Origin: Candidatus Bathyarchaeota archaeon
Lineage (GTDB): Archaea > Thermoproteota > Bathyarchaeia > Bathyarchaeales > Bathycorpusculaceae
NCBI GenBank assembly: GCA_963782525.1
Contig: CAWAKC010000007.1
Location: 160,001-224,000, forward strand
Reading direction: 5' to 3'
Length of the DNA stretch: 64,000 nucleotides
Shown here: positions 1 through 64,000 of the stretch, one piece after another
Layout of the letters: each line of letters starts with the position of its first letter
Numbering within the stretch: the first letter of the stretch is position 1
Notes under the pieces: generated by a model
The model's input: the letters and a program-made list of their open reading frames with translations, nothing else
Told to the model about the DNA's origin: nothing
Databases searched by the model: none
Made by a program: the position numbers and the translations under genes

Positions 1-156
1 TGTGGGGGTGGTAACAGGAAACCAGAGAATGGCGGTTACGACAGTGATTACCAAAAGAGCTACAAAAGTGTATTGCATCAGACGGGTTTTGGACATTGCA
101 CCAGTTATGTGTGGAGCAGATTTGACAACTAGTTCATTAGTAGATTCATTACTCAT
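1..156 (-). CDS. rnfD: N-terminal part of RnfD/NqrB-family electron transport membrane subunit (runs off window edge)
   Basis: Hand-translated from ATG at 156: MSNESTNELVVKSAPHITGAMSKTRLMQYTFVALLVITVVTAILW...; the SAPHI...M...ALL pattern matches the RnfD N-terminus. Confidence 0.7.
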   Translation of the reverse strand, partial: MSNESTNELVVKSAPHITGAMSKTRLMQYTFVALLVITVVTAILWFPVTTPT

Positions 157-379
157 TTTCGATAACCTTCTTTAAACGAAGAGGTTTATTTCGGTTTAGG
201 CTATTAAGCTTTTTCGCAAAGCAACATTTAGTTAATATCGCTTTTTTTCCAATCTTTACCCAGCTTATCTAACGATTTAGATCGCAGAAGATTTTGCGCG
301 CTAATTTGCAAGGAACAAAAACGGTTCGTTGGGGTAAAGCATAAACCGCCAAACGCAAACTATATTTTGCAGTGGTAGA

Positions 380-832
380 GTGACTGACGCCGAAAACCAA
401 GAACTTCAAGGAATAACATTAAAGGTCTACTTGTATGCCGTCAAAAAAGGCAAGCCCGTTGGACCAAGAGATGTAATGAAGGGAACCAACCTCACTAGCC
501 CCAGTGTCGCTTATCGGCACCTGCAGAAACTTGAAGACTTAGGCTATCTGCAGAAAAATGAGTTTGGAGAATACAAAGTTGACAAAAAAGGTCAGATTAG
601 GGGTTATGTTTGGTTTGGTCGACGTTTATTGCCGAAAATGTGGCTTTATTCTCTGATTTTCACTGTTATTTTGGCTGTGGAAATCTTTGTGTTGATTTTA
701 CATTTTAGAGTAGAAACCTACGAATTCAAAGTTTTCTTCCTTCTTTTGATGCTTGTAACTGGGTTGGCGCTTGCTGTTTTCACCTTGGAAGGCTTTTTGC
801 AGAACAGACGTAAAATCACCGCAAAAGAATAA
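380..832 (+). CDS. winged-helix DNA-binding protein with two C-terminal TM helices
   Basis: GPRDVMKGTNLTSPSVAYRHLQKLEDLG HTH followed by two hydrophobic segments. Confidence 0.75.
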   Translation: MTDAENQELQGITLKVYLYAVKKGKPVGPRDVMKGTNLTSPSVAYRHLQKLEDLGYLQKNEFGEYKVDKKGQIRGYVWFGRRLLPKMWLYSLIFTVILAVEIFVLILHFRVETYEFKVFFLLLMLVTGLALAVFTLEGFLQNRRKITAKE

Positions 833-937
833 TTATTTTGATTCATAATTTTGCTGTGTCTGCAGTTTTTGTGAAAAAGCGAAAAACGAGTTTTTAAGGG
901 GAAGTTTTATATCGCTTTACCAAATCTATTCTCCCCT

Positions 938-2062
938 GTGAATTCAATGAGTTCAATGAATCCAATCACAGCCCCCCTGTTTATGGTTGTTTGGCGGTGT
1001 ACCCGCAACTGTGTGGGCACTTGCACATACTGTAGTTACATCAAAGATTACGCTAAAGATCAAGAGCTGAACACTGCACAAGCTAAACATATGGTTGATG
1101 AAATGGCAGAGTTCGGTTCACAATGGTTTGGAATCAGCGGCGGAGAACCCTTGGTTCGACCTGACATTTGGGAAATTATCGAGTACGCAGAGAAGCAACA
1201 CGGCATGAAAGTCAGCTTGATTACAAGCGGCTTTGCATGGGATGAAGAACGCTTCAACAAACTAACAAAGTATGAAGTTCACACAGCCATCAGCATCGAC
1301 GGGAACAGAGAAACAAACGATATGATTCGCCGAAAAGGCGGCTACGACAAAGCCATCCACGCCATGGAAAAACTTAGCAGCGTTGGCTTACTCGACTGCT
1401 TAGTTACAACCATGACTAAGCACAACATTAAACAGATGGCTCATCCAGCGATGTTGGCGGAAAAATACAAAGCCCGAATGATGGTTTACCATAACCTTGT
1501 ACCAGTAGGTAGAGCAGGTGAAAACATGGAGGAGTTAGCCCCGACAGCCGACCAGTACGAGGAAGCATTCAACGAAATCTACGACATCCAAAGAAAACTC
1601 TACGGCACAGTCAAAGTCAACGTTTACGCACCATTCTATGCTCGCATCGTACGCCAAAAGAATCCAACAGACTTCTGGCAATGGTACAACGAAGGGTACC
1701 TTGGAAAATGCACCATCGGCGGCAACTACATCGGCATCACCGAAAATGGCGACTACCGAAGCTGCGGATTCCACGAAGGCTACCGAGTTGGCAACGTCAA
1801 AGACAAAAAATTAAGCACCGCATGGGCAGAACTACAGAAGAGCGAACTACACCTTAAACTACGCGACAAAAGCAACCTCAAAGGCAGATGCGGAGTCTGC
1901 GAATACCGAGAAATCTGCGGCGGATGCAGAACACGAGCAGAATACTACACTGGCGACCTCTTCGAATCAGACCCAGCATGCAACTACATACCCAAAGTAC
2001 TACGCGAAGACCCTAAAGCCCTCGAAGCACTACGCAAAAACCCAATGGGAAAAGTACAATAA
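938..2062 (+). CDS. radical SAM/SPASM protein (NirJ/AhbC/AhbD/PqqE-like)
   Basis: CVGTCTYC motif, SGGEPL, SIDG, C-terminal CGVCEYREICGGCR...DPAC SPASM cysteines. Confidence 0.9.
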   Translation: MNSMSSMNPITAPLFMVVWRCTRNCVGTCTYCSYIKDYAKDQELNTAQAKHMVDEMAEFGSQWFGISGGEPLVRPDIWEIIEYAEKQHGMKVSLITSGFAWDEERFNKLTKYEVHTAISIDGNRETNDMIRRKGGYDKAIHAMEKLSSVGLLDCLVTTMTKHNIKQMAHPAMLAEKYKARMMVYHNLVPVGRAGENMEELAPTADQYEEAFNEIYDIQRKLYGTVKVNVYAPFYARIVRQKNPTDFWQWYNEGYLGKCTIGGNYIGITENGDYRSCGFHEGYRVGNVKDKKLSTAWAELQKSELHLKLRDKSNLKGRCGVCEYREICGGCRTRAEYYTGDLFESDPACNYIPKVLREDPKALEALRKNPMGKVQ

Positions 2063-2483
2063 ACCAACTCAATTTCTTTACCCAATTTAAACCTCTTTTT
2101 AACTAAAAACGATTCTAAGGAAAGAGCAAAATAAGACCTCAAGAACCAGTTTTCAGAGTTTAGGTTTTTTACCAAAAACCGGCGGTGCATACGACGGCAG
2201 ACATGGCCCAGAACTTGTGGTTCCACAAAAAAACTTCAACATACCCCACACCCACAACCAGCAAAACCAACATACTTGTGGAGAAAAAACCCTCACACCA
2301 CAACCCAACAGCAACCAAAAAACAACCCAAACCAAAAAAGCAAACAAAACCAAAGCCACAAGTGTAGTGTGGCATTTTTAGCCCACCACACCCACATAAA
2401 ACAAAAAAACAGCATGCAACTAAAAATGAGTTCAGACATGCACAAGTAGAAAGGTTATTATTTCTAACAAGTTCACACGTACA

Positions 2484-3260
2484 TTGGAGAATATAATCGT
2501 GCCTTTAGCATTTATTATTGGAACAGCTGGTTCTGGCAAATCTCTTTTTACTGCCGCGTTTGCGGAGTGGCTTAAGATGAGCAAGCAAGATGTTGCGGTG
2601 GTCAACTTGGACCCTGGTGCGTTGAAACTGCCTTATCAACCCGACGTGGATGTCCGCAACTACGTAGAAGTCGGCGATATAATGGAGAAATACGGTTTAG
2701 GTCCAAACGGCGCTTTGGTTATGGCTGCTGACTTAATTGCTGACGAAATAGAAAATTTAACCCGTGACATCGATGAAGCCCACGCCGACATCGTCTTGGT
2801 GGACACGCCTGGGCAGATGGAGTTGTTTGCTTTCCGTGCAAGCGGACCATACATTGTCAACGAATTAACCAAAGAACCCAAAGCACTAATCTACCTCTTC
2901 GACGCAGTTTTCTCCATTAACCCGCTTAACTATGTTTCAAACATGTTCTTGGCAGCGGCAGTCTACAACAGGTTCTTCCAACCTCAGGTTCATCTGCTTT
3001 CAAAAAGCGATTTAATTCCCAAGAAAGATGTGCAAGCAATAGCGAATTGGTCCGCAAACACCAATGCACTCGAAGATGCGATTGAAGAGAAACTTGAGGG
3101 AACAAAACGGCTCTTTAGCCGCAACATGATGCAGGCAATCACCAAGCTGGGCTTACAATTCCATTTGATGCCTATTTCCTCCAAATCGAACGAGGGCATG
3201 GTCAACGTTAACACATTGCTCGAACGTATCCTAAACGAAGGAGAAAAATACACAACTTAA
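2484..3260 (+). CDS. GPN-loop GTPase
   Basis: GTAGSGKS P-loop, NLDPG, LGPNG signature, DTPGQME. Confidence 0.95.
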   Translation: MENIIVPLAFIIGTAGSGKSLFTAAFAEWLKMSKQDVAVVNLDPGALKLPYQPDVDVRNYVEVGDIMEKYGLGPNGALVMAADLIADEIENLTRDIDEAHADIVLVDTPGQMELFAFRASGPYIVNELTKEPKALIYLFDAVFSINPLNYVSNMFLAAAVYNRFFQPQVHLLSKSDLIPKKDVQAIANWSANTNALEDAIEEKLEGTKRLFSRNMMQAITKLGLQFHLMPISSKSNEGMVNVNTLLERILNEGEKYTT

Positions 3261-3892
3261 GCAGCGATTAGTGACCAACTTGCGGCGAAGGCTCCACGTT
3301 TAGCCTTTAATAGTGAGTCGGAGCCTGCGATGATGATTACGTCATTGTCTAGAGGCTTCAACTTCTCAACAAGTAGGTTTGCAGCTTTAGAGTACTGTTG
3401 CTCGATGCAATCGCTGACAGATTCGATTCTTAAGTGACCATCCTTAACAACGATGACCAACGCTTTCCGTGCCCCAGCAATTATGGCTGCATCACGCTGG
3501 TCAATACCCGACCCAACTTTTTCTCCGCTATTTTTCACCAAGAACGCAAAATTAAACTCTGACCCAGCTAACTCTGATTTTGGAATTTCGATTCGTTTCG
3601 GGAAGATTTCTTCGAATTGCCCCCAAACCTCCAAGCCCTTTTTGGTGAGGTTGCAGCCTTCTTTGGACGTTTCAACTAAACCAGCATCCACGAGCCTACT
3701 GATAATCGTGCGCACTGCCCCATCGCCAACATTCAGCTTTTCCGCCAATTTGTTCCTACCCAAAGGTTTCTGCGATAGCAACTCCAAAGCGTAGAAAACG
3801 TGGAATATTGTGAAGCTGGTTGAGGGCCCGGGAGCTTTTTTTCCAGCAATTTGCTGCATAAACTTCTTGAAAGATACCGCCATATTTTGCAC
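3257..3892 (-). CDS. HTH-domain protein (DUF4443-like, putative regulator)
   Basis: LGRNKLAEKLNVGDGAVRTII HTH; GIDQRDAAIIAGA motif. Confidence 0.7.
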   Translation of the reverse strand: MQNMAVSFKKFMQQIAGKKAPGPSTSFTIFHVFYALELLSQKPLGRNKLAEKLNVGDGAVRTIISRLVDAGLVETSKEGCNLTKKGLEVWGQFEEIFPKRIEIPKSELAGSEFNFAFLVKNSGEKVGSGIDQRDAAIIAGARKALVIVVKDGHLRIESVSDCIEQQYSKAANLLVEKLKPLDNDVIIIAGSDSLLKAKRGAFAASWSLIAA

Positions 3893-3943
3893 TGCTTTAG
3901 TTAAGCGCGGCTGGGTTTTTATAATTTATCAAACTAAACCATG

Positions 3944-4321
3944 TTAGTCCTTGTAAGCGATAACAGAAACCTCGACTAAAGCATCGGATTTGAGTTCTGC
4001 ACCAACTGTGGCTCGAGCGGGATAGTCGGTTTCAAAGTATTTGGCATATTCCCAATTAAACTCTTCAAACAGCGACATTGAAGATAGGTAAACGGTGGAT
4101 TGGACTACATCTTTTAGGCTATAGCCAGCAGCTTCCAAAATCGATTTAACATTCTCCATAACTTGATTAGTCTGAGCTTTGAGATCTTTGGCAACTATTT
4201 TTCCTTCTTTGGGGGCAATGGCTAATTGTCCAGAAACAAACAGGAAATTACCCGCTTGCACCGCTTGGCTGTAGGGGCCAATCGGTTTTGGCGCGTTTTG
4301 AGTTATGACGGTTTTTTTCAT
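3944..4321 (-). CDS. ridA: RidA/YjgF family enamine/imine deaminase
   Basis: [23 protein letters not shown] motifs. Confidence 0.93.
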
Positions 4322-4481
4322 TCTATCCCTCTGGTTTCTCTGTTATTTTGAGTTAAAATGGCTTATGCAAACCCGCATTAACCTTATTTCTTATGGATTA
4401 ACTCGGGAATTTGTCGAAAGGCTTTTAAGAAAAACGCAGAGTTACTATGGCTATCACACGATTGAACAGAAGAGAAATTCC

Positions 4482-5660
4482 ATGAAAAAAAACGGAAAAT
4501 ATTTGTTCACATCTGAATCAGTTGGAGAAGGTCACCCAGACAAAGTTGCAGACCAAATATCCGACAGTGTTTTAGATGCAATATTTACAAGCGACCCCAA
4601 AGCAAGAGTTGACTGCGAAACTCTCGTCATGCAGGGAACCGTAATGATTACGGGTCAAATCACCACTTGCTCATACGTCAACATCCCAAAAATTGTACGC
4701 CAAACACTCAAAGAAATCGGCTTCGACAACGCAAAAGACGGCTTAGATTGGGAAACATGCGGCGTTCTAGTTTCATTAACTGAGCAGTCCCCAGACATTT
4801 CCATGGGAGTTACTGAATCTAAAGGTCACGAGCAAGGAGCTGGCGACCAAGGAATGGTTTTCGGCTACGCATCCAACGAGACAAAAGAACTTATGCCCCT
4901 GCCAATTATGCTGGCGCATAAACTTGTTAGACGCTTAGCAGAATGCAGAAAAACAGGCATCATGCCCTACTTGCGCCCTGACTGCAAATCCCAAGTTACA
5001 GTTGAATACGACTGTTGCAAACCAAAATGCGTGAAAACCGTAGTTATTGCTGCACAAAACAATGGAAAAGTCGATGAAAAAACCCTCAAGAGCGATATCA
5101 TCGAGAAAGTAATAAAAAATGTTATACCCGCAGACATGATGGCACCTGACATAAACTATGTCATCAACGGCACAGGCAGATTCGTCATCGGCGGAACCTT
5201 AGCAGACTCGGGTTTAACTGGCAGGAAAATCATCGTTGACACTTACGGTGGAGTTGGAAGCCACGGCGGCGGATGCTTCAGCGGCAAAGACCCCTCAAAA
5301 GTTGATCGTTCAGGCTGCTACATGGCAAGATACATCGCTAAAAATGTCGTTGCCTCAGGTTTAGCTGATCAATGTGAAATACAAATCAGCTATGCCATTG
5401 GAGTTGCCAAACCCATCTCAGTACTCGTAAACACCAACGAAACAGGCAAAATCTCTGACGAGAAAATCTTAGAACTCGTCAACAAATACTTTGACATGAG
5501 ACCTAAAGCAATCATCGACCAACTAAACCTGCTAAGACCCATCTACAAGAAAACAGCGGTTTTCGGCCACTTCGGAAGAGAAGAGGTTGATTTTCCATGG
5601 GAAAAGACCGATAAGGCTGATCAGCTCAAAAAAGAGCTTGAGAAAGCCAAAAAAGCCTGA
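4482..5660 (+). CDS. metK: S-adenosylmethionine synthetase, bacterial/eukaryotic type
   Basis: [28 protein letters not shown] signatures; start moved from track 4305 to ATG 4482 because the extension overlaps ridA and its promoter. Confidence 0.95.
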
Positions 5661-5692
5661 TTTTTTTATTTTAATTTTTTTTTATTATTTTT
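5661..5692 (+). terminator. oligo-T archaeal terminator after metK
   Basis: Several T runs immediately after the stop codon. Confidence 0.55.
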
Positions 5693-5706
5693 GCGCTTGT
5701 GATCTT

Positions 5707-6870
5707 TTATGGTGCGTTTAGAGAGGGCGCCATTTCTGGCGGCGTAGGTTGAGTCAAGGATTGTTTTGTATGGCGAGTTTTGAAAAGCACCACTATAAGC
5801 GATATAATTGATAACACCAAAGCAGCGATTAACAAAACCAAGTACGTAGGCATGATTACAACGCTTGTTTGAGCGCTCGTTGCACCATTATAATTTCGGT
5901 TTCCCTGCCAAGTCGCTTGGATGGCGACTAAACCGTCCATTGTTGGTGCCCAATTGTACTCAAACCGGCCATCCGCTTGAGTTAACACCGTCCCAACAGT
6001 CGTCCAACCGCTACCATTAATTTCCGTGTGCAAGGTCACATTTTCGTTTGCAACTTGTGGCAGGATTTGGCCGCTTAAAGTGACGTTGTTGTTTTCGAGC
6101 AAAAGTGGCGGAAAAATTTGCAGCGACAAACTGCTCTCGTCAAGTTCCCTCCGACTTGCTGAAACTTGTCCAACAGATGTTTGCTCCATGTTTTCAAGCG
6201 GTATCACCTGGGATGAAATGTTCTGGTATTGGCTGGGGGTTTCGCCGATTCGCCAGCCAGTTCGCCATCCGTTACCTGTACATTCGCCTATGTAATAGGA
6301 GACACCTTGATAGTTGATACTGTAGGTTCCAACCCTTGCCTCTGTCGGAGCACTGCCAAGGTCCACTCCAATTTCCATGTGCTCTTGGGCTTTATAGTAG
6401 AGGAGCACTGTTGGGATTCCACCTGCTTCCAAAATCGAAGCAGCAATGTAAGCAAAGAGGTCACAATCCCCATAACCATTAACCAAAGTTTCAACCGGAT
6501 ACCTGCCTGGAATGACTTCTCGGTAAGTTATTTGGTGCACCAACATCAAAACGCCGTTGGTGAAATCTTCAGTATTGTTGTAAATCTGCCAGAGTTCATC
6601 GGCTATGGGTTTTAGAGTGTTGGGAGTGATGAATTTGGCAAAATCCCCGTTTGAATATAGGGTATGGCTTTGCATTGTGTAGTATTGGTAGAGGGCTTGA
6701 GGGATGGTTACGTTTAACTCGTATGTTAAGCCGCCGTCTGGATGATTGTACAAAAGAAAAGAAACAGTATAATCCGTTGTTTGCGCCTGAGTTTGGCTTA
6801 GCGACGCTAAAGAAAGAATAAACACTACGATTACCGCTACACTTACTGCTTTAAAGTAAGTCCTTCCCAT
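5707..6870 (-). CDS. secreted, C-terminally anchored transglutaminase-like protein with Ig-like domain
   Basis: Signal peptide, GDCDLFA...HMEIG...YYIGECT triad-like pattern, beta-rich domain, C-terminal TM. Confidence 0.7.
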   Translation of the reverse strand: MGRTYFKAVSVAVIVVFILSLASLSQTQAQTTDYTVSFLLYNHPDGGLTYELNVTIPQALYQYYTMQSHTLYSNGDFAKFITPNTLKPIADELWQIYNNTEDFTNGVLMLVHQITYREVIPGRYPVETLVNGYGDCDLFAYIAASILEAGGIPTVLLYYKAQEHMEIGVDLGSAPTEARVGTYSINYQGVSYYIGECTGNGWRTGWRIGETPSQYQNISSQVIPLENMEQTSVGQVSASRRELDESSLSLQIFPPLLLENNNVTLSGQILPQVANENVTLHTEINGSGWTTVGTVLTQADGRFEYNWAPTMDGLVAIQATWQGNRNYNGATSAQTSVVIMPTYLVLLIAALVLSIISLIVVLFKTRHTKQSLTQPTPPEMAPSLNAP

Positions 6871-6929
6871 GATAGTATAGCCAACATGTATTCTCGAAGC
6901 AATAATTCTCTTAAATGGTTATTCCCAAA

Positions 6930-7754
6930 TTATTCGCCAGCAACCTTAATGACTGCGCCACCAGCGGTTTCGATTAAAAGAGCAAGTTCTTTTGCCGCTT
7001 TAGCCAGTTTTTGATTTGGATTTTGCTCTTGGCTTGCCATTATGGTTAGGTGAAGTTCCACATGAGGCTTGTTTTCCGTCCGCATTGGATGAGATTTGAT
7101 GTAGACGCCCAAGTTATCGCTCATAACCCTATCAATTAAAGGTGCTAAACGCGATTCAAAAATGTCATCTGCAAAAATGCTCCTCTCACAGAAAACTCCT
7201 GAACCTACAGCCTGCTTAATCAGCGGCGCTATGGTTTGGTCAAAAATCGCTTCCGTCTCTATTGGCACACCTGGAAGGGCAAACAAAACTGTCCCATCAA
7301 CGTCAACTCGCATGCCTGGAGCAGTACCAATCGGATTAGTGACCACCTCAGTTTTTTCTGGCAGAGTTGCCATTTTAACTCTGGGTGGCGTCAACTCAAT
7401 TTCTGTGGGCAATCCCCGTTTTTTGGCGTACTCCTCAGTTCTTTGTTTGACCATCGCAAGGGCTTTAGAGTTGACTTCTAGTTTGCGGTTTAAAGCTTTG
7501 GCGATGCCTTGGAGGGTTTTGTCGTCGAAAGTTGGTCCTAACCCACCTGTGGTGACTATGAAATGTGGTTTTCGATCTATGGCTTCTTTGATCGAGGTCG
7601 CGATTTCTTCGATGGTGTCTTGAATTACGGTTACTCTTTTGACGTTTGCGCCTAGCTTTGTAGCTTGTTTGGCGAGGTAGTGTGCGTTTGTATCTTTAAC
7701 TTTGCCGATTAGTAGTTCGTTGCCGATGCATATGATTTCAATATCTACCGTCAT
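6930..7754 (-). CDS. CinA-like molybdopterin-binding-domain protein
   Basis: IGNELLIG..DTN, TTGGLGPTFDD, GTAPG, LPGVP. Confidence 0.9.
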   Translation of the reverse strand: MTVDIEIICIGNELLIGKVKDTNAHYLAKQATKLGANVKRVTVIQDTIEEIATSIKEAIDRKPHFIVTTGGLGPTFDDKTLQGIAKALNRKLEVNSKALAMVKQRTEEYAKKRGLPTEIELTPPRVKMATLPEKTEVVTNPIGTAPGMRVDVDGTVLFALPGVPIETEAIFDQTIAPLIKQAVGSGVFCERSIFADDIFESRLAPLIDRVMSDNLGVYIKSHPMRTENKPHVELHLTIMASQEQNPNQKLAKAAKELALLIETAGGAVIKVAGE

Positions 7755-7892
7755 AGTCTTTCCTCGCTGGATTCAAAAAAATAGTGTTGATTTCATTTAT
7801 ACCGTTTGCTTTTTTATTGCCCAAAAGCACATAGCGCTCAACAAACAGAGTCAAGGCTAACGAAAAAGGAGCGTTAACCTTTTTTTGTCATC

Positions 7893-8099
7893 TTATTTTT
7901 TGCTAAGATACCACTTAAGGTATTCTTTTCGGCGGCTTTGTCTAATTTCTTCCTCAGTTTCATCAGCTGGTCTGTTCTTGTCGTGTAAATCGTTGAGTTC
8001 CTGACCTGTACAGGATAACCCGCAACTCTTGCAAACATAATGCTTAGTCAAAGAGATGTATTGTATTTCTCCGCCGCATTCCGGACAGTAATTTACCAT
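7893..8099 (-). CDS. small zinc-ribbon protein
   Basis: CPECGG...CKSCG plus charged helical tail. Confidence 0.75.
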   Translation of the reverse strand: MVNYCPECGGEIQYISLTKHYVCKSCGLSCTGQELNDLHDKNRPADETEEEIRQSRRKEYLKWYLSKK

Positions 8100-8196
8100 T
8101 GTTGGTTTCTCTTTTAGGGTTTGTAAGGAAATCGGTGCAAGGAAGATATTAGTCTTCGCATGAATTCCAACAATTTAGCCCAAAAAGAGATGGATT

Positions 8197-9243
8197 TTAG
8201 ACGTGAGTGTACATTTTGTCGTTGCTGTATTTTCCCGTGTCCATTTCCTGCTCAATTTCCTTTAGGAGCAGAATGCGCTTAAAGGTTGGCGGATGCGTAG
8301 CAAAGAGGCTGTTCATTTGTACCCACGTGGATTTGGATTCTTTCTCCATTGCCAACTCCAACTCCCGCTCGTCCAAAACTCCGTCATGGTCTAAGTCATA
8401 TTCAGCTTTCTTGTCCATGATTTCCGACACTTCCAGTTTTGCTTGACCGGGGTCTTCAATGTAAAACGCCCTAACGCCTTCCGGAGCCTTAGGTGAGATA
8501 GATAAGCCATAAGTTATTTTTGCCAATGCACTTTCCAGTTCCCGCGGCGACCCCGTAACGTAAGCGGAGTAGGCATCTGCATAGTGTTCTCGCAGTCGGC
8601 TAAGCCGCATAACAATCAGGAAAGTGATAATGTAGACGACGAATGAGATTACGCCGATTGCGATTAAGGCGGCACCCGAATTGTCCTTGCTATTTCTGCG
8701 TCCTCCTCCACTGAAGGCACCTGCATACAACGTTATTTGGGCAATATAATAGGCAATCAGCGGCAAAGCTGAAAGCACAGTCATTACGATGTAATCTTTG
8801 TGCTTAATGTGTCCTAGCTCGTGAGCTATGACGCCTTTGACTTCATTTTCATTCAGCTGCCTCAGGAGTCCCTCGTGTACAGCTAATGTTGCGCTGCTGG
8901 TGGTTCTTCCAAAAGTGAATGCGTTAGGTGTGTTGTTTGGTACAGTGGCTAGTCTGGGCATGGGTATGCCGCTTTTGTCCGCTAACGCTTTAACTGTTGA
9001 TTCAAGCCAAGGGTTCTCACCAGGTTGTAAATAATGCAAATGTGTCGTTGCAGCAACAATCGCTGGACCAACCGCATACTGGAACAAGATAAAAAGTGCT
9101 GAGCCGCCTACAGCAATCAGCAATCCAGTAAAAACGTCCAACTGCAGGAAATAAACGATAACGAAAACGAGTAAGCCAAATATGAAGGCAGACAGAAAGA
9201 TGGATGTTGCCATTGCAAACTTGAGTTGGGATAGACTAGCCAA
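8197..9243 (-). CDS. htpX: M48 family zinc metalloprotease HtpX
   Basis: PNAF, HELGH, SRLREHYAD, THPP, TM helices. Confidence 0.93.
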   Translation of the reverse strand: MASLSQLKFAMATSIFLSAFIFGLLVFVIVYFLQLDVFTGLLIAVGGSALFILFQYAVGPAIVAATTHLHYLQPGENPWLESTVKALADKSGIPMPRLATVPNNTPNAFTFGRTTSSATLAVHEGLLRQLNENEVKGVIAHELGHIKHKDYIVMTVLSALPLIAYYIAQITLYAGAFSGGGRRNSKDNSGAALIAIGVISFVVYIITFLIVMRLSRLREHYADAYSAYVTGSPRELESALAKITYGLSISPKAPEGVRAFYIEDPGQAKLEVSEIMDKKAEYDLDHDGVLDERELELAMEKESKSTWVQMNSLFATHPPTFKRILLLKEIEQEMDTGKYSNDKMYTHV

Positions 9244-9348
9244 GCAATTTGCCTCTTGTTGTTTTTCACAATTACAATATTTAGAGAATTAAGTCTTTCC
9301 CAATCAAAATAAAAAATAACAGAAAATTCAAAAAAATAAAAGGAAAAT

Positions 9349-10347
9349 TTAGATGGGGTAAGCTCCGCAGGTTTTGCAGAACTGGATTTTTGTTTTGATG
9401 TAGCTATGGCATTTGGGGCACTGTACGCCGCCTTCAACCTTGGGGAAGACATCTTTGGGTTTGCCGAATTTCTTGCGGAAGACTTCGTAGTAGAGGAGTT
9501 GTTCTTTATCTTGGATTTCAACGTCATCTGCTGCTTTGATTGCCGCCTTCTTCTCATTGAACTCTTTGTCGGTTATCATGTCGTTGAAGTATGTACGCAG
9601 TGTCTCCGTTCCGGTGCCTGCTTCTAGAGGTGCTTTGGGTCTCCAGATTATGTCTTTGGGAATTACGTCTTCGTAGGCTTTACGCAAAATCCATTTGCCG
9701 TATTTTACGCCGTTGTAGATGTTAATCTTGTATTTGATTGGTAACTTCATTGCCCAATCCATAAATTCTGGGTCTCTGTAGGGCGCTTTGATTTGCATTC
9801 CAAGAGATTCTGCCATCGGGAAAGATGAAAAGCCCATTTCAGCCCACATTTCCTGTTGCTTTACTGCAAATTGTTCCTCTGTTAGGTGGAATTGCCATGG
9901 GTAACCGAAAAGTTCGTCTAAGGCGTCGCCAGTGAAAACGGTCTTTATCCCTTTGGGTTTTAGCAGTGTTAAGCCGATGTAGACTGGGAGACTGTTTCGG
10001 ATTTCCATGGGGTCATATTTTTTGAGTGCTTCCACAACTTTGGGGAAGTATTTCATTACGTCCTCTTTGCCGAATTGGTAGGTTTCATGTTTTAGGTGCA
10101 ATAGTTCAACCATTTTTTTGACGTATTCAGTGTCTTTGGGTTGTCCATGTTTGAAAGCTAAGGTAAGGCAGGGGATGTCGGGATTGTATTTGACAGCTTC
10201 GTAGGCGATTATTTGGGTATCGGTTCCAGCGGAGAAAAGGAAGCCATCAGCCATGTTTTTCTTGACGACTTTGTTAACTAATTTTCTAATATCTGGCAAG
10301 AGTTTGTTGACTTCTGACTCATTAATTGTCATTTCTGTCCCTCGCAT
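9349..10347 (-). CDS. asparagine synthase C-terminal (ATP pyrophosphatase) domain protein with C-terminal zinc ribbon; no glutaminase domain
   Basis: FSAGTDT PP-loop variant, TGDALDELFGY, KWILRKA, WRPK, CPKC...CKTCGAYP. Confidence 0.85.
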   Translation of the reverse strand: MRGTEMTINESEVNKLLPDIRKLVNKVVKKNMADGFLFSAGTDTQIIAYEAVKYNPDIPCLTLAFKHGQPKDTEYVKKMVELLHLKHETYQFGKEDVMKYFPKVVEALKKYDPMEIRNSLPVYIGLTLLKPKGIKTVFTGDALDELFGYPWQFHLTEEQFAVKQQEMWAEMGFSSFPMAESLGMQIKAPYRDPEFMDWAMKLPIKYKINIYNGVKYGKWILRKAYEDVIPKDIIWRPKAPLEAGTGTETLRTYFNDMITDKEFNEKKAAIKAADDVEIQDKEQLLYYEVFRKKFGKPKDVFPKVEGGVQCPKCHSYIKTKIQFCKTCGAYPI

Positions 10348-10538
10348 TACAGTGTTTGTCGTTTATGCAGTATTTAAGTTTACTGTATGCATATAAAAGG
10401 CGACAAAATACAAACATCTGTGCTGAAACTGAAAACAATGCTGAACAAACGACTATTTGCCAAACAAAAACGTCCTCACCAACTAAGTTTAAATGCTCAA
10501 AAACAAAACTCATAACCATTAACTGAGGCACATCCTCA

Positions 10539-11291
10539 ATGAAAGTCAGCATACTTCACATGGAAATCCGCACCACCTTAGAAGGCAACCTAACTGCTTC
10601 AAAAACCGCCGTCGTCAAAGCTGCAAAACAAAACCCAGCCATAATCGCCCTCCCTGAATATTTCACAGTCCCCAACTGCATGGCAGACTTCATCAACGCA
10701 AAAAAAATATCAGAGGAAACATGCGCCAAAACGCTGGATTTTCTTCAGAAAATTTCCCAAAAAATCGACGGCGTATACCTACTCGGGGGAACAGTATTGG
10801 AAGAAGACGGCGGCAAATACTACAACACCAGCACACTCTGGAGAAACGGCAAATTACTGGCAAAATACAAGAAAATCAGTCCCATAAGAGCTGAGCTGGA
10901 GGCAGGCGTCGCCAAAGGCTCAACACCAATTGTTATAGACACAGAATTTGGCAAGCTTGGAATGATTGTTTGCGCAGACACCTTTAACCCCGAAGTCGTC
11001 ACCAAAGTTGCAGCTTTGGGCGCAGAAATCGTCTCGTTGCCCGTGGCTGCCATGGGAACCCACCCAACAGTTCAAGGCCACCCCCTAACAGTCGGCATTG
11101 CCCGTAACTTTGGTTTCTACATTCTTAAAGTCGGCAATGTATGTTCAAACATGAGGGGAGGTCGAAGCGCAATCATTGCACCATGGGGCGTCATAGGCGA
11201 AGTTACAGACTCACAAGAAGACTCCATCTTAAGCGCAGATTTAGACATGCAAGTGCTAAGAGACTACCGAGCACAACTCAGTAAATCTTAG
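10539..11291 (+). CDS. carbon-nitrogen hydrolase (nitrilase superfamily)
   Basis: LPEY, YKK, IVCAD = E-K-C triad; GRSAIIAPWG. Confidence 0.9.
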   Translation: MKVSILHMEIRTTLEGNLTASKTAVVKAAKQNPAIIALPEYFTVPNCMADFINAKKISEETCAKTLDFLQKISQKIDGVYLLGGTVLEEDGGKYYNTSTLWRNGKLLAKYKKISPIRAELEAGVAKGSTPIVIDTEFGKLGMIVCADTFNPEVVTKVAALGAEIVSLPVAAMGTHPTVQGHPLTVGIARNFGFYILKVGNVCSNMRGGRSAIIAPWGVIGEVTDSQEDSILSADLDMQVLRDYRAQLSKS

Positions 11292-12168
11292 CCCAACCGT
11301 CAACGATTCGGCTCATTTCCTTAAACTTATATTCTTCGAGCCATTGTCGGAAGTCATTGTTTTGGACAGCAAACCTTGCTACTTGCCGCGCGTTCTCTGA
11401 ATTGTGCACGAGCAGAAGTACCGCGTCGATTTTGTGTCGCGAAATGTAGGCTACGGTTTTTAGTAAGGCGTCGAGTTTTTCGCCGGTGGGCATTTCAGCG
11501 CTGAGTTCCACCACGACGGGTTTTTTTAGGGTAGCAACGAAGTCGCGAACGATGGTGTCAACCCAGTAGTTAGTAAAATAATCCCGAGATGAAAGGGGAA
11601 CATGGAAATAATCGACCAATTCGGCTATTGCTTTGAAATCTATCCCAAACCGTTCTTTAGCCAACACGGGGTCGGGGAACATTTCAATCGCGAAGGTTCC
11701 TTTTGTGTGGGTTTTGGCTTCTTTGAGGAAAGTGGTTATGATTTGAGCGCGCCACTTCGTCCTGTTTAAGCCGCTCGCTTTTCTCTGTGTGGTGCACCTT
11801 GGACAGATGCAGTAGTCTTGGTCAGGGAAATGGTAGAGGTTGAGGGTGACACCGGTTATGTTTTGACTTGATATGCCGTCGAGGTATTCGAAGACTTTAG
11901 CACGGTAACCTGGGTGGGTTGGGCAAACAAAGTCGAAAGCTAAATTAGATGTTCTGTTCCGCCTAAGCGCAGGTCCGCCTTTTGAGAGGGCAACAATGCT
12001 TGGGTCTTCACGGATAGCTTTAGCATCACAAAAAACCGTAACATCGTTCTGCATACCCACAGCCGCTGGAAAAACTTGTCCGTCAACCCATTTTGAGAAG
12101 AAAACATGCGGGTCAAAGCCCTCGACTTTTTCCGGGGTATATGTGACTAAGCCTATATTCATGCCCAA
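11278..12168 (-). CDS. uncharacterised glycoside-hydrolase-like TIM-barrel protein with C...CxCxxC motif
   Basis: FVCPTHP, YCICPRC, WRAQIITTF, PDP..AKERFGIDF; paralog of 13570-14472. Confidence 0.7.
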   Translation of the reverse strand: MGMNIGLVTYTPEKVEGFDPHVFFSKWVDGQVFPAAVGMQNDVTVFCDAKAIREDPSIVALSKGGPALRRNRTSNLAFDFVCPTHPGYRAKVFEYLDGISSQNITGVTLNLYHFPDQDYCICPRCTTQRKASGLNRTKWRAQIITTFLKEAKTHTKGTFAIEMFPDPVLAKERFGIDFKAIAELVDYFHVPLSSRDYFTNYWVDTIVRDFVATLKKPVVVELSAEMPTGEKLDALLKTVAYISRHKIDAVLLLVHNSENARQVARFAVQNNDFRQWLEEYKFKEMSRIVDGWAKIY

Positions 12169-12220
12169 TCCTCGCTCGCAACAAATATATTATTGGCGCT
12201 TATTTAATTGTTGATTCAAA

Positions 12221-12439
12221 ATGGACAAGCATAAAACACCAATCACAATTGATGCAACTAAATGTCCACCCTGCGCGGGGCAAGTTTGTATCGGTGTTTG
12301 TCCACAAGGCGCCTTAGAAGAGGGAAAAAACAGAAAACCCCAAGTTATCGCAGTTGTCCAATGTACAAAATGTGGCGTATGCGTTAATCTGTGTCCAAAC
12401 AAAGCCATCACCTTAAATGTTAGCAACCCCAAAAAATAA
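12221..12439 (+). CDS. 4Fe-4S dicluster ferredoxin
   Basis: CPPCAGQVCIGVCP and CTKCGVCVNLCP; stop overlaps cbiZ start. Confidence 0.88.
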   Translation: MDKHKTPITIDATKCPPCAGQVCIGVCPQGALEEGKNRKPQVIAVVQCTKCGVCVNLCPNKAITLNVSNPKK

Positions 12440-13494
12440 TGTGGGGACTAGCGGGTTTGGAACAAATCGACCTTGCGGATAATGTTAGATTGATTATTAA
12501 AGATAATGTACTAGCCGTTTTTTGTGATAGCGCTTTAAAAACAGTTAGCTCTGCAATATACAATGGTGGGCACAATCAGGTTAAAGCTGTCCTCAATGTA
12601 GGAGTGCCAGAAGGATACAGTGACCTCTCCTTGCACCTTGACCCGCTTGAACTAATCACTTCATCGGCGGCGAAGGTTGGATTAACCAAAGACTACCTCG
12701 CCATGGTTACCGCCGCTAAAATAAAAAATTACAGCTTAGTGACAAAGAAAACACTTGAGTTCTCCGTAAGCGTCGCCGCCACAGCAGGGTGCTCACACGG
12801 CGAATCCTCAGGCGAAGAAATGGAGGTTCAGGAAATCGCAAAAACAGGAACCATAAACATCATTGTCCTGATTGATGGGAACCCAACGGAAAGTTGCATG
12901 GTCGCCGCCTTAATCACCGCAACTGAAGCGAAGTCCGCTGTTATGAGGGATTTTGATGTTCGGAGCCGTTACACTGGCGACTCAGCCACGGGTTCTATAA
13001 CTGACAGTGTCACTGTAGCGTCACCTTGCAGGGGCAAAACGTTGAGTTTAGCTGGTCCAGCCTCGAAACTGGGCAAAATGATTGGGTCTTGCGCTAGGCA
13101 TGCAGTTACGGAAGCTCTACTTAAGCAGGAGCCAGTTTGGGGTTGCCGAAGCGTGTTAGACAGGCTTAAAGAGAGACATCTTGGTGTGGAGAAGTTGGCG
13201 GTTGAAGTATCCAAAGTTGAAGGTTTGGAAATTAATGCGGCCGAGTTAACTGAACTTTTAAAAAACAATCCTATTGCAACATCTTATCTTTTGGGTGCGG
13301 CAAAGATGGATGACGATTACAAGAAGAACCTGTTGCCAACCGACTTTAAAGATTTTACAGAAATAAGTAGGTGTTTTGGCACCTTTGCCTCTTCAGAAAA
13401 CGACTGCTCAAAGCTTCCAAATTACGATTCAATCGACTTGCCGCCCTTCCTAAAGCAGGCGTTAATCAAAATTGTAAAAAAAACGCGGGCATAA
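12439..13494 (+). CDS. cbiZ: adenosylcobinamide amidohydrolase
   Basis: SSAIYNGG, MVTAA, ATAG, GTINII, TATEAK, ATGSITD pattern. Confidence 0.85.
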   Translation: MWGLAGLEQIDLADNVRLIIKDNVLAVFCDSALKTVSSAIYNGGHNQVKAVLNVGVPEGYSDLSLHLDPLELITSSAAKVGLTKDYLAMVTAAKIKNYSLVTKKTLEFSVSVAATAGCSHGESSGEEMEVQEIAKTGTINIIVLIDGNPTESCMVAALITATEAKSAVMRDFDVRSRYTGDSATGSITDSVTVASPCRGKTLSLAGPASKLGKMIGSCARHAVTEALLKQEPVWGCRSVLDRLKERHLGVEKLAVEVSKVEGLEINAAELTELLKNNPIATSYLLGAAKMDDDYKKNLLPTDFKDFTEISRCFGTFASSENDCSKLPNYDSIDLPPFLKQALIKIVKKTRA

Positions 13495-13569
13495 CATCTA
13501 CCGAAAAGACTTAAATAACTTGCACTTTTATTTCGTAAATAAAAACAACATTACAATGGTGAATTAAAC

Positions 13570-14472
13570 TTGAAATTTGGCGTATTTCTCTATCAACCCG
13601 AGCCTGTTGAAGGCGTCGATTACAATTTCTACCGTCAAAAATCAGAATCTGGAATCGTCGGAAAAGTAAACCCAAAGATGTACACTAACATCGCAGTTTT
13701 CGGCGACAACAACATGGCCGCAAAACGGCCAGATTGGGTGTCTGTAAGCTCATTTGGTCCAGCACTCAGAACAAACAAACGCTACAATCTCCGCTGGGAC
13801 GTCGTATGCATGACTAACCCAGAAGCCAAAGAATATAACTTAAAAATCATCGCCGAAACCGCCAAAGTTTCCCCAGGCATCAGCATCAGCAGTCAACACT
13901 TTGCAGATCAAGGTTTCTGCACGTGCCCAAGATGCATTGAACAACAAAGCAAAAGCGGCTTAGGCTGGGTGGAATGGCGAGCAAAAGTAGTAACCGATTT
14001 CCTTGCTGAAGTTAAAGAAATTGTCAGCGGAAAACCGCTCTTTGTCAACCTCCTTCCAGACCCATTGTTGGGCAAGGTACGTTTCGGCTATGACTTTGAA
14101 GCTTTAGCACAATATGCTGACTACTTCGTCATTCCAATGTTCAGCAAGGCATACCCGACCCCCTGGTACTGGGAAACCATCGCACGCGGTTTCAAAAGCC
14201 AACTAAAGAAACCAATGTTCGTTAATTTCTATGTCCGTGGCCCAAACGAAACTTGGGACACTGTTGCAACAACAAAGCAAATCATGACTGTTGCAACCCG
14301 TGTTGCAAGACAAGGAGTAGACGGCATTATTTTCCTTGCTGAGAAAGCCGAATACATCCAAAAGTTCCAAAAAGAAGCTGCAGCCGACAAAGAAACACGT
14401 GAGTTCCTCAAAGACCACAACGGCGACGACGTGTTGGAACTTTTCAGCCGATGGGAAAAACTATACAAATAG
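13570..14472 (+). CDS. uncharacterised glycoside-hydrolase-like TIM-barrel protein with C...CxCxxC motif
   Basis: VVCMTNP, FCTCPRC, WRAKVVTDF, PDP..GKVRFGYDF; paralog of 11278-12168. Confidence 0.75.
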   Translation: MKFGVFLYQPEPVEGVDYNFYRQKSESGIVGKVNPKMYTNIAVFGDNNMAAKRPDWVSVSSFGPALRTNKRYNLRWDVVCMTNPEAKEYNLKIIAETAKVSPGISISSQHFADQGFCTCPRCIEQQSKSGLGWVEWRAKVVTDFLAEVKEIVSGKPLFVNLLPDPLLGKVRFGYDFEALAQYADYFVIPMFSKAYPTPWYWETIARGFKSQLKKPMFVNFYVRGPNETWDTVATTKQIMTVATRVARQGVDGIIFLAEKAEYIQKFQKEAAADKETREFLKDHNGDDVLELFSRWEKLYK

Positions 14473-14607
14473 TTTCCCTTTATTCTTTTTAATTTTATTT
14501 TGTTTGATACATTTAAGTTAAGGTTACGCCATTTTCTTTGTTGTTCCACAATTTCAACAAGCCATTTTTCAAAATACTGACTTGCTATGGAACGTGAAGG
14601 TTAAAGT

Positions 14608-14850
14608 ATGAAGACAATTAAGGGTTGGAAACGGCTCAGCCACGATTGCGGATACCAAAACGATACTTCAGGGCAAATTGTGATTGTTGTGCAGAAAGAA
14701 TTCAGCCGAAACTTTCATGTGCGGTTGTTCGAGTCGGGACAATCCGAAAAAGAAGATGGCAAAACCATTTCGCCAGATTACGCTTCAAAAGCTAGAGCTG
14801 ACGCATTCGCTGAAGACTGGATGCAAAAACACCCAAAAGGGGCAGAATAA
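14608..14850 (+). CDS. small hypothetical protein
   Basis: Isolated 80-aa ORF with normal composition. Confidence 0.6.
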   Translation: MKTIKGWKRLSHDCGYQNDTSGQIVIVVQKEFSRNFHVRLFESGQSEKEDGKTISPDYASKARADAFAEDWMQKHPKGAE

Positions 14851-14884
14851 AAATTTAAGAAACTGCAAAATTAAATAGTTAAAA

Positions 14885-15046
14885 TTAGGTTTGTGCAGCC
14901 TTAAGTTGTGCATCGATTTTTCTTTGACGTTTTTGTAGAACTTTGCGTTTGTTTGCTTTTGGATTTGGTTTTACTCGGTAAACTTTTCCGTGAGTATTCT
15001 GGTAGTACTTAGTTCCTTTGGACTTTAGTTTAGTTTTTTTCTTCAA
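14885..15046 (-). CDS. unannotated 53-aa highly basic protein
   Basis: TTG start preceded by AAGGAGG; MKKKTKLKSKGTKYYQNTHGKVYRVKPNPKANKRKVLQKRQRKIDAQLKAAQT. Confidence 0.6.
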   Translation of the reverse strand: MKKKTKLKSKGTKYYQNTHGKVYRVKPNPKANKRKVLQKRQRKIDAQLKAAQT

Positions 15047-15276
15047 GCGTATAGTCCCTCCTTGGCTCTTTAACTGGGAATTGTGCTATACAATACACCG
15101 TAACTATTTGAGCATGCCTATGAAATTTCGGGCATCAAGAAGCTAAAGCTTTGTTTAATTATATCGTTTTACCCGATAAAACGTCATTGGTTTATAAGCA
15201 TGGTAGAACCTATATTTGATGAGCTTGTAAAGACTCGATTTTTTGCAAGAACAATATGTGAGAAGGCAAACGTTAA

Positions 15277-15411
15277 ATGTATACTTACGAGAAATTAGTT
15301 CAAGAAAAATTTAAATGCAGAATATGCTCCTCAAGTTTTCAAACTCCAGACGAACTAAGAGACCACCGGATGAATGCACACAAAACACACATGCTCACTT
15401 ATAGGCGTTAA
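15277..15411 (+). CDS. unannotated single C2H2 zinc-finger microprotein (44 aa)
   Basis: MYTYEKLVQEKFKCRICSSSFQTPDELRDHRMNAHKTHMLTYRR fits F-x-C-x2-C-x3-F-x5-L-x2-H-x4-H. Confidence 0.7.
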   Translation: MYTYEKLVQEKFKCRICSSSFQTPDELRDHRMNAHKTHMLTYRR

Positions 15412-15612
15412 AACCACTATGAAGCCGGCAGAGAATCATCCCTCTGTCAAAGAATCCAATAATCTGAACTTTTGCCCTTCTGTTTTTTGGAGTTCACAGA
15501 ATATTTTTTTAACCTTTCTGCATTATCCGTAGATTTTTCACTTTATTGTTTTATCTAGAAAACTATATAATCCAACAAAACGTACTCCACTCACTAAAAG
15601 GGCGAAACACCA

Positions 15613-16995
15613 TTGAAAATTACTCTTATCAACCCACCATATCCGCCAAGCGTACATTCACACCCACCCTTTATCCCCTTAGGTCTTGGATATTTAGGCG
15701 CTGTTGCCGAAAAAGCAGGCCACCAAGTAACCATCATCGACTGTCAAGCTGAAAAACTAAATTATGAAACTTTCACCGCGCGCATCAGCCAAACGTCCTC
15801 TGATGTAATCGGTGTAACAGCGACCACTTTGCTTTACAAGTCGGCCATGAAGCTAATCATCATAGCTAAACAGGCTCAGCCACAGGCAGTAACGATGCTC
15901 GGTGGGTCGCATGGAACTTTCTGGGATGAAAACGCCCTTAATGAATACCCAAGCTTGGACATTGTTGTTCGAAGAGAAGGCGAACGAACCTTCATTGAAC
16001 TACTCGAAAAACTTCAAGCCCAAGCCAGCCTCGCCAATGTACTGGGCGTCACATACCGAAATGGAGATAAAATCGCCCGCAACCCAGATCGACCATTCAT
16101 AGAAAACTTAGATTCCATTCCGTTCCCCGCTCACCACTTGATGCCGCTGGAAAGCCTCAAGCGGGACGGCAAAATCCTCTTCCCCCTAATCAGCAGCCGC
16201 GGATGCGTGTTTTGGTGTGACTTCTGCAGCACTGTTCGTATGTTCGGCAGAGGTTACCGTTGGCGAAGCCCAAAAAACGTCGTCGACGAAATGCAGTTGA
16301 TACACGACAAATACGGCGTCAAACAAGTAACGTTCTACGATGACGCCTTTACCGTTGACCGCAACCGAGTCATACAAATCTGTGATGAACTACACGCAAG
16401 AAAGCTGGATATGATGTGGGATTGCGGCACCCGAGTCGACATGGTTGACCGCGAACTATTGACAACCATGCGTTCTGCAGGTTGTTTCGCGGTTTGGTTG
16501 GGTGTAGAGTCTGGTTCTGAAGCCATACTCGGCGCCATGAATAAGAGCATAAAGCTGGACCAGACAAGAAAAGCATACAAAACCGCTCACGAAGTTGGCT
16601 TGATGACGATTGCAAACGTTGTTTTAGGATTTCCAGGAGAAACAGATAAGACCGCAAAAGAAACAATCCGCTTTGTGAAGGAACTAAACCCCGACGATGT
16701 AGGTTTTTACGTAGCTACACCTTACCCAGGAACGCCCATGTACGAGGAAGTCAAGAAAAACGGTTGGCTACGCGTAACAGACTTTGACAAGTACGACACG
16801 GCTGGTCCCACCTTTGAAACACCATCCCTGAGCATGGAGGCGCTGGCTAAACTTCGCTACAAGGCATACCAAGATTTTTACTTGCGCCCAAGCTACGTGT
16901 TTAGAATGATGCGGAAAGGCGGAACCTACGGAAGAGCAGCTGTTAAAACTTCAGGAGCTTACTTGCTCAGGTACTTCCACATTAAGCTGTCTTAA
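15613..16995 (+). CDS. cobalamin-dependent (class B) radical SAM protein
   Basis: PLGLGYL B12-binding domain, SRGCVFWCDFC, FYDDAF, GVESGS, TPYPGT. Confidence 0.92.
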   Translation: MKITLINPPYPPSVHSHPPFIPLGLGYLGAVAEKAGHQVTIIDCQAEKLNYETFTARISQTSSDVIGVTATTLLYKSAMKLIIIAKQAQPQAVTMLGGSHGTFWDENALNEYPSLDIVVRREGERTFIELLEKLQAQASLANVLGVTYRNGDKIARNPDRPFIENLDSIPFPAHHLMPLESLKRDGKILFPLISSRGCVFWCDFCSTVRMFGRGYRWRSPKNVVDEMQLIHDKYGVKQVTFYDDAFTVDRNRVIQICDELHARKLDMMWDCGTRVDMVDRELLTTMRSAGCFAVWLGVESGSEAILGAMNKSIKLDQTRKAYKTAHEVGLMTIANVVLGFPGETDKTAKETIRFVKELNPDDVGFYVATPYPGTPMYEEVKKNGWLRVTDFDKYDTAGPTFETPSLSMEALAKLRYKAYQDFYLRPSYVFRMMRKGGTYGRAAVKTSGAYLLRYFHIKLS

Positions 16996-17361
16996 TTCCC
17001 TACTTTTCCTAACTAACGCAATTACAGCAAGAACTAACACTAATGTACAGAGCGAAACAGTAATAGGCCCAAAATCGAACCCGATCGACGTTAAACCCAA
17101 AAACAAACCCACCAAACCAGTTAAACCAAAGCTTAGTGCAACAGACAAAACTAGTTGCTCAACGAAGTCTACCTTGTTTTTGCCCAAGAACAAAACGTTC
17201 ACGAGACAGTAGCCAGGTAAAAAGGCTATAAAAACAAAACTCAATACATATCTTGGAATTAAGACTACAGAAAAATCTGGACTGCCAGGAATAAGATAAG
17301 TTACCAGTAACGTTAATGCCGTGAATCCAACGATAATTTCAAACCATCTGAGCGGTTTCAG
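16951..17361 (-). CDS. DUF1616-like membrane protein
   Basis: FLPGY...EQLVLSVALS motif; frame stays open upstream of track start 17244 to a CTG at 17361 (MKPLRWFEIIVGF...). Confidence 0.7.
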   Translation of the reverse strand: MKPLRWFEIIVGFTALTLLVTYLIPGSPDFSVVLIPRYVLSFVFIAFLPGYCLVNVLFLGKNKVDFVEQLVLSVALSFGLTGLVGLFLGLTSIGFDFGPITVSLCTLVLVLAVIALVRKSRELRQLNVEVPEQVSS

Positions 17362-17406
17362 ATTTTAGCCTTCAAAAATTTAAAAAAATAAAAAGGGAAA
17401 GAATGT

Positions 17407-18318
17407 TTACATGAACATCTTGTAGATTGGATGAGACTCTTCGAGGGGCCTTGTTCCGAGATCGCCTGCTGCTGAAGCAATATATGTATCTGTGACTGCA
17501 ACTGCTGGGAATACCCATTCAGCTTGTTCTGCCGGGCCAATCATAAGCCAGTTTGCGCCTGCCATTTGCATGATTGAGTTTGTTGCGGTTCTGCATCCTG
17601 GACGGAATTCTTTAGCGACGTTTGCTTTAACCCATCCCATGGTTGTGACAACGTTTCCGCTGCCTAAACCGACTGGGTGACCATACTTCTCTTTCATGAT
17701 AGGTATAGTTCTAACGGCTGTGCCCATGTCTGGTTCGAATGCTGGGATGGCTGTGTCGATTAGTGGTTTTGTGATGCCACCTTTGTCTGCTAATGCGAGC
17801 GCTTCAACTATGACTTTCATTTTGCCTTCCATTGTGGTGTCTTTTGGATCATCAGCAAGCACTATGGACATTTTGATGCCACTGTCTTTGAGGTTTGCTA
17901 GTTCAGCATCGGTTACGCCTTTGTAAACTGAGTTGTAGAGACATCTGTCTGCGAGACCCATCTTTTTTGCTAAGGTTGCTGCTCCCATGCGGGTCTTTGG
18001 ACTCATTGCGTCAAGCATGAGTGGTGCATCAGTGTGTTTCGGTACGAAGTCAATGTATTTTTCGAATGCAGCTTCAGTTGTACCGACGATGTCAAGAGCA
18101 AATTTAACGCCTGTTATGTCGCTTTGGGTCTGGCATGTATTAATGATTTGTTCGGCTGCTTTAGCATCAAAAATTCCTTTGTTTGCATCGGTAACCATTT
18201 TTTGGCCTAGCCAAAAGATGGAGCCGATCAGGAAGGTTGGATTTTCTCCTGGTTGACCGCCTATTTTTGCTCCAGCGAGGTCATATACTTTTTGGGGGGT
18301 ATTGAACTTAAAGGACAT
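17407..18318 (-). CDS. mtrH: MtrH-family corrinoid:tetrahydromethanopterin methyltransferase (soluble MtgA/MtoA/MtxH-like)
   Basis: IGGQPGENPTFLIGSIF, YNSV, PLIDTA, GANWLMIGP; no other mtr subunits nearby. Confidence 0.85.
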   Translation of the reverse strand: MSFKFNTPQKVYDLAGAKIGGQPGENPTFLIGSIFWLGQKMVTDANKGIFDAKAAEQIINTCQTQSDITGVKFALDIVGTTEAAFEKYIDFVPKHTDAPLMLDAMSPKTRMGAATLAKKMGLADRCLYNSVYKGVTDAELANLKDSGIKMSIVLADDPKDTTMEGKMKVIVEALALADKGGITKPLIDTAIPAFEPDMGTAVRTIPIMKEKYGHPVGLGSGNVVTTMGWVKANVAKEFRPGCRTATNSIMQMAGANWLMIGPAEQAEWVFPAVAVTDTYIASAAGDLGTRPLEESHPIYKMFM

Positions 18319-18337
18319 TATTCCACATCAGATGGAT

Positions 18338-18763
18338 TTATTTCTTCAGTGCTTTCTTTGCTAGCTCTGGAGCCTCTTCTTTGTTCTTGCCGAAGAGTGC
18401 ACCGAGTGCATCAGCATCTTCTTTTTTGACTGCTGCGCCGCCCATGATTATGCCGACTTTGTCTTTGAGGCCTGCTGCTTTGAGTAATTCGTCGAGTTTT
18501 GCTAGGTTGTTCTTTGCGGGAACTGTGTTGACTGAGATTGCGATTAGGTTTGCATTGTTTTCTTTTACTTTGTCAATGAAGACTTGTGGTGCAACGCTTT
18601 TTCCAACATCAATGGTTTTGAATCCTGCGCGTTTTAGAGACCGCCTAACTGCTTCTTTTGCAGTGTCGTGCATGTCTGGTTCAATGTTTCCGATTACGAC
18701 AATACCGAGTGGATTTTCTGGTTCTGGAGGCTCTTTTTCCATCATAGATTTAAGCCAAGACAT
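18338..18763 (-). CDS. stand-alone cobalamin-binding (corrinoid) protein
   Basis: DMHDTAK (DxHxxG variant), IDVG, IIMGGA; lacks helical cap; 19 bp upstream of mtrH-like gene. Confidence 0.85.
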   Translation of the reverse strand: MSWLKSMMEKEPPEPENPLGIVVIGNIEPDMHDTAKEAVRRSLKRAGFKTIDVGKSVAPQVFIDKVKENNANLIAISVNTVPAKNNLAKLDELLKAAGLKDKVGIIMGGAAVKKEDADALGALFGKNKEEAPELAKKALKK

Positions 18764-18871
18764 TTAAACACCTTGTTTTCCTTTTTTATTACTCTGGGCT
18801 TTTTATACTCGAAATCCATATTTAACCTTTTACCAACAATTGTAAAGTAAGCTTATCAAGCAGGAAAGTAA

Positions 18872-21274
18872 ATGCTCAAAGCAAACAGAACATACGCCTT
18901 ATTGCTGTTAATTTTTACTTTCTCATTCCTCTATCGCTTGGTTCTGATGCTCTGGAATTATTTTCCCCCTGGAGCAGACATAGGTTTACACAACAGTGTA
19001 ATTTACTCCATCACCGGGCATGGAAATACGAATTTCATGTATAACTTCTACCAAATGGGTGGAGGTACTTCACTGACTTTTCCAGGATACCACATCTTTG
19101 CTTCAAGCATAATGATGATGACCGGGCTACCTGAATACTGGGCGCAAGCAACAATTGTGGCATTATTCTCATCCCTTATTGTTCTGTGCGCGTTTCTAAT
19201 AACGAAAAAAGTTTGGACGGAGCCAGCCGCCTACGTTGTTGCTTTTTTGGTGGCAATTTCACGTTTCGACATAGAGATGCTCCTGTGGGGAGGCTACCCA
19301 AATGTCATAACTCTGCTATTGATTCCCTTAACATTCTACCTTTACCTGCAAAAAGACCGATTTTCGATAACGCCCTTTTTGGTTTCAACGTCTATTTTGG
19401 CGGGTTCAATATTTTTAACTCACTCGTTGAGTGCAGGCATTTTCGTTTGTGTGACAGCCCTAACTGTGCTTTTTGTCCTGATTTCTCCTAAGACTTTTAG
19501 AACGTCCAGAAAAACTGGTTTCATGTGGCTCCTGCCAATGGTTTTGGGAGTCATAATGGTTCTGCCTTTCTTGGCAAGTGCTGTGCCTACTTATTTGCAT
19601 GATAATTCTTCAGCGCCGGGTGTTTCAGGTGTAAACGACATCAATTCAGCAATTCTTTCGACAAGGATTCTTCCTTTGGAAATGGTTCTACCCCTTTTTC
19701 TAATTATAGTTGGGTTTGCTGCGTTCTCAAAAAGGTACAATAACCGATTTTTTACTCTTCCAGTCCTTCTTCTCTCAGCATGGCTCTTTGTTCCACTATT
19801 CTTAACCCAAGGATACCTGTTCGGGTTCATCATTGACTACAACCGATTTCTGTACTTTGAAATTCTACCCGTAATAATCTTCATCGCTGTACTGCTGGAT
19901 TATGGCGCGAAGTTCTTTGCAGAAACAATAAATAACTACCGTACTTTGGTGAAAAACCAAAGAACAGAAAAATTTCCCAGCAAAGAAACACTCACTGATT
20001 TTGGATCAAAAGCCAAGACAGGAAACAACGGTTTCCGGCAAAGTAGGAGGGAGAAAGCAGAAAAATCAATCGGAAAGAAAGCTGCTTGGCTCTCAACGCA
20101 TTCATCGACTAAGGCGATTTATGCAGGCTTCATCCTATTTTTCCTGCTCTTCTCATTTGTCGCAATTCCTGTTTTTCTAACCCCGATGCAGGGTCTAACC
20201 ATTCAGAGTTTCTACCAAGTTATGAATAATCCAGGATGGGATGCGATACAGTGGGCTAAGCAGAATACACCTACAAACTCTGTGTTTGTTTCTGATGCGC
20301 TCTACGGCTGGTGGTTTATCGGGTTTGCTCAGCGACCCACATTGAGTGCTGTTGACCCACAGTATTTGACAAGTGCTAGAGAGGTAAACCCTTCAAAAAA
20401 CGCCAGTTACCTCCTTGACACCGATTACTTGATCGATAATAATGTAACTCAGGTTCGGGAAGATGGTGGGTACATTGCAAGGCATAATCCAGAAATCTTA
20501 GCTGACCTCAACTGGACCTACTTCCCCTATTCCTTCTTCAATTTTGACAGTAGCCAAAATGAAATTAAGTATGAAGTAAACGGTACCCTTCACTCAGTTT
20601 ACTTATCGGATCTTGAGGTGAAGGAGATGTACATGGAAAAAAGCACAGGTTACGATACAATCATTGTTAGTAGAGGAAACAGCTTTTTCAATTATACACA
20701 GTTTACTACGGTTTATGCAACTTCAAGTTTTGTTAACGTCACCTCAACTCTGGACAGTAACGTACCGGGAGTTTCCCTTGACTGGGTTAACATCAATGTT
20801 CAAAGCAAAGGAACCCAAATTGCCTACGATGACCCACGAACGGTTGCTTTGGTGGATGTTGGTGTAAAAACGTTCGGTCAATTAATCTTTAGCGATAACC
20901 AGCCAAATGTGACAACAAAAGTTGTTGATCCTCTCTTGATTGATTTAGAGTATCAACCGCAGAATAGAAATCATGGAGAAATTCAGATTTTAGCAAGTGC
21001 TTACTCAGCCGACAACAACCCAGACATCTACAAAGATGCAGCAAGCATAAACAACCACTTCTATCCTGTTATAGCTACAAATCTTAAGTCTACTCAAACA
21101 ACAACCAACCTATACATCAAAGAAGCGTTTGATTACCAAAATATGCTCCAAAACTACAATGTTTCCTACATTGCCTGTCGGGTTCCTGAAATGTACCCCA
21201 AATTCCTACTAGACCCAACGTTTAGCCTTGTATTTATTAACAGCGAAGTCGCCATTTTCAAAGTAAATGGGTAA
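18872..21274 (+). CDS. large polytopic membrane protein, GT-C glycosyltransferase-like
   Basis: GADIGLH in first external loop, WGGYPN, many TMs, large C-terminal external domain. Confidence 0.7.
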   Translation: MLKANRTYALLLLIFTFSFLYRLVLMLWNYFPPGADIGLHNSVIYSITGHGNTNFMYNFYQMGGGTSLTFPGYHIFASSIMMMTGLPEYWAQATIVALFSSLIVLCAFLITKKVWTEPAAYVVAFLVAISRFDIEMLLWGGYPNVITLLLIPLTFYLYLQKDRFSITPFLVSTSILAGSIFLTHSLSAGIFVCVTALTVLFVLISPKTFRTSRKTGFMWLLPMVLGVIMVLPFLASAVPTYLHDNSSAPGVSGVNDINSAILSTRILPLEMVLPLFLIIVGFAAFSKRYNNRFFTLPVLLLSAWLFVPLFLTQGYLFGFIIDYNRFLYFEILPVIIFIAVLLDYGAKFFAETINNYRTLVKNQRTEKFPSKETLTDFGSKAKTGNNGFRQSRREKAEKSIGKKAAWLSTHSSTKAIYAGFILFFLLFSFVAIPVFLTPMQGLTIQSFYQVMNNPGWDAIQWAKQNTPTNSVFVSDALYGWWFIGFAQRPTLSAVDPQYLTSAREVNPSKNASYLLDTDYLIDNNVTQVREDGGYIARHNPEILADLNWTYFPYSFFNFDSSQNEIKYEVNGTLHSVYLSDLEVKEMYMEKSTGYDTIIVSRGNSFFNYTQFTTVYATSSFVNVTSTLDSNVPGVSLDWVNINVQSKGTQIAYDDPRTVALVDVGVKTFGQLIFSDNQPNVTTKVVDPLLIDLEYQPQNRNHGEIQILASAYSADNNPDIYKDAASINNHFYPVIATNLKSTQTTTNLYIKEAFDYQNMLQNYNVSYIACRVPEMYPKFLLDPTFSLVFINSEVAIFKVNG

Positions 21275-21288
21275 CTTCAATCAAGACG

Positions 21289-23595
21289 GTGAGCACTGTC
21301 GCCTTGATGAATAAATTTAGAGACATGCAAAAGCTCGAAATTGCATTCATAACCATATTCTCAGTCCTGATCTTGGTTGGTTTCTACACCGTCATATCTA
21401 TGAACGGGGTAATACTCGGCAACGACCCAGCAGTTCATTTGGAAAAAGCAAGAATCTTCCTAAACACAGGTCAAATCCCCCTATCCAACAACAGTTGGAC
21501 ACCACCGCTTTTTGAAATAGTGTTGGCTATGTTCATTTCTTTGGCCGGCGCAACCGACATTGCACAGCTAATTTTTATGGAAAAAGTCCTGACGGTGATT
21601 GTGAACTGGCTTTTGTTTATGTCAGTTTACTTGATTGGAAGCAAATTTTTCAGCAAAAAAGTTGGCGCAGTAGCATCTGTTTTGTTGTTGATGTGTTTTC
21701 CCATCTTTGAGCTTAACCAGTGGGGCGGATACACCACTGTTTTGGGTATTGCATTCTTGATTCTCCTTCTCCTCTATCTGCCGTTGTCGATTGAAAAATT
21801 CGGATATGCACTCGTCACGTTTTTTGTGGCGTTCTCCGTTGTCTTGTCCCACCAGCTTACGACTTTTCTTGCTGCATTTATGCTTCCACCCATACTACTA
21901 TATATGCTGATTAAGTCTCGGGGAGCATTCCTAAAAGTCTTAATCCCGCTAACCGTTGGCGGTGGCATAGCATTTTTTGTCTATTACTTCCAAGCTATGG
22001 TTGGTTATCTCGGGGTAATCGTGGAAATTCTGTTTTTCAGCATAAAAACCTACGCTTACCAGATTCCAGCCACTAGCCTCAATGCCATGACAGTTAATTT
22101 TGGCTTCATACTCTTACTTGCAATCGGCGGATTTTACTTCGCATTTAAAATTCTCAGAGCTAACAAAAAATCAGCGTTTCTCTTGGTTTTGCTCCTCAGC
22201 TTAATTGTGCCATTTTTCTTTGCTTATTCGTACGTGATTGGGTTTTACTTACCGTTTCAATGGTTCGTCTATTACTTGGCACCACCCATTGCAATCTTCG
22301 CAGCTGTTACAGTAGTTTTCCTGTTGCAGAAAGCACCTGTGTTCTATCAGAGACATCAGGCAGGTTTCCGCAAAAGCTGGGTAAAAGCACTCACCATCAC
22401 CTTAATTGTTGTGGTATCTTTGGCGGTTGTTGTACGCTCAGACACTGTATATGGCAAAATTTTGGAAGCAGCCAATTATTACTCAACAACTGACATTAAA
22501 GCCTACGATGCAGGCATTTGGCTAGGAAACAACTACCCAGAAAACGCGACGGTTATTGTAACGCGGGCACCTGGGTTTTGGTTCCAAGAATTTTCCGATA
22601 AAAGCGTAATTGCTCAAACTGACCCAATCGTTGGAAGAAACGAAATCGCTGAGGCAGTTTTGAGTTTATCTTATGAACTTGAGAACCAGCTAACTCTAGT
22701 GAAGGCTTACCAGGCGAAGGGAGACATATCCGACGAAAATTATGTTTCAATGGATAACGTTTGGAACAGGGTTTCTTACTCTTCTGCAAACGGCAACTTT
22801 TTGAACTACACACAAAACGGCGTAGGCTACCGGCTTCAACTCTCAGAATTAAGCAAACAAATCGTTTTTGAAGACCAAAGCTACCCCAAGAAGATAGAGT
22901 TCATTTACGCTAATGACAACATAACCTTAACAGAAACCGTGACAGCACAAAATGACAGCTATCCACTCGGCATTTCTTGGTCAATCACGCCTCAGAGAAG
23001 CGAAATCTCAAACATCACTCTGTACCTGAGCACATTTTTTGATCTCCAATTCAAGTTTGACAAAGCCCAAATTCCCCAGTTGATAGATTGGGTTAACCCA
23101 TGGGATGCCCCCCCAGCCATAACGACTACACATGGAACAGATTGGGCAGTTGCAACTTTTTCAAACACAAGCCTAAAAGACAGTTACCTTGGTCTCTACG
23201 ATGACACAAACAACATAGCCTTTGCGTTCAAGTTTACTGATTTGCCAGATTGGGGAAACATCGGTGCCTTAGCAAACAGACAGATCGATGCAGTGCGGTT
23301 TCAGTATCAATTCAACGATTTAACAGTAAACCAGACGGCTTCACGTTCCTACCAGGTTCTCACCATGTCTAAGAACAGTTACTCACCGCTCCAACCTGAT
23401 TCGCTACAAAGTCTCTTTGGCTTAAAAACGGCCCCATTCACTGTGGCTACCCGCGATTTTAGCGATTACATTGCAGAAAACAACATAGGATTCATCGTTT
23501 ACGACAGAAACCAACTTGACCCACAAATGATCCACAGCAAACTTCTACAGTTAATCTACTCAAACGACCGATACGTCATCTTCAAAGTCATTTAG
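21289..23595 (+). CDS. large polytopic membrane protein, GT-C glycosyltransferase-like (paralog of upstream gene)
   Basis: GNDPAVH, WGGYTT, SHQL, same architecture as the upstream gene. Confidence 0.7.
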   Translation: MSTVALMNKFRDMQKLEIAFITIFSVLILVGFYTVISMNGVILGNDPAVHLEKARIFLNTGQIPLSNNSWTPPLFEIVLAMFISLAGATDIAQLIFMEKVLTVIVNWLLFMSVYLIGSKFFSKKVGAVASVLLLMCFPIFELNQWGGYTTVLGIAFLILLLLYLPLSIEKFGYALVTFFVAFSVVLSHQLTTFLAAFMLPPILLYMLIKSRGAFLKVLIPLTVGGGIAFFVYYFQAMVGYLGVIVEILFFSIKTYAYQIPATSLNAMTVNFGFILLLAIGGFYFAFKILRANKKSAFLLVLLLSLIVPFFFAYSYVIGFYLPFQWFVYYLAPPIAIFAAVTVVFLLQKAPVFYQRHQAGFRKSWVKALTITLIVVVSLAVVVRSDTVYGKILEAANYYSTTDIKAYDAGIWLGNNYPENATVIVTRAPGFWFQEFSDKSVIAQTDPIVGRNEIAEAVLSLSYELENQLTLVKAYQAKGDISDENYVSMDNVWNRVSYSSANGNFLNYTQNGVGYRLQLSELSKQIVFEDQSYPKKIEFIYANDNITLTETVTAQNDSYPLGISWSITPQRSEISNITLYLSTFFDLQFKFDKAQIPQLIDWVNPWDAPPAITTTHGTDWAVATFSNTSLKDSYLGLYDDTNNIAFAFKFTDLPDWGNIGALANRQIDAVRFQYQFNDLTVNQTASRSYQVLTMSKNSYSPLQPDSLQSLFGLKTAPFTVATRDFSDYIAENNIGFIVYDRNQLDPQMIHSKLLQLIYSNDRYVIFKVI

Positions 23596-23657
23596 ACTAA
23601 ATCATCCATTGCTATTGGTCTGCTAAAAACGCTGTTTAGATTTCTTAGGAAGGCCCC

Positions 23658-23861
23658 TCAGCAATAGTACAATTGGTCCAGCGAGTATTCCTTGAATACG
23701 GTACAGTTGAGGCATATGCATCCTGCGGTTGCTGCTTTTTCCTTGGATTTGCCTCTTGCACAAAAAAAGTTACAGGTAAAGTTCGATTTCTTGCGGGTCG
23801 AGCAAGCCGGGCCTAAACAAAGTTCAGTGTTTTCCCCGTTGTCAGAAACAGGATTTCTCAA
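23658..23861 (-). pseudogene. DUF2769-like Cys-rich protein, probably degenerate
   Basis: FCARGKS...GCICLNCTV...YYC retained; N-terminal CxCxxCP eroded to CLGPACS. Confidence 0.5.
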
Positions 23862-23950
23862 AAATTCGCCTAAATAACAGTCTGGTTAAGGCTAATAGTG
23901 GTATGTGACTGCTGCGAATCAGTTATAGAAAGAAAAAGCTGAAAAAGAAG

Positions 23951-24148
23951 TTATTGTTGCTTTTGGCCGCATTGTGGACAAAACTTGGATACTACAGGAA
24001 TTCGAGTCTTGCATCTTGGACAGATTTTTAGCAGGAGTGGTTGCCACAAGAGTGCACCGCAGATGTTGCAGTAATTGGAGTTAGCTGGCACTTGCGAAGA
24101 GCAGTTTGGACAGGTTAAGTACTGAGTGTACATTGGAACTGGAATCAA
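23951..24148 (-). CDS. double zinc-ribbon protein
   Basis: CPNC..CNICG and CPRC..CPQCG. Confidence 0.7.
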   Translation of the reverse strand: MIPVPMYTQYLTCPNCSSQVPANSNYCNICGALLWQPLLLKICPRCKTRIPVVSKFCPQCGQKQQ

Positions 24149-24291
24149 GATGGAAACGGAAAATATGTTGCATTCCCCAAAAGAATATGGGTTTATTCTC
24201 TTTTTTCTTTTACGCTTTTACGCTTAAAAATTATTGGTTAGTAAATGTTAATCAACCAAATCTTCCTTTGCAATAGGCAGGAGAGTCTGGC

Positions 24292-24963
24292 TTGAAGAAT
24301 CTAAAAGGCATCTTAGTCGTTGGCGAAAAAAACATCTTCAAAGAGCTTGCGCAAGTTGTTGCTGTTGCTTCAGAAGCTAACCCTCTCGTTTTGACCATGT
24401 TCAAGATGGGTTACAAAGACAAAGGACTAAGTGAAATAATGCATAAGGTTCAGTTGCTTGAGAAAAAATCAGATGACATCGCCTTCAAAATAAGTGAAGA
24501 CATCACAAGCGGCGCCATAAGCCCGAACATAATAGATAACTTGCTTAACTGTGTCCATGTTGCTGACGACATAGTCGACGTGTACTATTACATTAGTCGA
24601 GAACTAAACAGAATGGCAAAAGGTTACTCAGCAGGCTTTGAAATCAAAGAAGCCGAATGGAATTCAGTCTACGAAAAAATGCTTGCTGTCGCCGAAAAGT
24701 CACTCCTAAAGGTCAAACAAGCTTTATCGTCTCCTTCAATAACGGAGATTTTGGCGTTACGCAAAGAAATAGAAGCGTTAGAAGAACAAGGCGATGAAAT
24801 AAAAGACCAAGGATTCGACAGGCTGTATGGTTTAGCGCCAAAACTGAATTACCTGCAATTCTACCATTACTCCGAACTCTTGCATAAAACCGATGACATA
24901 CTAGATGGCTGTGAAGATTTCGCAGACCTAATTGTTTCTGTGGTTACCTCAATAGTTAAGTGA
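24292..24963 (+). CDS. DUF47/PhoU-like phosphate transport regulator
   Basis: LEKKSDD, LEEQGD, DGCED repeats; upstream of PiT. Confidence 0.85.
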   Translation: MKNLKGILVVGEKNIFKELAQVVAVASEANPLVLTMFKMGYKDKGLSEIMHKVQLLEKKSDDIAFKISEDITSGAISPNIIDNLLNCVHVADDIVDVYYYISRELNRMAKGYSAGFEIKEAEWNSVYEKMLAVAEKSLLKVKQALSSPSITEILALRKEIEALEEQGDEIKDQGFDRLYGLAPKLNYLQFYHYSELLHKTDDILDGCEDFADLIVSVVTSIVK

Positions 24964-24970
24964 CCTGCAT

Positions 24971-25885
24971 ATGGATTGGTTGTCTATCCTTCTTTTGGCG
25001 CTAACTTTTGTTGCAGTAATGTTGGTTTCAGGTAATAACCTGTCTGCTTGTGTTGGTCCAGCAGTAGGATCAAGAATCATAAGTAAACGGTTTGGCATGC
25101 TACTGGGAGCTACAGGGTTTTCGCTGGGTCTCATATTCCAAGGCGTAACCATGACGAATACTGTGGCTAAACTTATGCCAGTTGCGACTTCGCAGTTTCG
25201 AGCGGAAGTTTTGTTTGTGGCAATTTTAGTTTTTGTCGTTGCCGATTTGATTAGGGTGCCAATGTCTCTGAGCATGTCACTTGTAGGTTTGCTTACAGGC
25301 GTGTCGATTGCCAATGGAACCTTAACTGACGGTGCATACATCACTGAGATAGTGGGTTTGTGGGTAGCTGCCCCCCTAATTGCGATAGTCTTCTCTTTTT
25401 ACTTAATAAGAATAATCAACAAAAGACAGCCAAAAAACGTTTGGCATAGGCTACAAACATACAAAATCCTGCTCATTGTTTTAGCTTTTTCCACATCCTA
25501 CGTGTTAGGAGCTAACACCCTTGGTTTGATAGCTGCCACGGGGGGCTTTGATTTGACCACTGCGATATTGTCAATTGCTGCAATTTTCATTGGAACATTC
25601 TATTTGAGTGCAGGCGAGATTCGCAGGGTTTCGCAGGAGCTTTTTCTCATGCGGTACTCAAATGCGACTACAGCACTCTTAACTTCAAGCGTTTTGGTTG
25701 AAGCGGCTACACTTTTGAATATCCCTCTGTCTAACACTCAAGCACTCTCATCCGCCGTTTTCGGGACAGGCATTTCCTACAAATCCAAGTTTGTTTCCAT
25801 CAAGCCTTTTTTGATTACAGTTTCAAGTTGGGTAATTGCTCCATTGTTGAGCTTCGCTATCGGATTAATCATCGCAAAAATTTAG
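24971..25885 (+). CDS. inorganic phosphate transporter (PiT family)
   Basis: GNNLS, PMSLS, GANT, PLSNTQ, WVIAP. Confidence 0.85.
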   Translation: MDWLSILLLALTFVAVMLVSGNNLSACVGPAVGSRIISKRFGMLLGATGFSLGLIFQGVTMTNTVAKLMPVATSQFRAEVLFVAILVFVVADLIRVPMSLSMSLVGLLTGVSIANGTLTDGAYITEIVGLWVAAPLIAIVFSFYLIRIINKRQPKNVWHRLQTYKILLIVLAFSTSYVLGANTLGLIAATGGFDLTTAILSIAAIFIGTFYLSAGEIRRVSQELFLMRYSNATTALLTSSVLVEAATLLNIPLSNTQALSSAVFGTGISYKSKFVSIKPFLITVSSWVIAPLLSFAIGLIIAKI

Positions 25886-26035
25886 TTTCGTTAGGGGCTA
25901 AACTTTTATATACACTTGAATCAAAAAGAGCCCTATAGGGCGTCAACAAAAAGGCAAAGCCGTATTACCAAGCTCCAGATGCGCCGCAAATTTTTTGCCT
26001 AAGATTAACGTATAGTAATACAAAGGTGTCTTTGG

Positions 26036-26244
26036 ATGTGCTTAATCGAATGTCCTTTTTGTAACGAAATTCTTGAAGTTGAACCTACTAATAAACTTCA
26101 CACTGCCTTCTCGTTCGTAAACCCAATATCACATAGTTACTATGGAGAGATTGTGAAAACGAAACATAAGTGCCTAATCAAAACTACAAAAAACAAATTA
26201 AAGTCAAGTGGTATGCTCCACTCGAATACTTCAATCGCTTATGA
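26036..26244 (+). pseudogene. small zinc-ribbon-like gene with probable 1-nt frameshift near 26172
   Basis: CPFC N-terminus; after KHKC the alternative frame reads (P)NQNYKKQIKVKWYAPLEYFNRL*, a more protein-like ending. Confidence 0.4.
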
Positions 26245-26312
26245 TCGATAGCAAAAAATACTGGATTTCTTCAAAAATGAAGTGAGAGCGAAGCTTTTAA
26301 AAGATGATAAAG

Positions 26313-26385
26313 TGCGGTTGCCGGGATTTGAACCCGAGTCGACAGCTTGGGAAGCTGCAGTCCTACCGAACTAGACTACAACCGC
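26313..26385 (-). tRNA. tRNA-Gly(CCC), intronless, CCA not encoded
   Basis: GCGGTTG acceptor stem, anticodon arm GCAGC-TTCCCAA-GCTGT, T-loop GGTTCAAATCC. Confidence 0.95.
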
Positions 26386-26478
26386 AACATTTACCTACAG
26401 AACCGCGGTAGCTATCGCATAGGGATAGTTCATTTGATATAGAAACTTTACTATCAAATCTTTTTGGCGAATCAGTCA

Positions 26479-27315
26479 TCAGTTAAGGATTCTAGTTGCG
26501 TCGACGATGTATCCGCAGTTAGTGAGTTCGCGTATGAGGGCAAGTTTCCAGCTGTCGCGGTCATCGAAGGCTGCGAGCTTTAAGCCTTCAAAATCGGTAG
26601 GGCACTCAAAGTTTGCGCATTCCCGATAGAAGACGAGTATATGGTCTTTACCAAGCTTGCCTATTAGAAAACCAAGTTCAAAAACCACGTCCTGCCTTGG
26701 TCGGAGCCTTCGTTTTGTGGGCGATTCCTTCTTAGCGTAAGCAAAATCATCAGGTGACAGCAAAACTACGGCAAAACCGACATCTTTGTAGTCAGCGAAG
26801 CGTTCAACAATTTTTCTGCCTTGACTTGGCTCCTCACACATAACTACAGGCACAAGCCAAAGTTTAGTCAGAGCATTAGTGATTGCTTGTTTCATTTCAT
26901 CATCGGTACCGCAAACAACGAAAATCCTGCGCCTATCCGAAACAGACTTTGATTGAAATGGATCTAGAGTTTTTTCGGTTGAGGACAAAAATTTTTCAGT
27001 GCAGAGGTATGCGCCTTTGACTTTGCCTTTGAGGATGCTATCGAGGAGATATTTTTTGTCTTTGGCAGCTACAAGGTTTTCTTGGTTAGGAAGGGTTAGT
27101 TTGTCAGCTGTTTCATAGGACCAGAAGATGACAGCTTTATTGACTTTTAGGGGGTTGAGGAGTTTGCCCATGAACCAGAAAGGTTGGCCTGCGGTAAAAG
27201 ATGTGGAGAAGGTGCGTACTAGTTCCTCTTGAGGAACGTTAAATCGAATACCGGATTTACCTGGCTCGGCGTATTCAACATAGATGTGATACTTGGGCAC
27301 TTGCACACTAATCAA
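26479..27315 (-). CDS. TIR-like nucleotide-binding domain protein (Cap12/Pycsar-type TIR) with unknown N-terminal domain
   Basis: IFVVCG, FAVVLLSPDD, RPRQDVVFELGFLIGKLG, PTDFEG. Confidence 0.88.
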   Translation of the reverse strand: MISVQVPKYHIYVEYAEPGKSGIRFNVPQEELVRTFSTSFTAGQPFWFMGKLLNPLKVNKAVIFWSYETADKLTLPNQENLVAAKDKKYLLDSILKGKVKGAYLCTEKFLSSTEKTLDPFQSKSVSDRRRIFVVCGTDDEMKQAITNALTKLWLVPVVMCEEPSQGRKIVERFADYKDVGFAVVLLSPDDFAYAKKESPTKRRLRPRQDVVFELGFLIGKLGKDHILVFYRECANFECPTDFEGLKLAAFDDRDSWKLALIRELTNCGYIVDATRILN

Positions 27316-27415
27316 TGACTAATCAATCGATCTAAGCTCAAAAACCTTACCATACATAAAGGTTAGAAGAAAACGCAAACAAAATCGTTATCAGACAGCA
27401 ACCTACACATTTAGC

Positions 27416-28516
27416 GTGCAAGGAGAAAAGTACATGCCCAAAAACTACACTTACGATGACGCAGGGGTAAACCGCAAAAAACGCGTCGAATCCAAAAAAG
27501 CTCTAAAAATGCTGCAGGAAACTTACCAACACAGTCTCTACAGTGGGGTAATCCATTTGCCGTACGGAAACATCTTTGCCGTTGGTGAGAACACGTTTTT
27601 AGACATGGTCATCGAGGGTGTAGGCACCAAAGTTCTCATTGCACAGTTAGCTCAGAAATATGACACCATAGGCGTTGACGCTGTCGCCATGGCAGTTAAC
27701 GATGTGATTCGTTCAGGCGCAAAACCGCTTGCAATAGCCGATAACATTCATGCGCAAGCCAGTGAACCCACACTCGTAAAAGAATGGTTAAAAGGCATCA
27801 TACAGGGCGCTAATGAATCCGAGTGCCCAGTTACGGGCGGGGAAACAGGCGATGTGGCTGAAATAATAAAGGGTATAGTTGAAAATGCGGGTTTCGATAT
27901 GGTTGTAGCCTCCGTGGGCAAAGTTGGGCGCCAAGAAATCATTACTGGCGAGGGCATCAAGCCAGGCGACCCCATCATCGGTTTAGCCAGCAGCGGCGTA
28001 CATAGCAATGGTATCACGTTGGTAAGAAAGGTTCTCTTTAAGCAATGGGGCGGAAAATACAATCCAACCGACATTCCCGAAGGCTTGGATAGAGAGGTGG
28101 CACTTGAAGTGCTTGAACCAACAAAAATCTATGTTAAACCTCTCCTTAAGCTGGCTCGAGAAGTTAAAGTAAAAGCAGGAGTTCACATAACAGGCGATGC
28201 ATTCACCAAATTCAACAACCTCGCCAACTACTCACCAGGAATAGGCTTTGAATTCAACAATTTTAAGCCTCAACCAATCTTTGGCTTAATCCAAAAAACT
28301 GCAGGTGAACAAGGCTTAACCATAATGGATGAAGAAATGTTTAGAACTTTTAACATGGGGTGGGGCTTCGGCATAATCGTGGACAAAGCTGACATCGACA
28401 AAGCCATGAATACACTTGAACAGGATAGCATTAAGCCTGAGCGAATAGGCAAAGTTACAGCAAAAGAAAGAGTCGTCGAAATCGATTACCAGAACAAACA
28501 TATGATTTTAACATAA
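27416..28516 (+). CDS. purM: phosphoribosylformylglycinamidine cyclo-ligase (AIR synthetase)
   Basis: YDDAGV, EGVGTK, GGETG, SSGVHSNG, HITG, TFNMG. Confidence 0.95.
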   Translation: MQGEKYMPKNYTYDDAGVNRKKRVESKKALKMLQETYQHSLYSGVIHLPYGNIFAVGENTFLDMVIEGVGTKVLIAQLAQKYDTIGVDAVAMAVNDVIRSGAKPLAIADNIHAQASEPTLVKEWLKGIIQGANESECPVTGGETGDVAEIIKGIVENAGFDMVVASVGKVGRQEIITGEGIKPGDPIIGLASSGVHSNGITLVRKVLFKQWGGKYNPTDIPEGLDREVALEVLEPTKIYVKPLLKLAREVKVKAGVHITGDAFTKFNNLANYSPGIGFEFNNFKPQPIFGLIQKTAGEQGLTIMDEEMFRTFNMGWGFGIIVDKADIDKAMNTLEQDSIKPERIGKVTAKERVVEIDYQNKHMILT

Positions 28517-28574
28517 AGTATTGCTTTTTTCTTGACGAAAGCGTTTAAATCCTGATTGCATGATTTAAAAGCTC

Positions 28575-28826
28575 ATGAAATACGCTGCAAAAATCGAAGT
28601 CAGCCTCAAACCCGGACACAGTAATCCGGAAGGCGAAACTACTGCACGTTTACTAATAGAACTCGGCTACAAGGTGCAAGCGGTGGATATCAGCAAAGTC
28701 TACACCGTACACCTCGACGCCTCAACGCTCACTGAAGCAAAGACAAAAACGGAAGAAATGAGCAAACGCCTCTTGGCAAACCCAACCAAAGACAACTACA
28801 CCATAAGCGTCGTTGAAGCCAAATGA
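28575..28826 (+). CDS. purS: FGAM synthase subunit PurS
   Basis: LKPGHSNPEG, LLANP; overlaps purL. Confidence 0.92.
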   Translation: MKYAAKIEVSLKPGHSNPEGETTARLLIELGYKVQAVDISKVYTVHLDASTLTEAKTKTEEMSKRLLANPTKDNYTISVVEAK

Positions 28827-31210
28827 AGGCTAACCTCTATACCCAACGCAAAAACAGCCCCATTTTAGAGTTTCCTATAGAAAAAGCCGGCGAGGAACAA
28901 CTCGGTCAAATCAACAGCGAACTCGCCTTAGGCTTCAGCATACAAGAACTCAAAGAGATTCAATCATATTATAAAACAGAAAAACGTAACCCCACAGACG
29001 TTGAACTCCAAACAATCAGCCAAACATGGAGCGAACACTGCTGCCACAAAACATTCAAGGGCAAAATAGAGTTCGACGGCAAAGAAATCAACAGCCTCTT
29101 CAAAACCTACATAGCTAAAGCTACCAAACAAATCAAGGCACCTTGGTGCGTCAGCGTTTTTGAAGATAACGCTGGCATCGTCAAGTTTGACAAAGGCTAT
29201 GGTATAGCGGCTAAAGTGGAAACTCACAATCATCCCTCTGCGGTGGAGCCCTTTGGCGGCGCTGCAACAGGAGTCGGCGGAGTTATCCGAGACATTTTGG
29301 GCGTGTGGGCTGACCCAATCGCATGCACCGACGTTTTGGGTTTTGGTCCCTTAGATTATGACTATAACAAACTTCCCATAGGAGTTAAACATCCTAAGTA
29401 TGTGTACATGGGTGTCACCGCAGGAATTAGCGCATATGGCAACAACATGGGCATTCCAACTGTAAACGGCGCCATATACTTCGACGATTCCTACACGGGA
29501 AATGTCGTCGTCTACTGTGGCTGCATCGGTCTCTTACCCCTAAACAGGTACGCAAAAAACGCAAAAGTCGGCGACATCGTAGTTTTATCAGGCGGAAAAA
29601 CAGGACGTGACGGCATCCACGGCGTGACCTTCGCATCCGCCGAACTCACCGAAAAATCGGAAGAAATCTCGCGGTCAGCCGTCCAAATCGCAGACCCCAT
29701 CGAAGAAGAAAAAGTAAAAAGAGCAATAGTAGAAATCCGCGACCTCCAACTTGCTTCAGCTGTGACCGATATAGGAGGAGGAGGTTTATCTTCAGCTGTC
29801 GGCGAAACAGCAGAACGTTTCAACTGCGGAGTCACCGCTGACTTAGCGAAGGTGCCTTTGAAGTATCAAGGTTTGGCGCCGTGGGAAATTTACCTCTCCG
29901 AATCCCAAGAACGAATGTTAATCACTGTTGCGCCCGAGAATTTGGAGCGAGTTATGGCTGTTTTTGAGAAAGAAGACGTTATAGCTACAGCAATTGGGAT
30001 ATTGACACCTGAGAGACGCCTGAAACTCACTTACAATGACGAAACAGTCTCCGACGTAGACATGACTTTCCTCTTCAACCCTTGCACCAGCAGCAAAGTG
30101 GCCACCTTCGAGAAAACAGACTTCACTGAACCAGAATTCCCAGAGCCAGCAAACCTCACCGAGACCTTGCTGCAACTGCTGGCAGCCCCAAACATCGCCA
30201 GCAAAGAAAGCGTAATCCGCACATACGACCATGAAGTCAAAGGCAACACAACCCTCAAACCACTTCAGGGCGAGTACGCGGGACCAAACGACGCAGCCGT
30301 ACTAAAACCACTGGATGATTCCCTAAAATGTCTAACTATCTCCTCCGGCATGAATCCAAACTACGGAAAGATTGACGCGTACTGGATGGCAGCTTCAGCA
30401 ATCGACGAAGCCATACGCAACAACATCGCTGTAGGCGGAAGAAGAATTTCGCTTTTAGACAATTTCACCTGGGGCAACCCAGAGAAAACAGAACGCCTAG
30501 GCTCGCTAGTTAGAGCTTGCGAAGCATGCTACGACTTTGCAGTCGCATTCAAAGCGCCATTTATCTCAGGCAAAGACAGCCTCTACAATGAATCGCCGCT
30601 GGGTCCAATAACCTCAACACTCTTAATCACTGCAGTTGGCGTAATCCCAAACATCCAATCCACCACATCCATGGACCTCAAAGCAGCAGGCAACCTCCTG
30701 TATCTAATCGGCGAAACATTCAACGAACTCGGCGGATCCGAATACTACAAACTTAAAGGCTACCTCGGCGCCAGTGTACCCAAAGTGAAGGGAGCAAAAG
30801 CTAAACGCACATTCAAAGCTGTAACCAAAGCCATTGATGAAGGTTTAGTCAAGTCTTGTCATGACCTCTCGGAAGGCGGTTTGGCAGTGGCGGCGGCTGA
30901 GATGGCGTTTGCAGGCGGCTATGGCTTAGAACTGGATCTGCGCAAAGTGATAGGTAAAGAATTAACACGCAACGATTTCATATTGTTCTCTGAATCAAAC
31001 AGCCGCTTCCTAATCGAAGTCGCGGAAGCGGACAAGGAAGATTTTGAGGATTTGATGAAGGGTAAAAACTGCGCCCTAATCGGCAAAGTAACCAAAGAGC
31101 AGAAACTCCTCGTCCACGGGATGAACGGCAAAGTCGTTGTTGACGCTTCACTCGAAACGCTTCGGAGTAGCTGGAAAAAAACCCTCAGCCCAGAGGAGGC
31201 ATCACAATGA
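28823..31210 (+). CDS. purL: FGAM synthase subunit PurL
   Basis: WSEHCCHK, ETHNHPS, GAATGVGG, SESQER, HDLSEGGL. Confidence 0.97.
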   Translation: MKANLYTQRKNSPILEFPIEKAGEEQLGQINSELALGFSIQELKEIQSYYKTEKRNPTDVELQTISQTWSEHCCHKTFKGKIEFDGKEINSLFKTYIAKATKQIKAPWCVSVFEDNAGIVKFDKGYGIAAKVETHNHPSAVEPFGGAATGVGGVIRDILGVWADPIACTDVLGFGPLDYDYNKLPIGVKHPKYVYMGVTAGISAYGNNMGIPTVNGAIYFDDSYTGNVVVYCGCIGLLPLNRYAKNAKVGDIVVLSGGKTGRDGIHGVTFASAELTEKSEEISRSAVQIADPIEEEKVKRAIVEIRDLQLASAVTDIGGGGLSSAVGETAERFNCGVTADLAKVPLKYQGLAPWEIYLSESQERMLITVAPENLERVMAVFEKEDVIATAIGILTPERRLKLTYNDETVSDVDMTFLFNPCTSSKVATFEKTDFTEPEFPEPANLTETLLQLLAAPNIASKESVIRTYDHEVKGNTTLKPLQGEYAGPNDAAVLKPLDDSLKCLTISSGMNPNYGKIDAYWMAASAIDEAIRNNIAVGGRRISLLDNFTWGNPEKTERLGSLVRACEACYDFAVAFKAPFISGKDSLYNESPLGPITSTLLITAVGVIPNIQSTTSMDLKAAGNLLYLIGETFNELGGSEYYKLKGYLGASVPKVKGAKAKRTFKAVTKAIDEGLVKSCHDLSEGGLAVAAAEMAFAGGYGLELDLRKVIGKELTRNDFILFSESNSRFLIEVAEADKEDFEDLMKGKNCALIGKVTKEQKLLVHGMNGKVVVDASLETLRSSWKKTLSPEEASQ

Positions 31211-32025
31211 ACACTGAAGAAATCAAAGTCTGCGTAATGCGTGTCGGTGGAACCAACTGCGATGCAGAAACTCAACGTGCCTTCCAAGAGTTGGGCGTAC
31301 AAGCTGAAATAGTCCATGTAAACGAATTAATCAAACGCCGTAACCTTTTGGATTATTCGGTGCTGGTTTTTCCAGGCGGCTTCTCCTTTGGCGACTACGT
31401 GCGTTCAGGCGTAATTTTTGCAAGACACCTATCCGCGAACCTCGCAAAAGAGATGGAAACTTTCATCGATGAAAGCAGACCCATATTAGGCATATGCAAT
31501 GGTTTTCAAATTCTTGTCGAATACGGTTTGCTTCCAGGCTTCAAAGGCATGAGCGAATACCCCGAAGCCACATTGACAACCAATGAGCCGGCAGGCTTCA
31601 AGTGCCAATGGACCTACCTAAAACAAGAAAACAAAGGCAAATGCATGTTCACAAACAAAATTCCCGCTGGAAAAGTCGTCAATTTACCAATCGCACATGG
31701 CGAGGGACGACTCCTGTTCCCCAAAGAGCAAGAACAGGCGTTGCTCAAGAAACTCATCGATGAGGACATGCTGGTCTTCCGCTACTGCGACAAAGACGGC
31801 AAGGTCGCCGACGGCAAATACCCAGTCAGCCCCAACGGCTCATTCTACGACATCGCAGGCATCTGCAACAGGGAAGGCAACATATTCGGTTTGATGCCGC
31901 ATCCGGAAAGGGCGATGTACTGGTGGCAGCAACCAAACTGGACACGCGAGCAACAAATGCTTCAGTACGGCGACGGCAAAATGATCTTCCAAAGCATAAT
32001 CGACAAACTAACCAAGATAGGCTAA
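31207..32025 (+). CDS. purQ: FGAM synthase glutaminase subunit PurQ
   Basis: GTNCD, PGGFSFGD, GICNGFQ, MPHPER. Confidence 0.97.
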   Translation: MNTEEIKVCVMRVGGTNCDAETQRAFQELGVQAEIVHVNELIKRRNLLDYSVLVFPGGFSFGDYVRSGVIFARHLSANLAKEMETFIDESRPILGICNGFQILVEYGLLPGFKGMSEYPEATLTTNEPAGFKCQWTYLKQENKGKCMFTNKIPAGKVVNLPIAHGEGRLLFPKEQEQALLKKLIDEDMLVFRYCDKDGKVADGKYPVSPNGSFYDIAGICNREGNIFGLMPHPERAMYWWQQPNWTREQQMLQYGDGKMIFQSIIDKLTKIG

Positions 32026-32922
32026 ATCCTTCGCGTAGGGCAAGCCTGCGCGGGCGCCCATAGCCAACACTTTTCGGGACCCAACAAAATTGCCCAGTTG
32101 ACCGCATTCGTAGAGACTTTTTTCGTGGATTAAACCGTAGAGAAAGCCCGCGTTGAAAGCATCTCCCGCGCCGGTGGTGTCGAGTGCTTTAACTTTGAAG
32201 GGTTCCACACTGAGATGTTCTTGACCATCCGTAACGTAGCAACCTTTGCTTCCGAGTTTCACCGCCACGATCTTGACGCCCATACCAATCATGAAATCGG
32301 CGCCTCTACGAAAGTCTTCTTCGCCTGTTAACAGTTCAAGTTCAGCCGCATTAGGCATCAAAACGTGGGAGTTCTTAATTAGGGGTTCTATGACGCCGAA
32401 ACCTTTTTGTGCATACACAGAGCCCGGATCGAAGCTGATTTCGACCCCTTCAGGCAAGGCGCTTAAGAGTTTTTTTTGTGCACGGAACGATTTTTCACCT
32501 ACAAAAGAGGATAGGTGGACGAGTTTGGTTTGGGAAACGTATTCGTATTTGATTTCTCTGGGCTCGATTAAGTCGTTGACGCCTGAGTTAATGTAGAGTG
32601 TTCTTGCGCCTGTTCTGTCCACGAAACCCATCACTGAGCCGCTTCTGCCCTTTGTTGTATCGATGATTCCGCGGGTGTCCACGCCTTCGGCTTTGAAGCA
32701 GTCAAGCTGCAGTTTGCCTTCGCGGTCGCCAGCAACTTTTCCTATGAAACCAACTTTGCAGCCAAGCCTAGCTAGCCCTACAATCGTGTTTGCGGCTGAG
32801 CCTCCGCAGGCTTCCTTGTAGTCTTCGATGAAGCTTTCTTTTTCAGCGGTTGCAAATTTGTCTACTTTGAAGAGCATGTCAACGTTGAGTGCTCCGAATC
32901 CTATTACGTCAAATTTTGTCAT
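32008..32922 (-). CDS. PfkB/ribokinase-family kinase (EhaT-like)
   Basis: [20 protein letters not shown]; ATGA overlap with ftr-like gene. Confidence 0.92.
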
Positions 32923-33827
32923 ACAAACAACTCTTTTAATGGGATTTTGTGTTCGCCCAGTTTGCCGCCGTAGTTACCAGCGGATATCCGCACGACGCCA
33001 TCTACGTCTAATACGGCTTTTATTCCTGCTTTGGTGGCTTCTTTAACAGCGTCTATGGAAATGCCGTCGAAAACGATTTCGGCGATGTAGTTGACGCCTT
33101 CTGGAACCTTCGATTCCTTGCCTAAGCGTGATTTAAGCGAGGGACAGTACAGGTGGTTGGTGGTAGGCCCTATTTTCGGATAATGGGTTTCGGGTTTGGA
33201 ACCAGCTGAACAGATATCAAAGGTAGTCACGACGCCATACACTTTGTGAATTGCCTTCAGGGCTTTGGCGCCCGCGTAATTAAGCGCCTCTTTTGATGTG
33301 CACATTATCCAAAAGTTGCCGCCCATAACACCCCGAGCGTAACCAAGATACCGTTCAATAACAAAGTCAGGAACCATAAGTGGAACAACGATGACTTCTC
33401 TACCAAAACGCTTTTCGACCCACTCATAGCCATCGCCGCAGTGACCCACACTCTCCATCATGTCTAACTTGCCCTCGGACCTTGGTAAAGCATCAAAAAC
33501 GGCGGTGAAGGGTTTAACGAGGATGTCTTGGCGGATGCGGTAAGAGAGTTCGGTTTCGAACTTTTTTAGTGATTCCGCGAAAGTTTTTTTGGGATTGATT
33601 TCGCCCCAAAACTGCAAGGTTGCGCCCATGCGTTTGTCGGGTGTTTCGTTTGGGTTTAGGTATTTTTCTACGCCACCTTCAGTTCTGCCAATGACAACCG
33701 ACGGAGTCGCTGTGGAGTCTTCAGCTGCCTTACGCATACTCTGTTCATCATCCGCAGTAATAATTACCCTGCAAAAAAGCCCCGTAAACGCTTCAGCGTA
33801 AGTGTCTTCGATTACTGCTTTACCCAT
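32919..33827 (-). CDS. ftr: formylmethanofuran:tetrahydromethanopterin formyltransferase-like protein (divergent, EhaS-like)
   Basis: [34 protein letters not shown]; [13 protein letters not shown] and [12 protein letters not shown] differ from canonical Ftr. Confidence 0.88.
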
Positions 33828-34910
33828 TTATCCAAGTCTCCCGATGGCTACTCCACGAACGCTCTTCCTAAACGCACTGCTCTCTTTTATGAGTGATTCC
33901 ATATTTTTGGCTGAAACTATTTGAATTTTGGGCAGGGCATCAGGGTACAGGGTTGAAAGCTGTTTGAGAAGGGCCTCGTCAACCGTAATTTTATTAAGAG
34001 ATTCATAATCCCATGAACCAAGAGCCTTCAGGGTTTTTGCTTTGCCAAACTTGCAGAATAAGTCAACTATCACTGCCGTGACTAGGTTGCTTTCTGACTG
34101 TACAGCCACCTCAGCGTTCTTCACTGCATAGCTGTTTCCGTTGAAAGACACAGTTAAGCCGCCGTAATCGCGGATAAGTTTGAAGGCTTCCACGTCAGTT
34201 ATGCTGTCGCCCACATACATGACATCCCCTAATCCCACTCCTAATCGTTTCGCTGCGTCACGAATAGATTCAGCTTTTTGTTCCCCACCAACCGTCACGA
34301 CATCGATGAGGAATTTTCCGACAAACATCTTAGGAATTAATCTCCAGAAAATCTCATCCAACCGTTGGATAATGGCTTGGTCGCGGATTGAAAAATCTTC
34401 GATTGTTTTTGCGTTCGGGGGAATATCGATTAGGTGCATATTTGCGATTTCTTGCGCTATTTCCCTCAACAGCTCTTTCTCTTTGGGGGTTATGGGGATT
34501 TTGTCGAGGGCTACTTTTGTGCAGTAAGTGTTCTTGTAGGGGAATTCGACTGCTTTGCAGAGTGCTTTGATGTAATGCTCGTAGCTAGTGCTAACGATAA
34601 AGGAATCAGCTATTTTTTGTATATGGTTTAGGGTGATTTTGCTGTTGGAGATTAGTATTAAGTTTTTTGAAGAGAAATCGTCCATCTGGCTATCAGTTAT
34701 TCCGTAAGCTTTGAAAAAGGGCAAAATCAACTTTAGCGTGCTTCCGGCGGAGTAACCAGGCTTCTTTATCGCATCAGCCAAAACGTCATCGTAGAGGCTG
34801 ATATTTGTGAAAAATTTGTCGCCATTTGGAATAAAATTTTCAGCTAACTCGAAAGCGTTATCGTTTTTGGAAATGGGCCCTTCGCAGTCGGAAACAAAGA
34901 TCCGTTTCAA
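33828..34910 (-). CDS. HAD-superfamily hydrolase (EhaR-like)
   Basis: FVSDCEGPIS motif I, STSY motif II, YVGDSITD motif IV, SFNGN. Confidence 0.82.
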   Translation of the reverse strand: MKRIFVSDCEGPISKNDNAFELAENFIPNGDKFFTNISLYDDVLADAIKKPGYSAGSTLKLILPFFKAYGITDSQMDDFSSKNLILISNSKITLNHIQKIADSFIVSTSYEHYIKALCKAVEFPYKNTYCTKVALDKIPITPKEKELLREIAQEIANMHLIDIPPNAKTIEDFSIRDQAIIQRLDEIFWRLIPKMFVGKFLIDVVTVGGEQKAESIRDAAKRLGVGLGDVMYVGDSITDVEAFKLIRDYGGLTVSFNGNSYAVKNAEVAVQSESNLVTAVIVDLFCKFGKAKTLKALGSWDYESLNKITVDEALLKQLSTLYPDALPKIQIVSAKNMESLIKESSAFRKSVRGVAIGRLG

Positions 34911-36328
34911 CGTTTGTGCCTCAACTTATCCATGTGAGTGATGCTTTTGGCTATGTGTTGTTTTGAGGCGACGTCGGTTCGGTTCCAGAGTGCACCGCCC
35001 GTGATAGTAATGGCGCCTTCTTGGCTGATTTGGCGTGCTTCCTCGATACTGCTACCGATGCCAAGGACGCCGATAGCGCGAGATTTAAGCGCGTAGTTTT
35101 TACCATCTCGCAGTTCCATAGAGCCAGGGTAGATTCGGATTTTATTTCCGTACTTTTTAGTTAATTCCTGAGCTTTTGTGAGGTCAACTGGCGTATTGAT
35201 GACGGTTTTATCAACTATGTTTGAGAATGTTTCTGCGTAACCGCCGTAGTCTGCCGGGACTTTATAGGTTAGAACTGTCGCAGACTTCTCCATCACAACG
35301 CCTCTGAGATTACCATCCGCCATTTTAAGGCAGACATCTACGAAGTCGTCTTTTATGATTGGGAGGAGGTTCATGATTTCAGGGTCACCCGGGCGGCTGT
35401 TAATTTCGAGGATTTTGATGCCCTTGCCTGTATGCATAAAAGCAAGGTACAATGGGACACCACGAAGCGCGGTGTCATCGCTGATTTTTGCTTTCCAACC
35501 TGTGAAAACTTTGTTGGCCAAAACCAGTTCCTGTTCACGTTCAGCAGCTGTTAAGAACGGCAGCCAATCAACAACGTCCTTGTAGGAACCCATGCCACCC
35601 GTGTTGGGTCCTTTGTCGTCGTCGAAGGCACGTTTGTAGTCACGGGTGTCGGGCAAGGGGATGAAGTGTTTGCCGTCGCAGAAGCCCATGCAGCTGGATT
35701 CTTCACCATCGATTTTTTCTTCGATAATAACTGAACCGTATTTGAAGTTGGACATAAAGTGCTCAAAAAGTTGCTCGCGGTTTACAAAGTGATCGCCCCA
35801 GACGCCAACGCCTTTGCCCAAGGCGGGTTTGTCGGGTTTAACAACGGCTTGGTTGTCCAATTCATCCAGCCATTGGTAAACATCTTTCCGTACATCTTTT
35901 CCTTTGTAATCGGCTGGGTGAAAAACTTTGAAGCGCGGGTTAGCTTCAGGCGCTATCTCTTCGAAAAGCACTCTTTGAGCAACTTTGCTTTCTTCTATAG
36001 CGTATTCTTTGGTGGGGCAAATAACGGGTATGCCAGTTTGTTTCTCGATTAGGTCGCGTATTCCTTCGATTATAGGTTTCTCGGAGCCGACCAGAACAAA
36101 ATCGAGTTTGTCCTTGTTTTCCTCTGCGAATTTGCTGATTTCTTGGATGTCAAGGTTCGGGATAACCTTGTGTTTGGTAGCGTGCTCTGCATTGAAGGGG
36201 TTGCATTGTTTGTCGGCTACGTAGAGTTCCACCTGGTATTTTTTGCTTCTTAGAAGAGCATCTGCCATGGCGACTTCTCGTGCGCCGTAAGAAATAACTA
36301 GGACACCTACTTTTTCCATCCAAGACAC
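34907..36328 (-). CDS. purD: phosphoribosylamine-glycine ligase (GAR synthetase)
   Basis: GAREVA, VVKPD..GKGV, DYKRAFDDDKGPNTGGMG, EINSRPGDPE. Confidence 0.95.
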   Translation of the reverse strand: MSWMEKVGVLVISYGAREVAMADALLRSKKYQVELYVADKQCNPFNAEHATKHKVIPNLDIQEISKFAEENKDKLDFVLVGSEKPIIEGIRDLIEKQTGIPVICPTKEYAIEESKVAQRVLFEEIAPEANPRFKVFHPADYKGKDVRKDVYQWLDELDNQAVVKPDKPALGKGVGVWGDHFVNREQLFEHFMSNFKYGSVIIEEKIDGEESSCMGFCDGKHFIPLPDTRDYKRAFDDDKGPNTGGMGSYKDVVDWLPFLTAAEREQELVLANKVFTGWKAKISDDTALRGVPLYLAFMHTGKGIKILEINSRPGDPEIMNLLPIIKDDFVDVCLKMADGNLRGVVMEKSATVLTYKVPADYGGYAETFSNIVDKTVINTPVDLTKAQELTKKYGNKIRIYPGSMELRDGKNYALKSRAIGVLGIGSSIEEARQISQEGAITITGGALWNRTDVASKQHIAKSITHMDKLRHKR

Positions 36329-36367
36329 CGTTAGTGAATAGACATTGCAGGGAACGCTTAATAGCAG

Positions 36368-37852
36368 TTACGCCTGAGCTTCTTCGGATTCGTAGATTCT
36401 GTTTTTCTCTTCGAAGCCTTCTTGGAAGCGTTTTTTCATTATGGTAGCCATTTTCTGCGCACACGGCGTTGGATACTTGCCTGTGACGCAGGCTAAGCAA
36501 AGCTCGTTTTCTGTACAACCTATCGCTCGAATGAGTCCCTCGAGGGATTGGTAGCATACGGCATCTGCACCAATGATTTTAGCGATTCCCGCTGGATCTT
36601 GTCTTGAACCGATGAGTTGCCCATATGTTGACATGTCGATGCCGTATAAGCAGGGACCAATTATACGTGGGAAAGTTACGAAGACATAGACTTTTTTGGC
36701 GCCTACTTTCCGCAGTTTCTCGATGATCACTTTGGTTGTATCTCCGCGGACGATACTGTCCTCGGTTATTATGACACGTTTCCCTGCAACTTTGCTGCCT
36801 AAAATGTTAATTTTCTTATCAATAGTCGAGAACCGTTCCGTATTCAGCAGAATAAAGGCTCGTTCGGTAACGTAGCGATGTCGCCTTGAAGCTCGTTCCC
36901 AACGTAAACCTGACTCTTCATGAACCCCCATCGCAGAGTCGTCGCCAGTCTCAGGAACCGACATGATTATGTCGCCGTCCTTGGCGATTTCTGGGAATTC
37001 CCTCACGATATTTCTGCCGAATTCCTCGCGCATTTCATAGACGTATTTGTCGCCGCCGAAAGTTGAGTCGGGCCTTGCAAAATAAGCGTACTCAAAAGCG
37101 CAGAAGGCTTCACGAGGGTTTTGGATAAGTTGGGTGCGTTTGAAGCCATCAGGTGAAACTGTTACGAGTTCGCCCGGTTTTAATTCAAAATCTTGCACAA
37201 AACTGTTCATGTCCAAGCTGACGGTTTCAGATGAAAAAGCAAACGTTTTCCCATTTGGGTCATGTCCAGCGCACAGGGGTTTTATGCCATGCGGGTCCTT
37301 GAATGCAAAGAATTCTCCGTCTCCCGTTATACCTGTTACTGAAAACGCTCCATCTAAGCTCTCCATTACGTTGCGAGCGGCAGCCTCCAAAGTTTTGCCC
37401 TGCTTAAGTCCCAGAAGGAATTTGTGACAGACAATGTCGGAGTCGCAGTTGTAGATGAAGTCCGAGAAGTTTTGGTTCATTTCTTTTTTTAGTGGCATCG
37501 TGTTGACGATATTGCCGTTAAATGAGAGGGCAACTGTTATTCCATCACTGGATGCAACGACTGGCTGAGTGCCGTCAATTATTGACACATCGTCACATTT
37601 GCCCGATGTTGTGTACCTTACGTTGCCTATGCCTATGGATCCGGGCAAGCGGCCAAACCATTCTTGGATAGCGTTGCTCTTGACTTTAGGGACTAGATCC
37701 AAGTTCTTGTAGGTGAAGAATTGTTTGTCGCTGTATGTTAGGAAACCATGTGATTGGTGTCCCCTATGGTTCTGTGCACGTAAACCCCAATAAACATACG
37801 GAAAAACTGGTTGATTATCATAATTTATTGCCCCAAAGATACCGCAGCCTAT
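36368..37852 (-). CDS. purF: amidophosphoribosyltransferase, probable ATA start
   Basis: Frame extends upstream of track start 37702 through QNHRGHQSHG to (M)GCGIFG; NVRYTT, FNGNI, DSIVRG, Fe-S cysteines. Confidence 0.93.
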   Translation of the reverse strand: MGCGIFGAINYDNQPVFPYVYWGLRAQNHRGHQSHGFLTYSDKQFFTYKNLDLVPKVKSNAIQEWFGRLPGSIGIGNVRYTTSGKCDDVSIIDGTQPVVASSDGITVALSFNGNIVNTMPLKKEMNQNFSDFIYNCDSDIVCHKFLLGLKQGKTLEAAARNVMESLDGAFSVTGITGDGEFFAFKDPHGIKPLCAGHDPNGKTFAFSSETVSLDMNSFVQDFELKPGELVTVSPDGFKRTQLIQNPREAFCAFEYAYFARPDSTFGGDKYVYEMREEFGRNIVREFPEIAKDGDIIMSVPETGDDSAMGVHEESGLRWERASRRHRYVTERAFILLNTERFSTIDKKINILGSKVAGKRVIITEDSIVRGDTTKVIIEKLRKVGAKKVYVFVTFPRIIGPCLYGIDMSTYGQLIGSRQDPAGIAKIIGADAVCYQSLEGLIRAIGCTENELCLACVTGKYPTPCAQKMATIMKKRFQEGFEEKNRIYESEEAQA

Positions 37853-38007
37853 TTTTCAGTCCCCTCAAGCAGTAAATGCTCATAGATTGAAAGAAGGGGT
37901 TTATACGCTTTTAGTACAAATTTACGTATAAACCATGGGGTTTTTGACATAATACAGATTAGCAGAAACGGGGGAGGAAAAAATAATTCTAAAAAGAAAA
38001 GGAAGGA

Positions 38008-38421
38008 TTATGGTTTTTGCGTGTACTCCAGCATGCCAAAAGCGTTGCCATCGGGGTCAAGCGCCAGTGCCCACCAGCCTATGCCCGGAATCTCCATCTT
38101 CTGCTGGATTATTTTGCCGCCTAACGCCTCCACCTTCTTGCTGTATTCCTCTACAGACTCCACTGAAATGTAGTTTATTGGCGTAGCCCTCTCCGGCATT
38201 GAAGCATCCTTTTTCTCGTACAGTCCACCATTGACGCCTGGTCGAATCGGCATCATGGTTTTTTCATCCACGGGAACCGTTCCGACAAGATAATAGACGG
38301 TTGGTCCAGGATACTTATTCATCGTCCATCCAAACAAATCCATATAAAATTTCTTTAACTTCTCGATGTCATTGGCTGGAATTTCAAAATGTACAATTGT
38401 ATGGTCCACAAAAATCACCAA
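38008..38421 (-). CDS. VOC/glyoxalase family protein
   Basis: VHFEIPA..KFY..LFGW, GVNGG, DPDGN. Confidence 0.88.
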   Translation of the reverse strand: MVIFVDHTIVHFEIPANDIEKLKKFYMDLFGWTMNKYPGPTVYYLVGTVPVDEKTMMPIRPGVNGGLYEKKDASMPERATPINYISVESVEEYSKKVEALGGKIIQQKMEIPGIGWWALALDPDGNAFGMLEYTQKP

Positions 38422-38507
38422 TTTCTAGAAATTGGGCGGATTATAAAAGAATTTCTTAAAAGCTAAATTGAATAAAAAATAAAAATAAAATGAGAAGGGG
38501 GATGGCT

Positions 38508-39941
38508 TTATGGTTGCCATTTTTCAATAAGGTACTTGGGTATCTCTGAGCTGTCGCGTGGTCCAACTTGGACTTTCCAGCCGCTGAGTTCTTCGATTTC
38601 GCCGCTGATGCGTGAGGCTTTGCCAGGGATGATGATTTTGCGGTGTTTGACTTTCTGTTCTATGCCGCTGGCTTTGATTGCTTCTGCGACTCTTTCGGCT
38701 GTGAGTTTGCGTCCTGCGACTCCGCTGTCGATTGCTGAGCCCTCTGTTTCGACGACGATTAAGTAGGCGTTGAGTTTGTTTGCTTCGATGTCTGAGGCGA
38801 CTGTGTAGTAGGTAAGGGCGAAGTTTGATGTGAACATGACTGGTGAGTTCTCGTCTGGGGTGCCGTAGACTTTGAGGCCTGGTGCGACTGCGACTGGTTT
38901 GCGTGGATCAGTGTAGATGTTCTGGCGTAGTACGGTTGTTGGTAGGAGTGCCCATCCGTCGTTGCCGTGCATGATTAATACGTCTGCGTACCGGACTACG
39001 AGCATGGATGCAATGTATGCTTCGCGCCATTTTACGAGGTCGTCTGCTGTTTCGCCTTTATCTACCCAAGCGACCATGGGGACGCCGAGTAGAGGTAAGC
39101 CTGCGAGTTCTTCGCCGCCTTTGGTTGCTGCTCTTCGGAGCATGGTAAAGTTGTCGATTGTGTCTGGTAAGCCTTCGTTTATGAATGTGCCAGGGTCTAG
39201 GACGATGTCTTTTACGCCGTAAGCCATCAGGGTTTTTGCGAGTGAGACGAGGGTTGTTAGGTCGTTTGGTGCAGATGCGACTATTGGGCAATCGTACATT
39301 AAAGCGAGTTCTGCCATGTCTTTCCAGTTGGTTTGGTTTGCTGCGTAGAGGAGTGGTCTTGCTTTTGGTGCTGCCATTAAGCCTGCTTCAGCGATTGCTG
39401 GGCTCATGGTGCAGAGAATCATAGGCAACTTTGTGGTATCTGAAACTTTTTTGACTGTTGCCTTGAATTTGTCTGCATCACCTGAAGTGCAACGAACTGC
39501 TATCATGTCGAGTTTTAGGGTGTTTCCGATGTATTCGAAAGTAAAGTTATCTGTTTTTTGGACGCGTGAGACAATTTCGGCATCGCTCATTTCGTCAGTT
39601 ACGTCGATTGCGATGGCTGTTGGGTTTTTATATGTGAATTCGTGGCGGTACATGACTAGTTTGCCGCCGATTTTTTTGGCTTTGTCGCCGACGCCTACGA
39701 TGACTTCTTTGACTGCTGGTTTTAGGAGTTCTTTGAGTACAGCGTATGCTTTGGCGTTTTCGGGTTTGAGGAGTGGTTTGCAACTGTCGAGTTCTACTTC
39801 GCGGTTGACAATTTTTGTGGCGAATGCCATGCAGTTGTTGACGCCGCATTCTTTGCAGTTAATTTTTGGCAAGCTCTTGTAAATGGTTATGGGGCTTAGT
39901 TCTTTTAATCCGCCTTTTTTCTTTTCTGCCATATTAGTCAT
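38508..39941 (-). CDS. cdhE: ACDS complex gamma subunit (corrinoid Fe-S protein large subunit)
   Basis: LPKINCKECG..CMAFA, YTDPRKP, NFALTY, GPRDS. Confidence 0.96.
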   Translation of the reverse strand: MTNMAEKKKGGLKELSPITIYKSLPKINCKECGVNNCMAFATKIVNREVELDSCKPLLKPENAKAYAVLKELLKPAVKEVIVGVGDKAKKIGGKLVMYRHEFTYKNPTAIAIDVTDEMSDAEIVSRVQKTDNFTFEYIGNTLKLDMIAVRCTSGDADKFKATVKKVSDTTKLPMILCTMSPAIAEAGLMAAPKARPLLYAANQTNWKDMAELALMYDCPIVASAPNDLTTLVSLAKTLMAYGVKDIVLDPGTFINEGLPDTIDNFTMLRRAATKGGEELAGLPLLGVPMVAWVDKGETADDLVKWREAYIASMLVVRYADVLIMHGNDGWALLPTTVLRQNIYTDPRKPVAVAPGLKVYGTPDENSPVMFTSNFALTYYTVASDIEANKLNAYLIVVETEGSAIDSGVAGRKLTAERVAEAIKASGIEQKVKHRKIIIPGKASRISGEIEELSGWKVQVGPRDSSEIPKYLIEKWQP

Positions 39942-39947
39942 GTCTCC

Positions 39948-41189
39948 TTAAGCTTTCACTGTGACCCAGTTTGCGTATTTTGATGGGTCTGCTTTTTTGC
40001 CGCTTGTTAGGTAGTTTGTGACGTCTTTTAGTGTTTTTACTGCTGCTGGATGCATCATCATGAATAGGTCTACGCCTGCAAGCAACAGTGTTATGGCTGT
40101 TGTTACTTCCCAGAGTGGACCTCTGAGTTCGCGTGGTTCCCATTGAGCATCCATCTTTAGCCAGGCTTCTCTTGCTGCCCAAGCGTTGGTTGTGCCTGAG
40201 GACATTGGGTGTGCGAGTTCAATGTCGCCCATTAAGCCGCCGATTCTTGCGCGTTCCATGTTTGTGAATGCGTAATCTAAGCCGTAGCCTAAGGCTGCTG
40301 TGGTTAGGTCCATAACGATGTCTTCTCTTGCGACGTAGTCATAGAGGCGTCTGTTTAATTCGCGTGCCAAGTTGAGGTCCATTGGTGTGAATGAGAGGAT
40401 TGCGTGGCCTGCTTTTTTGATGAATTTTGCGCATTTTTCGACATCCATGTCGCGTGTGACTGAGCTAATTAGGAAACGTTCGCCTGGGAATTGTGCGCAT
40501 ACTTCTTCGAAGACCGCTGTGTCTTTAACTGGGTCGCCGCATCCGCCTATAACGAGTGGAACGTCAACTGCTTGCAGGACTTTCTCTATGGTTTTGCATG
40601 CATCTTTTGGTGTTGCATCTTTGAGTAGTGGATCTACACTGATTAGGTGCATTGTAACCATGTCTGCGCCGAATTTGTCAACAGCAAGTTTTGCCCAAGC
40701 TGCGGGGTCGCCGACGACGTCTTTAACGTGCATCTTTACGGCCTTTGACAGTGGAACTTCCATGTCGAAAACGTCTAAGGTTACAATTGGTTTGTGTGTT
40801 GTTGGTGCTTCAAAATTGTAGTAAGCGGGAGATACTTCTCCGCCTATGAGGAATGATTTGCCGCGTGTTCCGCCTTCGCTTTTTGTTGCCCCTAGTTTTA
40901 CTGTGGTGATTTTGTTCGGGTATTTTTCGATTGGTGGTAAAAAGGGTACTTGCAGCATGCTTAGTGGTTTGCCACCTGCTATTGCCGCGGTTGGTGGAAG
41001 CTTAAGTTTAGGCATTATTTGGCCTGCTGCGCCTGATTCGAAGATGATTTCGAGTTCTTTAGCATCAATTTGGAAGTCTTCCAGCTCAATGGTCTGGAAT
41101 TTTGCAAGAGCTGCTAGTAGGTCTTCGCTTAGCTGTAGTCCTTCAGCGTCTTTCTTTTTGTCGTTGTCGTTTTGGGGCGTTGAAATCAC
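39948..41189 (-). CDS. cdhD: ACDS complex delta subunit (corrinoid Fe-S protein small subunit)
   Basis: LGATKSEGGTR, ALGYGLDY, NAWAAREAW, MMHP. Confidence 0.96.
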   Translation of the reverse strand: MISTPQNDNDKKKDAEGLQLSEDLLAALAKFQTIELEDFQIDAKELEIIFESGAAGQIMPKLKLPPTAAIAGGKPLSMLQVPFLPPIEKYPNKITTVKLGATKSEGGTRGKSFLIGGEVSPAYYNFEAPTTHKPIVTLDVFDMEVPLSKAVKMHVKDVVGDPAAWAKLAVDKFGADMVTMHLISVDPLLKDATPKDACKTIEKVLQAVDVPLVIGGCGDPVKDTAVFEEVCAQFPGERFLISSVTRDMDVEKCAKFIKKAGHAILSFTPMDLNLARELNRRLYDYVAREDIVMDLTTAALGYGLDYAFTNMERARIGGLMGDIELAHPMSSGTTNAWAAREAWLKMDAQWEPRELRGPLWEVTTAITLLLAGVDLFMMMHPAAVKTLKDVTNYLTSGKKADPSKYANWVTVKA

Positions 41190-42598
41190 CGTTTGTCTTT
41201 GTTGTCTTTAACGGTTGTGATGATGACTTTGTTAGCGTAGATTTTTGCGTCTTTGAGTATGATTTTGAATCCGCCGGCCATAATTGGCATTGAGCTCATC
41301 GTTGCGACTGGCATCATGGTGCCTGCTGCTTCTTCGTTAACGGTTATGGCTTGTGCTTCTGCTGCTGGTGCTGCTTCTGCTGCCCATCTTGCTACGACTG
41401 GGTGATTCTTTGCTTTCAGGAATACTTTGAGTTCATCGACATTCTTGGCATCTTCTTCGGTTGCAATTTTGTCAACGACGTCTGCTGGGATGAAGTCTTT
41501 TACTTTTTCTTTTACTTCTTTAGGTACCCAAACGATGCGGTTCCATCCACCATCTGCAGCAAAGAATTTTTTGCTTCGCATGTATTCGATGGACATTCCG
41601 TGGAATCCGTCTATCTGTCGTCCGCCTGCTGCTGAATCTGCAAGGGTGCTGAAGGGTAAGCCGTTTACGGCTGCGCCTTTGAAGTTTCTTTGAACTACGC
41701 CTAATCCGTCAACTTCTGGGATATAGAAGGTTACTGCTTCGAAGCATCCGCATGAAGTGTGTGGATGGTCAAATGCTGTGTAGAGCCAGACCTTGGTGAC
41801 TTCGCCCATGCTGCGTTTCTTTGCGGCTTCGTTAACACCGCTGAATTCGCCTTTCTCTTCGTTGATCATTTCGCCTCGTGGAATTGCGAAGACTGGACCC
41901 TTAGGATCGATGCTTGCTGAGGCTTTACCGTCAAACCAGCTGATTGCACCGCAGTTGCTGTATCTTTGTGGAGTGATAATGCAGACGTGGCTTGGTGCGA
42001 ATGATTGGCAGAGTGCACATCCATAGAATGTGTCAACTTCGCTGTCTTTGAGGCCTCTGGCTTTTGCATCGCGTGATTCGTAGGCTTGCATTGCGTCAGG
42101 AGTCATTTCTTCGAGTTTTTTGGGGTCTGTTACGAAGGTAATTTGTACTTTCTCAATGATTGGTAGTTCACTTTTGAAGAGTCGCAGAAGTACTTGGCCG
42201 ATTGGTTCAAAACTGTTTAAGCCTTTAGCGAAGGATTTTTTGCCGATGCGTATCCAGATGTCATAGCGCTGGTTTAGGTGCATAAAGCCCTCGATGTAGT
42301 TTAGGTATCCGTGAATGCGTCTTTCTATGACACCTTCAAGGCCTGCATCGAGTTTTGCGCCTGCTGCTTCAACGAGGATGCCGAATGGGTATGCGCCGCC
42401 TTCTTTTAGGTCTTTTAAGTCTGGGCCAAGAATGGTGATTTTGCCATCTTGGATTTCATTCATGGGTTTTACTTTTGCCAATTCAAACTTTTGTTTGACT
42501 GTGGGTCCGCCGAGTTCTATTTGCATGTCGTTTCTTCGGATACGTTCTCCTTCGTAGATTACGCCAACTTCAACAGGTATATCTTTAAACATTGACAT
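41186..42598 (-). CDS. cdhC: ACDS complex beta subunit (acetyl-CoA synthase)
   Basis: YEGERIR, CALCQSFAP, HTSCGCFE. Confidence 0.97.
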   Translation of the reverse strand: MSMFKDIPVEVGVIYEGERIRRNDMQIELGGPTVKQKFELAKVKPMNEIQDGKITILGPDLKDLKEGGAYPFGILVEAAGAKLDAGLEGVIERRIHGYLNYIEGFMHLNQRYDIWIRIGKKSFAKGLNSFEPIGQVLLRLFKSELPIIEKVQITFVTDPKKLEEMTPDAMQAYESRDAKARGLKDSEVDTFYGCALCQSFAPSHVCIITPQRYSNCGAISWFDGKASASIDPKGPVFAIPRGEMINEEKGEFSGVNEAAKKRSMGEVTKVWLYTAFDHPHTSCGCFEAVTFYIPEVDGLGVVQRNFKGAAVNGLPFSTLADSAAGGRQIDGFHGMSIEYMRSKKFFAADGGWNRIVWVPKEVKEKVKDFIPADVVDKIATEEDAKNVDELKVFLKAKNHPVVARWAAEAAPAAEAQAITVNEEAAGTMMPVATMSSMPIMAGGFKIILKDAKIYANKVIITTVKDNKDKR

Positions 42599-42601
42599 TT
42601 T

Positions 42602-43147
42602 TTAATTTCCTCCTTCATTAAATTTTGAGGTCATTACTTTGAGGTTTACAGCCCAATCTTCTAGGCTTGCGTTGGGGAAAGACCAGCTTGCGTGTACATG
42701 ATAGAGGTTGTCGATAGTCATGGTCTTTAGGTCGGGTGCGAAGTGCTTGAGCCCCGAGAGGATAAGCGCTTCCATATAGTAGGGTAAGCCAACGAATATG
42801 ACAAGGTCAGGGTGTCCTTTGCCGTCGAGTCCTTGCCATGTTGGGTCAACGACTCTCTGGCCTATGTCCATTGCGGTCATGAAGCTTGCGGGAGTGTACC
42901 CTCGTTTTATGAATTCACCGACCATGTGGGCTGTTGCTACTACTGGAACTTTAGAGGCGTTAGCGAAATCGATTAGATAATCGATTAGTTGTCGTCCATC
43001 CATCCAGCGTTCAGTGGCGTTGCTCCCCACAATAAGGAGGGGGCGAGCGGCTCTTTTGATCATTGCTACTGCTATCTCGGGCTTTTGGATTGGGTTTGCT
43101 TTTTTAGTTGCAGCTATTTCTGCACATTGCCATGGTTCACACGACAT
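42602..43147 (-). CDS. cdhB: ACDS complex epsilon subunit
   Basis: AARPLLIVG, WQGLDGKG, LKHFAP. Confidence 0.93.
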   Translation of the reverse strand: MSCEPWQCAEIAATKKANPIQKPEIAVAMIKRAARPLLIVGSNATERWMDGRQLIDYLIDFANASKVPVVATAHMVGEFIKRGYTPASFMTAMDIGQRVVDPTWQGLDGKGHPDLVIFVGLPYYMEALILSGLKHFAPDLKTMTIDNLYHVHASWSFPNASLEDWAVNLKVMTSKFNEGGN

Positions 43148-43153
43148 TCATAA

Positions 43154-45502
43154 TCACTCCTTAATTTTCCTGATCATTCTTGGAAGCATTGTCGGGTCAG
43201 GAATTATTGATTCCTTCCATCCTTTTGCTTTCAGAATTTCATTGATTTCATCTTTCATGGTTATGGGTATGTCAGCTGTTGTTCGAACGAACATGTCGAT
43301 GTCTGGAGGCATTACGCCGTAGTGACGCTTGTGTAAGTCGATATAGTGTGTTAGTTTTCCCATGCGCCCTTTCCATGTGTCGTTGGGTCTTAGGCATAAC
43401 TTTGCAATTTGGACCATTGCTTCTTGCGGGGTTTCGACTGTTTGGAAGAGATGTTCTGGTGTGGGACCGACGTTTACTTTATCGCCTGTACGTGCATCGT
43501 AAACTTCCCAGTTTTCAGGTTTATCTGATCTACCCATTAGCATACGACGGTATTTGCTACCGTGTGGACCAACGAGTACTGGAACGCCTAAACTCCAGAA
43601 GCCTGCTGCAATTGATGCTGCTTTTTGTGAATATGCACCCCAAGCTAAACCGACTGCGCCCACACGGTTGTGTATGTAGTCAGCGATTTCTTCATAGTTT
43701 CCTCGTAGGTTGCGTTTGGCGAAGATGTTTGCTACTTTGATTGCTGCGCCTGCGATGTGTGGGTTAGAAACGCATGATCCGACATTTAGTACACCGCCAG
43801 CTTCGAAGCCGCCTGGGAATTCTTCGTAGAGTGTCTTGCCTTCGTCATTTTTGTAGGAACCAGCAGACATAGCTGAGCAACCAGAAGTCACTACGATGTA
43901 TCGTCGTGAAGCGAATTCTCTACAGATATCATATACGTCTTTACCTCCATGTGGATAGTTAGCGCAACCGACTAATGCAACAATTCCCGGAATTTCACCT
44001 AGTACGATTGGACCACCGACACTCCTGATTTCAACATCTGACACAGCACCTCTTCCTGAGCGACAGAAGTTCGTTTCTTCGAGCATTTTCTTCTCGCCGA
44101 CTTTCAGTATGAAGCTGTGGATTTCTAGTTTCACAGGGCAAGCTTGTTCGCATCTTCCACATCCAATGCATTCCTCATATAACGCAGCAAGTTTAGAGTA
44201 ATCACCTTCAGCAGCCGCCTTCACTGCAGGTTCAATGCTAAGGTCTTGAGGGCAACTTCTTTGACACATGTTGCAGTGACGACATTTCTTTGCGAGTTCC
44301 TTGATTTGCGCTAATTCTGGAAGTGACTTCATTTTTTTGCGGATTGGAGCAATTTTTTGCGCTACTCTTACAGCAACTTCGCCGACTTTATCAGGGTCAA
44401 GAATTAGAACGCCTGCCACTTTGCCGCTAACGAGGTCTTCAACAATTTGGTCTGCAGGATCGTTTGTGCGGTCTTTGTAACCTATACAGTTTTTCTCTGA
44501 CGCGGCAATGACGGGAGCTTTAACACGTTCAGCCTCGAGTGAAGCATCTGTGCGTACACATTGTTCGTCTAGAACCACGACGTCTGCAAATCCGCCGCGT
44601 ATGAATCGAAGTTCCCACGAAATTGGTCCAACGATTTTTCCGCGGTCGAAATATCTTGTATTGTCAATGGCAGTGCAACATAAGCCAACTACTTCCATTT
44701 TATCGTCAAGTTTGTGGTCTTTCATGTAATCAATAATTCCGACTGAAGGCACGACGTTGTGACCAATGCACATGATAACTGGTTTCTTTTGATCAACTGT
44801 TCCAATACCCATCTGGATCAGTGGAGCTTCAGGATCTGCCTTTGGGAAGCCGAGAGTTGAAATCTGAGCAAGATCTGCTATTTCCATGCCTACTTGGTCC
44901 ATTCTACCTGCATGAAATGCTTTGGATTCAAAATCTAAATTATTTGATTCTTGGCCTGTATGTGCAGCAGAAACTAGATGGGTAATTTGTGATTCAGTGT
45001 ATGATAAAATATCGTCTAAGTCGCCAAGGGTCTCAGGTTTTACTCCGGTGATAAGCCTTGTACATGGCGCTTCAACTTTAACGTTTAATCCTCCCACATC
45101 GAGTGGAAACCTTCGACCGTATTTTTCAATTAAATGGTCAACAACATGCCGAGCGTGACCGTTATGGGTTGCAGCGCCAATACAACAAGCGATAAGCACA
45201 ATACGAGATGACTGAGCTGCAATGTCGAGTCCACATGCACCGCGTTTCCCAGCAGTCAAGTCACATTTTCCGTATGTACAAAGGCAGCATAGGTCGCAAT
45301 CAGGCATGTAGAAGGGCTTGTACTTGTTGAGCAGCATCATGTCCCAATCTCGCAGGGTAGTTATGTGGGGCATTGGAGTTGGACCCATTGGTTCAGTCCA
45401 GTTATCGTTGACAACTTTGCCAATGGATAATTCAAGATTTTTAATAAGACCACTACTGGTCTTCATTTCGTCTATTTTTACATGGACGTTTTTACTAGTC
45501 AA
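43154..45502 (-). CDS. cdhA: ACDS complex alpha subunit (CO dehydrogenase)
   Basis: CDLCCLCTYGKC, GHN, GLCCT, DEQC, two 4Fe-4S motifs, GSCVSN. Confidence 0.97.
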   Translation of the reverse strand: MTSKNVHVKIDEMKTSSGLIKNLELSIGKVVNDNWTEPMGPTPMPHITTLRDWDMMLLNKYKPFYMPDCDLCCLCTYGKCDLTAGKRGACGLDIAAQSSRIVLIACCIGAATHNGHARHVVDHLIEKYGRRFPLDVGGLNVKVEAPCTRLITGVKPETLGDLDDILSYTESQITHLVSAAHTGQESNNLDFESKAFHAGRMDQVGMEIADLAQISTLGFPKADPEAPLIQMGIGTVDQKKPVIMCIGHNVVPSVGIIDYMKDHKLDDKMEVVGLCCTAIDNTRYFDRGKIVGPISWELRFIRGGFADVVVLDEQCVRTDASLEAERVKAPVIAASEKNCIGYKDRTNDPADQIVEDLVSGKVAGVLILDPDKVGEVAVRVAQKIAPIRKKMKSLPELAQIKELAKKCRHCNMCQRSCPQDLSIEPAVKAAAEGDYSKLAALYEECIGCGRCEQACPVKLEIHSFILKVGEKKMLEETNFCRSGRGAVSDVEIRSVGGPIVLGEIPGIVALVGCANYPHGGKDVYDICREFASRRYIVVTSGCSAMSAGSYKNDEGKTLYEEFPGGFEAGGVLNVGSCVSNPHIAGAAIKVANIFAKRNLRGNYEEIADYIHNRVGAVGLAWGAYSQKAASIAAGFWSLGVPVLVGPHGSKYRRMLMGRSDKPENWEVYDARTGDKVNVGPTPEHLFQTVETPQEAMVQIAKLCLRPNDTWKGRMGKLTHYIDLHKRHYGVMPPDIDMFVRTTADIPITMKDEINEILKAKGWKESIIPDPTMLPRMIRKIKE

Positions 45503-45637
45503 AGTGTAAACCTCTGTAAAGGTTTATGTCTATGCTGCAATACAGACCTTTTAAACCTTTCCTGATTTTTTCGGCAAAAGTCACGATACCGTTACAGATA
45601 TGCAAGATTTCCTAAAATTACGTAAAAGATTGGGGGA

Positions 45638-46402
45638 TTATAAATAACCCAAGGATTTGAGGATGTTCTTTACCGAAAGGAACGCTTTGTTGTCTTTTGA
45701 GAGCTCAAGGAGGGATTTTCCATCCAAAACATACCCATCTAACTCGTCATCAGCCTCGATTTTGCCCAAATACTTGAATTTTAAGTCAGCTTCAGCTTGC
45801 TTGCCCAGTTCAGCCGGGAAACGGTAGCCGCCAACTATGTAAAAGTTTTCGAACTGCATGTCAACTTCTTTAGCTATTTTGTAAGCACGTCTGACATGAT
45901 CTTGAGACTTCTTTGAATGATCCAATATGTCGAATACATCGTTAACGTTTGAGGTTATGCGTCGGTTGAGGTTTTCGAGCCCAGCCGGGGAATCTATTAG
46001 TACATACTTATAGGTTTTAGTCAGGTTTTCCAGAGCACCTTTTAGTGCAGAGTTGGGCATGCAGTAGCACCCTTCCACCCATTTCGTCCCTACAGCCATA
46101 AAATCGAAGTTTTTGCTTTCATAGAGCCCGTTTTCCCAAATCCGGCTTTCAATGCGTTGGGTTGGTGGAACTCCAACTGTGGTGCCGCCGCCTTTGATAA
46201 AGGTGCTCACTATGAGGTCGGCTATGGTCGATTTACCCGCTTCTTTGAGGTCTACCCCAAGCATCTCCGCAAGGTTCTGGTCAGGATCAGCATCAACCAA
46301 AAGTATCGGGGCTTGATTAGCTTCAATGAAGGCTTTTGCCATAAGAGCGGTGAAGCTGGATTTCCCTGTTCCACCGCGACCAATAGTAACCAAAGTTTTC
46401 AT
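45638..46402 (-). CDS. cooC: CooC/AcsF-type nickel insertion ATPase
   Basis: GRGGTGKS, VDADPD, GCYC, DSPAGLE; ATG 46402 preferred over track 46411. Confidence 0.88.
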   Translation of the reverse strand: MKTLVTIGRGGTGKSSFTALMAKAFIEANQAPILLVDADPDQNLAEMLGVDLKEAGKSTIADLIVSTFIKGGGTTVGVPPTQRIESRIWENGLYESKNFDFMAVGTKWVEGCYCMPNSALKGALENLTKTYKYVLIDSPAGLENLNRRITSNVNDVFDILDHSKKSQDHVRRAYKIAKEVDMQFENFYIVGGYRFPAELGKQAEADLKFKYLGKIEADDELDGYVLDGKSLLELSKDNKAFLSVKNILKSLGYL

Positions 46403-46620
46403 ACAAAACAACCTCGTGCTTGTGCTGTTTTCTTAATCAACGCTCGCATATATTGTCTATGGTCTTAATTGGTGCGTTTCGTTATTTTTAACCCTTCAAA
46501 ATTATTTTTTTTAATGAAGAAGAGGTAGGAACCAAAGAAGTTTTAAATCTCGGATAAGATTATTGAATACTGGAGAAATAATCGCTAATTTTACAGAACT
46601 TCCACAATGGAGGTGATTTT

Positions 46621-46905
46621 ATGTTATATGAAGCTACACATTCTCATCCAGCAGCACAATGCCCGCTCCTAAGTGCTGAAGGAAAAGCCATGCTCAAGCA
46701 GCTTTTCTCAGAGCAGAATATAAAAAATGCTGGAATAAACTTGACCGCTGCCTACATGAGTTGCCCCCAAGACACGGCTGTGGACCACAAAGGTTTCTTT
46801 ACAATAGAAGCCCAAAGCCCTGAAGCAGTCAAAAAATTCTTCGGCTCAATGACAACTGAAGTAAGGCCAGTTAAACAGTTAAGTGAAGTTGCAAAAACTT
46901 TGTAG
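46621..46905 (+). CDS. small hypothetical protein (H-x-H-x4-C-P motif)
   Basis: GGAGGTGA RBS; HSHPAAQCP, HKGFF. Confidence 0.7.
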   Translation: MLYEATHSHPAAQCPLLSAEGKAMLKQLFSEQNIKNAGINLTAAYMSCPQDTAVDHKGFFTIEAQSPEAVKKFFGSMTTEVRPVKQLSEVAKTL

Positions 46906-47093
46906 TTAACGATTTTTCTATCCTTTCAGCAACACTACTTTTTCTAATATGCCTATAAAAGTATAAAATGAAACGAGAGATAAGAAAATATTGCCAATTA
47001 TCCGTAATAACAAAATTAGTTCAATATCCTAAAAAATCTGTGCTAAGAATACCAGCTAGGAGACATTAATGCAAATAATTTTCACTATTGAAA

Positions 47094-47537
47094 TTAAAGA
47101 ATGCCTAAAATGTGTATTAGCGCACCGTTGATTATAGATACTACCCAAATGACGAAGATCGGGGTCATCCATTTTCTCCACCTTACGCAACCCAATTTTG
47201 CTGGTCCTCCACACAACCATACTGCAATCAAAATAATCCCCAACGCCTCGGCGGCTGTGCCCAAAACTACGTGTGACCAAACGGTCACTGAAGCAAATAG
47301 AGAAAGCCCGCCAAGTTCGCTCAAACCATTTGTGAAGGTTGGAACCATGACTAAAAATATTAGAGCAGTATGCAAGGTAAGTGCAATAACAGTCGAGTAC
47401 CCATGCAATATAAAATTCTTCCTATTGCTTGGGCCCCTAAAAAACGGCAGACCCAATATCAACAAAAACAAAATCACAATCTGAAGTGATAAACTTACGT
47501 TACCAACAGGATCTAACGCTACAAAAGAAAACAACAA
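47094..47537 (-). CDS. 4-TM membrane protein with intramembrane His residues (DUF420/cytochrome b-like)
   Basis: LHGY, LHT, WSHVVLG in TM helices. Confidence 0.65.
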   Translation of the reverse strand: MLFSFVALDPVGNVSLSLQIVILFLLILGLPFFRGPSNRKNFILHGYSTVIALTLHTALIFLVMVPTFTNGLSELGGLSLFASVTVWSHVVLGTAAEALGIILIAVWLCGGPAKLGCVRWRKWMTPIFVIWVVSIINGALIHILGIL

Positions 47538-47643
47538 CTCGCACCAACCGTTTTAAAGCTATCACTGAATAGGATTAATGCTTAATTTATTTTAGTTTCG
47601 GAATTAACTAATATCGTAGCCTGAACTTCTAATAATATTAGAA

Positions 47644-50067
47644 TTGATTATTATGGACAATAATCAAAGTCCTGACGACTTCAATGCTCTAACAATAGAT
47701 GAAACTTTGAGCCGATTGCAGATTAATCCAGCGACAGGTTTAACCCAAACAGAAGTAAAACAAAGAATTGAACGATATGGCCCTAACGCAGTAGAAGAAA
47801 AGCAGCAGAATCCAGCAATTGCTTTTTTGAAACGTTTTTGGGGTCTGACCGCTTGGATGCTTGAAATAGCAATTATAATATCACTTATTTTAGGTAATTA
47901 TTTAGATTTATACATAATAACGGCTTTACTGCTTGTAAATGCGCTTTTAGGATTTTTTCAGGAACAACAAGCAACAAGAGCTGTAAAAGCACTCAAACAG
48001 AAGCTGCAACTGCAAGCAAGAGTGTTAAGAGATGGATTATGGTCAACAATTTATGCAGAAGAGTTGGTTCCTGGTGACATTATTCGCATAAGGTCGGGTG
48101 ATCTCGTACCCTCAGATCTTAAAATCATTGATGCCGAGATCTCTGTAGATCAATCTGCAATAACTGGAGAATCTATGCCTCTGGAAAAGAAAAAAAGTGA
48201 TCTCATATTTTCCGGTTCTATGATACGAAAGGGTGAAGCCACAGGCGTAGTGACTTCTACAGGTGCTCACACATATTTTGGCAAAACAACTCAATTGGTT
48301 CAGCTAGCCAAACCAAAATTGCACATGGAAACAGTCATCGCTGGATTGATGAAGTGGCTTCTAGTCTTAGTTGTTAGTTTGCTTGCTATTGCCTTTGTCG
48401 TATCATGGATACGTGGAATAAACTTGTTAGTTATGTTATCTTTAGCGTTAATTTTATTGGTGTCAGCAATTCCAGTTGCCCTGCCCACAATGTTCACCAT
48501 TACAATGGCGCTTGGATCTCAAGAACTCGTAAAGAAAGGAGTCTTAGTTACACGCCTTAGCGCATCTGAAGACGCTGCTCTCATGGATGTTTTATGCGTG
48601 GACAAAACAGGTACACTGACCATGAATATGCTAAAGATAGCTGATGTCGTGGAAATTAATGGCCACACAAAAGAGGACGTTATATTATTTGGCGCTTTAG
48701 CATCTCAAAAAGCAAACCAAGATCCTATAGACATAGCGTTCTTAGCAGCAGCCCAAGAAAAAAACCTGTCTTTAAATGATTATACCCAAAAAATGTTTAT
48801 CCCGTTTGATCCAACAACCAGAAGAACAGAGGCAATACTAGAGAAAAATGGACATGAACTACGTGTCACCAAAGGAGCTGCGGCAGTAATAGCCCCGATG
48901 TCTGGGATTTACGGAAAGGAATTTGCGGAGTTAGAAACAAAAATGGAGAACTTCGCGAGCAAGGGATACCGAATTATTGCAGTCGCCGTAAGTCAAGAAG
49001 CGAAAATGCAACTTGCCGGTTTAGTAGCACTCTACGATCAACCTAGACCTGATTCTGCAAGCATTATAGCAAAACTTCGAGCGTTAGGAATATCCGTTAA
49101 AATGCTTACGGGAGATTCTTTACCGATTGCAAAACAGGTGGCCGAAGAGGTACATTTAGGTAACAAGATAGCACGAGCTCCTGAAATCAAAGAAAAGGTA
49201 AACAAAGATGCAATTGATGCAACAGAGATAGTTGAAAAAAGCGATGGCTTCGCTGAAATTTATCCGGAAGGGAAATACCAAATAGTAAAAGCTCTGCAGT
49301 CCAGAAAACATGTGGTTGGGATGACGGGAGATGGCATAAATGATGCCCCTGCCCTAAAACAAGCGGAAGTCGGAATCGCCGTAAGTAATGCAACCGATGT
49401 GGCCAAGGGTGCAGCAAGCGTAGTTCTAACTGAACCAGGATTAACAAACATTCTAAGTCTTGTAATATCCGGAAGAATGATTTATCAAAGAATTCTAACG
49501 TGGATATTTAATAAAATTGTAAAGACATTCCAAGTAGTAGTATTTGTCGTCTTGGCCTTTCTTTTTACTGGACTATTCGTTGTCAACGCCTTTCAGGTTG
49601 TATTATTACTTTTCTTAGTTGATTTTGTAACTATTTCGCTTGCTACTGATAATACAAGAGCTTCAGAAAACCCTGAAACTTGGAATATAGCTTCGCTTCT
49701 TAAAGCGTCGATTATCTTAGGCATATTTATTGTTGTTGAATCCTTTGGACTGCTATACTTAGGCCTAACATACTTGAATCTTTCAGATACTGCTCAATTA
49801 AACACGTTTGTCTTTGACATTTTGTTATTTGGCGGGTTATTTACAATTTTTGTGGTACGAGAGAGAGATAACTTCTGGAAATCAAAACCAAGTAAGCCGC
49901 TTCTTCTTGCGATTATTGTCGATATAATACTCTCCTCGGTAATATCTGCGGTCGGTATCCCGGGACTTACGCCAATACCGCTACTTTACGTTATGATTGT
50001 TTTAGGCTGGTTCTTCATTTTTGGGATTTTGGTAAATGATCAAATAAAAAAGCTATTGATGCATTAA
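47644..50067 (+). CDS. plasma-membrane-type proton-efflux P-type ATPase (P3A)
   Basis: TGES, IPVALP, DKTGTLT, DPID, KGA, TGDGINDAPAL. Confidence 0.93.
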   Translation: MIIMDNNQSPDDFNALTIDETLSRLQINPATGLTQTEVKQRIERYGPNAVEEKQQNPAIAFLKRFWGLTAWMLEIAIIISLILGNYLDLYIITALLLVNALLGFFQEQQATRAVKALKQKLQLQARVLRDGLWSTIYAEELVPGDIIRIRSGDLVPSDLKIIDAEISVDQSAITGESMPLEKKKSDLIFSGSMIRKGEATGVVTSTGAHTYFGKTTQLVQLAKPKLHMETVIAGLMKWLLVLVVSLLAIAFVVSWIRGINLLVMLSLALILLVSAIPVALPTMFTITMALGSQELVKKGVLVTRLSASEDAALMDVLCVDKTGTLTMNMLKIADVVEINGHTKEDVILFGALASQKANQDPIDIAFLAAAQEKNLSLNDYTQKMFIPFDPTTRRTEAILEKNGHELRVTKGAAAVIAPMSGIYGKEFAELETKMENFASKGYRIIAVAVSQEAKMQLAGLVALYDQPRPDSASIIAKLRALGISVKMLTGDSLPIAKQVAEEVHLGNKIARAPEIKEKVNKDAIDATEIVEKSDGFAEIYPEGKYQIVKALQSRKHVVGMTGDGINDAPALKQAEVGIAVSNATDVAKGAASVVLTEPGLTNILSLVISGRMIYQRILTWIFNKIVKTFQVVVFVVLAFLFTGLFVVNAFQVVLLLFLVDFVTISLATDNTRASENPETWNIASLLKASIILGIFIVVESFGLLYLGLTYLNLSDTAQLNTFVFDILLFGGLFTIFVVRERDNFWKSKPSKPLLLAIIVDIILSSVISAVGIPGLTPIPLLYVMIVLGWFFIFGILVNDQIKKLLMH

Positions 50068-50105
50068 GTTGTTTCAGCCTTTCAAGACAACAGTTACTGC
50101 CGGCG

Positions 50106-50537
50106 TCAAGTATGTTTTACTTCAAAGGAGTAAGTTATCAGTGCAACTTTTTTAAGCATGGCGCCTACAGAGCAATACGTTTCCATCGATAGTTCTATTG
50201 CCCGTTTTGCCGCCTCTTCAGTAACATTTTCGCCCTTGATAATATAATTCAAGTGGATTTTTGTAAAAATCTTAGGAGGAGGATCTTCTCTCCTTTCAGC
50301 CGTCGCCTCAACTGAGAAGCCGGTGATTATTTGTCGCTTCTTTTTTAAAATTATTAATACGTCATAGCTACTGCAAGCTGCTAAACTGGCAAGCACATTT
50401 TCCATTGGCGTTAAAGCTGTTTCCTCGCCCCCAAATTCAGGTGAAGCATCGAATCTCACTGACAGCCCTTTTTCGTTTTTCGCTATTAACTGAAAATTTC
50501 GTTCCCATTCAAGCACCATTTTCTTTGTAGACGTCAT
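50106..50537 (-). CDS. OsmC family protein
   Basis: TPME..LAACS, YCSVG; start likely ATG of MTSTKK rather than track 50591. Confidence 0.85.
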   Translation of the reverse strand: MTSTKKMVLEWERNFQLIAKNEKGLSVRFDASPEFGGEETALTPMENVLASLAACSSYDVLIILKKKRQIITGFSVEATAERREDPPPKIFTKIHLNYIIKGENVTEEAAKRAIELSMETYCSVGAMLKKVALITYSFEVKHT

Positions 50538-50663
50538 AATTTTTAATAAAGTTGCCCGGTATATTAGTATTTTAATCTGTGAAACATACAATCCATATAG
50601 AATTAACTATCGATAGCTACATTTTTAACAGTCTATTTACTTTATAATATTTGAGATGGTTTT

Positions 50664-51407
50664 ATGGCTAATTTGATAGATAAAATAGCTATTGTTACTG
50701 GAGCGGGTCATGGCATAGGAAAAGGAATTGCTATGGAACTGGCTCGCAATGGGGCTGATGTAGTTGTTACAGACCTCTCGGATGAAATTTTTAATGTTGG
50801 TAAAGAGCTTGAATCATTCGGTTCAAAAGCATACCCTGTAAAATGTGATGTTACAGACCTTAAAGAAGCACAAACAATAGAGGAAAAAATTGTAGACAAA
50901 TATGAACGCATAGACATACTAGTAAATAATGCTGGAATTTACCCTCAAAAATCATTTCTTGAAATGACAAATGAAGATTGGAGCAAAGTACTAAACGTAA
51001 ACTTAAACGGTGTCTTCCATTGCACTAAGGCGGTAGCCCCAAAGATGGTGCAACAAAAATATGGTAAAATAATAAACATCGCCTCAATCGCTGGAGCCGT
51101 TGTAGGATATGTAAATTTGGCTCATTACTCAGCAAGCAAAGCAGCCATCGCAGGCTTCACCAAATCATTAGCCTTAGAAATGGCTCCTTATGGAATTAAC
51201 GTAAATGCCATTGCACCCGGAGCAATAGATGTAGGCTCCATACCTGCTGGTTCGGAGATGCTCCAACAAGTAATAAAAACTATTCCCATAGGCAGAATGG
51301 GACTTCCATCGGACATAGCAAACTTGGCGGTTTTCTTGGCAAGCGATGAATCAAACTACATAACAGGCCAATGCATAGTATGTGATGGCGGATACACAAT
51401 TCCATAG
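50664..51407 (+). CDS. SDR oxidoreductase (FabG-like)
   Basis: TGAGHGIG, NNAG, YSASK. Confidence 0.93.
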   Translation: MANLIDKIAIVTGAGHGIGKGIAMELARNGADVVVTDLSDEIFNVGKELESFGSKAYPVKCDVTDLKEAQTIEEKIVDKYERIDILVNNAGIYPQKSFLEMTNEDWSKVLNVNLNGVFHCTKAVAPKMVQQKYGKIINIASIAGAVVGYVNLAHYSASKAAIAGFTKSLALEMAPYGINVNAIAPGAIDVGSIPAGSEMLQQVIKTIPIGRMGLPSDIANLAVFLASDESNYITGQCIVCDGGYTIP

Positions 51408-51559
51408 AATGTTCTAATAAAGAGATGCCGTTCTGCTCTGACCTGCGCCTAAATCCAAAAAATTCCATGCAAAAACAGGGACTTGCTTTATCTTCAATGT
51501 TATCGTGCCTTTACATTGGCGAGATTTTTATTACTAATGGTAAGAGTTAAATATCTTTG

Positions 51560-51591
51560 CAGTAACACTTTTTGTTGTAATAGTGTTACTG
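51560..51591. promoter_or_regulatory. inverted-repeat operator, NikR-like geometry
   Basis: CAGTAACACT-N12-AGTGTTACTG between a TTAAATA box and ATG 51606. Confidence 0.65.
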
Positions 51592-51605
51592 AAAAGGTAT
51601 TGTAT

Positions 51606-52200
51606 ATGACTTACTTTAATAGTCGAGATATAGCTGCAATAGCGATGTGCGCAGCACTATGGGGGCGTACTTAATTCGATTTTCTCACCAATAGTTTTCA
51701 GTATAACACATCTTCCCATACTCTGCGATTTAATCGGATTCACGATCCTGACGGTAGCCGCTTGGTGGATAAGAAAATTCGGTGCTATAACCGCTATCGG
51801 ATTTATAGCCACCATCATAAACTTCATATTTAACCCCCAAGCCCTTACATTCTTAGGTTTTACAGCCGCTGCCTTCGTATTCGACTTAATATTAGCACTT
51901 GTTGGGTTCAACAACTTTTTCAAGAGAGCATTAAACACAACTATCATAGCAACTATCATCTCAACCCTTTCAGCTGCCATTGCTGGGTTCATTATAGGCT
52001 CGTTTTTCATGGCTACCCCAGCATTGTCGCTTTGGGGTGGCGTGTCTGGTTGGGCAGGATTGCACGCCGTGGGCGGTATAGTCGGTGGAGCAGTGGGGGC
52101 CACTCTAGTTGCATCTCTAAATTCCCGAAAAATTATGGGCAATGGTCAAATGATTCATGAACAAAAAAAGAGTTTGTCTTCAGGCGGTTGCGTTAAATGA
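51606..52200 (+). pseudogene. ECF S-component-like membrane protein with +1 frameshift
   Basis: MTYFNSRDIAAIAMCAALWG, extra G in G5 run 51661-51665, then VLNSIFSP...WWIRKFG...FDL continuing to track ORF ending 52200. Confidence 0.7.
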
Positions 52201-52823
52201 GTCGCCAAGAATATTTTAATCAACTCGCTGACTCTTGGGATAAACGTTTCCAGACTGAGCCGCTGTCAACTTTCTTAGAGCAGTTCGTTCCAACGTTCGG
52301 TTTATTGCTTGGACAAAAAGTTTTAGACGCGGGCACTGGAACAGGCGTACTGATTCCCTTCTTGCTTAAAGCCGTTGGACCAACAGGACAAGTTTCAGCG
52401 ATTGACTACGCCGAGAAAATGGTCAAAATATGCAAAGCGAAATACGCGCATCTCCCGAACGTCACCGTTACTGTTCAGCAAGTTGAAACGCTCAATTTTG
52501 CACCCCAGACTTTTAACGCTGTCACCTGTTTCGGTTTGTTTCCTCACTTGGAAAACAAAGAAGAAGCGCTACGACAATTTAATCGCATACTGAAAACAAA
52601 CGGCAAACTCATCATAGCTCACGCTCTTAGCAGTAGGGAAATAAAAGCACATCACCATAACGCATCATCAGTAGTTGCCAACGATATACTACCAACCGCT
52701 ACAATAATGAAAAAGTTGTTGAAACAAGCTGGCTTCGAGAAAATCAATATTATTGACAAACCAGGTCAGTACTTCAATCTTTCAATAAAAGCAAATAAAG
52801 CTATTGGGACGACAGATGAATGA
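52197..52823 (+). CDS. class I SAM-dependent methyltransferase
   Basis: VLDAGTGTG; His-rich HHH; overlaps upstream stop. Confidence 0.9.
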   Translation: MSRQEYFNQLADSWDKRFQTEPLSTFLEQFVPTFGLLLGQKVLDAGTGTGVLIPFLLKAVGPTGQVSAIDYAEKMVKICKAKYAHLPNVTVTVQQVETLNFAPQTFNAVTCFGLFPHLENKEEALRQFNRILKTNGKLIIAHALSSREIKAHHHNASSVVANDILPTATIMKKLLKQAGFEKINIIDKPGQYFNLSIKANKAIGTTDE

Positions 52824-52892
52824 GCGGGATGGTCTCATTGTGATTTGCCCCATTTGTTTTAATATGACTTTGGTGGGTATTTCTTAAATAAG

Positions 52893-54170
52893 ATGTCAAA
52901 AACAGGGTCTGAAGAAGAAAATCACGATGGATGGCCATACAAAAAATTGGAACATTGGCCTCCGATGACTTACAGAAACCGTTCAATCACCAGTCCTGAA
53001 ACTAATCATGCCTTTATAGGTCTCCTTGAGATAGAAAACAAATCAAGGCATAACATGGAATTGCAGCCGTGGATTCCATTCTGTGACGGCAAATGCACTT
53101 TCTGCTATTTCCCAGTAAACTGCGACAAGCAAAAAGTCGACCTATACATTCAAACGTTGAAAAAAGCGTTGAGTTTCTACGCTAAAAGTCGTTATGTTAA
53201 ATCAAGCGTCTTTAGCGAGTTTTACATAGGAGGAGGAAGTCCATCTGTCCTTTCTGGAATCCAAATAGAAGAAATTCTTCGTTTTTGCAAAGAAAAATTC
53301 AGCTTCAATTCCAACTCTACCACCAAGTTCACCGCCTGCACTAACAATCTTACCGAAGAAAAAATCCAACTTTTTTCTTCAAATGCGGTCGACCAATTGG
53401 ACATAGGAATCCAAACCTTTAATGAGAGTCTTCGCAAGATTCTCATGCTCCGTGATAGTAGCACAAATGCCAAGCAAAAACTCAAAGAAGTTAAGAAACA
53501 TGGATTGCATGTTAGTATAGACTTGCTCTATAACCTACCAGGACAATCGATGGAACAATGGAAAGAAGACTTGCGTCAATCGGTTGAATTAAACCTAGAA
53601 AGCGTTGATTGCTATCCTTTGGAGTTGTACCCTGGCACGCCGCTTGCAAACAGAATTGCCGCAGGAGAGCTACCGCCTGCTAATGGCGATGGGAAAGAAC
53701 TTGAAATGTACCTTGAAGCATACTGCTTTTTCAAAGAAAACGGTTACGCTCCTACTTGCCATAATAGGTTTTCAAGGCTCAAAGAAGACTTCGACAAGCC
53801 GTCTTCGGAAGTAATTGGTACGGGAGCGGGCTTTTTCATGGGGCGTTTAGGAAGCTATCTATATTCAGATATAGAAAACGTTGAAGAATACGTTGCTGCT
53901 GTTCAAAAGGGTGGTTTACCAGTTTCTAAGCTTGCTGAGCTTTCTTTGGAAGATGAAATGAGAACGGCTATGATGCTGATTTATGTTCGTGTTCCTGTAG
54001 ATCGTGGAGAATTCAAGTCTCAGTTCGGCAAGTTTCCCGAAGAAGCCTTTCCAAAAGCTATTGATAAACTCCAACGTATTGGGCTAATAAAGGTAGAAGA
54101 TAATAAAATACGCTTAACTGAGAAAGGCGACCCGTGGAGATTCAATATCGCGTGGGAGTTCTTTAAGTAA
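52893..54170 (+). CDS. HemN/HemW-like radical SAM protein
   Basis: IPFCDGKCTFC, YIGGGSPS, GIQTF, DLLYNLPGQ. Confidence 0.88.
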   Translation: MSKTGSEEENHDGWPYKKLEHWPPMTYRNRSITSPETNHAFIGLLEIENKSRHNMELQPWIPFCDGKCTFCYFPVNCDKQKVDLYIQTLKKALSFYAKSRYVKSSVFSEFYIGGGSPSVLSGIQIEEILRFCKEKFSFNSNSTTKFTACTNNLTEEKIQLFSSNAVDQLDIGIQTFNESLRKILMLRDSSTNAKQKLKEVKKHGLHVSIDLLYNLPGQSMEQWKEDLRQSVELNLESVDCYPLELYPGTPLANRIAAGELPPANGDGKELEMYLEAYCFFKENGYAPTCHNRFSRLKEDFDKPSSEVIGTGAGFFMGRLGSYLYSDIENVEEYVAAVQKGGLPVSKLAELSLEDEMRTAMMLIYVRVPVDRGEFKSQFGKFPEEAFPKAIDKLQRIGLIKVEDNKIRLTEKGDPWRFNIAWEFFK

Positions 54171-54243
54171 GGATTTGGACGGAAACTCTGGCATAAAAGA
54201 AGACTCAGAAAAACTGAAATATTGTAATCGAGAATGGTACTGT

Positions 54244-54573
54244 TTACCGTTTTGGGTTAGCAACAATCCATTTTACGTTATCAAACCCATACCTTGCCAG
54301 TAGCGGCGCTAAAAAATTTGGCAGAACCTCGTCTGCTACCTCGCCCAAAACTACGGTGTCGCCTTCCTGATAAACCAGCGCTACACAGGAGAAGTCTTTT
54401 TGGTGTTCGTATTTAGATAGGATTTGCCAGTATTTTTCTATGCCTTTGCCTTTCTGGATGATCCAGACGCATTTATCGTTAGATGTTTCTTCTTCAAATG
54501 TGTTGAATGCGCGGACGACTTCAGCTACAGTGTTTGGGGTTTGGGCTGTTTTGACGCAGAACCAGATCGTCAT
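54244..54573 (-). CDS. hypothetical protein
   Basis: 109-aa ORF with plausible composition. Confidence 0.6.
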   Translation of the reverse strand: MTIWFCVKTAQTPNTVAEVVRAFNTFEEETSNDKCVWIIQKGKGIEKYWQILSKYEHQKDFSCVALVYQEGDTVVLGEVADEVLPNFLAPLLARYGFDNVKWIVANPKR

Positions 54574-55057
54574 ATAATTTCTACCGCAAATAAAATTAGC
54601 CGAAGCTTCTTATCTATTTTATCTAACAAGCGATAAGAAAAGGCGAGGCTTAAGGGTGTTTGCGCACTGTAACCTGAGCCTCTGAGCACAGCTTTTGGAT
54701 AATACTCGTGAGTTATGTTATGCTGACGGGTTACTTGTTCCAAACAATCTGGGCAGAAAAGACTAAATGTATAACTTATATTGCGCTTTAAGAAGGGGCA
54801 TCAATATTCTTGGAGTTAGAACATAATTGCTTTGGTGAAGGCGTAAGAAAAGCAAGACAAGTAGCATCCAGTGCTAGAAGAGAGTTGAAGCCAAAGCGCG
54901 CTTCGTTTCTAATTCCAAGTTTTTACACAATCTGATTTGGGTTCAAAACCCCGGAAAAAATCAGCTTAAAAATTCTCTGCCAACAACTATTCAGGTAGCA
55001 GGCAGTTTTAATCCTCGGTTAAAGAGAAAAATAGCTCAGTTAGCGACTTTGCTAAAG

Positions 55058-55276
55058 TCAATTAATTTTTAATTTAATTGCTTTTGCGCGACATTTTGTT
55101 AAGCAATCGCCGCATCCTCTACAAAATGTCGGATCTACAAAATTTGGGTCGTTGCTATCAATGCGAAAAATAGCTTTGAGGGGGCATGCCTTTGCTGCCT
55201 GGCACTCAAAACATCGAAGACATTCATTTGGGTCAATAAAGGCCTTATGCATAGACCTCACTTGGAAGGTTTCCAC
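55058..55276 (-). CDS. 4Fe-4S ferredoxin
   Basis: CLRCFECQAAKACP and CRGCGDCLTKCR. Confidence 0.85.
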   Translation of the reverse strand: METFQVRSMHKAFIDPNECLRCFECQAAKACPLKAIFRIDSNDPNFVDPTFCRGCGDCLTKCRAKAIKLKIN

Positions 55277-55379
55277 AACGCCTTATTGCGATTTGCGACC
55301 CGACTGGCTACACCAAACGCCGAAATTCCTAGTAAGCTAACAAGCAACAAAAGCTTAATCAAGTTAAACTCCCCCGAGG

Positions 55380-55859
55380 CTATAATACCTCTTTTGGATT
55401 TTTTGGTTTTCTTGGTCGCCATGTTAGAGCACTAAAGATCGTAAATACTAAGAGAGCCACAAACACTGCTGCTTTGATGACCGTGAAATCTACGATGGCT
55501 GAGTAGAGTGCGAATGCTGCGGGGAATCCTCCGATATATAGTGTGAAAAATATTGCTGTGGGCAGTTTGTAGTTGTATTTGTAGTCTTTGAAGATGCGTC
55601 TGCCAAAGTACAAGGCTGCCAAGCGCCCCATGCCGTGAGTGCATTTTATGCAATTGTAGCATGGACGTAGGCAACCCAGAAGGTGAAGTACACCATAAAT
55701 CAAGATAAGTGTTAGGATAAAAAACACAATACCTGCTGTGAAATCATACAGCAGAAAAGCCACTGAATCAAGAACAATCCATAGGAAAAGCGATAGGTTA
55801 CCAAAGAGAACTAGGTTTTCTGGGAAGAAAATTGGGCGACCGTTTTTTGGTTCTGTCAT
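55380..55859 (-). CDS. 4-TM membrane protein with a Cys cluster in a loop
   Basis: GCLRPCYNCIKCTHG between TM pairs; ATG 55859. Confidence 0.7.
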   Translation of the reverse strand: MTEPKNGRPIFFPENLVLFGNLSLFLWIVLDSVAFLLYDFTAGIVFFILTLILIYGVLHLLGCLRPCYNCIKCTHGMGRLAALYFGRRIFKDYKYNYKLPTAIFFTLYIGGFPAAFALYSAIVDFTVIKAAVFVALLVFTIFSALTWRPRKPKNPKEVL

Positions 55860-56027
55860 GACAGCCTCTTCCAAGCGATTGACATATAAGGTTTTTTTAG
55901 CCCAACAAATTCGCGCGCGTGCAATAAGCTATTCCAGCGGATAGCCAGGAGGTTGCCGCCAGCAAACCGTGATTTTACCGCTTCTATTTTTTCTTCAACA
56001 CTCGTCATGTGCAATCCTCTGTGTCTG

Positions 56028-56438
56028 CTATCCCAGATACCGTTTGATCATCGCTTCGATATGCGCTTTGGGGTGAGCACCCACTAATCTCTCAACTTCT
56101 TTGCCATGGTTGAAGATAATTATAGTTGGAATGCTCATTATTCCAAAGCTACTCGGCACTACTTGATTCTCGTCAACATTCATTTTTCCAAACGCTGCTT
56201 TACCGGTATATTCAGCTGATAGGGCCTCAATTATGGGTCCTACCATTCGGCATGGACCACACCAAGGAGCCCAAAAGTCGACCACCAGTAATTCATTTGC
56301 TGAGACTGCTCCTGAAAAGTTGCTATCAGTCAGAATTATTGGCTGTTTTGCAACTGGTGTTTGACCTTTTTTGGAGGCGTCTAGCATTGCTTGAATTTTT
56401 CTGAGTCTAATTTGTTCTAATTCATTTTCTTCATACAT
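56028..56438 (-). CDS. trxA: thioredoxin
   Basis: DFWAPWCGPC, SIPT. Confidence 0.95.
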   Translation of the reverse strand: MYEENELEQIRLRKIQAMLDASKKGQTPVAKQPIILTDSNFSGAVSANELLVVDFWAPWCGPCRMVGPIIEALSAEYTGKAAFGKMNVDENQVVPSSFGIMSIPTIIIFNHGKEVERLVGAHPKAHIEAMIKRYLG

Positions 56439-56474
56439 GCCTTAACTACCTTCATTTTCTTTTTATTGGGGATT

Positions 56475-56582
56475 TTAAGCTTGTTTTTGAGTGTTTTCCC
56501 TGGCTACCCAGACCTTGCAGGTTGGAGAGTGGTCGCATAGTTCTTCGGGGATACCGCGCGGGCATTCAATTTTTTTCTGCAT
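56475..56582 (-). CDS. putative 35-aa Cys/His microprotein
   Basis: MQKKIECPRGIPEELCDHSPTCKVWVARENTQKQA; first ORF upstream of trxA. Confidence 0.4.
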   Translation of the reverse strand: MQKKIECPRGIPEELCDHSPTCKVWVARENTQKQA

Positions 56583-56634
56583 TACTATACTTCCTATGCA
56601 ACAACAATGTAACTCGCAGCCAAATATATCTTAC

Positions 56635-56649
56635 GGTATTGTCAATACC
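56635..56649. promoter_or_regulatory. palindromic operator between divergent genes
   Basis: GGTATTG-T-CAATACC perfect 7-1-7 repeat, extra CAATACC half-site downstream, near TTTATAT. Confidence 0.55.
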
Positions 56650-56690
56650 AAACAATACCATTTATATGTAAGATTTGATAAATAGTCTTT

Positions 56691-57068
56691 ATGGAAAGCA
56701 TTAACCTACTAACAAAAAAAGGCGCCTCCTGCACCGACTTACTTACATGCCTATATAACCTAAAACCCGCAGACCTTGAAGTCCTCCTTGCAGTGGCAAA
56801 AAATGAAAACGCTACGCTTGACCAAATCGCAAAAATAGTGCAGAAGGATCGAAGCTCAGTACACCGCTGTCTTTCTAAGCTTTTAAGCATAAATTTAGTA
56901 AACAAGCAGTCAAAATCTCTCAAGGGCGGCGGATACTACCACACTTACGCCATGCTTGACCCAGCAACAATTAAGAAGCACGCACTCGAGCGAGTAAAAG
57001 AAATTCATGAAAGCCTTGAAGCACTCGTAGACAGCTTCGAATTAGACCTTCAAAAACACTTAAAATAA
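56691..57068 (+). CDS. TrmB/MarR-like HTH transcription regulator with Cys residues
   Basis: CTDLLTCLY, DRSSVHRCLSKL, GGYYHTY. Confidence 0.85.
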   Translation: MESINLLTKKGASCTDLLTCLYNLKPADLEVLLAVAKNENATLDQIAKIVQKDRSSVHRCLSKLLSINLVNKQSKSLKGGGYYHTYAMLDPATIKKHALERVKEIHESLEALVDSFELDLQKHLK

Positions 57069-57163
57069 GCAAAAAAAAGTTATGGAAAAGAAAATAAGTA
57101 GAACATAGAGACTACATTCGACACCTAAAAATTCCTTTGGCAGCCAGCATGCGTTGACTATCC

Positions 57164-57601
57164 TCAAGATCCTCGTAATGCTAGTAAGGCTTCCTTAGCA
57201 TGCTTATTGAAATGAAGTTGTGAGACAAAAACGTGCTTAACGATGCCTTCCTTATCTATAACGAATGTGACCCTTCCAGGAACCCCGAAAGTAGGTGAAA
57301 CGCCGTATAGTTTTCTAACTTTGTTATCGGCGTCGCTCAATAAGATATATGGCAGATTATGATGATTGGCAAAACTTTTATGGGATTCCACACTTTGGGC
57401 ACTTATGCCAATTACTTCAGCATTCTTTTCTTTGAAGGCTTCATAGTTATTTCTGAACGCCTCTGCTTCTTTACAACAAGTAGGTCCTTCATCCCGCGGA
57501 TAAAAGAAAAGAACAACATTCTTTTTTCCTAAAAACTGTGACAAACTAATATTCTCACCAGTGTTTGATTGAAGGGTAAAATCTGGTGCTCTGTCTCCCA
57601 T
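57164..57601 (-). CDS. peroxiredoxin (Bcp/PrxQ family)
   Basis: GDRAPDF, FYPRDEGPTC, RVTFVID. Confidence 0.88.
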   Translation of the reverse strand: MGDRAPDFTLQSNTGENISLSQFLGKKNVVLFFYPRDEGPTCCKEAEAFRNNYEAFKEKNAEVIGISAQSVESHKSFANHHNLPYILLSDADNKVRKLYGVSPTFGVPGRVTFVIDKEGIVKHVFVSQLHFNKHAKEALLALRGS

Positions 57602-57791
57602 TTTGATTTTAACTATACTCTTACCTTCTTGGCGCTTATTGGAAAATTAATCGGTAATAAAAGAATTTGTGAATGTCATTTAACTTATCTTTTAATTATC
57701 ACAATCAGACTTCAGAACATAATTTTATTGCTTAAAATATCTGAATTATGATAAATGGCTGAATATTTTTTTATGATTTTGACCTCACTTT

Positions 57792-58382
57792 TCAGCTATG
57801 TGTTTTGGGCGATAATTTTGCAATTAACTCATAATGGTAAGGTCCTGCATTAGTCTGTTTTACAAGAGTAAAGCCACTCTCTGCAAGAACCTGCTTGGCT
57901 TCATCTTCCGAGAGTCGTTCTTTTAATGGCGGTCCATGTTCTGTTTGAATCTTTTTCCAGTCTACATCAACAATGAAGGCTGTTGATTTAGATATACGTC
58001 TAACTTCTTGGAAGAACGCTTTCCTGTCTTCTACCTCATGTAGAACGTTGGCGAAAAGGACAAGGTCGACGGATTCTTCAGGGATCCCTGTATGGCACAC
58101 ATCGCTATTTACTATTTTTATGATATTCGGGTTAACTTCTAACTTGGCAATGTTTTCTTTTAAACCATTTATCATTGCCGGGCTGCTATCGACGGCATAT
58201 ACGAGGCCTTTTTCTCCTGTCATCTGAGCCATTGGTATAGTAAAGAAGCCAGGTCCCGAACCCAAGTCTGCTATAATCATTCCTCTCGTAATGCCTGCCT
58301 CGTTTAGAATGGTTTCTGGATTATGCCATTGCTTTCTTTCTTCAGACATTAAAAACTTGACACGGTCAATATGATGTTCCAT
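57792..58382 (-). CDS. class I SAM-dependent methyltransferase
   Basis: ADLGSGPG, VYAVD, NVLHE, DW..HGPP. Confidence 0.9.
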   Translation of the reverse strand: MEHHIDRVKFLMSEERKQWHNPETILNEAGITRGMIIADLGSGPGFFTIPMAQMTGEKGLVYAVDSSPAMINGLKENIAKLEVNPNIIKIVNSDVCHTGIPEESVDLVLFANVLHEVEDRKAFFQEVRRISKSTAFIVDVDWKKIQTEHGPPLKERLSEDEAKQVLAESGFTLVKQTNAGPYHYELIAKLSPKTHS

Positions 58383-58485
58383 TGCTAACTCCTCAAATGC
58401 TTAAGCAAAAATCAATCGAGTATTAATGTACACTTGTTGAAAAATTCTTTAGCAAAGGAAATAAACAAGGGCTCTTAGCGTTAGA

Positions 58486-58878
58486 TTGGTTTTCAATATG
58501 CTGTGTGACCGTTGTGGTTTAGATGTTAAGGAAGGCGAAGGTTATGATCTTAATGGCAAGCACCTATGTGAGGACTGTTATATGTATGAGACTAATCCGC
58601 CTAAGGCTTGTGACCCCATGGCTGTGTCATCAGCCTTATCTGTACGAAAACAATTAGGCCAATCAGGCAGTTCAGGCTTAACTGAGCTACAGCAAAAAAT
58701 CTACAACACCATAGAGAAATATGGCAAAATCACAAAAGAAGACTTGGTCAAAACCCTAAACATCAAACCAGAGCAATTGGAGCAAGAGTTTGCTTTCTTT
58801 AGGCATTGCGAACTACTCCGTGCTTTTAAAGAAGATGATAAAATTTACTTTACAAAATGGGAAACAAAAAGCTCCTGA
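58486..58878 (+). CDS. zinc-finger plus winged-helix-like hypothetical protein
   Basis: CDRC...LCEDC, CDP, RHCELLR. Confidence 0.75.
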   Translation: MVFNMLCDRCGLDVKEGEGYDLNGKHLCEDCYMYETNPPKACDPMAVSSALSVRKQLGQSGSSGLTELQQKIYNTIEKYGKITKEDLVKTLNIKPEQLEQEFAFFRHCELLRAFKEDDKIYFTKWETKSS

Positions 58879-58957
58879 AATTTGAACCCTTAGAAAAGGT
58901 TGCCGCATTATTTAGCCAGTGAAATGCGTAACTGCAATTCCGAAATTCTTTTTTGCA

Positions 58958-59248
58958 CTAGTCCGTCAACTTTTCTCGAAGATTTTCTTCTGAAATATTT
59001 TTGTCCAATTTGTCAATTGTCAGGGCGAGTTCCTCATCGCCGACTGTAGTTCTTAACCACTTCTGGAAGTCACCGCGATCAAAGTGGAATTTGATCGACT
59101 CTACATCAGCGCTTCCCATGTCTCTTAAGAAAGAACAAAGGGACAAATGCTGTTTCACCAGAATAATGACCATCTGGCATGAAGAAATGGAAGCCTTGAG
59201 CATAAGGAAACTACTTTCAGAATTTTCTGGGCAGCTTCTGCATTGCAA
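58958..59248 (-). pseudogene. DUF5752-like gene remnant
   Basis: Core SIKFHFDRGDFQKWLRTTVGDEELA intact; both ends appear out of frame. Confidence 0.55.
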
Positions 59249-59285
59249 CTTTTTTGAGCGTTAACCAAAATGACCACCAACAGAG

Positions 59286-59822
59286 TTATAGCAGCTTACC
59301 TATGCGCCTTGAGTCATCTTTAATGATTTGCAACTGTTCGGCAGTAGGTTTTCCCCTAACATCACCCAATCTACCTAGTGTACTGTGCTCAATTGAACCA
59401 TGGAATTCGCTAAGAACGTACCATTCATCGATAACATTGAAGCCTATGTGCTCAAAGTATTGTCGTATATCCTTGCCAACGGGAGTTGCCTCGTCTATTC
59501 CTGTATGTGGTCCCGAGTAAGTAACAAAAACTATCGCGTTTTTGCCTGGCACTTTTGGGGCTGAAGGCTTGATTTTACCATTTTGACGATATTCAGCGAA
59601 TTTTTTCTTTAGAAAGTTTGTCATCGGTTCAGGAGGATGCCATGAGTACGAGGGGCAACCTACGCAAACTAAATCATAGTCAAAATAATCAAGCGCTTCT
59701 GCTGCCTCAGGCTTTTTAATGGTTACTTCGACGTCAGCTTCCTCTAGCCCTTCTTTGATTGCTTTGGCGACTTTCTCTGTATTTCCGGTTTTAGACCAGT
59801 AGATTATTAGTGCAGTTTTCAT
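59286..59822 (-). CDS. flavodoxin family protein
   Basis: YWSKTGNTEKVA, VGCPSY. Confidence 0.9.
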   Translation of the reverse strand: MKTALIIYWSKTGNTEKVAKAIKEGLEEADVEVTIKKPEAAEALDYFDYDLVCVGCPSYSWHPPEPMTNFLKKKFAEYRQNGKIKPSAPKVPGKNAIVFVTYSGPHTGIDEATPVGKDIRQYFEHIGFNVIDEWYVLSEFHGSIEHSTLGRLGDVRGKPTAEQLQIIKDDSRRIGKLL

Positions 59823-59841
59823 TTCTTAAGCTCGTGAGGGG

Positions 59842-60258
59842 TTATTCTGTTTTTCCTTCAAATTCAACCGTTACGTCAGTTGGTTGTTTGAAGACGAACA
59901 TAACAGGGCAGTTTGCTTCGGTTCTTCTCCAAGCCGCCTCTAGCAGTTCTTTTCTTGCGGTGGAGGAAGCGTTGACTTTCATGATAACGCCGCTTATTAT
60001 TGGCGAATCTGGAGATTTGTCGGCTTCAACGGTTACTTCGACTTTGTTTAGTTTAATATTGCTTTTTTTGCAAACGTCAGCGAAAATTGTTACGCCGCAA
60101 TCGGCTAGCGCCATCAAGCTGAGTTCAAGTGCTGTTGGACCGCAGTCTGTTCCGCCTGCAGCAGTGGAGAGGTCACATTCTACACTGTGGTTTCTTTGAT
60201 TATCAACCTTTGAACGGACGTTTTCAACCCATGTTGCTTTGGCTTTTACTTTTGGCAT
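59842..60258 (-). CDS. OsmC family protein
   Basis: GGTDCGPTALE..LADC, NCPV. Confidence 0.88.
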   Translation of the reverse strand: MPKVKAKATWVENVRSKVDNQRNHSVECDLSTAAGGTDCGPTALELSLMALADCGVTIFADVCKKSNIKLNKVEVTVEADKSPDSPIISGVIMKVNASSTARKELLEAAWRRTEANCPVMFVFKQPTDVTVEFEGKTE

Positions 60259-60308
60259 TCTATTTCACCATTTAATCTTTCTCTCAGATTTGGATTTAAA
60301 ATTTATGG

Positions 60309-60689
60309 CTAATGCTCGTGATGCTTTGCGTGTTCACATGCGCCCGCTAATGCTTTTAGTTTGCCTTCTTTGAAGCTTTCAACTATTTCCTTTACTGTTG
60401 TTCCAGTGGCTTGTAATACACTTATGCCGGCATCTTGAAGGCTACTTAAGCATCCAGGCCCCATTCCTTTCACAACAAAAATGTTCGGCTTTAAAGCTAA
60501 GAGATGTTCATGCGGATGCCCAGTGCCCCCAACGTGTTCACCCTTGTTCACTTCTGTTCTTACCCCAGTATTGTTGTTGTTCTCGTCTAAATCTACGATT
60601 GTGTAGTATGGTGCTCTTCCGAAATGTTCAGCTAAATGAGCCTCTAAACCCGATTTGTCTTCTGTTGGAATTACGATTCTTTTAGTCAT
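60309..60689 (-). CDS. NifB/NifX family protein
   Basis: HFGRAPYY, GMGPG, His-rich tail. Confidence 0.9.
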   Translation of the reverse strand: MTKRIVIPTEDKSGLEAHLAEHFGRAPYYTIVDLDENNNNTGVRTEVNKGEHVGGTGHPHEHLLALKPNIFVVKGMGPGCLSSLQDAGISVLQATGTTVKEIVESFKEGKLKALAGACEHAKHHEH

Positions 60690-60935
60690 TGTTTTTTTAC
60701 CTCATTTTTACTTTTAGAAGTTTGCTCAAGTAATAGTTTAAGTACTAAACTCTATTAATAGTTTATGTTGAGAAAACAAACAAAAAGAGGTCGAACAAAC
60801 GAATTGTGAATAGACCTCATAAGACATTGTGAATCCATAGGAAGTTATTAAGGGTTGCCGGGTTTACAGTTGGAAGCTTTTTCGATCCCCGTTCTCTTCT
60901 TAACTGAGAATTGAGTGTCTATCAGAAAGGTTGGC

Positions 60936-62206
60936 TTATCTTTCAATTCTCTCCTCTTCTTCATGTGTCTCAGTTGGTGAAACCATTTTTTCTAATGAGT
61001 TTTGATTCAGAAGGCGAATTGCCTCTCTGATTTCTATAGCTTTTGGAAGAGAATAAATCTGTATGAGATTGTCGCCCAATACGTGAAAAGGTCCCTCTCC
61101 AAGACGCCCAGCCAGTACAACATCAACCTTTTCTTCAACCAAAAGATTGGCAGCTTGTATCCCCTTCTTACGCGACAGTGTCGCTCCTTCGTTCTCTCTA
61201 ACATTGAGACTCACAATTTGTCCTTCTTCAACCTCTATGAAGGCAAAATAAGGGGCACTTCCAAATGCAGAACAGCAGGAGAATCCATGCCTTTGTCTTC
61301 TTTTATTGGAATAGCAATCCTTGTTTTTTTCCTATGTGTAAGTCCCACATGAACAGTTATTAACTCCAAGTCTTTGAAACGCTCCTTGATTCTATTTTCT
61401 ACTTCTTCAGATATCGCATGCGCTTTTTCCAGAGAAAGCCCCTCCTGCAACTCCACATGTATTTCACCAAAGAACACAGGACCAGCTTTTCGCAACCTAA
61501 CCTCATGAGTACCCTTAACTCCATGAACACTCCCCGCTATTTCCTTCATTTCCTTAACCCTCTGCGGGCTCAGCGAAACATCCATCAAAACCAGCACAGC
61601 ATCTTTTCCAAACAATAACCCCCTTGCCAGGACATACGCACCCATCACAAAGCCAATCAGAGCCTCACCAGCTGGAAAACCAAGCACCCCTAGAAAAACC
61701 CCGACGAAAACCAACACAGAAGTGTAAACATCTATCATAGAATGCAAACCTTCACTGATTAACGCCTGTGAACCAATTTGGCGTCCCACTCGCCCCTTAT
61801 ATTTAGCAAGCAGATAATAGATAATCGCAGAGAACGCTGCCACAACTAGAGCTATTCCCGAAAATGAGATAACGTAGACCCCAAAAAACTTCTGAAAAGA
61901 CTCTAACATGATCAATATGCTTGATGCCACAAGTATCAAAGACACTGTCAGTAACGCAAATGTTTCTGCCTTATAGTACCCATAGGGGAACCTCTCGGTG
62001 GGTTTTTTCTTTGCGATTCTGAGTCCCACCCAAACAGCAATTGAAGAAAAAACATCCGAGAATGAGTCGATTGTACCAGCCAAGAGAGCTACGCTGCCGC
62101 TAACAACTGCAACGATTCCTTTCAAGATGCCGAGTGCTAGAAGAACAATTGTGGAAAGCTTTGCTGTTTTTTCTCCCTTTCTAAACGATATTCTATTTTC
62201 ACTCAT
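60936..62206 (-). pseudogene. CDF (FieF-like) cation efflux transporter fused to NifX-like domain, split by 1-nt deletion near 61264
   Basis: CAT-TT-GGA; one added T gives HFGSAPYFAFIEVEEGQIV in frame with ORF 60936-61214; CDF motifs GSVALLA, FPYGYYKAE, HSMIDV. Confidence 0.8.
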
Positions 62207-62398
62207 TTTTGATTCATCTATTTTTCGAAGTTGTCACGTTATTTCTTACTTAAACGCGCTTATTTCTTTTCAAAAACGATATCTTTTTGATCTGAAGTTT
62301 AATTGCTACCCAAAAAATGGGAGAATTGTGTTTGGACAAGTGGCGTCTATGCATTCTTGAAGTGTTGAAAGGCGTTTGGCTAATCTAACTTGACATTG

Positions 62399-62764
62399 TC
62401 ACTGATCTGTTGGCTGTTTTTTCTCTGATTCAAGCTTTGATTTCAATTCTTTTAGATGTGTTTCTATGTCGTTGATTTCTTGCTCTATGCTGGCTTTCTC
62501 TTCGCCAAATTTCTTTTTGGAGTTTTCCAACGCGACTAGTTCATCTTGTATATTAGGCGTTGGAAACTGATACGCGTATGTTGGGTCTGCCCACCAACAT
62601 CTTGGAAGCCCTGGAAATCTTGCACATGCCTGCGGATTAGCGCCCCCTCCTCTGCCATAACATCTGCCGCCGTATGCACGTCCGGGTCTTTGCCATGGTG
62701 GCAAGTGACTGAATGGTCCTCTGCCGGGCCACTGATCGAAATACGCTCTTCTTCTATATCCCAT
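62399..62764 (-). CDS. DUF5320-like Gly/Arg/Pro-rich protein with coiled-coil tail
   Basis: WPGRGPFSHLPPWQRPG, C-terminal LE..K..IE.EI..IE..L.EL; GAGGTGA RBS. Confidence 0.75.
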   Translation of the reverse strand: MGYRRRAYFDQWPGRGPFSHLPPWQRPGRAYGGRCYGRGGGANPQACARFPGLPRCWWADPTYAYQFPTPNIQDELVALENSKKKFGEEKASIEQEINDIETHLKELKSKLESEKKQPTDQ

Positions 62765-62792
62765 TTTTGTTTCACCTCTTCCAATTTATTTT

Positions 62793-62853
62793 TGTGTTTA
62801 TGCACACAATTAATTATGTGATAATGCACAGAAATATATAAAAGTTCTGCACA
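62793..62853. promoter_or_regulatory. tandem TGTG-N6-CACA operators
   Basis: TGTGTTTATGCACA (62793) and TGTGATAATGCACA (62817), third TGCACA at 62848, around TATATAAA. Confidence 0.6.
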
Positions 62854-62907
62854 ACATAAACTACATTTAAGGAACCGAAACGGACAAGGTATCGAAGTGT
62901 AAAGAAC

Positions 62908-63066
62908 ATGAGAACAGAGCAAGAAATCAGAAAAAGCCTAAAGACCCTTGAAAATGAGACGCTAACCAATGGGCCATTCACCGAGTTTGAAATAATCGCT
63001 AGAAAAGCAGCACAGCAAGCGTTAGAATGGGTTCTCGAAGAAACAGAGAGCCTGTTAACGTACTGA
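62908..63066 (+). CDS. unannotated 52-aa helical protein
   Basis: MRTEQEIRKSLKTLENE...AAQQALEWVLEETESLLTY. Confidence 0.6.
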   Translation: MRTEQEIRKSLKTLENETLTNGPFTEFEIIARKAAQQALEWVLEETESLLTY

Positions 63067-63103
63067 GCAAAAGGCAAACAAGCTCGAGAGGGAAAAATCT
63101 GCT

Positions 63104-63442
63104 ATGTGGCGAGGAAGACACAGATGCGGCGGACGAGGGAGATTCCCAAAACCCGTTACATTAGGGGTTTTTCCGCATATAACCAGCTTTACGCCTAATC
63201 CATCAAGGAACCTGGAACCTGTTTTCGTTGAATTCGCGGAGGTTGAGGCTTTTAGGCTAGTGGACATGGAGGGTTTGTCGCAGGAAGAAGCTGGACAAAG
63301 AATGAGCATTTCAAGAGGAACCATCTGGAGACTCGTCCAAAGCGCAAGAAAAAAAACCTCACAAGCACTTAGCGAAGGAAAACCAATATACATCGTTACA
63401 TCTAACCCAAATAGAGAAAACCGAAAAAGCGATAAGGAATAG
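63104..63442 (+). CDS. DUF134 family predicted DNA-binding protein
   Basis: EVEAFRLVDMEGLSQEEAGQRMSISRGTIWRLVQSARKK. Confidence 0.92.
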   Translation: MWRGRHRCGGRGRFPKPVTLGVFPHITSFTPNPSRNLEPVFVEFAEVEAFRLVDMEGLSQEEAGQRMSISRGTIWRLVQSARKKTSQALSEGKPIYIVTSNPNRENRKSDKE

Positions 63443-63474
63443 CTTTTCGTCCTCAAAAGCAGTTAGCCATAGAA

Positions 63475-63945
63475 GTGGAAGAAATGGAAAGTTCCGTTAA
63501 AATTACTGATAGAGTAGAGGATTATCTAAGGATAATCGATAAAATAATTGATAAGCAAGGTTTTGCTAGAACCGGTGATGTTGCTTCGGAGTTGGGAATC
63601 AAGCCAGCAAGTGTTTTTGAAATGCTGAGCAAACTTCAAAAACAGGGGTTGATTGTTCATAAAAAATACGGTGAAGTGAAATTAACCGGAAAAGGTCAAA
63701 GTATGGCAGATGCCATCAACAAGAGACAGGGTACTTTTCTTAAATTTCCAGATATAATTTTAGTTCCACATGACGTTGCAATTAGAGATGCCAATATACT
63801 TGAGCACAAGCTAGACTACACAACAATAATTCAGTTTTAGAAATTCGTTGACTTTATGACCTTAGAGCGACCATATGTCATTAAAAAATGGCGAGAATTC
63901 TTCAAATACTACTCTGGCATGGAAGAGAAAGATAGGCAGAATTGA
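63475..63945 (+). pseudogene. DtxR/MntR-family metal-dependent regulator with internal TAG at 63838-63840
   Basis: EDYL, ARTGDVA, LEH; frame continues past TAG as KFVDF...W.EFFKYY to TGA 63945; RH motif changed to RQ. Confidence 0.75.
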
Positions 63946-64000
63946 TCATCAACAATCCCGTAAACTTCTTAATCAATAAATTTATTGCTCAACAAGTCAT

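Follow-up and report, generated by a model that had tools for sequence, protein, structure and literature searches.

Two paralogous genes, called here parA and parB, lie in the window, by which we mean the whole 64,000-nucleotide stretch of bathyarchaeal DNA that was analyzed. Their products, of 296 and 300 amino acids, are identical at 98 of 303 aligned positions (32%, BLASTP E value 1e-59), and the genes bracket a ferredoxin gene and a cbiZ gene (Table 1). Both reading frames, and the two genes between them, had been pointed out in a preliminary description made from the DNA alone and are present as it had placed them. The listed start of parA is a TTG; because its orthologs open with MKIGLVTY, the ATG two codons inside is probably the true start.

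Table 1. Features of the parA-parB locus and their positions in the window
Feature	Positions	Strand	Basis or remarks
Asparagine-synthase-like PP-loop protein	9349..10347	-	Pfam Asn_synthase, E 3.4e-35
CN_hydrolase (nitrilase/amidase superfamily)	10539..11291	+	Pfam E 8.3e-29; convergent on parA
parA	11278..12168	-	Sister-clade paralog of MtgB_1/MtgB_2; divergent to Fdx-CbiZ-parB
Ferredoxin, 2x[4Fe-4S]	12221..12439	+	Pfam Fer4_10, E 5.3e-8
CbiZ, adenosylcobinamide amidohydrolase family	12439..13494	+	PF01955, E 1.8e-46, residues 32-223
parB	13570..14472	+	Probable MtgB_2 counterpart; predicted glycosidase-like TIM barrel with Cys4 site
B12-binding radical SAM enzyme	15613..16995	+	Pfam Radical_SAM and B12-binding
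Small DUF1616 membrane protein	16951..17244	-	Pfam DUF1616, E 2.9e-17
MtgA, MtrH-family methyl-corrinoid:H4MPT methyltransferase (MT2)	17407..18318	-	Pfam MtrH, E 5.4e-78
MtgC, corrinoid carrier of the Mtg O-demethylase system	18338..18763	-	B12-binding domain, E 7.3e-14; primer match

The ferredoxin and CbiZ genes are translationally coupled, the stop codon of the first overlapping the start codon of the second by one base (TAATG); they are found in 73 and 75, respectively, of 80 related loci. This CbiZ carries a C-terminal extension of ~130 amino acids and is 33% identical over its full length to the second CbiZ of the genome, which is encoded in a BtuFCD locus. The radical SAM gene stands between parB and mtgA and is present in 59 of the 80 loci, as is the asparagine-synthase-like gene, a 36%-identical homolog of which occurs in a cobamide locus of family f12 (L092). 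The CN_hydrolase gene is present in 61 of the loci. MtgA is encoded by the sole MtrH match in the genome, and the MtgC N-terminus, MSWLKSMM, is the same in all 14 aligned orthologs. CODH/ACS is also encoded within the window.

The radical SAM, MtrH-like and corrinoid genes had likewise been recognized in the preliminary description, which went on to propose that the MtrH/corrinoid pair lacks its substrate-specific first methyltransferase (MT1). Pfam indeed detects no MtaB or MttB family member among the 42 window ORFs scanned, and parA and parB have no Pfam or NCBIfam match to an MT1 family. Is the first methyltransferase therefore missing, or is it of another kind?

Relation to the MtgB enzymes of Bathyarchaeia

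MtgB enzymes specific to Bathyarchaeia were described in 'Ca. Baizosediminiarchaeum ligniniphilus' by Yu et al. (2023, mLife; PMC10989822). They are reported there to take methyl groups off aromatics derived from lignin and to load them on a protein that carries vitamin B12, and the gene order is given as MtgC, MtgA, membrane protein, MtgB_1, MtgB_2. With MtgC, a foreign activase and Ti(III), and with guaiacol or vanillin as substrate, MtgB_2 is reported to have given a spectral shift from Co(I) to methyl-Co(III), and catechol was detected by HPLC; high expression is also reported, as is the presence of MtgB_2 in the proteome (PMC10989822). (The name MtgB is also borne by an unrelated glycine-betaine enzyme.)

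The window can be connected to that work through G090, a genome of the same order. Its locus (L097) reads corrinoid protein, MtrH, DUF1616 membrane protein, P0295, P0294, CbiZ, ferredoxin, parA-like gene, and from the corrinoid gene to P0294 this is the order of the published Mtg table. At the start of the P0294 gene the published MtgB_2 forward primer has a single mismatch, in the start codon, and the MtgC forward primer matches the G090 corrinoid gene perfectly and that of the window, at 18740-18763, with two mismatches. The MtgB_2 reverse primer has no match in G090 within 3 mismatches, nor does the forward primer match in the window; when translated, the reverse primer reads DKWESILD, and the C-terminus of P0294 is DKWETILD. 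Fdx-CbiZ immediately precedes parB, as it does P0294 in G090, and parB and P0294 are 52% identical (154/298); P0294 and P0295 are 45% identical. The CN_hydrolase gene of G090 adjoins its parA-like gene, and the radical SAM gene is missing from the G090 cluster. The position of mtgA beside mtgC and the membrane protein gene agrees with the published cluster, and the DUF1616 protein, whose G090 homolog also comes after MtrH, is the 'membrane protein' listed there between MtgA and MtgB_1. In the window these three genes are ~2.5 kb from parB.

The host genome has four copies of the family, two of which (parC and parD) have unrelated neighborhoods. In the tree, parC and parD join P0295 (support 100/99); parB, P0294 and the parC/parD/P0295 group make up one clade (100/100), within which there is an open fork for parB between P0294 and the MtgB_1 group. 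A group of parA, the parA-like protein of G090 and P0122 is sister to this MtgB_1/2 clade, the joint clade having support 99/99. Judged by identity (52%, vs 44.5% to the MtgB_1 group) and by synteny, parB appears to be the counterpart of MtgB_2; from the tree, parC and parD appear to be of MtgB_1 type. Primer-anchored orthology through G090 places parB, and its sister-clade position places parA, in the known MtgB family and not in a new one; parA might, at a guess, correspond to the distant 'group 3' of Yu et al. 2023. The MtrH/corrinoid pair is then MtgA/MtgC, and its first methyltransferase is at hand, because the paralogs belong to the MtgB family. The proposal of a missing MT1 in the preliminary description thus finds no support. 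Its proposal of a substrate:corrinoid methyltransferase holds in kind for parB, but the family is that of Yu et al. 2023 and is not new.

The paralogs resemble MtgB_1 and MtgB_2 in size (~300 amino acids), in their terminal signatures (MKFG.F.Y ... WE[KST][IL]), in having MtgC, MtgA and a membrane protein nearby, and in being largely restricted to one bathyarchaeal order, where each genome has several paralogs. A survey of the genus found the family in 31 of 40 genomes, mostly with 3-5 matches apiece, and a parA ortholog occurs at 66 of 80 parB loci. Close named homologs are mostly Bathyarchaeota MAG proteins, two having bacterial MAG labels; remote relatives, at <=35% identity, occur in Bacillota and Halobacteria MAGs. 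There are also differences from the published system: the genome of the window is from another family of that order, its MtgB_1-type copies are scattered elsewhere in the genome, the radical SAM gene intervenes between parB and mtgA, and parA falls in the sister clade.

Fold, cysteine site and barrel carboxylates

The paralogs had been taken for TIM barrels from the start, and the AF2 model of parB (pLDDT 96.3) is a (beta/alpha)8 barrel. Among known structures it comes closest to Cwp19 and BpsB/PgaB (Z 20.9), GH42 structures reach Z 15.8-17.7, and the top matches in Foldseek and VIA are all glycosidases. Alignment with hhalign to Cys4-bearing GHL10-type proteins gave a probability of 99.9% (E 3.3e-33, 229 columns). 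Pfam matches to DUF4015 and DUF4838 stay below threshold: parB scores 20.5 bits on DUF4015 (PF13200; gathering threshold 27), on which parA has no match, and parD scores 22.1 bits on GHL10 (PF02638; cut-off 27.9). The model and these comparisons point to a TIM barrel resembling those of glycosidases (GHL10, GH42) and carrying a four-cysteine site of the GH42 type.

The cysteines C80, C117, C119 and C122 (parB numbering) are invariant, together with G173 and Y195, in a 34-sequence family alignment. In a second set of 226 homologs (80 parB orthologs, 66 parA orthologs and 80 distant relatives) the four cysteines, D46, F111, D164 and Y195 are invariant, and R137 and R171 are each substituted once, so that the motifs picked out in the preliminary description are real. 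Its comparison of the cysteines to the GH42 zinc site also holds up: the family profile aligns C80 and CxCxxC with CPNSP...CYCDNC of the GH42 beta-galactosidase 3tts, although this match is weak (E 0.049). We take the GH42 pattern to be the one that binds zinc in Thermus A4 beta-galactosidase, and by analogy the most likely role of the four invariant cysteines is to bind a structural zinc.

The catalytic residues are another matter. The last residue of strand 4 in the model is 107, where all 80 parB orthologs have Ser, all 66 parA orthologs Asn, all 80 relatives of clade O Asp, and the majority of distant relatives Asp or Glu; the strand-4 catalytic acid of clan GH-A is thus absent from both paralogs. 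Residue 219, on strand 7, is the candidate position of the GH-A nucleophile and is Asn in 80/80 parB orthologs and Glu in 66/66 parA orthologs and 80/80 distant relatives. From these alignments, parB would lack both barrel carboxylates and parA would keep the strand-7 glutamate. The preliminary description had YHF/QHF in place of the acid/base Asn-Glu of GH42; the loss stands, but the exact residue is uncertain, the weak profile match setting Asn-Glu against Phe111-Ala/Pro112.

How do the paralogs compare with described families of this fold? With GHL10 (PF02638; C. difficile Cwp19, PDB 5oq2) and DUF4015 they share a homologous (beta/alpha)8 barrel and the C...CxCxxC site, but parA and parB are short, cytoplasmic and single-domain, and the Asp of the GHL10 strand-4 'LDY' is the residue replaced at position 107. 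With GH42 (3tts, 1kwk, 5xb7) they share the barrel and the four-cysteine pattern, but have no trimerization or C-terminal domain, and the acid/base Glu is not conserved. Classical MT1 enzymes are TIM barrels too, and MtaB uses zinc. With these enzymes (MtaB, the MttB-superfamily MtgB of Desulfitobacterium, bacterial O-demethylase MT1 and MtoB) a small corrinoid protein receives the methyl group on its Co(I) and an MT2 acts next, as would happen in the window; the barrel of parA and parB, however, is of glycosidase lineage, and no classical MT1 is among the best 50 structural matches.

Fold, remote homology and the sub-threshold Pfam matches might thus suggest ordinary cytoplasmic glycoside hydrolases that lie beside corrinoid genes by chance. 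This is highly improbable, since neither candidate catalytic carboxylate is present in parB and the one on strand 4 is missing from parA, methyltransferase activity is reported for a protein closely related to the parB group (PMC10989822), and the association with corrinoid genes recurs in unrelated lineages. The doubt already expressed about a classical glycosidase was well founded.

Distant relatives and the function of the pair

We put at roughly 70% the probability that parA and parB belong to the MtgB family specific to Bathyarchaeia and act as MT1 of the Mtg O-demethylase system in the following way. parB would bind a methoxylated aromatic (guaiacol, vanillin) at the C-terminal face of its glycosidase-derived barrel and methylate the Co(I) of MtgC; MtgA would pass the methyl on to tetrahydromethanopterin, and methyl-tetrahydromethanopterin could feed the CODH/ACS of the same window. 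The structural zinc would have been kept as in GH42 and the glycosidase carboxylates lost. By analogy, the likeliest role for parB is that of a methoxyaromatic:corrinoid methyltransferase; for parA, with its strand-4 acid lost and its strand-7 glutamate kept, it is that of an MT1-like enzyme with another specificity. The present analysis itself supplies the family identity of the proteins, their fold, the conservation of the motifs and the order of the genes. The methyl-transfer activity is that reported for MtgB_2 only (PMC10989822), one paper's assay of one protein, to whose G090 counterpart parB is 52% identical, and from it we infer the activity of the window's own proteins.

As a rule the distant relatives keep both carboxylates, and some have quite different neighbors. 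Relatives in f12 lie between btuF and btuC, beside CobS/CbiZ/CobT/CbiB, and those in f15 likewise, beside CobD/CbiP/CbiB/CbiZ. In two f33 genomes they adjoin a PduO-type adenosyltransferase, the remaining flanking genes being different between the two, and others are directly 3' of MeaB-mutase-B12 subunit operons. No MtgC or MtgA is found near the relatives in these cobamide-salvage, adenosyltransferase and mutase loci, and at least four separate lineages show such contexts, linked to B12 but free of Mtg genes. The association of homologs with corrinoid genes on which the preliminary description had staked its case is therefore seen in several lineages, but most haloarchaeal relatives have no B12 link; in clade-O loci MeaB, mutase and B12-subunit genes are absent from 77/80 and Btu/Cbi genes from 80/80. 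A function directed at the cofactor would account for the B12 loci better than one directed at aromatics.

Could the whole family, MtgB_2 included, then process the B12 cofactor at root, O-demethylation being secondary or a side reaction of the assay? The Mtg-free contexts would agree with this, and the enzyme in the published assay was a trigger-factor fusion, present at low concentration and combined with a foreign activase, methanol as substrate being the only negative control that we noted (PMC10989822). It is nonetheless unlikely in view of the spectral methylation, catechol and expression data in that report and of the direct adjacency of MtgB_1/2 to MtgC-MtgA; moreover, both carboxylates are lost in MtgB_1/2 and kept by the relatives in B12 loci, which fits a change of function.

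For parA the matter is less simple, and it may do something other than MT1. A role in handling the corrinoid cofactor with ferredoxin and CbiZ (cobamide salvage, remodelling or ligand processing), in part an ancestral function, is possible, if less than probable. Remodelling of cobamide lower ligands together with CbiZ was the other proposal of the preliminary description. parA sits against Fdx-CbiZ and has the Glu219 of the non-MtgB relatives, and the parA-Fdx-CbiZ unit is kept where parB has been displaced (L013, L014, L015, L026, L028) and recurs in family f5; the B12 loci of the relatives lend some indirect support. CbiR of Akkermansia muciniphila (Mok et al. 2020, PMC7733943), a TIM-barrel hydrolase that depends on metal and whose gene lies in cobamide-salvage loci, is a precedent only for this reading and the more far-reaching one given below. 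CbiR belongs to the AP endonuclease 2 superfamily (PF01261), to which neither parA nor parB has a match at E <= 0.01. On the other side, parA has lost the strand-4 acid as have MtgB_1/2, with which it clusters at 99/99; synteny in the f1 and f5 loci does not count as independent evidence, these loci being related; CbiZ occurs independently of the family, five family-less genomes of the genus carrying 1-5 copies; and clade O is mostly without B12 genes. We know of no cobamide-cleaving activity for the parA/parB family.

MT1 activity of both paralogs remains our preferred reading. A more far-reaching scenario, which we consider doubtful, would make MtgB a recent, carboxylate-less offshoot of an undescribed glycosidase-derived family whose ancestors act on the B12 cofactor. 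Ancestral members, with strand-4 Asp/Glu and strand-7 Glu, would work in btuF-X-btuC and CobT/CobS/CbiB/CbiZ salvage loci, beside cobalamin adenosyltransferase and downstream of MeaB-mutase operons, one option being cleavage or exchange of a glycosidic bond, either in the nucleotide loop of the cobamide or in a ribosyl by-product. parA, with its strand-7 Glu and its tie to ferredoxin-CbiZ, would be an intermediate serving upkeep of the MtgC cofactor and not substrate demethylation.

In the main text of PMC10989822 the terms 'Zinc', 'AlphaFold', 'TIM barrel' and 'Pfam' each occur 0 times, as do 'Cobinamide' and 'ferredoxin' in its supplements, and fold, zinc, CbiZ and ferredoxin go unmentioned in its searchable text. 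We found no published account of the fold with its Cys4 site, of the pattern of carboxylate loss or of the B12 loci of the distant relatives.

Identity of the paralogs

The two genes with a shared cysteine motif, parA and parB, are clear paralogs (98/303 identities, E 1e-59). Between them lie a gene for a 72-aa 2x[4Fe-4S] ferredoxin and then a CbiZ-family gene, the stop codon of the one sharing a base with the start codon of the other; downstream are genes for a B12-binding radical SAM protein, a small DUF1616 membrane protein, an MtrH-family protein and a 141-aa B12-binding protein. Pfam gave no match for parA and only sub-threshold ones (DUF4015 and DUF4838) for parB, and NCBIfam none for either. 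Is this locus short of a first methyltransferase (MT1), as the preliminary description held? Yu et al. (2023, mLife; PMC10989822) describe two Bathyarchaeia-specific MT1 enzymes, MtgB_1 and MtgB_2, of ~300 aa, 44.85% similar to each other and without homology to known MT1 enzymes. The published cluster runs MtgC (corrinoid protein), MtgA (MtrH-family second methyltransferase, MT2), membrane protein, MtgB_1, MtgB_2. In the assays reported there, Co(I) shifted to methyl-Co(III) on guaiacol or vanillin when MtgB_2 was combined with MtgC, a foreign activase and Ti(III), and HPLC showed catechol.

The cloning primers printed in the supplement of that paper tie its cluster to the present family. In G090, a genome from the same order as the window's genome and from a different family, the order is corrinoid protein, MtrH, DUF1616 membrane protein, P0295 (an MtgB_1-type homologue), P0294 (the MtgB_2 counterpart), CbiZ and ferredoxin, followed by a divergent parA-like gene and CN_hydrolase. 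The MtgB_2 forward primer fits the opening 25 bases of the P0294 gene but for one mismatch, in the TTG start codon; it has no match within 3 mismatches on the window. The reverse primer, which has none within 3 mismatches on G090, translates to DKWESILD, and the C-terminus of P0294 is DKWETILD. The MtgC forward primer is exact at the start of the G090 corrinoid gene and has two mismatches at the start of the window's. P0294 and P0295 are 45% identical, as the paper gives for MtgB_1 and MtgB_2, and parB is 52% identical to P0294 and 44.5% to P0295. A maximum-likelihood tree of 36 family members unites parB, P0294 and the MtgB_1 group (P0295 with the genome's two other copies, parC and parD; 100/99) in one clade (100/100), within which the branching of the three lineages is an unsettled fork. 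The sister clade holds parA, the G090 parA-like gene and a further protein, P0122, and the joint clade has support of 99/99.

The locus is therefore not short of a first methyltransferase. On sequence and gene order, the MtrH/corrinoid pair is identified as MtgA/MtgC and the paralogs as members of its reported MT1 family; parB, by identity and by its position directly downstream of CbiZ, is assigned as the MtgB_2 counterpart, and parA possibly belongs to the distant "group 3" of that paper. The idea that the pair formed a new methyltransferase family was probably right about the kind of activity for parB and not about the novelty, because PMC10989822 has already published the family, the activity and the occurrence in Bathy-6 genomes. 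Not found in the literature consulted on the family were a glycosidase-like fold, the Cys4 site and the carboxylate split between clades, and the conserved ferredoxin-CbiZ neighbour and B12-locus relatives, points on which the paper's figures and some supplements may bear. The main text of PMC10989822 has 0 occurrences each of 'zinc', 'AlphaFold', 'TIM barrel' and 'Pfam', and, going by title and start of abstract, none of the matches listed from 2023 on for MtgB or Bathyarchaeia O-demethylation concerns structure.

The window's genome has four family copies; parC and parD lie among genes for ion transporters, eRF1, a tRNA synthetase, a topoisomerase and MMPL proteins. Within the genus, 31 of 40 genomes have the family, mostly with 3-5 matches apiece, and the nine lacking it include complete single-contig genomes.

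Coordinates of features in the window and in the loci compared (L-numbers)
Feature	Sequence	Coordinates	Strand	Remark
parA	window	11278-12168	minus	~300 aa
parB	window	13570-14472	plus	~300 aa
MtgC	window	18338-18763
Ftr	window	32919-33827
CODH/ACS operon	window	38508-46411
PP-loop protein, asparagine-synthase-like	window	9349-10347	minus	beside parA in 59/80 loci
CN_hydrolase	window	10539-11291	plus	beside parA in 61/80 loci
DUF4443/CggR_N-type regulator	window	3257-3892	minus
TIR-domain protein, CAP12/Pycsar effector type	window	26479-27315	minus	adjoins tRNA gene
tRNA gene	window	26313-26385	minus
Radical SAM, activase-like	L092	10649-11413		254 aa; f12 cobamide locus, between family member and BtuC
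DUF4443/CggR_N-type regulator	L092	13783-14439		f12 cobamide locus, directly after BtuD
PP-loop protein homologue	L092	15921-16844		f12 cobamide locus, 36% identity
Carboxylate-bearing relative	L092	9754-10548		btuF-X-btuC locus
Carboxylate-bearing relative	L096	9543-10445		btuF-X-btuC locus
Radical SAM/SPASM gene plus DUF2284, between BtuD and CbiZ in the window's genome	L099	7749-9497
MeaB-mutase operon	L100	951-4998
MeaB-mutase operon	L101	945-7295

Barrel fold, cysteine site and carboxylate pair

The shared motifs of the preliminary description are real. In an alignment of 34 diverse family members C80, C117, C119, C122, G173 and Y195 (parB numbering) are invariant, and 226 further homologues keep all four cysteines, D46, F111, D164 and Y195 without exception, R137 and R171 each being altered in one of them. 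A single-sequence AlphaFold2 model was poor (pLDDT 55.1) and was set aside for one built with the 34-sequence alignment, which is a confident (beta/alpha)8 barrel (pLDDT 96.3, pTM 0.92). All its good structural matches are glycosidase-type barrels: Foldseek returned PgaB/BpsB (GH153), Cwp19, GH191, GH156 and PelA, and a structure search independent of Foldseek gave Cwp19 and BpsB at Z 20.9, a GH29 fucosidase at 20.2 and GH42 enzymes at 15.8-17.7. With phmmer, parB had no match at E <= 10 among PDB sequences.

The family is small: searching 1.84 billion representatives exhaustively with an HMM gave 176 clusters at E <= 1e-3 (36 at E <= 1e-30), with a remote tail of GHL10, DUF4015, GHL6 and GH42 proteins. 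Fourteen GHL10-type proteins in that tail have the same C...CxCxxC pattern and align with the family by hhalign at 99.9% probability (E 3.3e-33), and the family profile puts its cysteine pattern, weakly (E 0.049), onto the GH42 beta-galactosidase 3tts. Because of these two likenesses, together with the modelled barrel, the first reading of the locus as TIM-barrel proteins with a GH42-like cysteine pattern stands. By analogy with GH42, the Cys4 site is probably structural zinc.

In clan GH-A glycosidases strand 4 ends with the acid/base and strand 7 carries the nucleophile. The positions that would correspond to these here, 107 (end of strand 4) and 219 (strand 7), differ by clade.

Residues at the two carboxylate positions (parB numbering; clade O, distant relatives outside Bathyarchaeia)
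Group	Position 107	Position 219
f12 btu-linked, f33 adenosyltransferase-linked, clade O, G090 fourth copy	Asp/Glu (clade O: Asp 80/80)	Glu (clade O: 80/80)
f15 btu-linked relative	Asp	Gly
parA orthologues	Asn (66/66)	Glu (66/66)
parB orthologues	Ser (80/80)	Asn (80/80)
MtgB_1-type and P0294	Asn or Ser	Ser, Ala, Asn or Gly

The split suggests a stepwise loss of the hydrolytic pair en route to the MtgB methyltransferases and argues that parA and parB are functionally non-interchangeable. Are the paralogs, given their barrel and its structural matches, ordinary glycosidases? Read with the residues at these two positions, such activity is unlikely for either, and the initial doubt about a classical glycosidase is upheld.

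Gene neighbourhoods and the B12 link

We compared 80 loci with parB orthologues (79-98% identity; almost all bear the label Bathyarchaeia/Bathyarchaeota, and many are on contigs cut short). They contain a parA orthologue in 66 cases, the ferredoxin in 73, CbiZ in 75, MtrH in 57, the corrinoid protein in 56 and the B12-radical SAM gene in 59; since the genomes are closely related and share synteny over the entire 20 kb, these counts measure stability and not independent association. Several loci have the MtgC-MtgA-radical SAM block in the opposite orientation or in another place with respect to parB, and in a few parB is parted from parA-ferredoxin-CbiZ. MtgC, in which the base-off/His-on motif takes the form D-x-H-x-x-A, is much better conserved (78-99% identity, 54 loci) than parA (65-93%, 64 loci). 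The PP-loop protein and CN_hydrolase beside parA resemble a split glutamine-dependent amidotransferase. Elsewhere in the window, the TIR-domain protein may represent a defence gene located in a hot spot for integration.

Is the window's CbiZ a specialised second copy? The genome does have another, in a locus of BtuF, BtuC, BtuD, radical SAM/SPASM, DUF2284 and CbiZ. In two related genomes (G347 and G193), however, no CbiZ was found besides the mtgB-linked one, which weakens this proposal, and the enzyme is therefore probably an ordinary salvage enzyme. Five genomes without the family carry 1-5 CbiZ copies, so copy number gives no co-occurrence signal.

Across the class the family is present in 92 of 401 sampled genomes: 60 of 103 scored in the sampled family f1, 13 of 18 in f5, 3 of 3 in f12, 1 of 14 in f15, and 14 of 74 in seven more families, f33 among them. 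Several distant relatives, some of them single-copy, sit in B12-linked loci. Two f12 genomes have BtuF, the homologue, a small radical SAM gene, BtuC and BtuD, divergent from CbiB, CobT, CbiZ and CobS. The f15 locus has BtuF, the homologue, BtuC and BtuD, divergent from CobD aminotransferase, a Cys-rich small protein, CbiP and CbiB, with CbiZ further on. In two f33 genomes the homologue is divergent from a PduO-type cobalamin adenosyltransferase, with other flanks differing. The fourth G090 copy is without B12 neighbours. An Rfam scan found no cobalamin riboswitch in the window or in loci L092, L096, L100 and L101.

Beyond Bathyarchaeia, family members were found in MAGs of Bacillota and Halobacteria. 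Clade O was represented by 80 metagenome loci, only 31 of them with at least 4 kb on both sides. On two low-GC contigs the homologue is the last gene after MeaB, acyl-CoA mutase and a B12-binding subunit, and one haloarchaeal locus has these three within 4 kb of it; with local queries they were near the homologue in 3 of the 80 loci. The mutase-operon position suggests a role in servicing adenosylcobalamin enzymes. The remaining 77 loci lack these genes, and most have pyrB/pyrI and an adjacent NUDIX hydrolase (NUDIX 50/80, PyrI 41/80, PyrB 37/80), which in haloarchaeal-type loci (L102-L179) is often ~100-150 bases from the family member. By tblastn with bathyarchaeal queries, whose distance limits sensitivity in this clade, BtuF, BtuC, CbiZ, CbiB, CobS, adenosyltransferase, MtrH and corrinoid protein were found in 0/80. 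Homologues lacking any corrinoid association had been named as evidence against a corrinoid role: the association is present in several lineages and was not found in most clade-O loci. The B12 link is thus recurrent, yet not universal.

Proposed roles and significance

The most likely reading, with a probability of about 0.72, is that parB works as reported for MtgB_2. The C-terminal face of its barrel would bind the methoxyaromatic, the methyl group would then pass to Co(I) on MtgC, and MtgA would hand it to H4MPT. A plausible Wood-Ljungdahl sink for the methyl-H4MPT made by MtgA is encoded in the same window by a complete archaeal-type CODH/ACS operon (CdhA-E) with a CooC-like ATPase, and by formylmethanofuran:H4MPT formyltransferase (Ftr). 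The genome (95.8% complete, so that absence is not thereby proven) has no match to the RACo_C_ter activase domain (PF14574), in agreement with the statement in PMC10989822 that the activase was not identified. Metatranscriptome contigs (4 runs, >=90% likeness), which can neither rank genes nor prove transcription, cover parA, parB and the radical SAM gene in part and MtrH and MtgC densely.

For parA we favour an MT1 of other specificity. An enzyme directed at the cofactor and tied to ferredoxin-CbiZ, to which parA is adjacent, is a more doubtful reading.

Genes labelled "hypothetical", with no Pfam or NCBIfam model, can now be named as MtgB-family. An apparent gap in Bathyarchaeia genomes of peat-, soil- and termite-gut-type lineages, where MT2 and corrinoid protein seemed to lack an MT1, is thereby closed, and the locus is linked to a use of lignin methoxyl groups that feeds the Wood-Ljungdahl pathway also present in the window. 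The fold, the invariant Cys4 and the clean clade splits (Glu/Asn; Asp/Asn/Ser) offer direct targets for mutagenesis and suggest a glycosidase-like barrel as the origin of a corrinoid methyltransferase. The part deserving follow-up is the B12-locus relatives with intact carboxylates, which are candidates for an unrecognised step of cobamide salvage.

Follow-up and report, generated by a model that had tools for sequence, protein, structure and literature searches.

A purine-linked gene module containing a divergent formyltransferase paralog is a candidate for the missing GAR formylation step of archaea that use methanofuran and tetrahydromethanopterin

The window, a 64,000-nucleotide stretch of a Candidatus Bathyarchaeota contig, carries on its minus strand a tightly packed series of five genes: purF, purD, a HAD-like gene of the EhaR family, a gene for a paralog of the formyltransferase Ftr (hereafter Ftr2) and an EhaT-like PfkB kinase gene. 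Opposite the HAD-Ftr2-PfkB side lies a convergent plus-strand operon, purM-purS-purL-purQ, and the ends of purQ and of the kinase gene share 18 bases (32008-32025). The HAD start codon overlaps the stop of purD (CGT TGA / TTG AAA, 34910-34907), the HAD and Ftr2 genes abut (GGA TAA ATG, 33830-33825), and the Ftr2 stop overlaps the PfkB start (GTA TGA / ATG ACA, 32922-32919). An earlier sequence-only reading had described this gene set with its coupling signals and an adjacent cdh cluster; the genes are present, the junctions read as it had stated, and the cdh genes lie upstream of purF. The remaining annotated neighbours of the module are a glyoxalase-fold gene and a pair of phosphate-transporter genes.

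Features of the purine locus and its surroundings (positions in the window)
Feature	Position	Strand	Matches and remarks
purF (amidophosphoribosyltransferase)	36368..37852 (36368..37702 as ORF listed)	-	GATase_6/7; TIGR01134 283.5 bits (under the cut-off of 350)
purD (GAR synthetase), divergent type	34907..36328	-	GARS_N/A/C; TIGR00877 236.7 bits (under the cut-off of 288)
HAD-like protein, EhaR family, 360 aa	33828..34910	-	weak Hydrolase_3, Hydrolase and HAD matches; DxEGP motif I
Ftr2, 302 aa, EhaS-like, candidate GAR formyltransferase	32919..33827	-	PF01913 148.3 bits, PF02741 183.6 bits
PfkB kinase, EhaT-like, 304 aa	32008..32922	-	PF00294 177 bits
purM	27416..28516	+	TIGR00878 265 bits (over the cut-off)
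purS	28575..28826	+	Pfam and NCBIfam matches
purL	28823..31210	+	TIGR01736 680 bits
purQ	31207..32025	+	NF002252 320 bits
cdh gamma, delta, beta, epsilon, alpha (CO dehydrogenase/acetyl-CoA synthase)	38508..45502	-	neighbouring context

The genome, which is 95.8% complete, contains purF, purD, purLSQ, purM, purE, purC and two purP genes, the latter in tandem and adjoining purC. PurH was absent from the genome search. A search of the window and of the whole genome with PF00551 gave no match for PurN, and PurT was not found genome-wide, the best TIGR01142 match (47 bits) being in a 1091-aa ORF that we take to be CarB-like. The lack of a step-3 gene that had been read from the two operons thus holds for the whole genome. 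Comparable gaps are on record. According to the available part of Brown 2011, Archaeoglobi, four Methanobacteria and M. kandleri have neither PurN nor PurT and make purines without a recognisable GAR formyltransferase. According to the accessible text of Chadwick 2022, the Ftr2 clade occurs in just these PurN/PurT-less groups and in ANME-1, where the two enzymes are missing as well; the two facts are left unlinked in that text. Our literature search found no paper connecting the Ftr2/EhaR/EhaT module with the GAR formylation gap.

Ftr2 has both lobes of Ftr, the distal (PF01913) and the proximal (PF02741), each at full length. It passes NF002554 (338.6 bits, cut-off 297) and falls below the curated equivalog cut-off of TIGR03119 (237.8 against 292.6 bits). 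A separate canonical enzyme, for which a search had been suggested, is encoded at C1:336068-337069; this Ftr1 scores 392.7 and 377.3 bits (the latter for TIGR03119), above both cut-offs. Because FwdA and Ftr1 are both present, the genome is able to make formyl-methanofuran and N5-formyl-H4MPT. In the trees that were called for to place the paralog, Ftr2 lies outside the canonical Ftr/FhcD clade, which comprises relatives of the characterised enzymes together with FhcD, the PDB Ftr sequences themselves being absent from the trees. Support for setting the canonical clade apart ranges from 92 to 100 over three trees, reaching 100 in both the quick IQ-TREE run (58 rows) and the FastTree run (135 rows), and the Ftr2 clade (58 rows) has a support of 98.

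Ftr2 nevertheless resembles the proteins of known structure (PDB 1ftr, 1m5h, 1m5s, 2fhj and 6s6y) in its two lobes, in its end-to-end alignment (183 bits to 1m5h) and in its catalytic Glu. E250 does not vary among 25 Ftr2 sequences and corresponds in the alignment to the Glu of YEIV in 1m5h and 1m5s; the catalytic Glu is Glu245 in the numbering of M. kandleri Ftr. The catalytic Glu252 of FhcD stabilises the oxyanion, as stated in the accessible portion of PMC6926001. What sets Ftr2 apart from Ftr/FhcD, besides its separate clade, the failed equivalog cut-off and its other gene neighbours, is a group of 16 positions that are conserved within Ftr2 and different in canonical Ftr. Aromatic residues of canonical Ftr are replaced at four of the Ftr2 positions (C130, I146, L161 and P249), and Ftr2 has acquired an invariant Arg99.

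Homologs of the HAD-like protein are named 'energy-converting hydrogenase A subunit R' by JGI. Across 10 sequences the invariant positions are D8, E10, G11, P12, S107-Y110, K212 and G234-D239, and by our own reading of the alignment they supply the four HAD catalytic motifs: D8; S107-T108-S109; K212; and G234-D235-S236-I237-T238-D239. E10 stands where phosphatases have the Asp at position +2. A homolog from Archaeoglobus fulgidus, AF1437 (PDB 1y8a), scores 189 bits against the EhaR profile and has the D-x-E-G-P motif in common; its entry, titled 'hypothetical protein', assigns no function. The kinase keeps the GG (G40, G41), NxxE (N191, E194) and DTTGAGDAF (D248-T-T-G-A-G-D254) motifs, N191 being conserved in at least 90% of 10 sequences. 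It scores 493 bits against its own profile, the next paralog in the genome reaching 70 bits, and passed no NCBIfam equivalog; the ribokinase equivalog TIGR02152 gave 161.8 bits against a cut-off of 299.65.

The earlier reading had identified this triplet with ehaR/ehaS/ehaT. The JGI name agrees with that identification, as does the available text of Kaster 2011, which describes EhaS as Ftr-like and EhaT as ribokinase-like and reports both to be co-transcribed with ehaA-R in Methanothermobacter. The correspondence with the three genes at the end of the eha transcription unit is one of family, matched by name and description from that partial source. The context differs: here and in about 40 further Bathyarchaeia loci the triplet follows purF-purD and not a hydrogenase. 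In the annotated neighbourhood the triplet does not lie in an eha cluster, and among the genes annotated within about 10 kb on either side of the module there is no hydrogenase gene.

In a tblastn survey of 44 Bathyarchaeia loci, 37 had purD ahead of HAD-Ftr2-PfkB, which makes 37 of the 40 with enough upstream sequence. The recurrence of the same order in these related loci indicates that the arrangement is not due to chance. Outside the class, an Asgard genome titled Ca. Borrarchaeum yapensis carries purF-purD-HAD-Ftr2-PfkB-purL-purQ-purM on one strand, with an Ftr2 of only 43% identity. The module is placed there between purD and purL, so that the operon order is the pathway order. Linkage to pur genes, whose uniqueness to this genome had been named as a point to check, is therefore not unique. 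It is tight only in Bathyarchaeia and this one Asgard genome; most loci outside Bathyarchaeia have no pur neighbours, and the three module genes are mostly scattered in the second of our phylum samples. In ANME-1-like loci they stand amid genes for FBPase, PFK and an aldolase-like protein, with EhaR and Ftr2 flanking FBPase/PFK. Two Bathyarchaeia genomes without Ftr2 have a Formyl_trans_N ORF immediately after purF-purD. In both, this gene replaces the module in place after purD.

The distribution of Ftr2 is complementary to that of PurN and PurT. The first phylum sample comprised 151 genomes, 105 with PurD and 46 without. Among those with PurD, 14 had Ftr2 only, 55 PurN only and 34 a PurT-like protein only; PurN and a PurT-like protein occurred together in one, and one had none of the three. 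All three were missing from 43 of the 46 genomes without PurD. Within one class, two genera have PurN-like or PurT-like genes in exchange for the module, and a genome of the same class without PurD has none of Ftr2, PurN-like or PurT-like genes. In the second sample (121 genomes, all with PurD) Ftr2 was present in 54, of which 50 lacked PurN and PurT, and 64 of the 67 genomes without Ftr2 had PurN and/or PurT. Genomes of this sample with any Ftr but no PurN (n = 62) divided into 50 with Ftr2, 10 with PurT and 2 with neither, and this split means that folate use alone does not explain the pattern. Among 23 further Ftr2-like genomes of other lineages, 18 had no PF00551 match and none had PurT. 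PurT and Ftr2 were never found together in any sampled genome. The proposed anti-distribution is thus strong in both phylum-wide samples, although the genomes of each sample are kin, so that there were fewer independent events than the counts suggest. Linkage to pur genes, replacement in place and complementary distribution together give Ftr2 the class trait of a GAR transformylase, which is pur-linked and exchangeable with PurN or PurT.

The companions largely follow Ftr2: in the 54 Ftr2 genomes EhaR was found in 50 and an EhaT-like kinase in 54, though only 9 have EhaR no more than 15 kb away from Ftr2. There are exceptions. Seven genomes have Ftr2 together with a typical PurN, and two more have atypical Formyl_trans_N matches. 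Four of the 54 Ftr2 genomes of the second sample contain PurN, three of them forming one clade. Ftr2 also occurs together with PurN in 3 of 4 Loki-type Asgard genomes that carry EhaR-like and EhaT-like genes as well. Adjacent EhaR-EhaT pairs without Ftr2 occur in four PurN genomes, which implies that these two proteins also have a separate use. The computational checks named with the original interpretation all came out in its favour, and these Ftr2-less pairs and Ftr2-PurN genomes complicate its proposal that the HAD protein may remove and the kinase restore the 5'-phosphate.

We consider it likely that Ftr2, the EhaR-like HAD protein and the EhaT-like PfkB kinase constitute the missing GAR to FGAR step in archaea that use methanofuran/tetrahydromethanopterin and lack PurN and PurT. 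Ftr2 would keep the chemistry of Ftr, namely the attack of an amine on a formyl-amide, with the conserved Glu holding the oxyanion. One of its substrate sites may have been rebuilt, the glycyl amine of GAR or of a close derivative taking the place of one carrier, and the formyl donor would be formyl-methanofuran or N5-formyl-H4MPT. EhaR and EhaT are envisaged as a phosphatase-like/kinase pair acting alongside Ftr2 on the ribose phosphate of substrate or product. The proposed reaction is of the same kind as that of PurN, transfer of a formyl group from a pterin-type or amine carrier to the glycyl amine of GAR; PurN, however, has the unrelated Formyl_trans_N fold and a folate carrier, where the present system has none, and lacks the two companion proteins. 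PurT, an ATP-grasp enzyme, serves the same step in folate-free archaea from free formate and ATP within a single protein, whereas any ATP use here would fall to the separate kinase. A HAD protein and a kinase are not required for plain formyl transfer, which counts against a role of the module in GAR formylation. A specific version, which we regard as rather unlikely, is a three-enzyme, ATP-driven cycle: EhaR would strip the 5'-phosphate from GAR, Ftr2 would formylate the riboside and EhaT would restore the phosphate. The donor would then be formyl-methanofuran, whose energy by itself is too small to drive the step, and the cost would be one ATP, equal to that spent by PurT.

PurP proteins are ATP-grasp formate ligases, like PurT, and the two PurP paralogs leave another candidate besides Ftr2 for GAR formylation. 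The module could then aid purine synthesis indirectly, through formate or a ribose-phosphate precursor, and GAR would be formylated by a PurP paralog or an unrecognised enzyme. We hold this to be improbable. Like this genome, 4 of 5 other Ftr2 genomes carry two PurP genes, and cluster II PurP proteins are without a shown function in the available part of Brown 2011. The same source, as far as it is available, gives Methanobacteriales a single PurP, yet no PurN or PurT, and finds pairs of clusters Ib and II in organisms that have PurT; because of these pairs, PurP duplication does not track the gap, as Ftr2 does. A kinase and a HAD protein would suit sugar-phosphate work, as would the FBPase and PFK genes flanked in ANME-1-like loci. 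Merely indirect help fits poorly with a Formyl_trans_N gene in the module's very place after purD and with the module's seat between purD and purL in the Asgard operon. That operon order also speaks against a reading that we judge a little less probable again, in which the three proteins act on some other metabolite, a cofactor or sugar phosphate, and the anti-distribution is a by-product of ancestry and C1-carrier use. The EhaR-EhaT pairs of PurN genomes, the seven genomes with both Ftr2 and PurN and the lack of pur neighbours at most loci outside Bathyarchaeia are in line with such a reading, and the Atlas lists clusters of look-alike HAD proteins from Thermoplasmatota and bacteria, which are leads only. 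Yet the exclusion extends to PurT, which needs no folate: exactly one of Ftr2 and PurT is present in 60 of the 62 Ftr-bearing, PurN-less genomes. It also persists inside a single class, where two genera have swapped the module and the PurD-less genome has none.

Ftr2 might also be a second, ordinary formylmethanofuran:H4MPT formyltransferase, with EhaR and EhaT as accessory subunits of an Eha-type hydrogenase, the place given to them in the Methanothermobacter literature. The NF002554 score, the retained catalytic Glu and the co-transcription with ehaA-R in the accessible text of Kaster 2011 agree with these roles. The failed equivalog cut-off and the sixteen Ftr2-conserved differences argue against an isoenzyme, for which no mutual exclusion with PurN and PurT would be expected, and the absence of hydrogenase genes among those annotated around the module argues against accessory subunits. 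We find this explanation highly improbable.

Bathyarchaeia, one of the most abundant groups of archaea in sediments, share the gap, and the locus names a concrete three-gene candidate for step 3. Should the assignment to GAR formylation be true, the module would represent a third way, not homologous to the other two, of carrying out a step that is universal in nucleotide synthesis, and it would connect purine synthesis directly with the C1 carriers of methanogenesis and of the archaeal Wood-Ljungdahl pathway. Thousands of genes now labelled 'Ftr' or 'hydrogenase subunit R' would receive a corrected annotation, and models of carbon flow in methanogens and methane oxidisers would change. If the phosphate cycle in particular were true, the EhaR/S/T 'hydrogenase subunits' of Methanobacteria would be purine enzymes, and through co-transcription with Eha the anaplerotic supply of ferredoxin for formyl-methanofuran would be linked directly to purine C8. 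The gap itself has been known since 2011 (Brown) and was restated for ANME-1 in 2022, as far as the available texts go.

A last observation concerns the start of purF. The reading frame opens after a TGA (37858-37856) and continues AAA ATA GGC TGC, so that the start codon position ahead of the catalytic Cys is occupied by ATA, and no ATG, GTG or TTG precedes this Cys. Because the in-frame TGA lies two codons upstream, 37852 is the sole possible start. Judged from the nucleotide sequence, purF probably initiates at this ATA (37852-37850), which would place Met-Gly ahead of the catalytic Cys. An ATA or ATC start context is common to 13 of the 14 related purF loci compared.

In the window, purF, purD, an HAD-like gene, an Ftr-like gene and a PfkB kinase gene lie head to tail on the minus strand. 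The sequence-only reading had described TTGA, TAA/ATG and ATGA junctions between the last four of these genes, and all three were confirmed on the sequence. Converging on this run from the plus strand are purM, purS, purL and purQ, with purQ overlapping the kinase gene by 18 bases; cdh genes come next. The Ftr-like protein, a divergent EhaS-like paralog, is called Ftr2, and the families of its HAD-like and kinase partners EhaR and EhaT.

Coordinates of genes and ORFs in the window, elsewhere in its genome (G000) and at two further Ftr2 loci
Feature	Location	Coordinates	Strand	Product
purF	window	upper end 37852	-	
purD	window	34907-36328	-	
HAD-like gene (EhaR)	window	33828-34910	-	360 aa
Ftr-like gene (Ftr2)	window	32919-33827	-	302 aa
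PfkB kinase gene (EhaT)	window	32008-32922	-	304 aa
cdh genes	window	38508-45502		
B12-binding radical SAM protein	window	15613-16995	+	
First of two adjacent ORFs	window	18872-21274	+	800 aa
Second of two adjacent ORFs	window	21289-23595	+	768 aa
ORF with weak Cap12 match	window	26479-27315	-	278 aa
Canonical Ftr	G000	C1:336068-337069		
purC-purP-purP cluster	G000	C10:23435-26600		
MptN-like RimK-family ligase	G000	C10:18296-19156		
Ftr2 of L106	G240	C1:1730938-1731834		
Thymidylate-synthase-like ORF	G223	L099:6795-8135		446 aa

The step-3 gap, between GAR and FGAR, is genuine in G000 (2.87 Mb, 12 contigs, 95.8% complete). The absence of purN and purT suspected from the sequence alone held when the whole genome was searched: the PF00551 (PurN fold) profile gave no match, and the best match to the PurT model reached 47 bits, in a 1091-aa ORF taken as CarB-like. 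PurH was not found in G000 either; two tandem PurP genes adjoin purC, and purE is present, leaving step 3 as the sole purine step with no candidate. About 4 kb upstream of the purC-purP-purP cluster lies an MptN-like RimK-family ligase. The separate canonical Ftr whose presence had been in question was located and scores over both NCBIfam cut-offs. Together with FwdA (799 bits) and MfnD-like and MptN-like ligases, which score under their cut-offs, it suggests that G000 can make both possible formyl donors, formyl-methanofuran and formyl-H4MPT.

Ftr2 is a distinct type of Ftr. The window protein exceeds the cut-off of the subfamily model NF002554 and falls below that of the equivalog TIGR03119 (237.8 versus 292.6 bits). 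Trees were built from a search of 1.84 billion representative proteins, which returned 622 matches. The canonical clade, comprising the other Ftr of G000 and planctomycete FhcD-type loci, is set apart with support 100; in a less redundant tree the Ftr2 sequences form a single clade (58 rows, support 98). The window paralog thus stands outside the canonical Ftr/FhcD clade. In the alignment, the catalytic glutamate, whose role in the Ftr mechanism is described in excerpts of PMC6926001, is retained and is invariant across 25 Ftr2 sequences. Ftr2 has sixteen conserved positions whose residues are rare in canonical Ftr. Four of these (C130, I146, L161 and P249) have lost an aromatic residue, and Arg99 is invariant in Ftr2 where canonical enzymes mostly have Gly. 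From these positions we read one substrate site of Ftr2 as probably rebuilt.

The distribution of Ftr2 is nearly complementary to that of the known GAR transformylases. The first sample comprised 151 genomes of at least 80% completeness, G000 included, from its phylum, which we take to be Thermoproteota. Ftr2-profile scores were bimodal (357-489 bits versus at most 286), and PurT-like genes were counted from 200 bits upwards. Among the 105 genomes with PurD, Ftr2 stood alone in 14, PurN in 55 and a PurT-like gene in 34; one had both PurN and a PurT-like gene, and one (G121, its PurD cut by a contig end) had none. Forty-three of the 46 genomes without PurD lacked all three. All Ftr2 genomes of this sample belong to the window's class, where 15 of 20 genomes carry the gene, counting G108 (a fragment, placed after purD at the end of a contig) and G123 (300 contigs, no PurD found). 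In G036 and G068 a Formyl_trans_N ORF lies immediately 3′ of purF-purD; a PurT-like gene occurs in G002 and G116, at a distance of about 15 kb from purD; and G020 lacks PurD together with Ftr2, PurN and PurT-like genes.

The second sample comprised 121 genomes, all with PurD, from the phylum of G160 (source of L061, titled Ca. Alkanophaga), presumably Halobacteriota. Here 54 genomes scored at least 392 bits against the Ftr2 profile and the others at most 300. Fifty of the 54 had neither PurN nor PurT; four had PurN, three of these forming one tight clade in the tree. The 67 genomes without Ftr2 had PurN (51), PurT (10), both (3) or neither (3), and two of the last three contained EhaR and EhaT. 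One second-sample Ftr2, that of L106, is nested in the Bathyarchaeia clade with 76% identity to L055, which suggests transfer of ftr2 between phyla. A further 23 genomes were reached through Ftr2-like loci outside Bathyarchaeia. None of them matched PurT, and 18 had no PF00551 match, the Borrarchaeum genome being without PurN and PurT. The five with matches were three Asgard genomes that we assume to be Loki-type, with typical PurN, G170 (213 bits, 308-aa ORF) and G168 (58 bits).

Methanobacteria and Methanopyrus are considered here through three papers, not direct sequence. In the accessible parts of Brown 2011, GAR formyltransferase is missing in two Archaeoglobi, four Methanobacteria and M. 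kandleri. The available text of Chadwick 2022 places an Ftr2 clade in ANME-1, ANME-2a/b, Archaeoglobales, M. kandleri and Methanothermobacter; another section reports ANME-1 without PurN and PurT and does not connect this there to the Ftr2 clade. Targeted literature searches found no paper tying Ftr2/EhaS to GAR formylation, and a term search of the accessible portions of Adam 2022 and Casini 2023 gave no such link.

Linkage to pur genes extends beyond G000, the one genome in which it had been seen. Scanning genome contigs with a six-sequence Ftr2 alignment gave 80 loci, 44 of them Bathyarchaeia Ftr2 loci; counts were made by tblastn, ORF calling having missed some overlapping genes. purD lies upstream at 37 of the 44 (37 of the 40 with room upstream), the HAD gene is found at 39 and the kinase gene at 43. 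Gene order varies: purQ-purM-purD-HAD-Ftr2-PfkB in L050, and purF-purD-(gap)-Ftr2-PfkB-purE-purM in G028. In L075 (Ca. Borrarchaeum yapensis), whose Ftr2 is only 43% identical, the order on one strand is purF-purD-HAD-Ftr2-PfkB-purL-purQ-purM, which puts the module exactly between the step-2 and step-4 genes. The linkage does not extend outside the Bathyarchaeia and L075 groups. In ANME-1-like loci, Ftr2 is preceded by EhaR, TPR genes, FBPase, PFK and an aldolase-like gene; in L053, L056 and L059 the genes between EhaR and Ftr2 (TPR, class V FBPase PF01950, PFK PF00365, class-II aldolase-like) make the setting gluconeogenic, not pur. Neighbours are unrelated at the Loki-type loci. Outside Bathyarchaeia, the neighbours of EhaR-EhaT or Ftr2 (Alba, serpin, CBS, ABC ATPase, Nre, semialdehyde dehydrogenase and a thymidylate-synthase-like ORF) gave no substrate lead. 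The last, another C1-dependent anabolic enzyme, is divergent from Ftr2 in L099.

EhaR, Ftr2 and EhaT behave as one module: 50 of the 54 Ftr2 genomes in the second sample contain EhaR, versus 6 of the 67 others, and 53 of the 54 have an EhaT-profile match of at least 235 bits, the last having a partial match adjoining EhaR. Only nine of these genomes have EhaR and Ftr2 within 15 kb of each other, so the co-occurrence is more than shared operons. Four Loki-type genomes have all three families, unlinked. EhaR and EhaT are frequently adjacent, and are paired without Ftr2 in four PurN genomes. A complex prediction for EhaR and EhaT gave a score of 0.00 and a mark of 0.32, which counts neither for nor against binding. 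Dozens of EhaR homologs bear the JGI label 'energy-converting hydrogenase A subunit R', and the profile matches the A. fulgidus AF1437 structure 1y8a (189 bits), titled hypothetical protein. All four HAD motifs are invariant in EhaR, with Glu replacing the second Asp of phosphatases. EhaT keeps the PfkB catalytic motifs, exceeds no equivalog cut-off and is separated by its profile from the next paralog in G000 (493 versus 70 bits). According to excerpts of Kaster 2011, Methanothermobacter EhaS and EhaT were originally annotated as formyltransferase and ribokinase, and counted as Eha subunits solely through co-transcription.

The most economical candidate account is that Ftr2 would formylate GAR or a close derivative, drawing on formyl-methanofuran or formyl-H4MPT, while the ribose phosphate of its substrate would be the target of EhaR and EhaT. 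We consider the assignment of the module to GAR formylation probable. A cycle in which EhaR and EhaT take the phosphate off and put it back around Ftr2 would cost one ATP, the same as PurT, and would account for the co-travel of all three genes; we regard it as unlikely. The pattern is not simply one of folate versus methanopterin, since among 104 second-sample genomes with any Ftr the 62 without PurN divide into 50 with Ftr2, 10 with PurT and two with neither. The second PurP was rejected as the sole explanation because Methanobacteriales, according to Brown 2011, have a single PurP, and AICAR was rejected as the Ftr2 target because PurP is present in G000. Stand-alone EhaR-EhaT pairs, and the coexistence of Ftr2 and PurN in seven genomes, show that the picture is incomplete.

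Several observations concern neighbouring genes. TIGR00877 scores of 215-270 bits (cut-off 288) were obtained for purD of module-bearing Bathyarchaeia, G036, G068 and 24 second-sample genomes, all 24 with EhaR; this divergent form of purD may accompany the module, or may be no more than a lineage marker. The window purF has no ATG, GTG or TTG ahead of its catalytic Cys (37850-37858), the frame reading an in-frame TGA, then AAA ATA GGC TGC. In 13 of the 14 related loci inspected, among L009-L041, the first codon is ATA (ATC in two) with the catalytic Cys one codon on, and a purine-rich stretch precedes most of these starts; an ATG in frame stands six codons upstream in L036 and L041. The purF start looks like conserved non-canonical initiation. 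Elsewhere in the window, a B12-binding radical SAM protein is encoded, the two adjacent plus-strand ORFs match no Pfam family at E 1e-5, and the 278-aa ORF matches the CBASS Cap12 NAD hydrolase model only weakly (35 bits).
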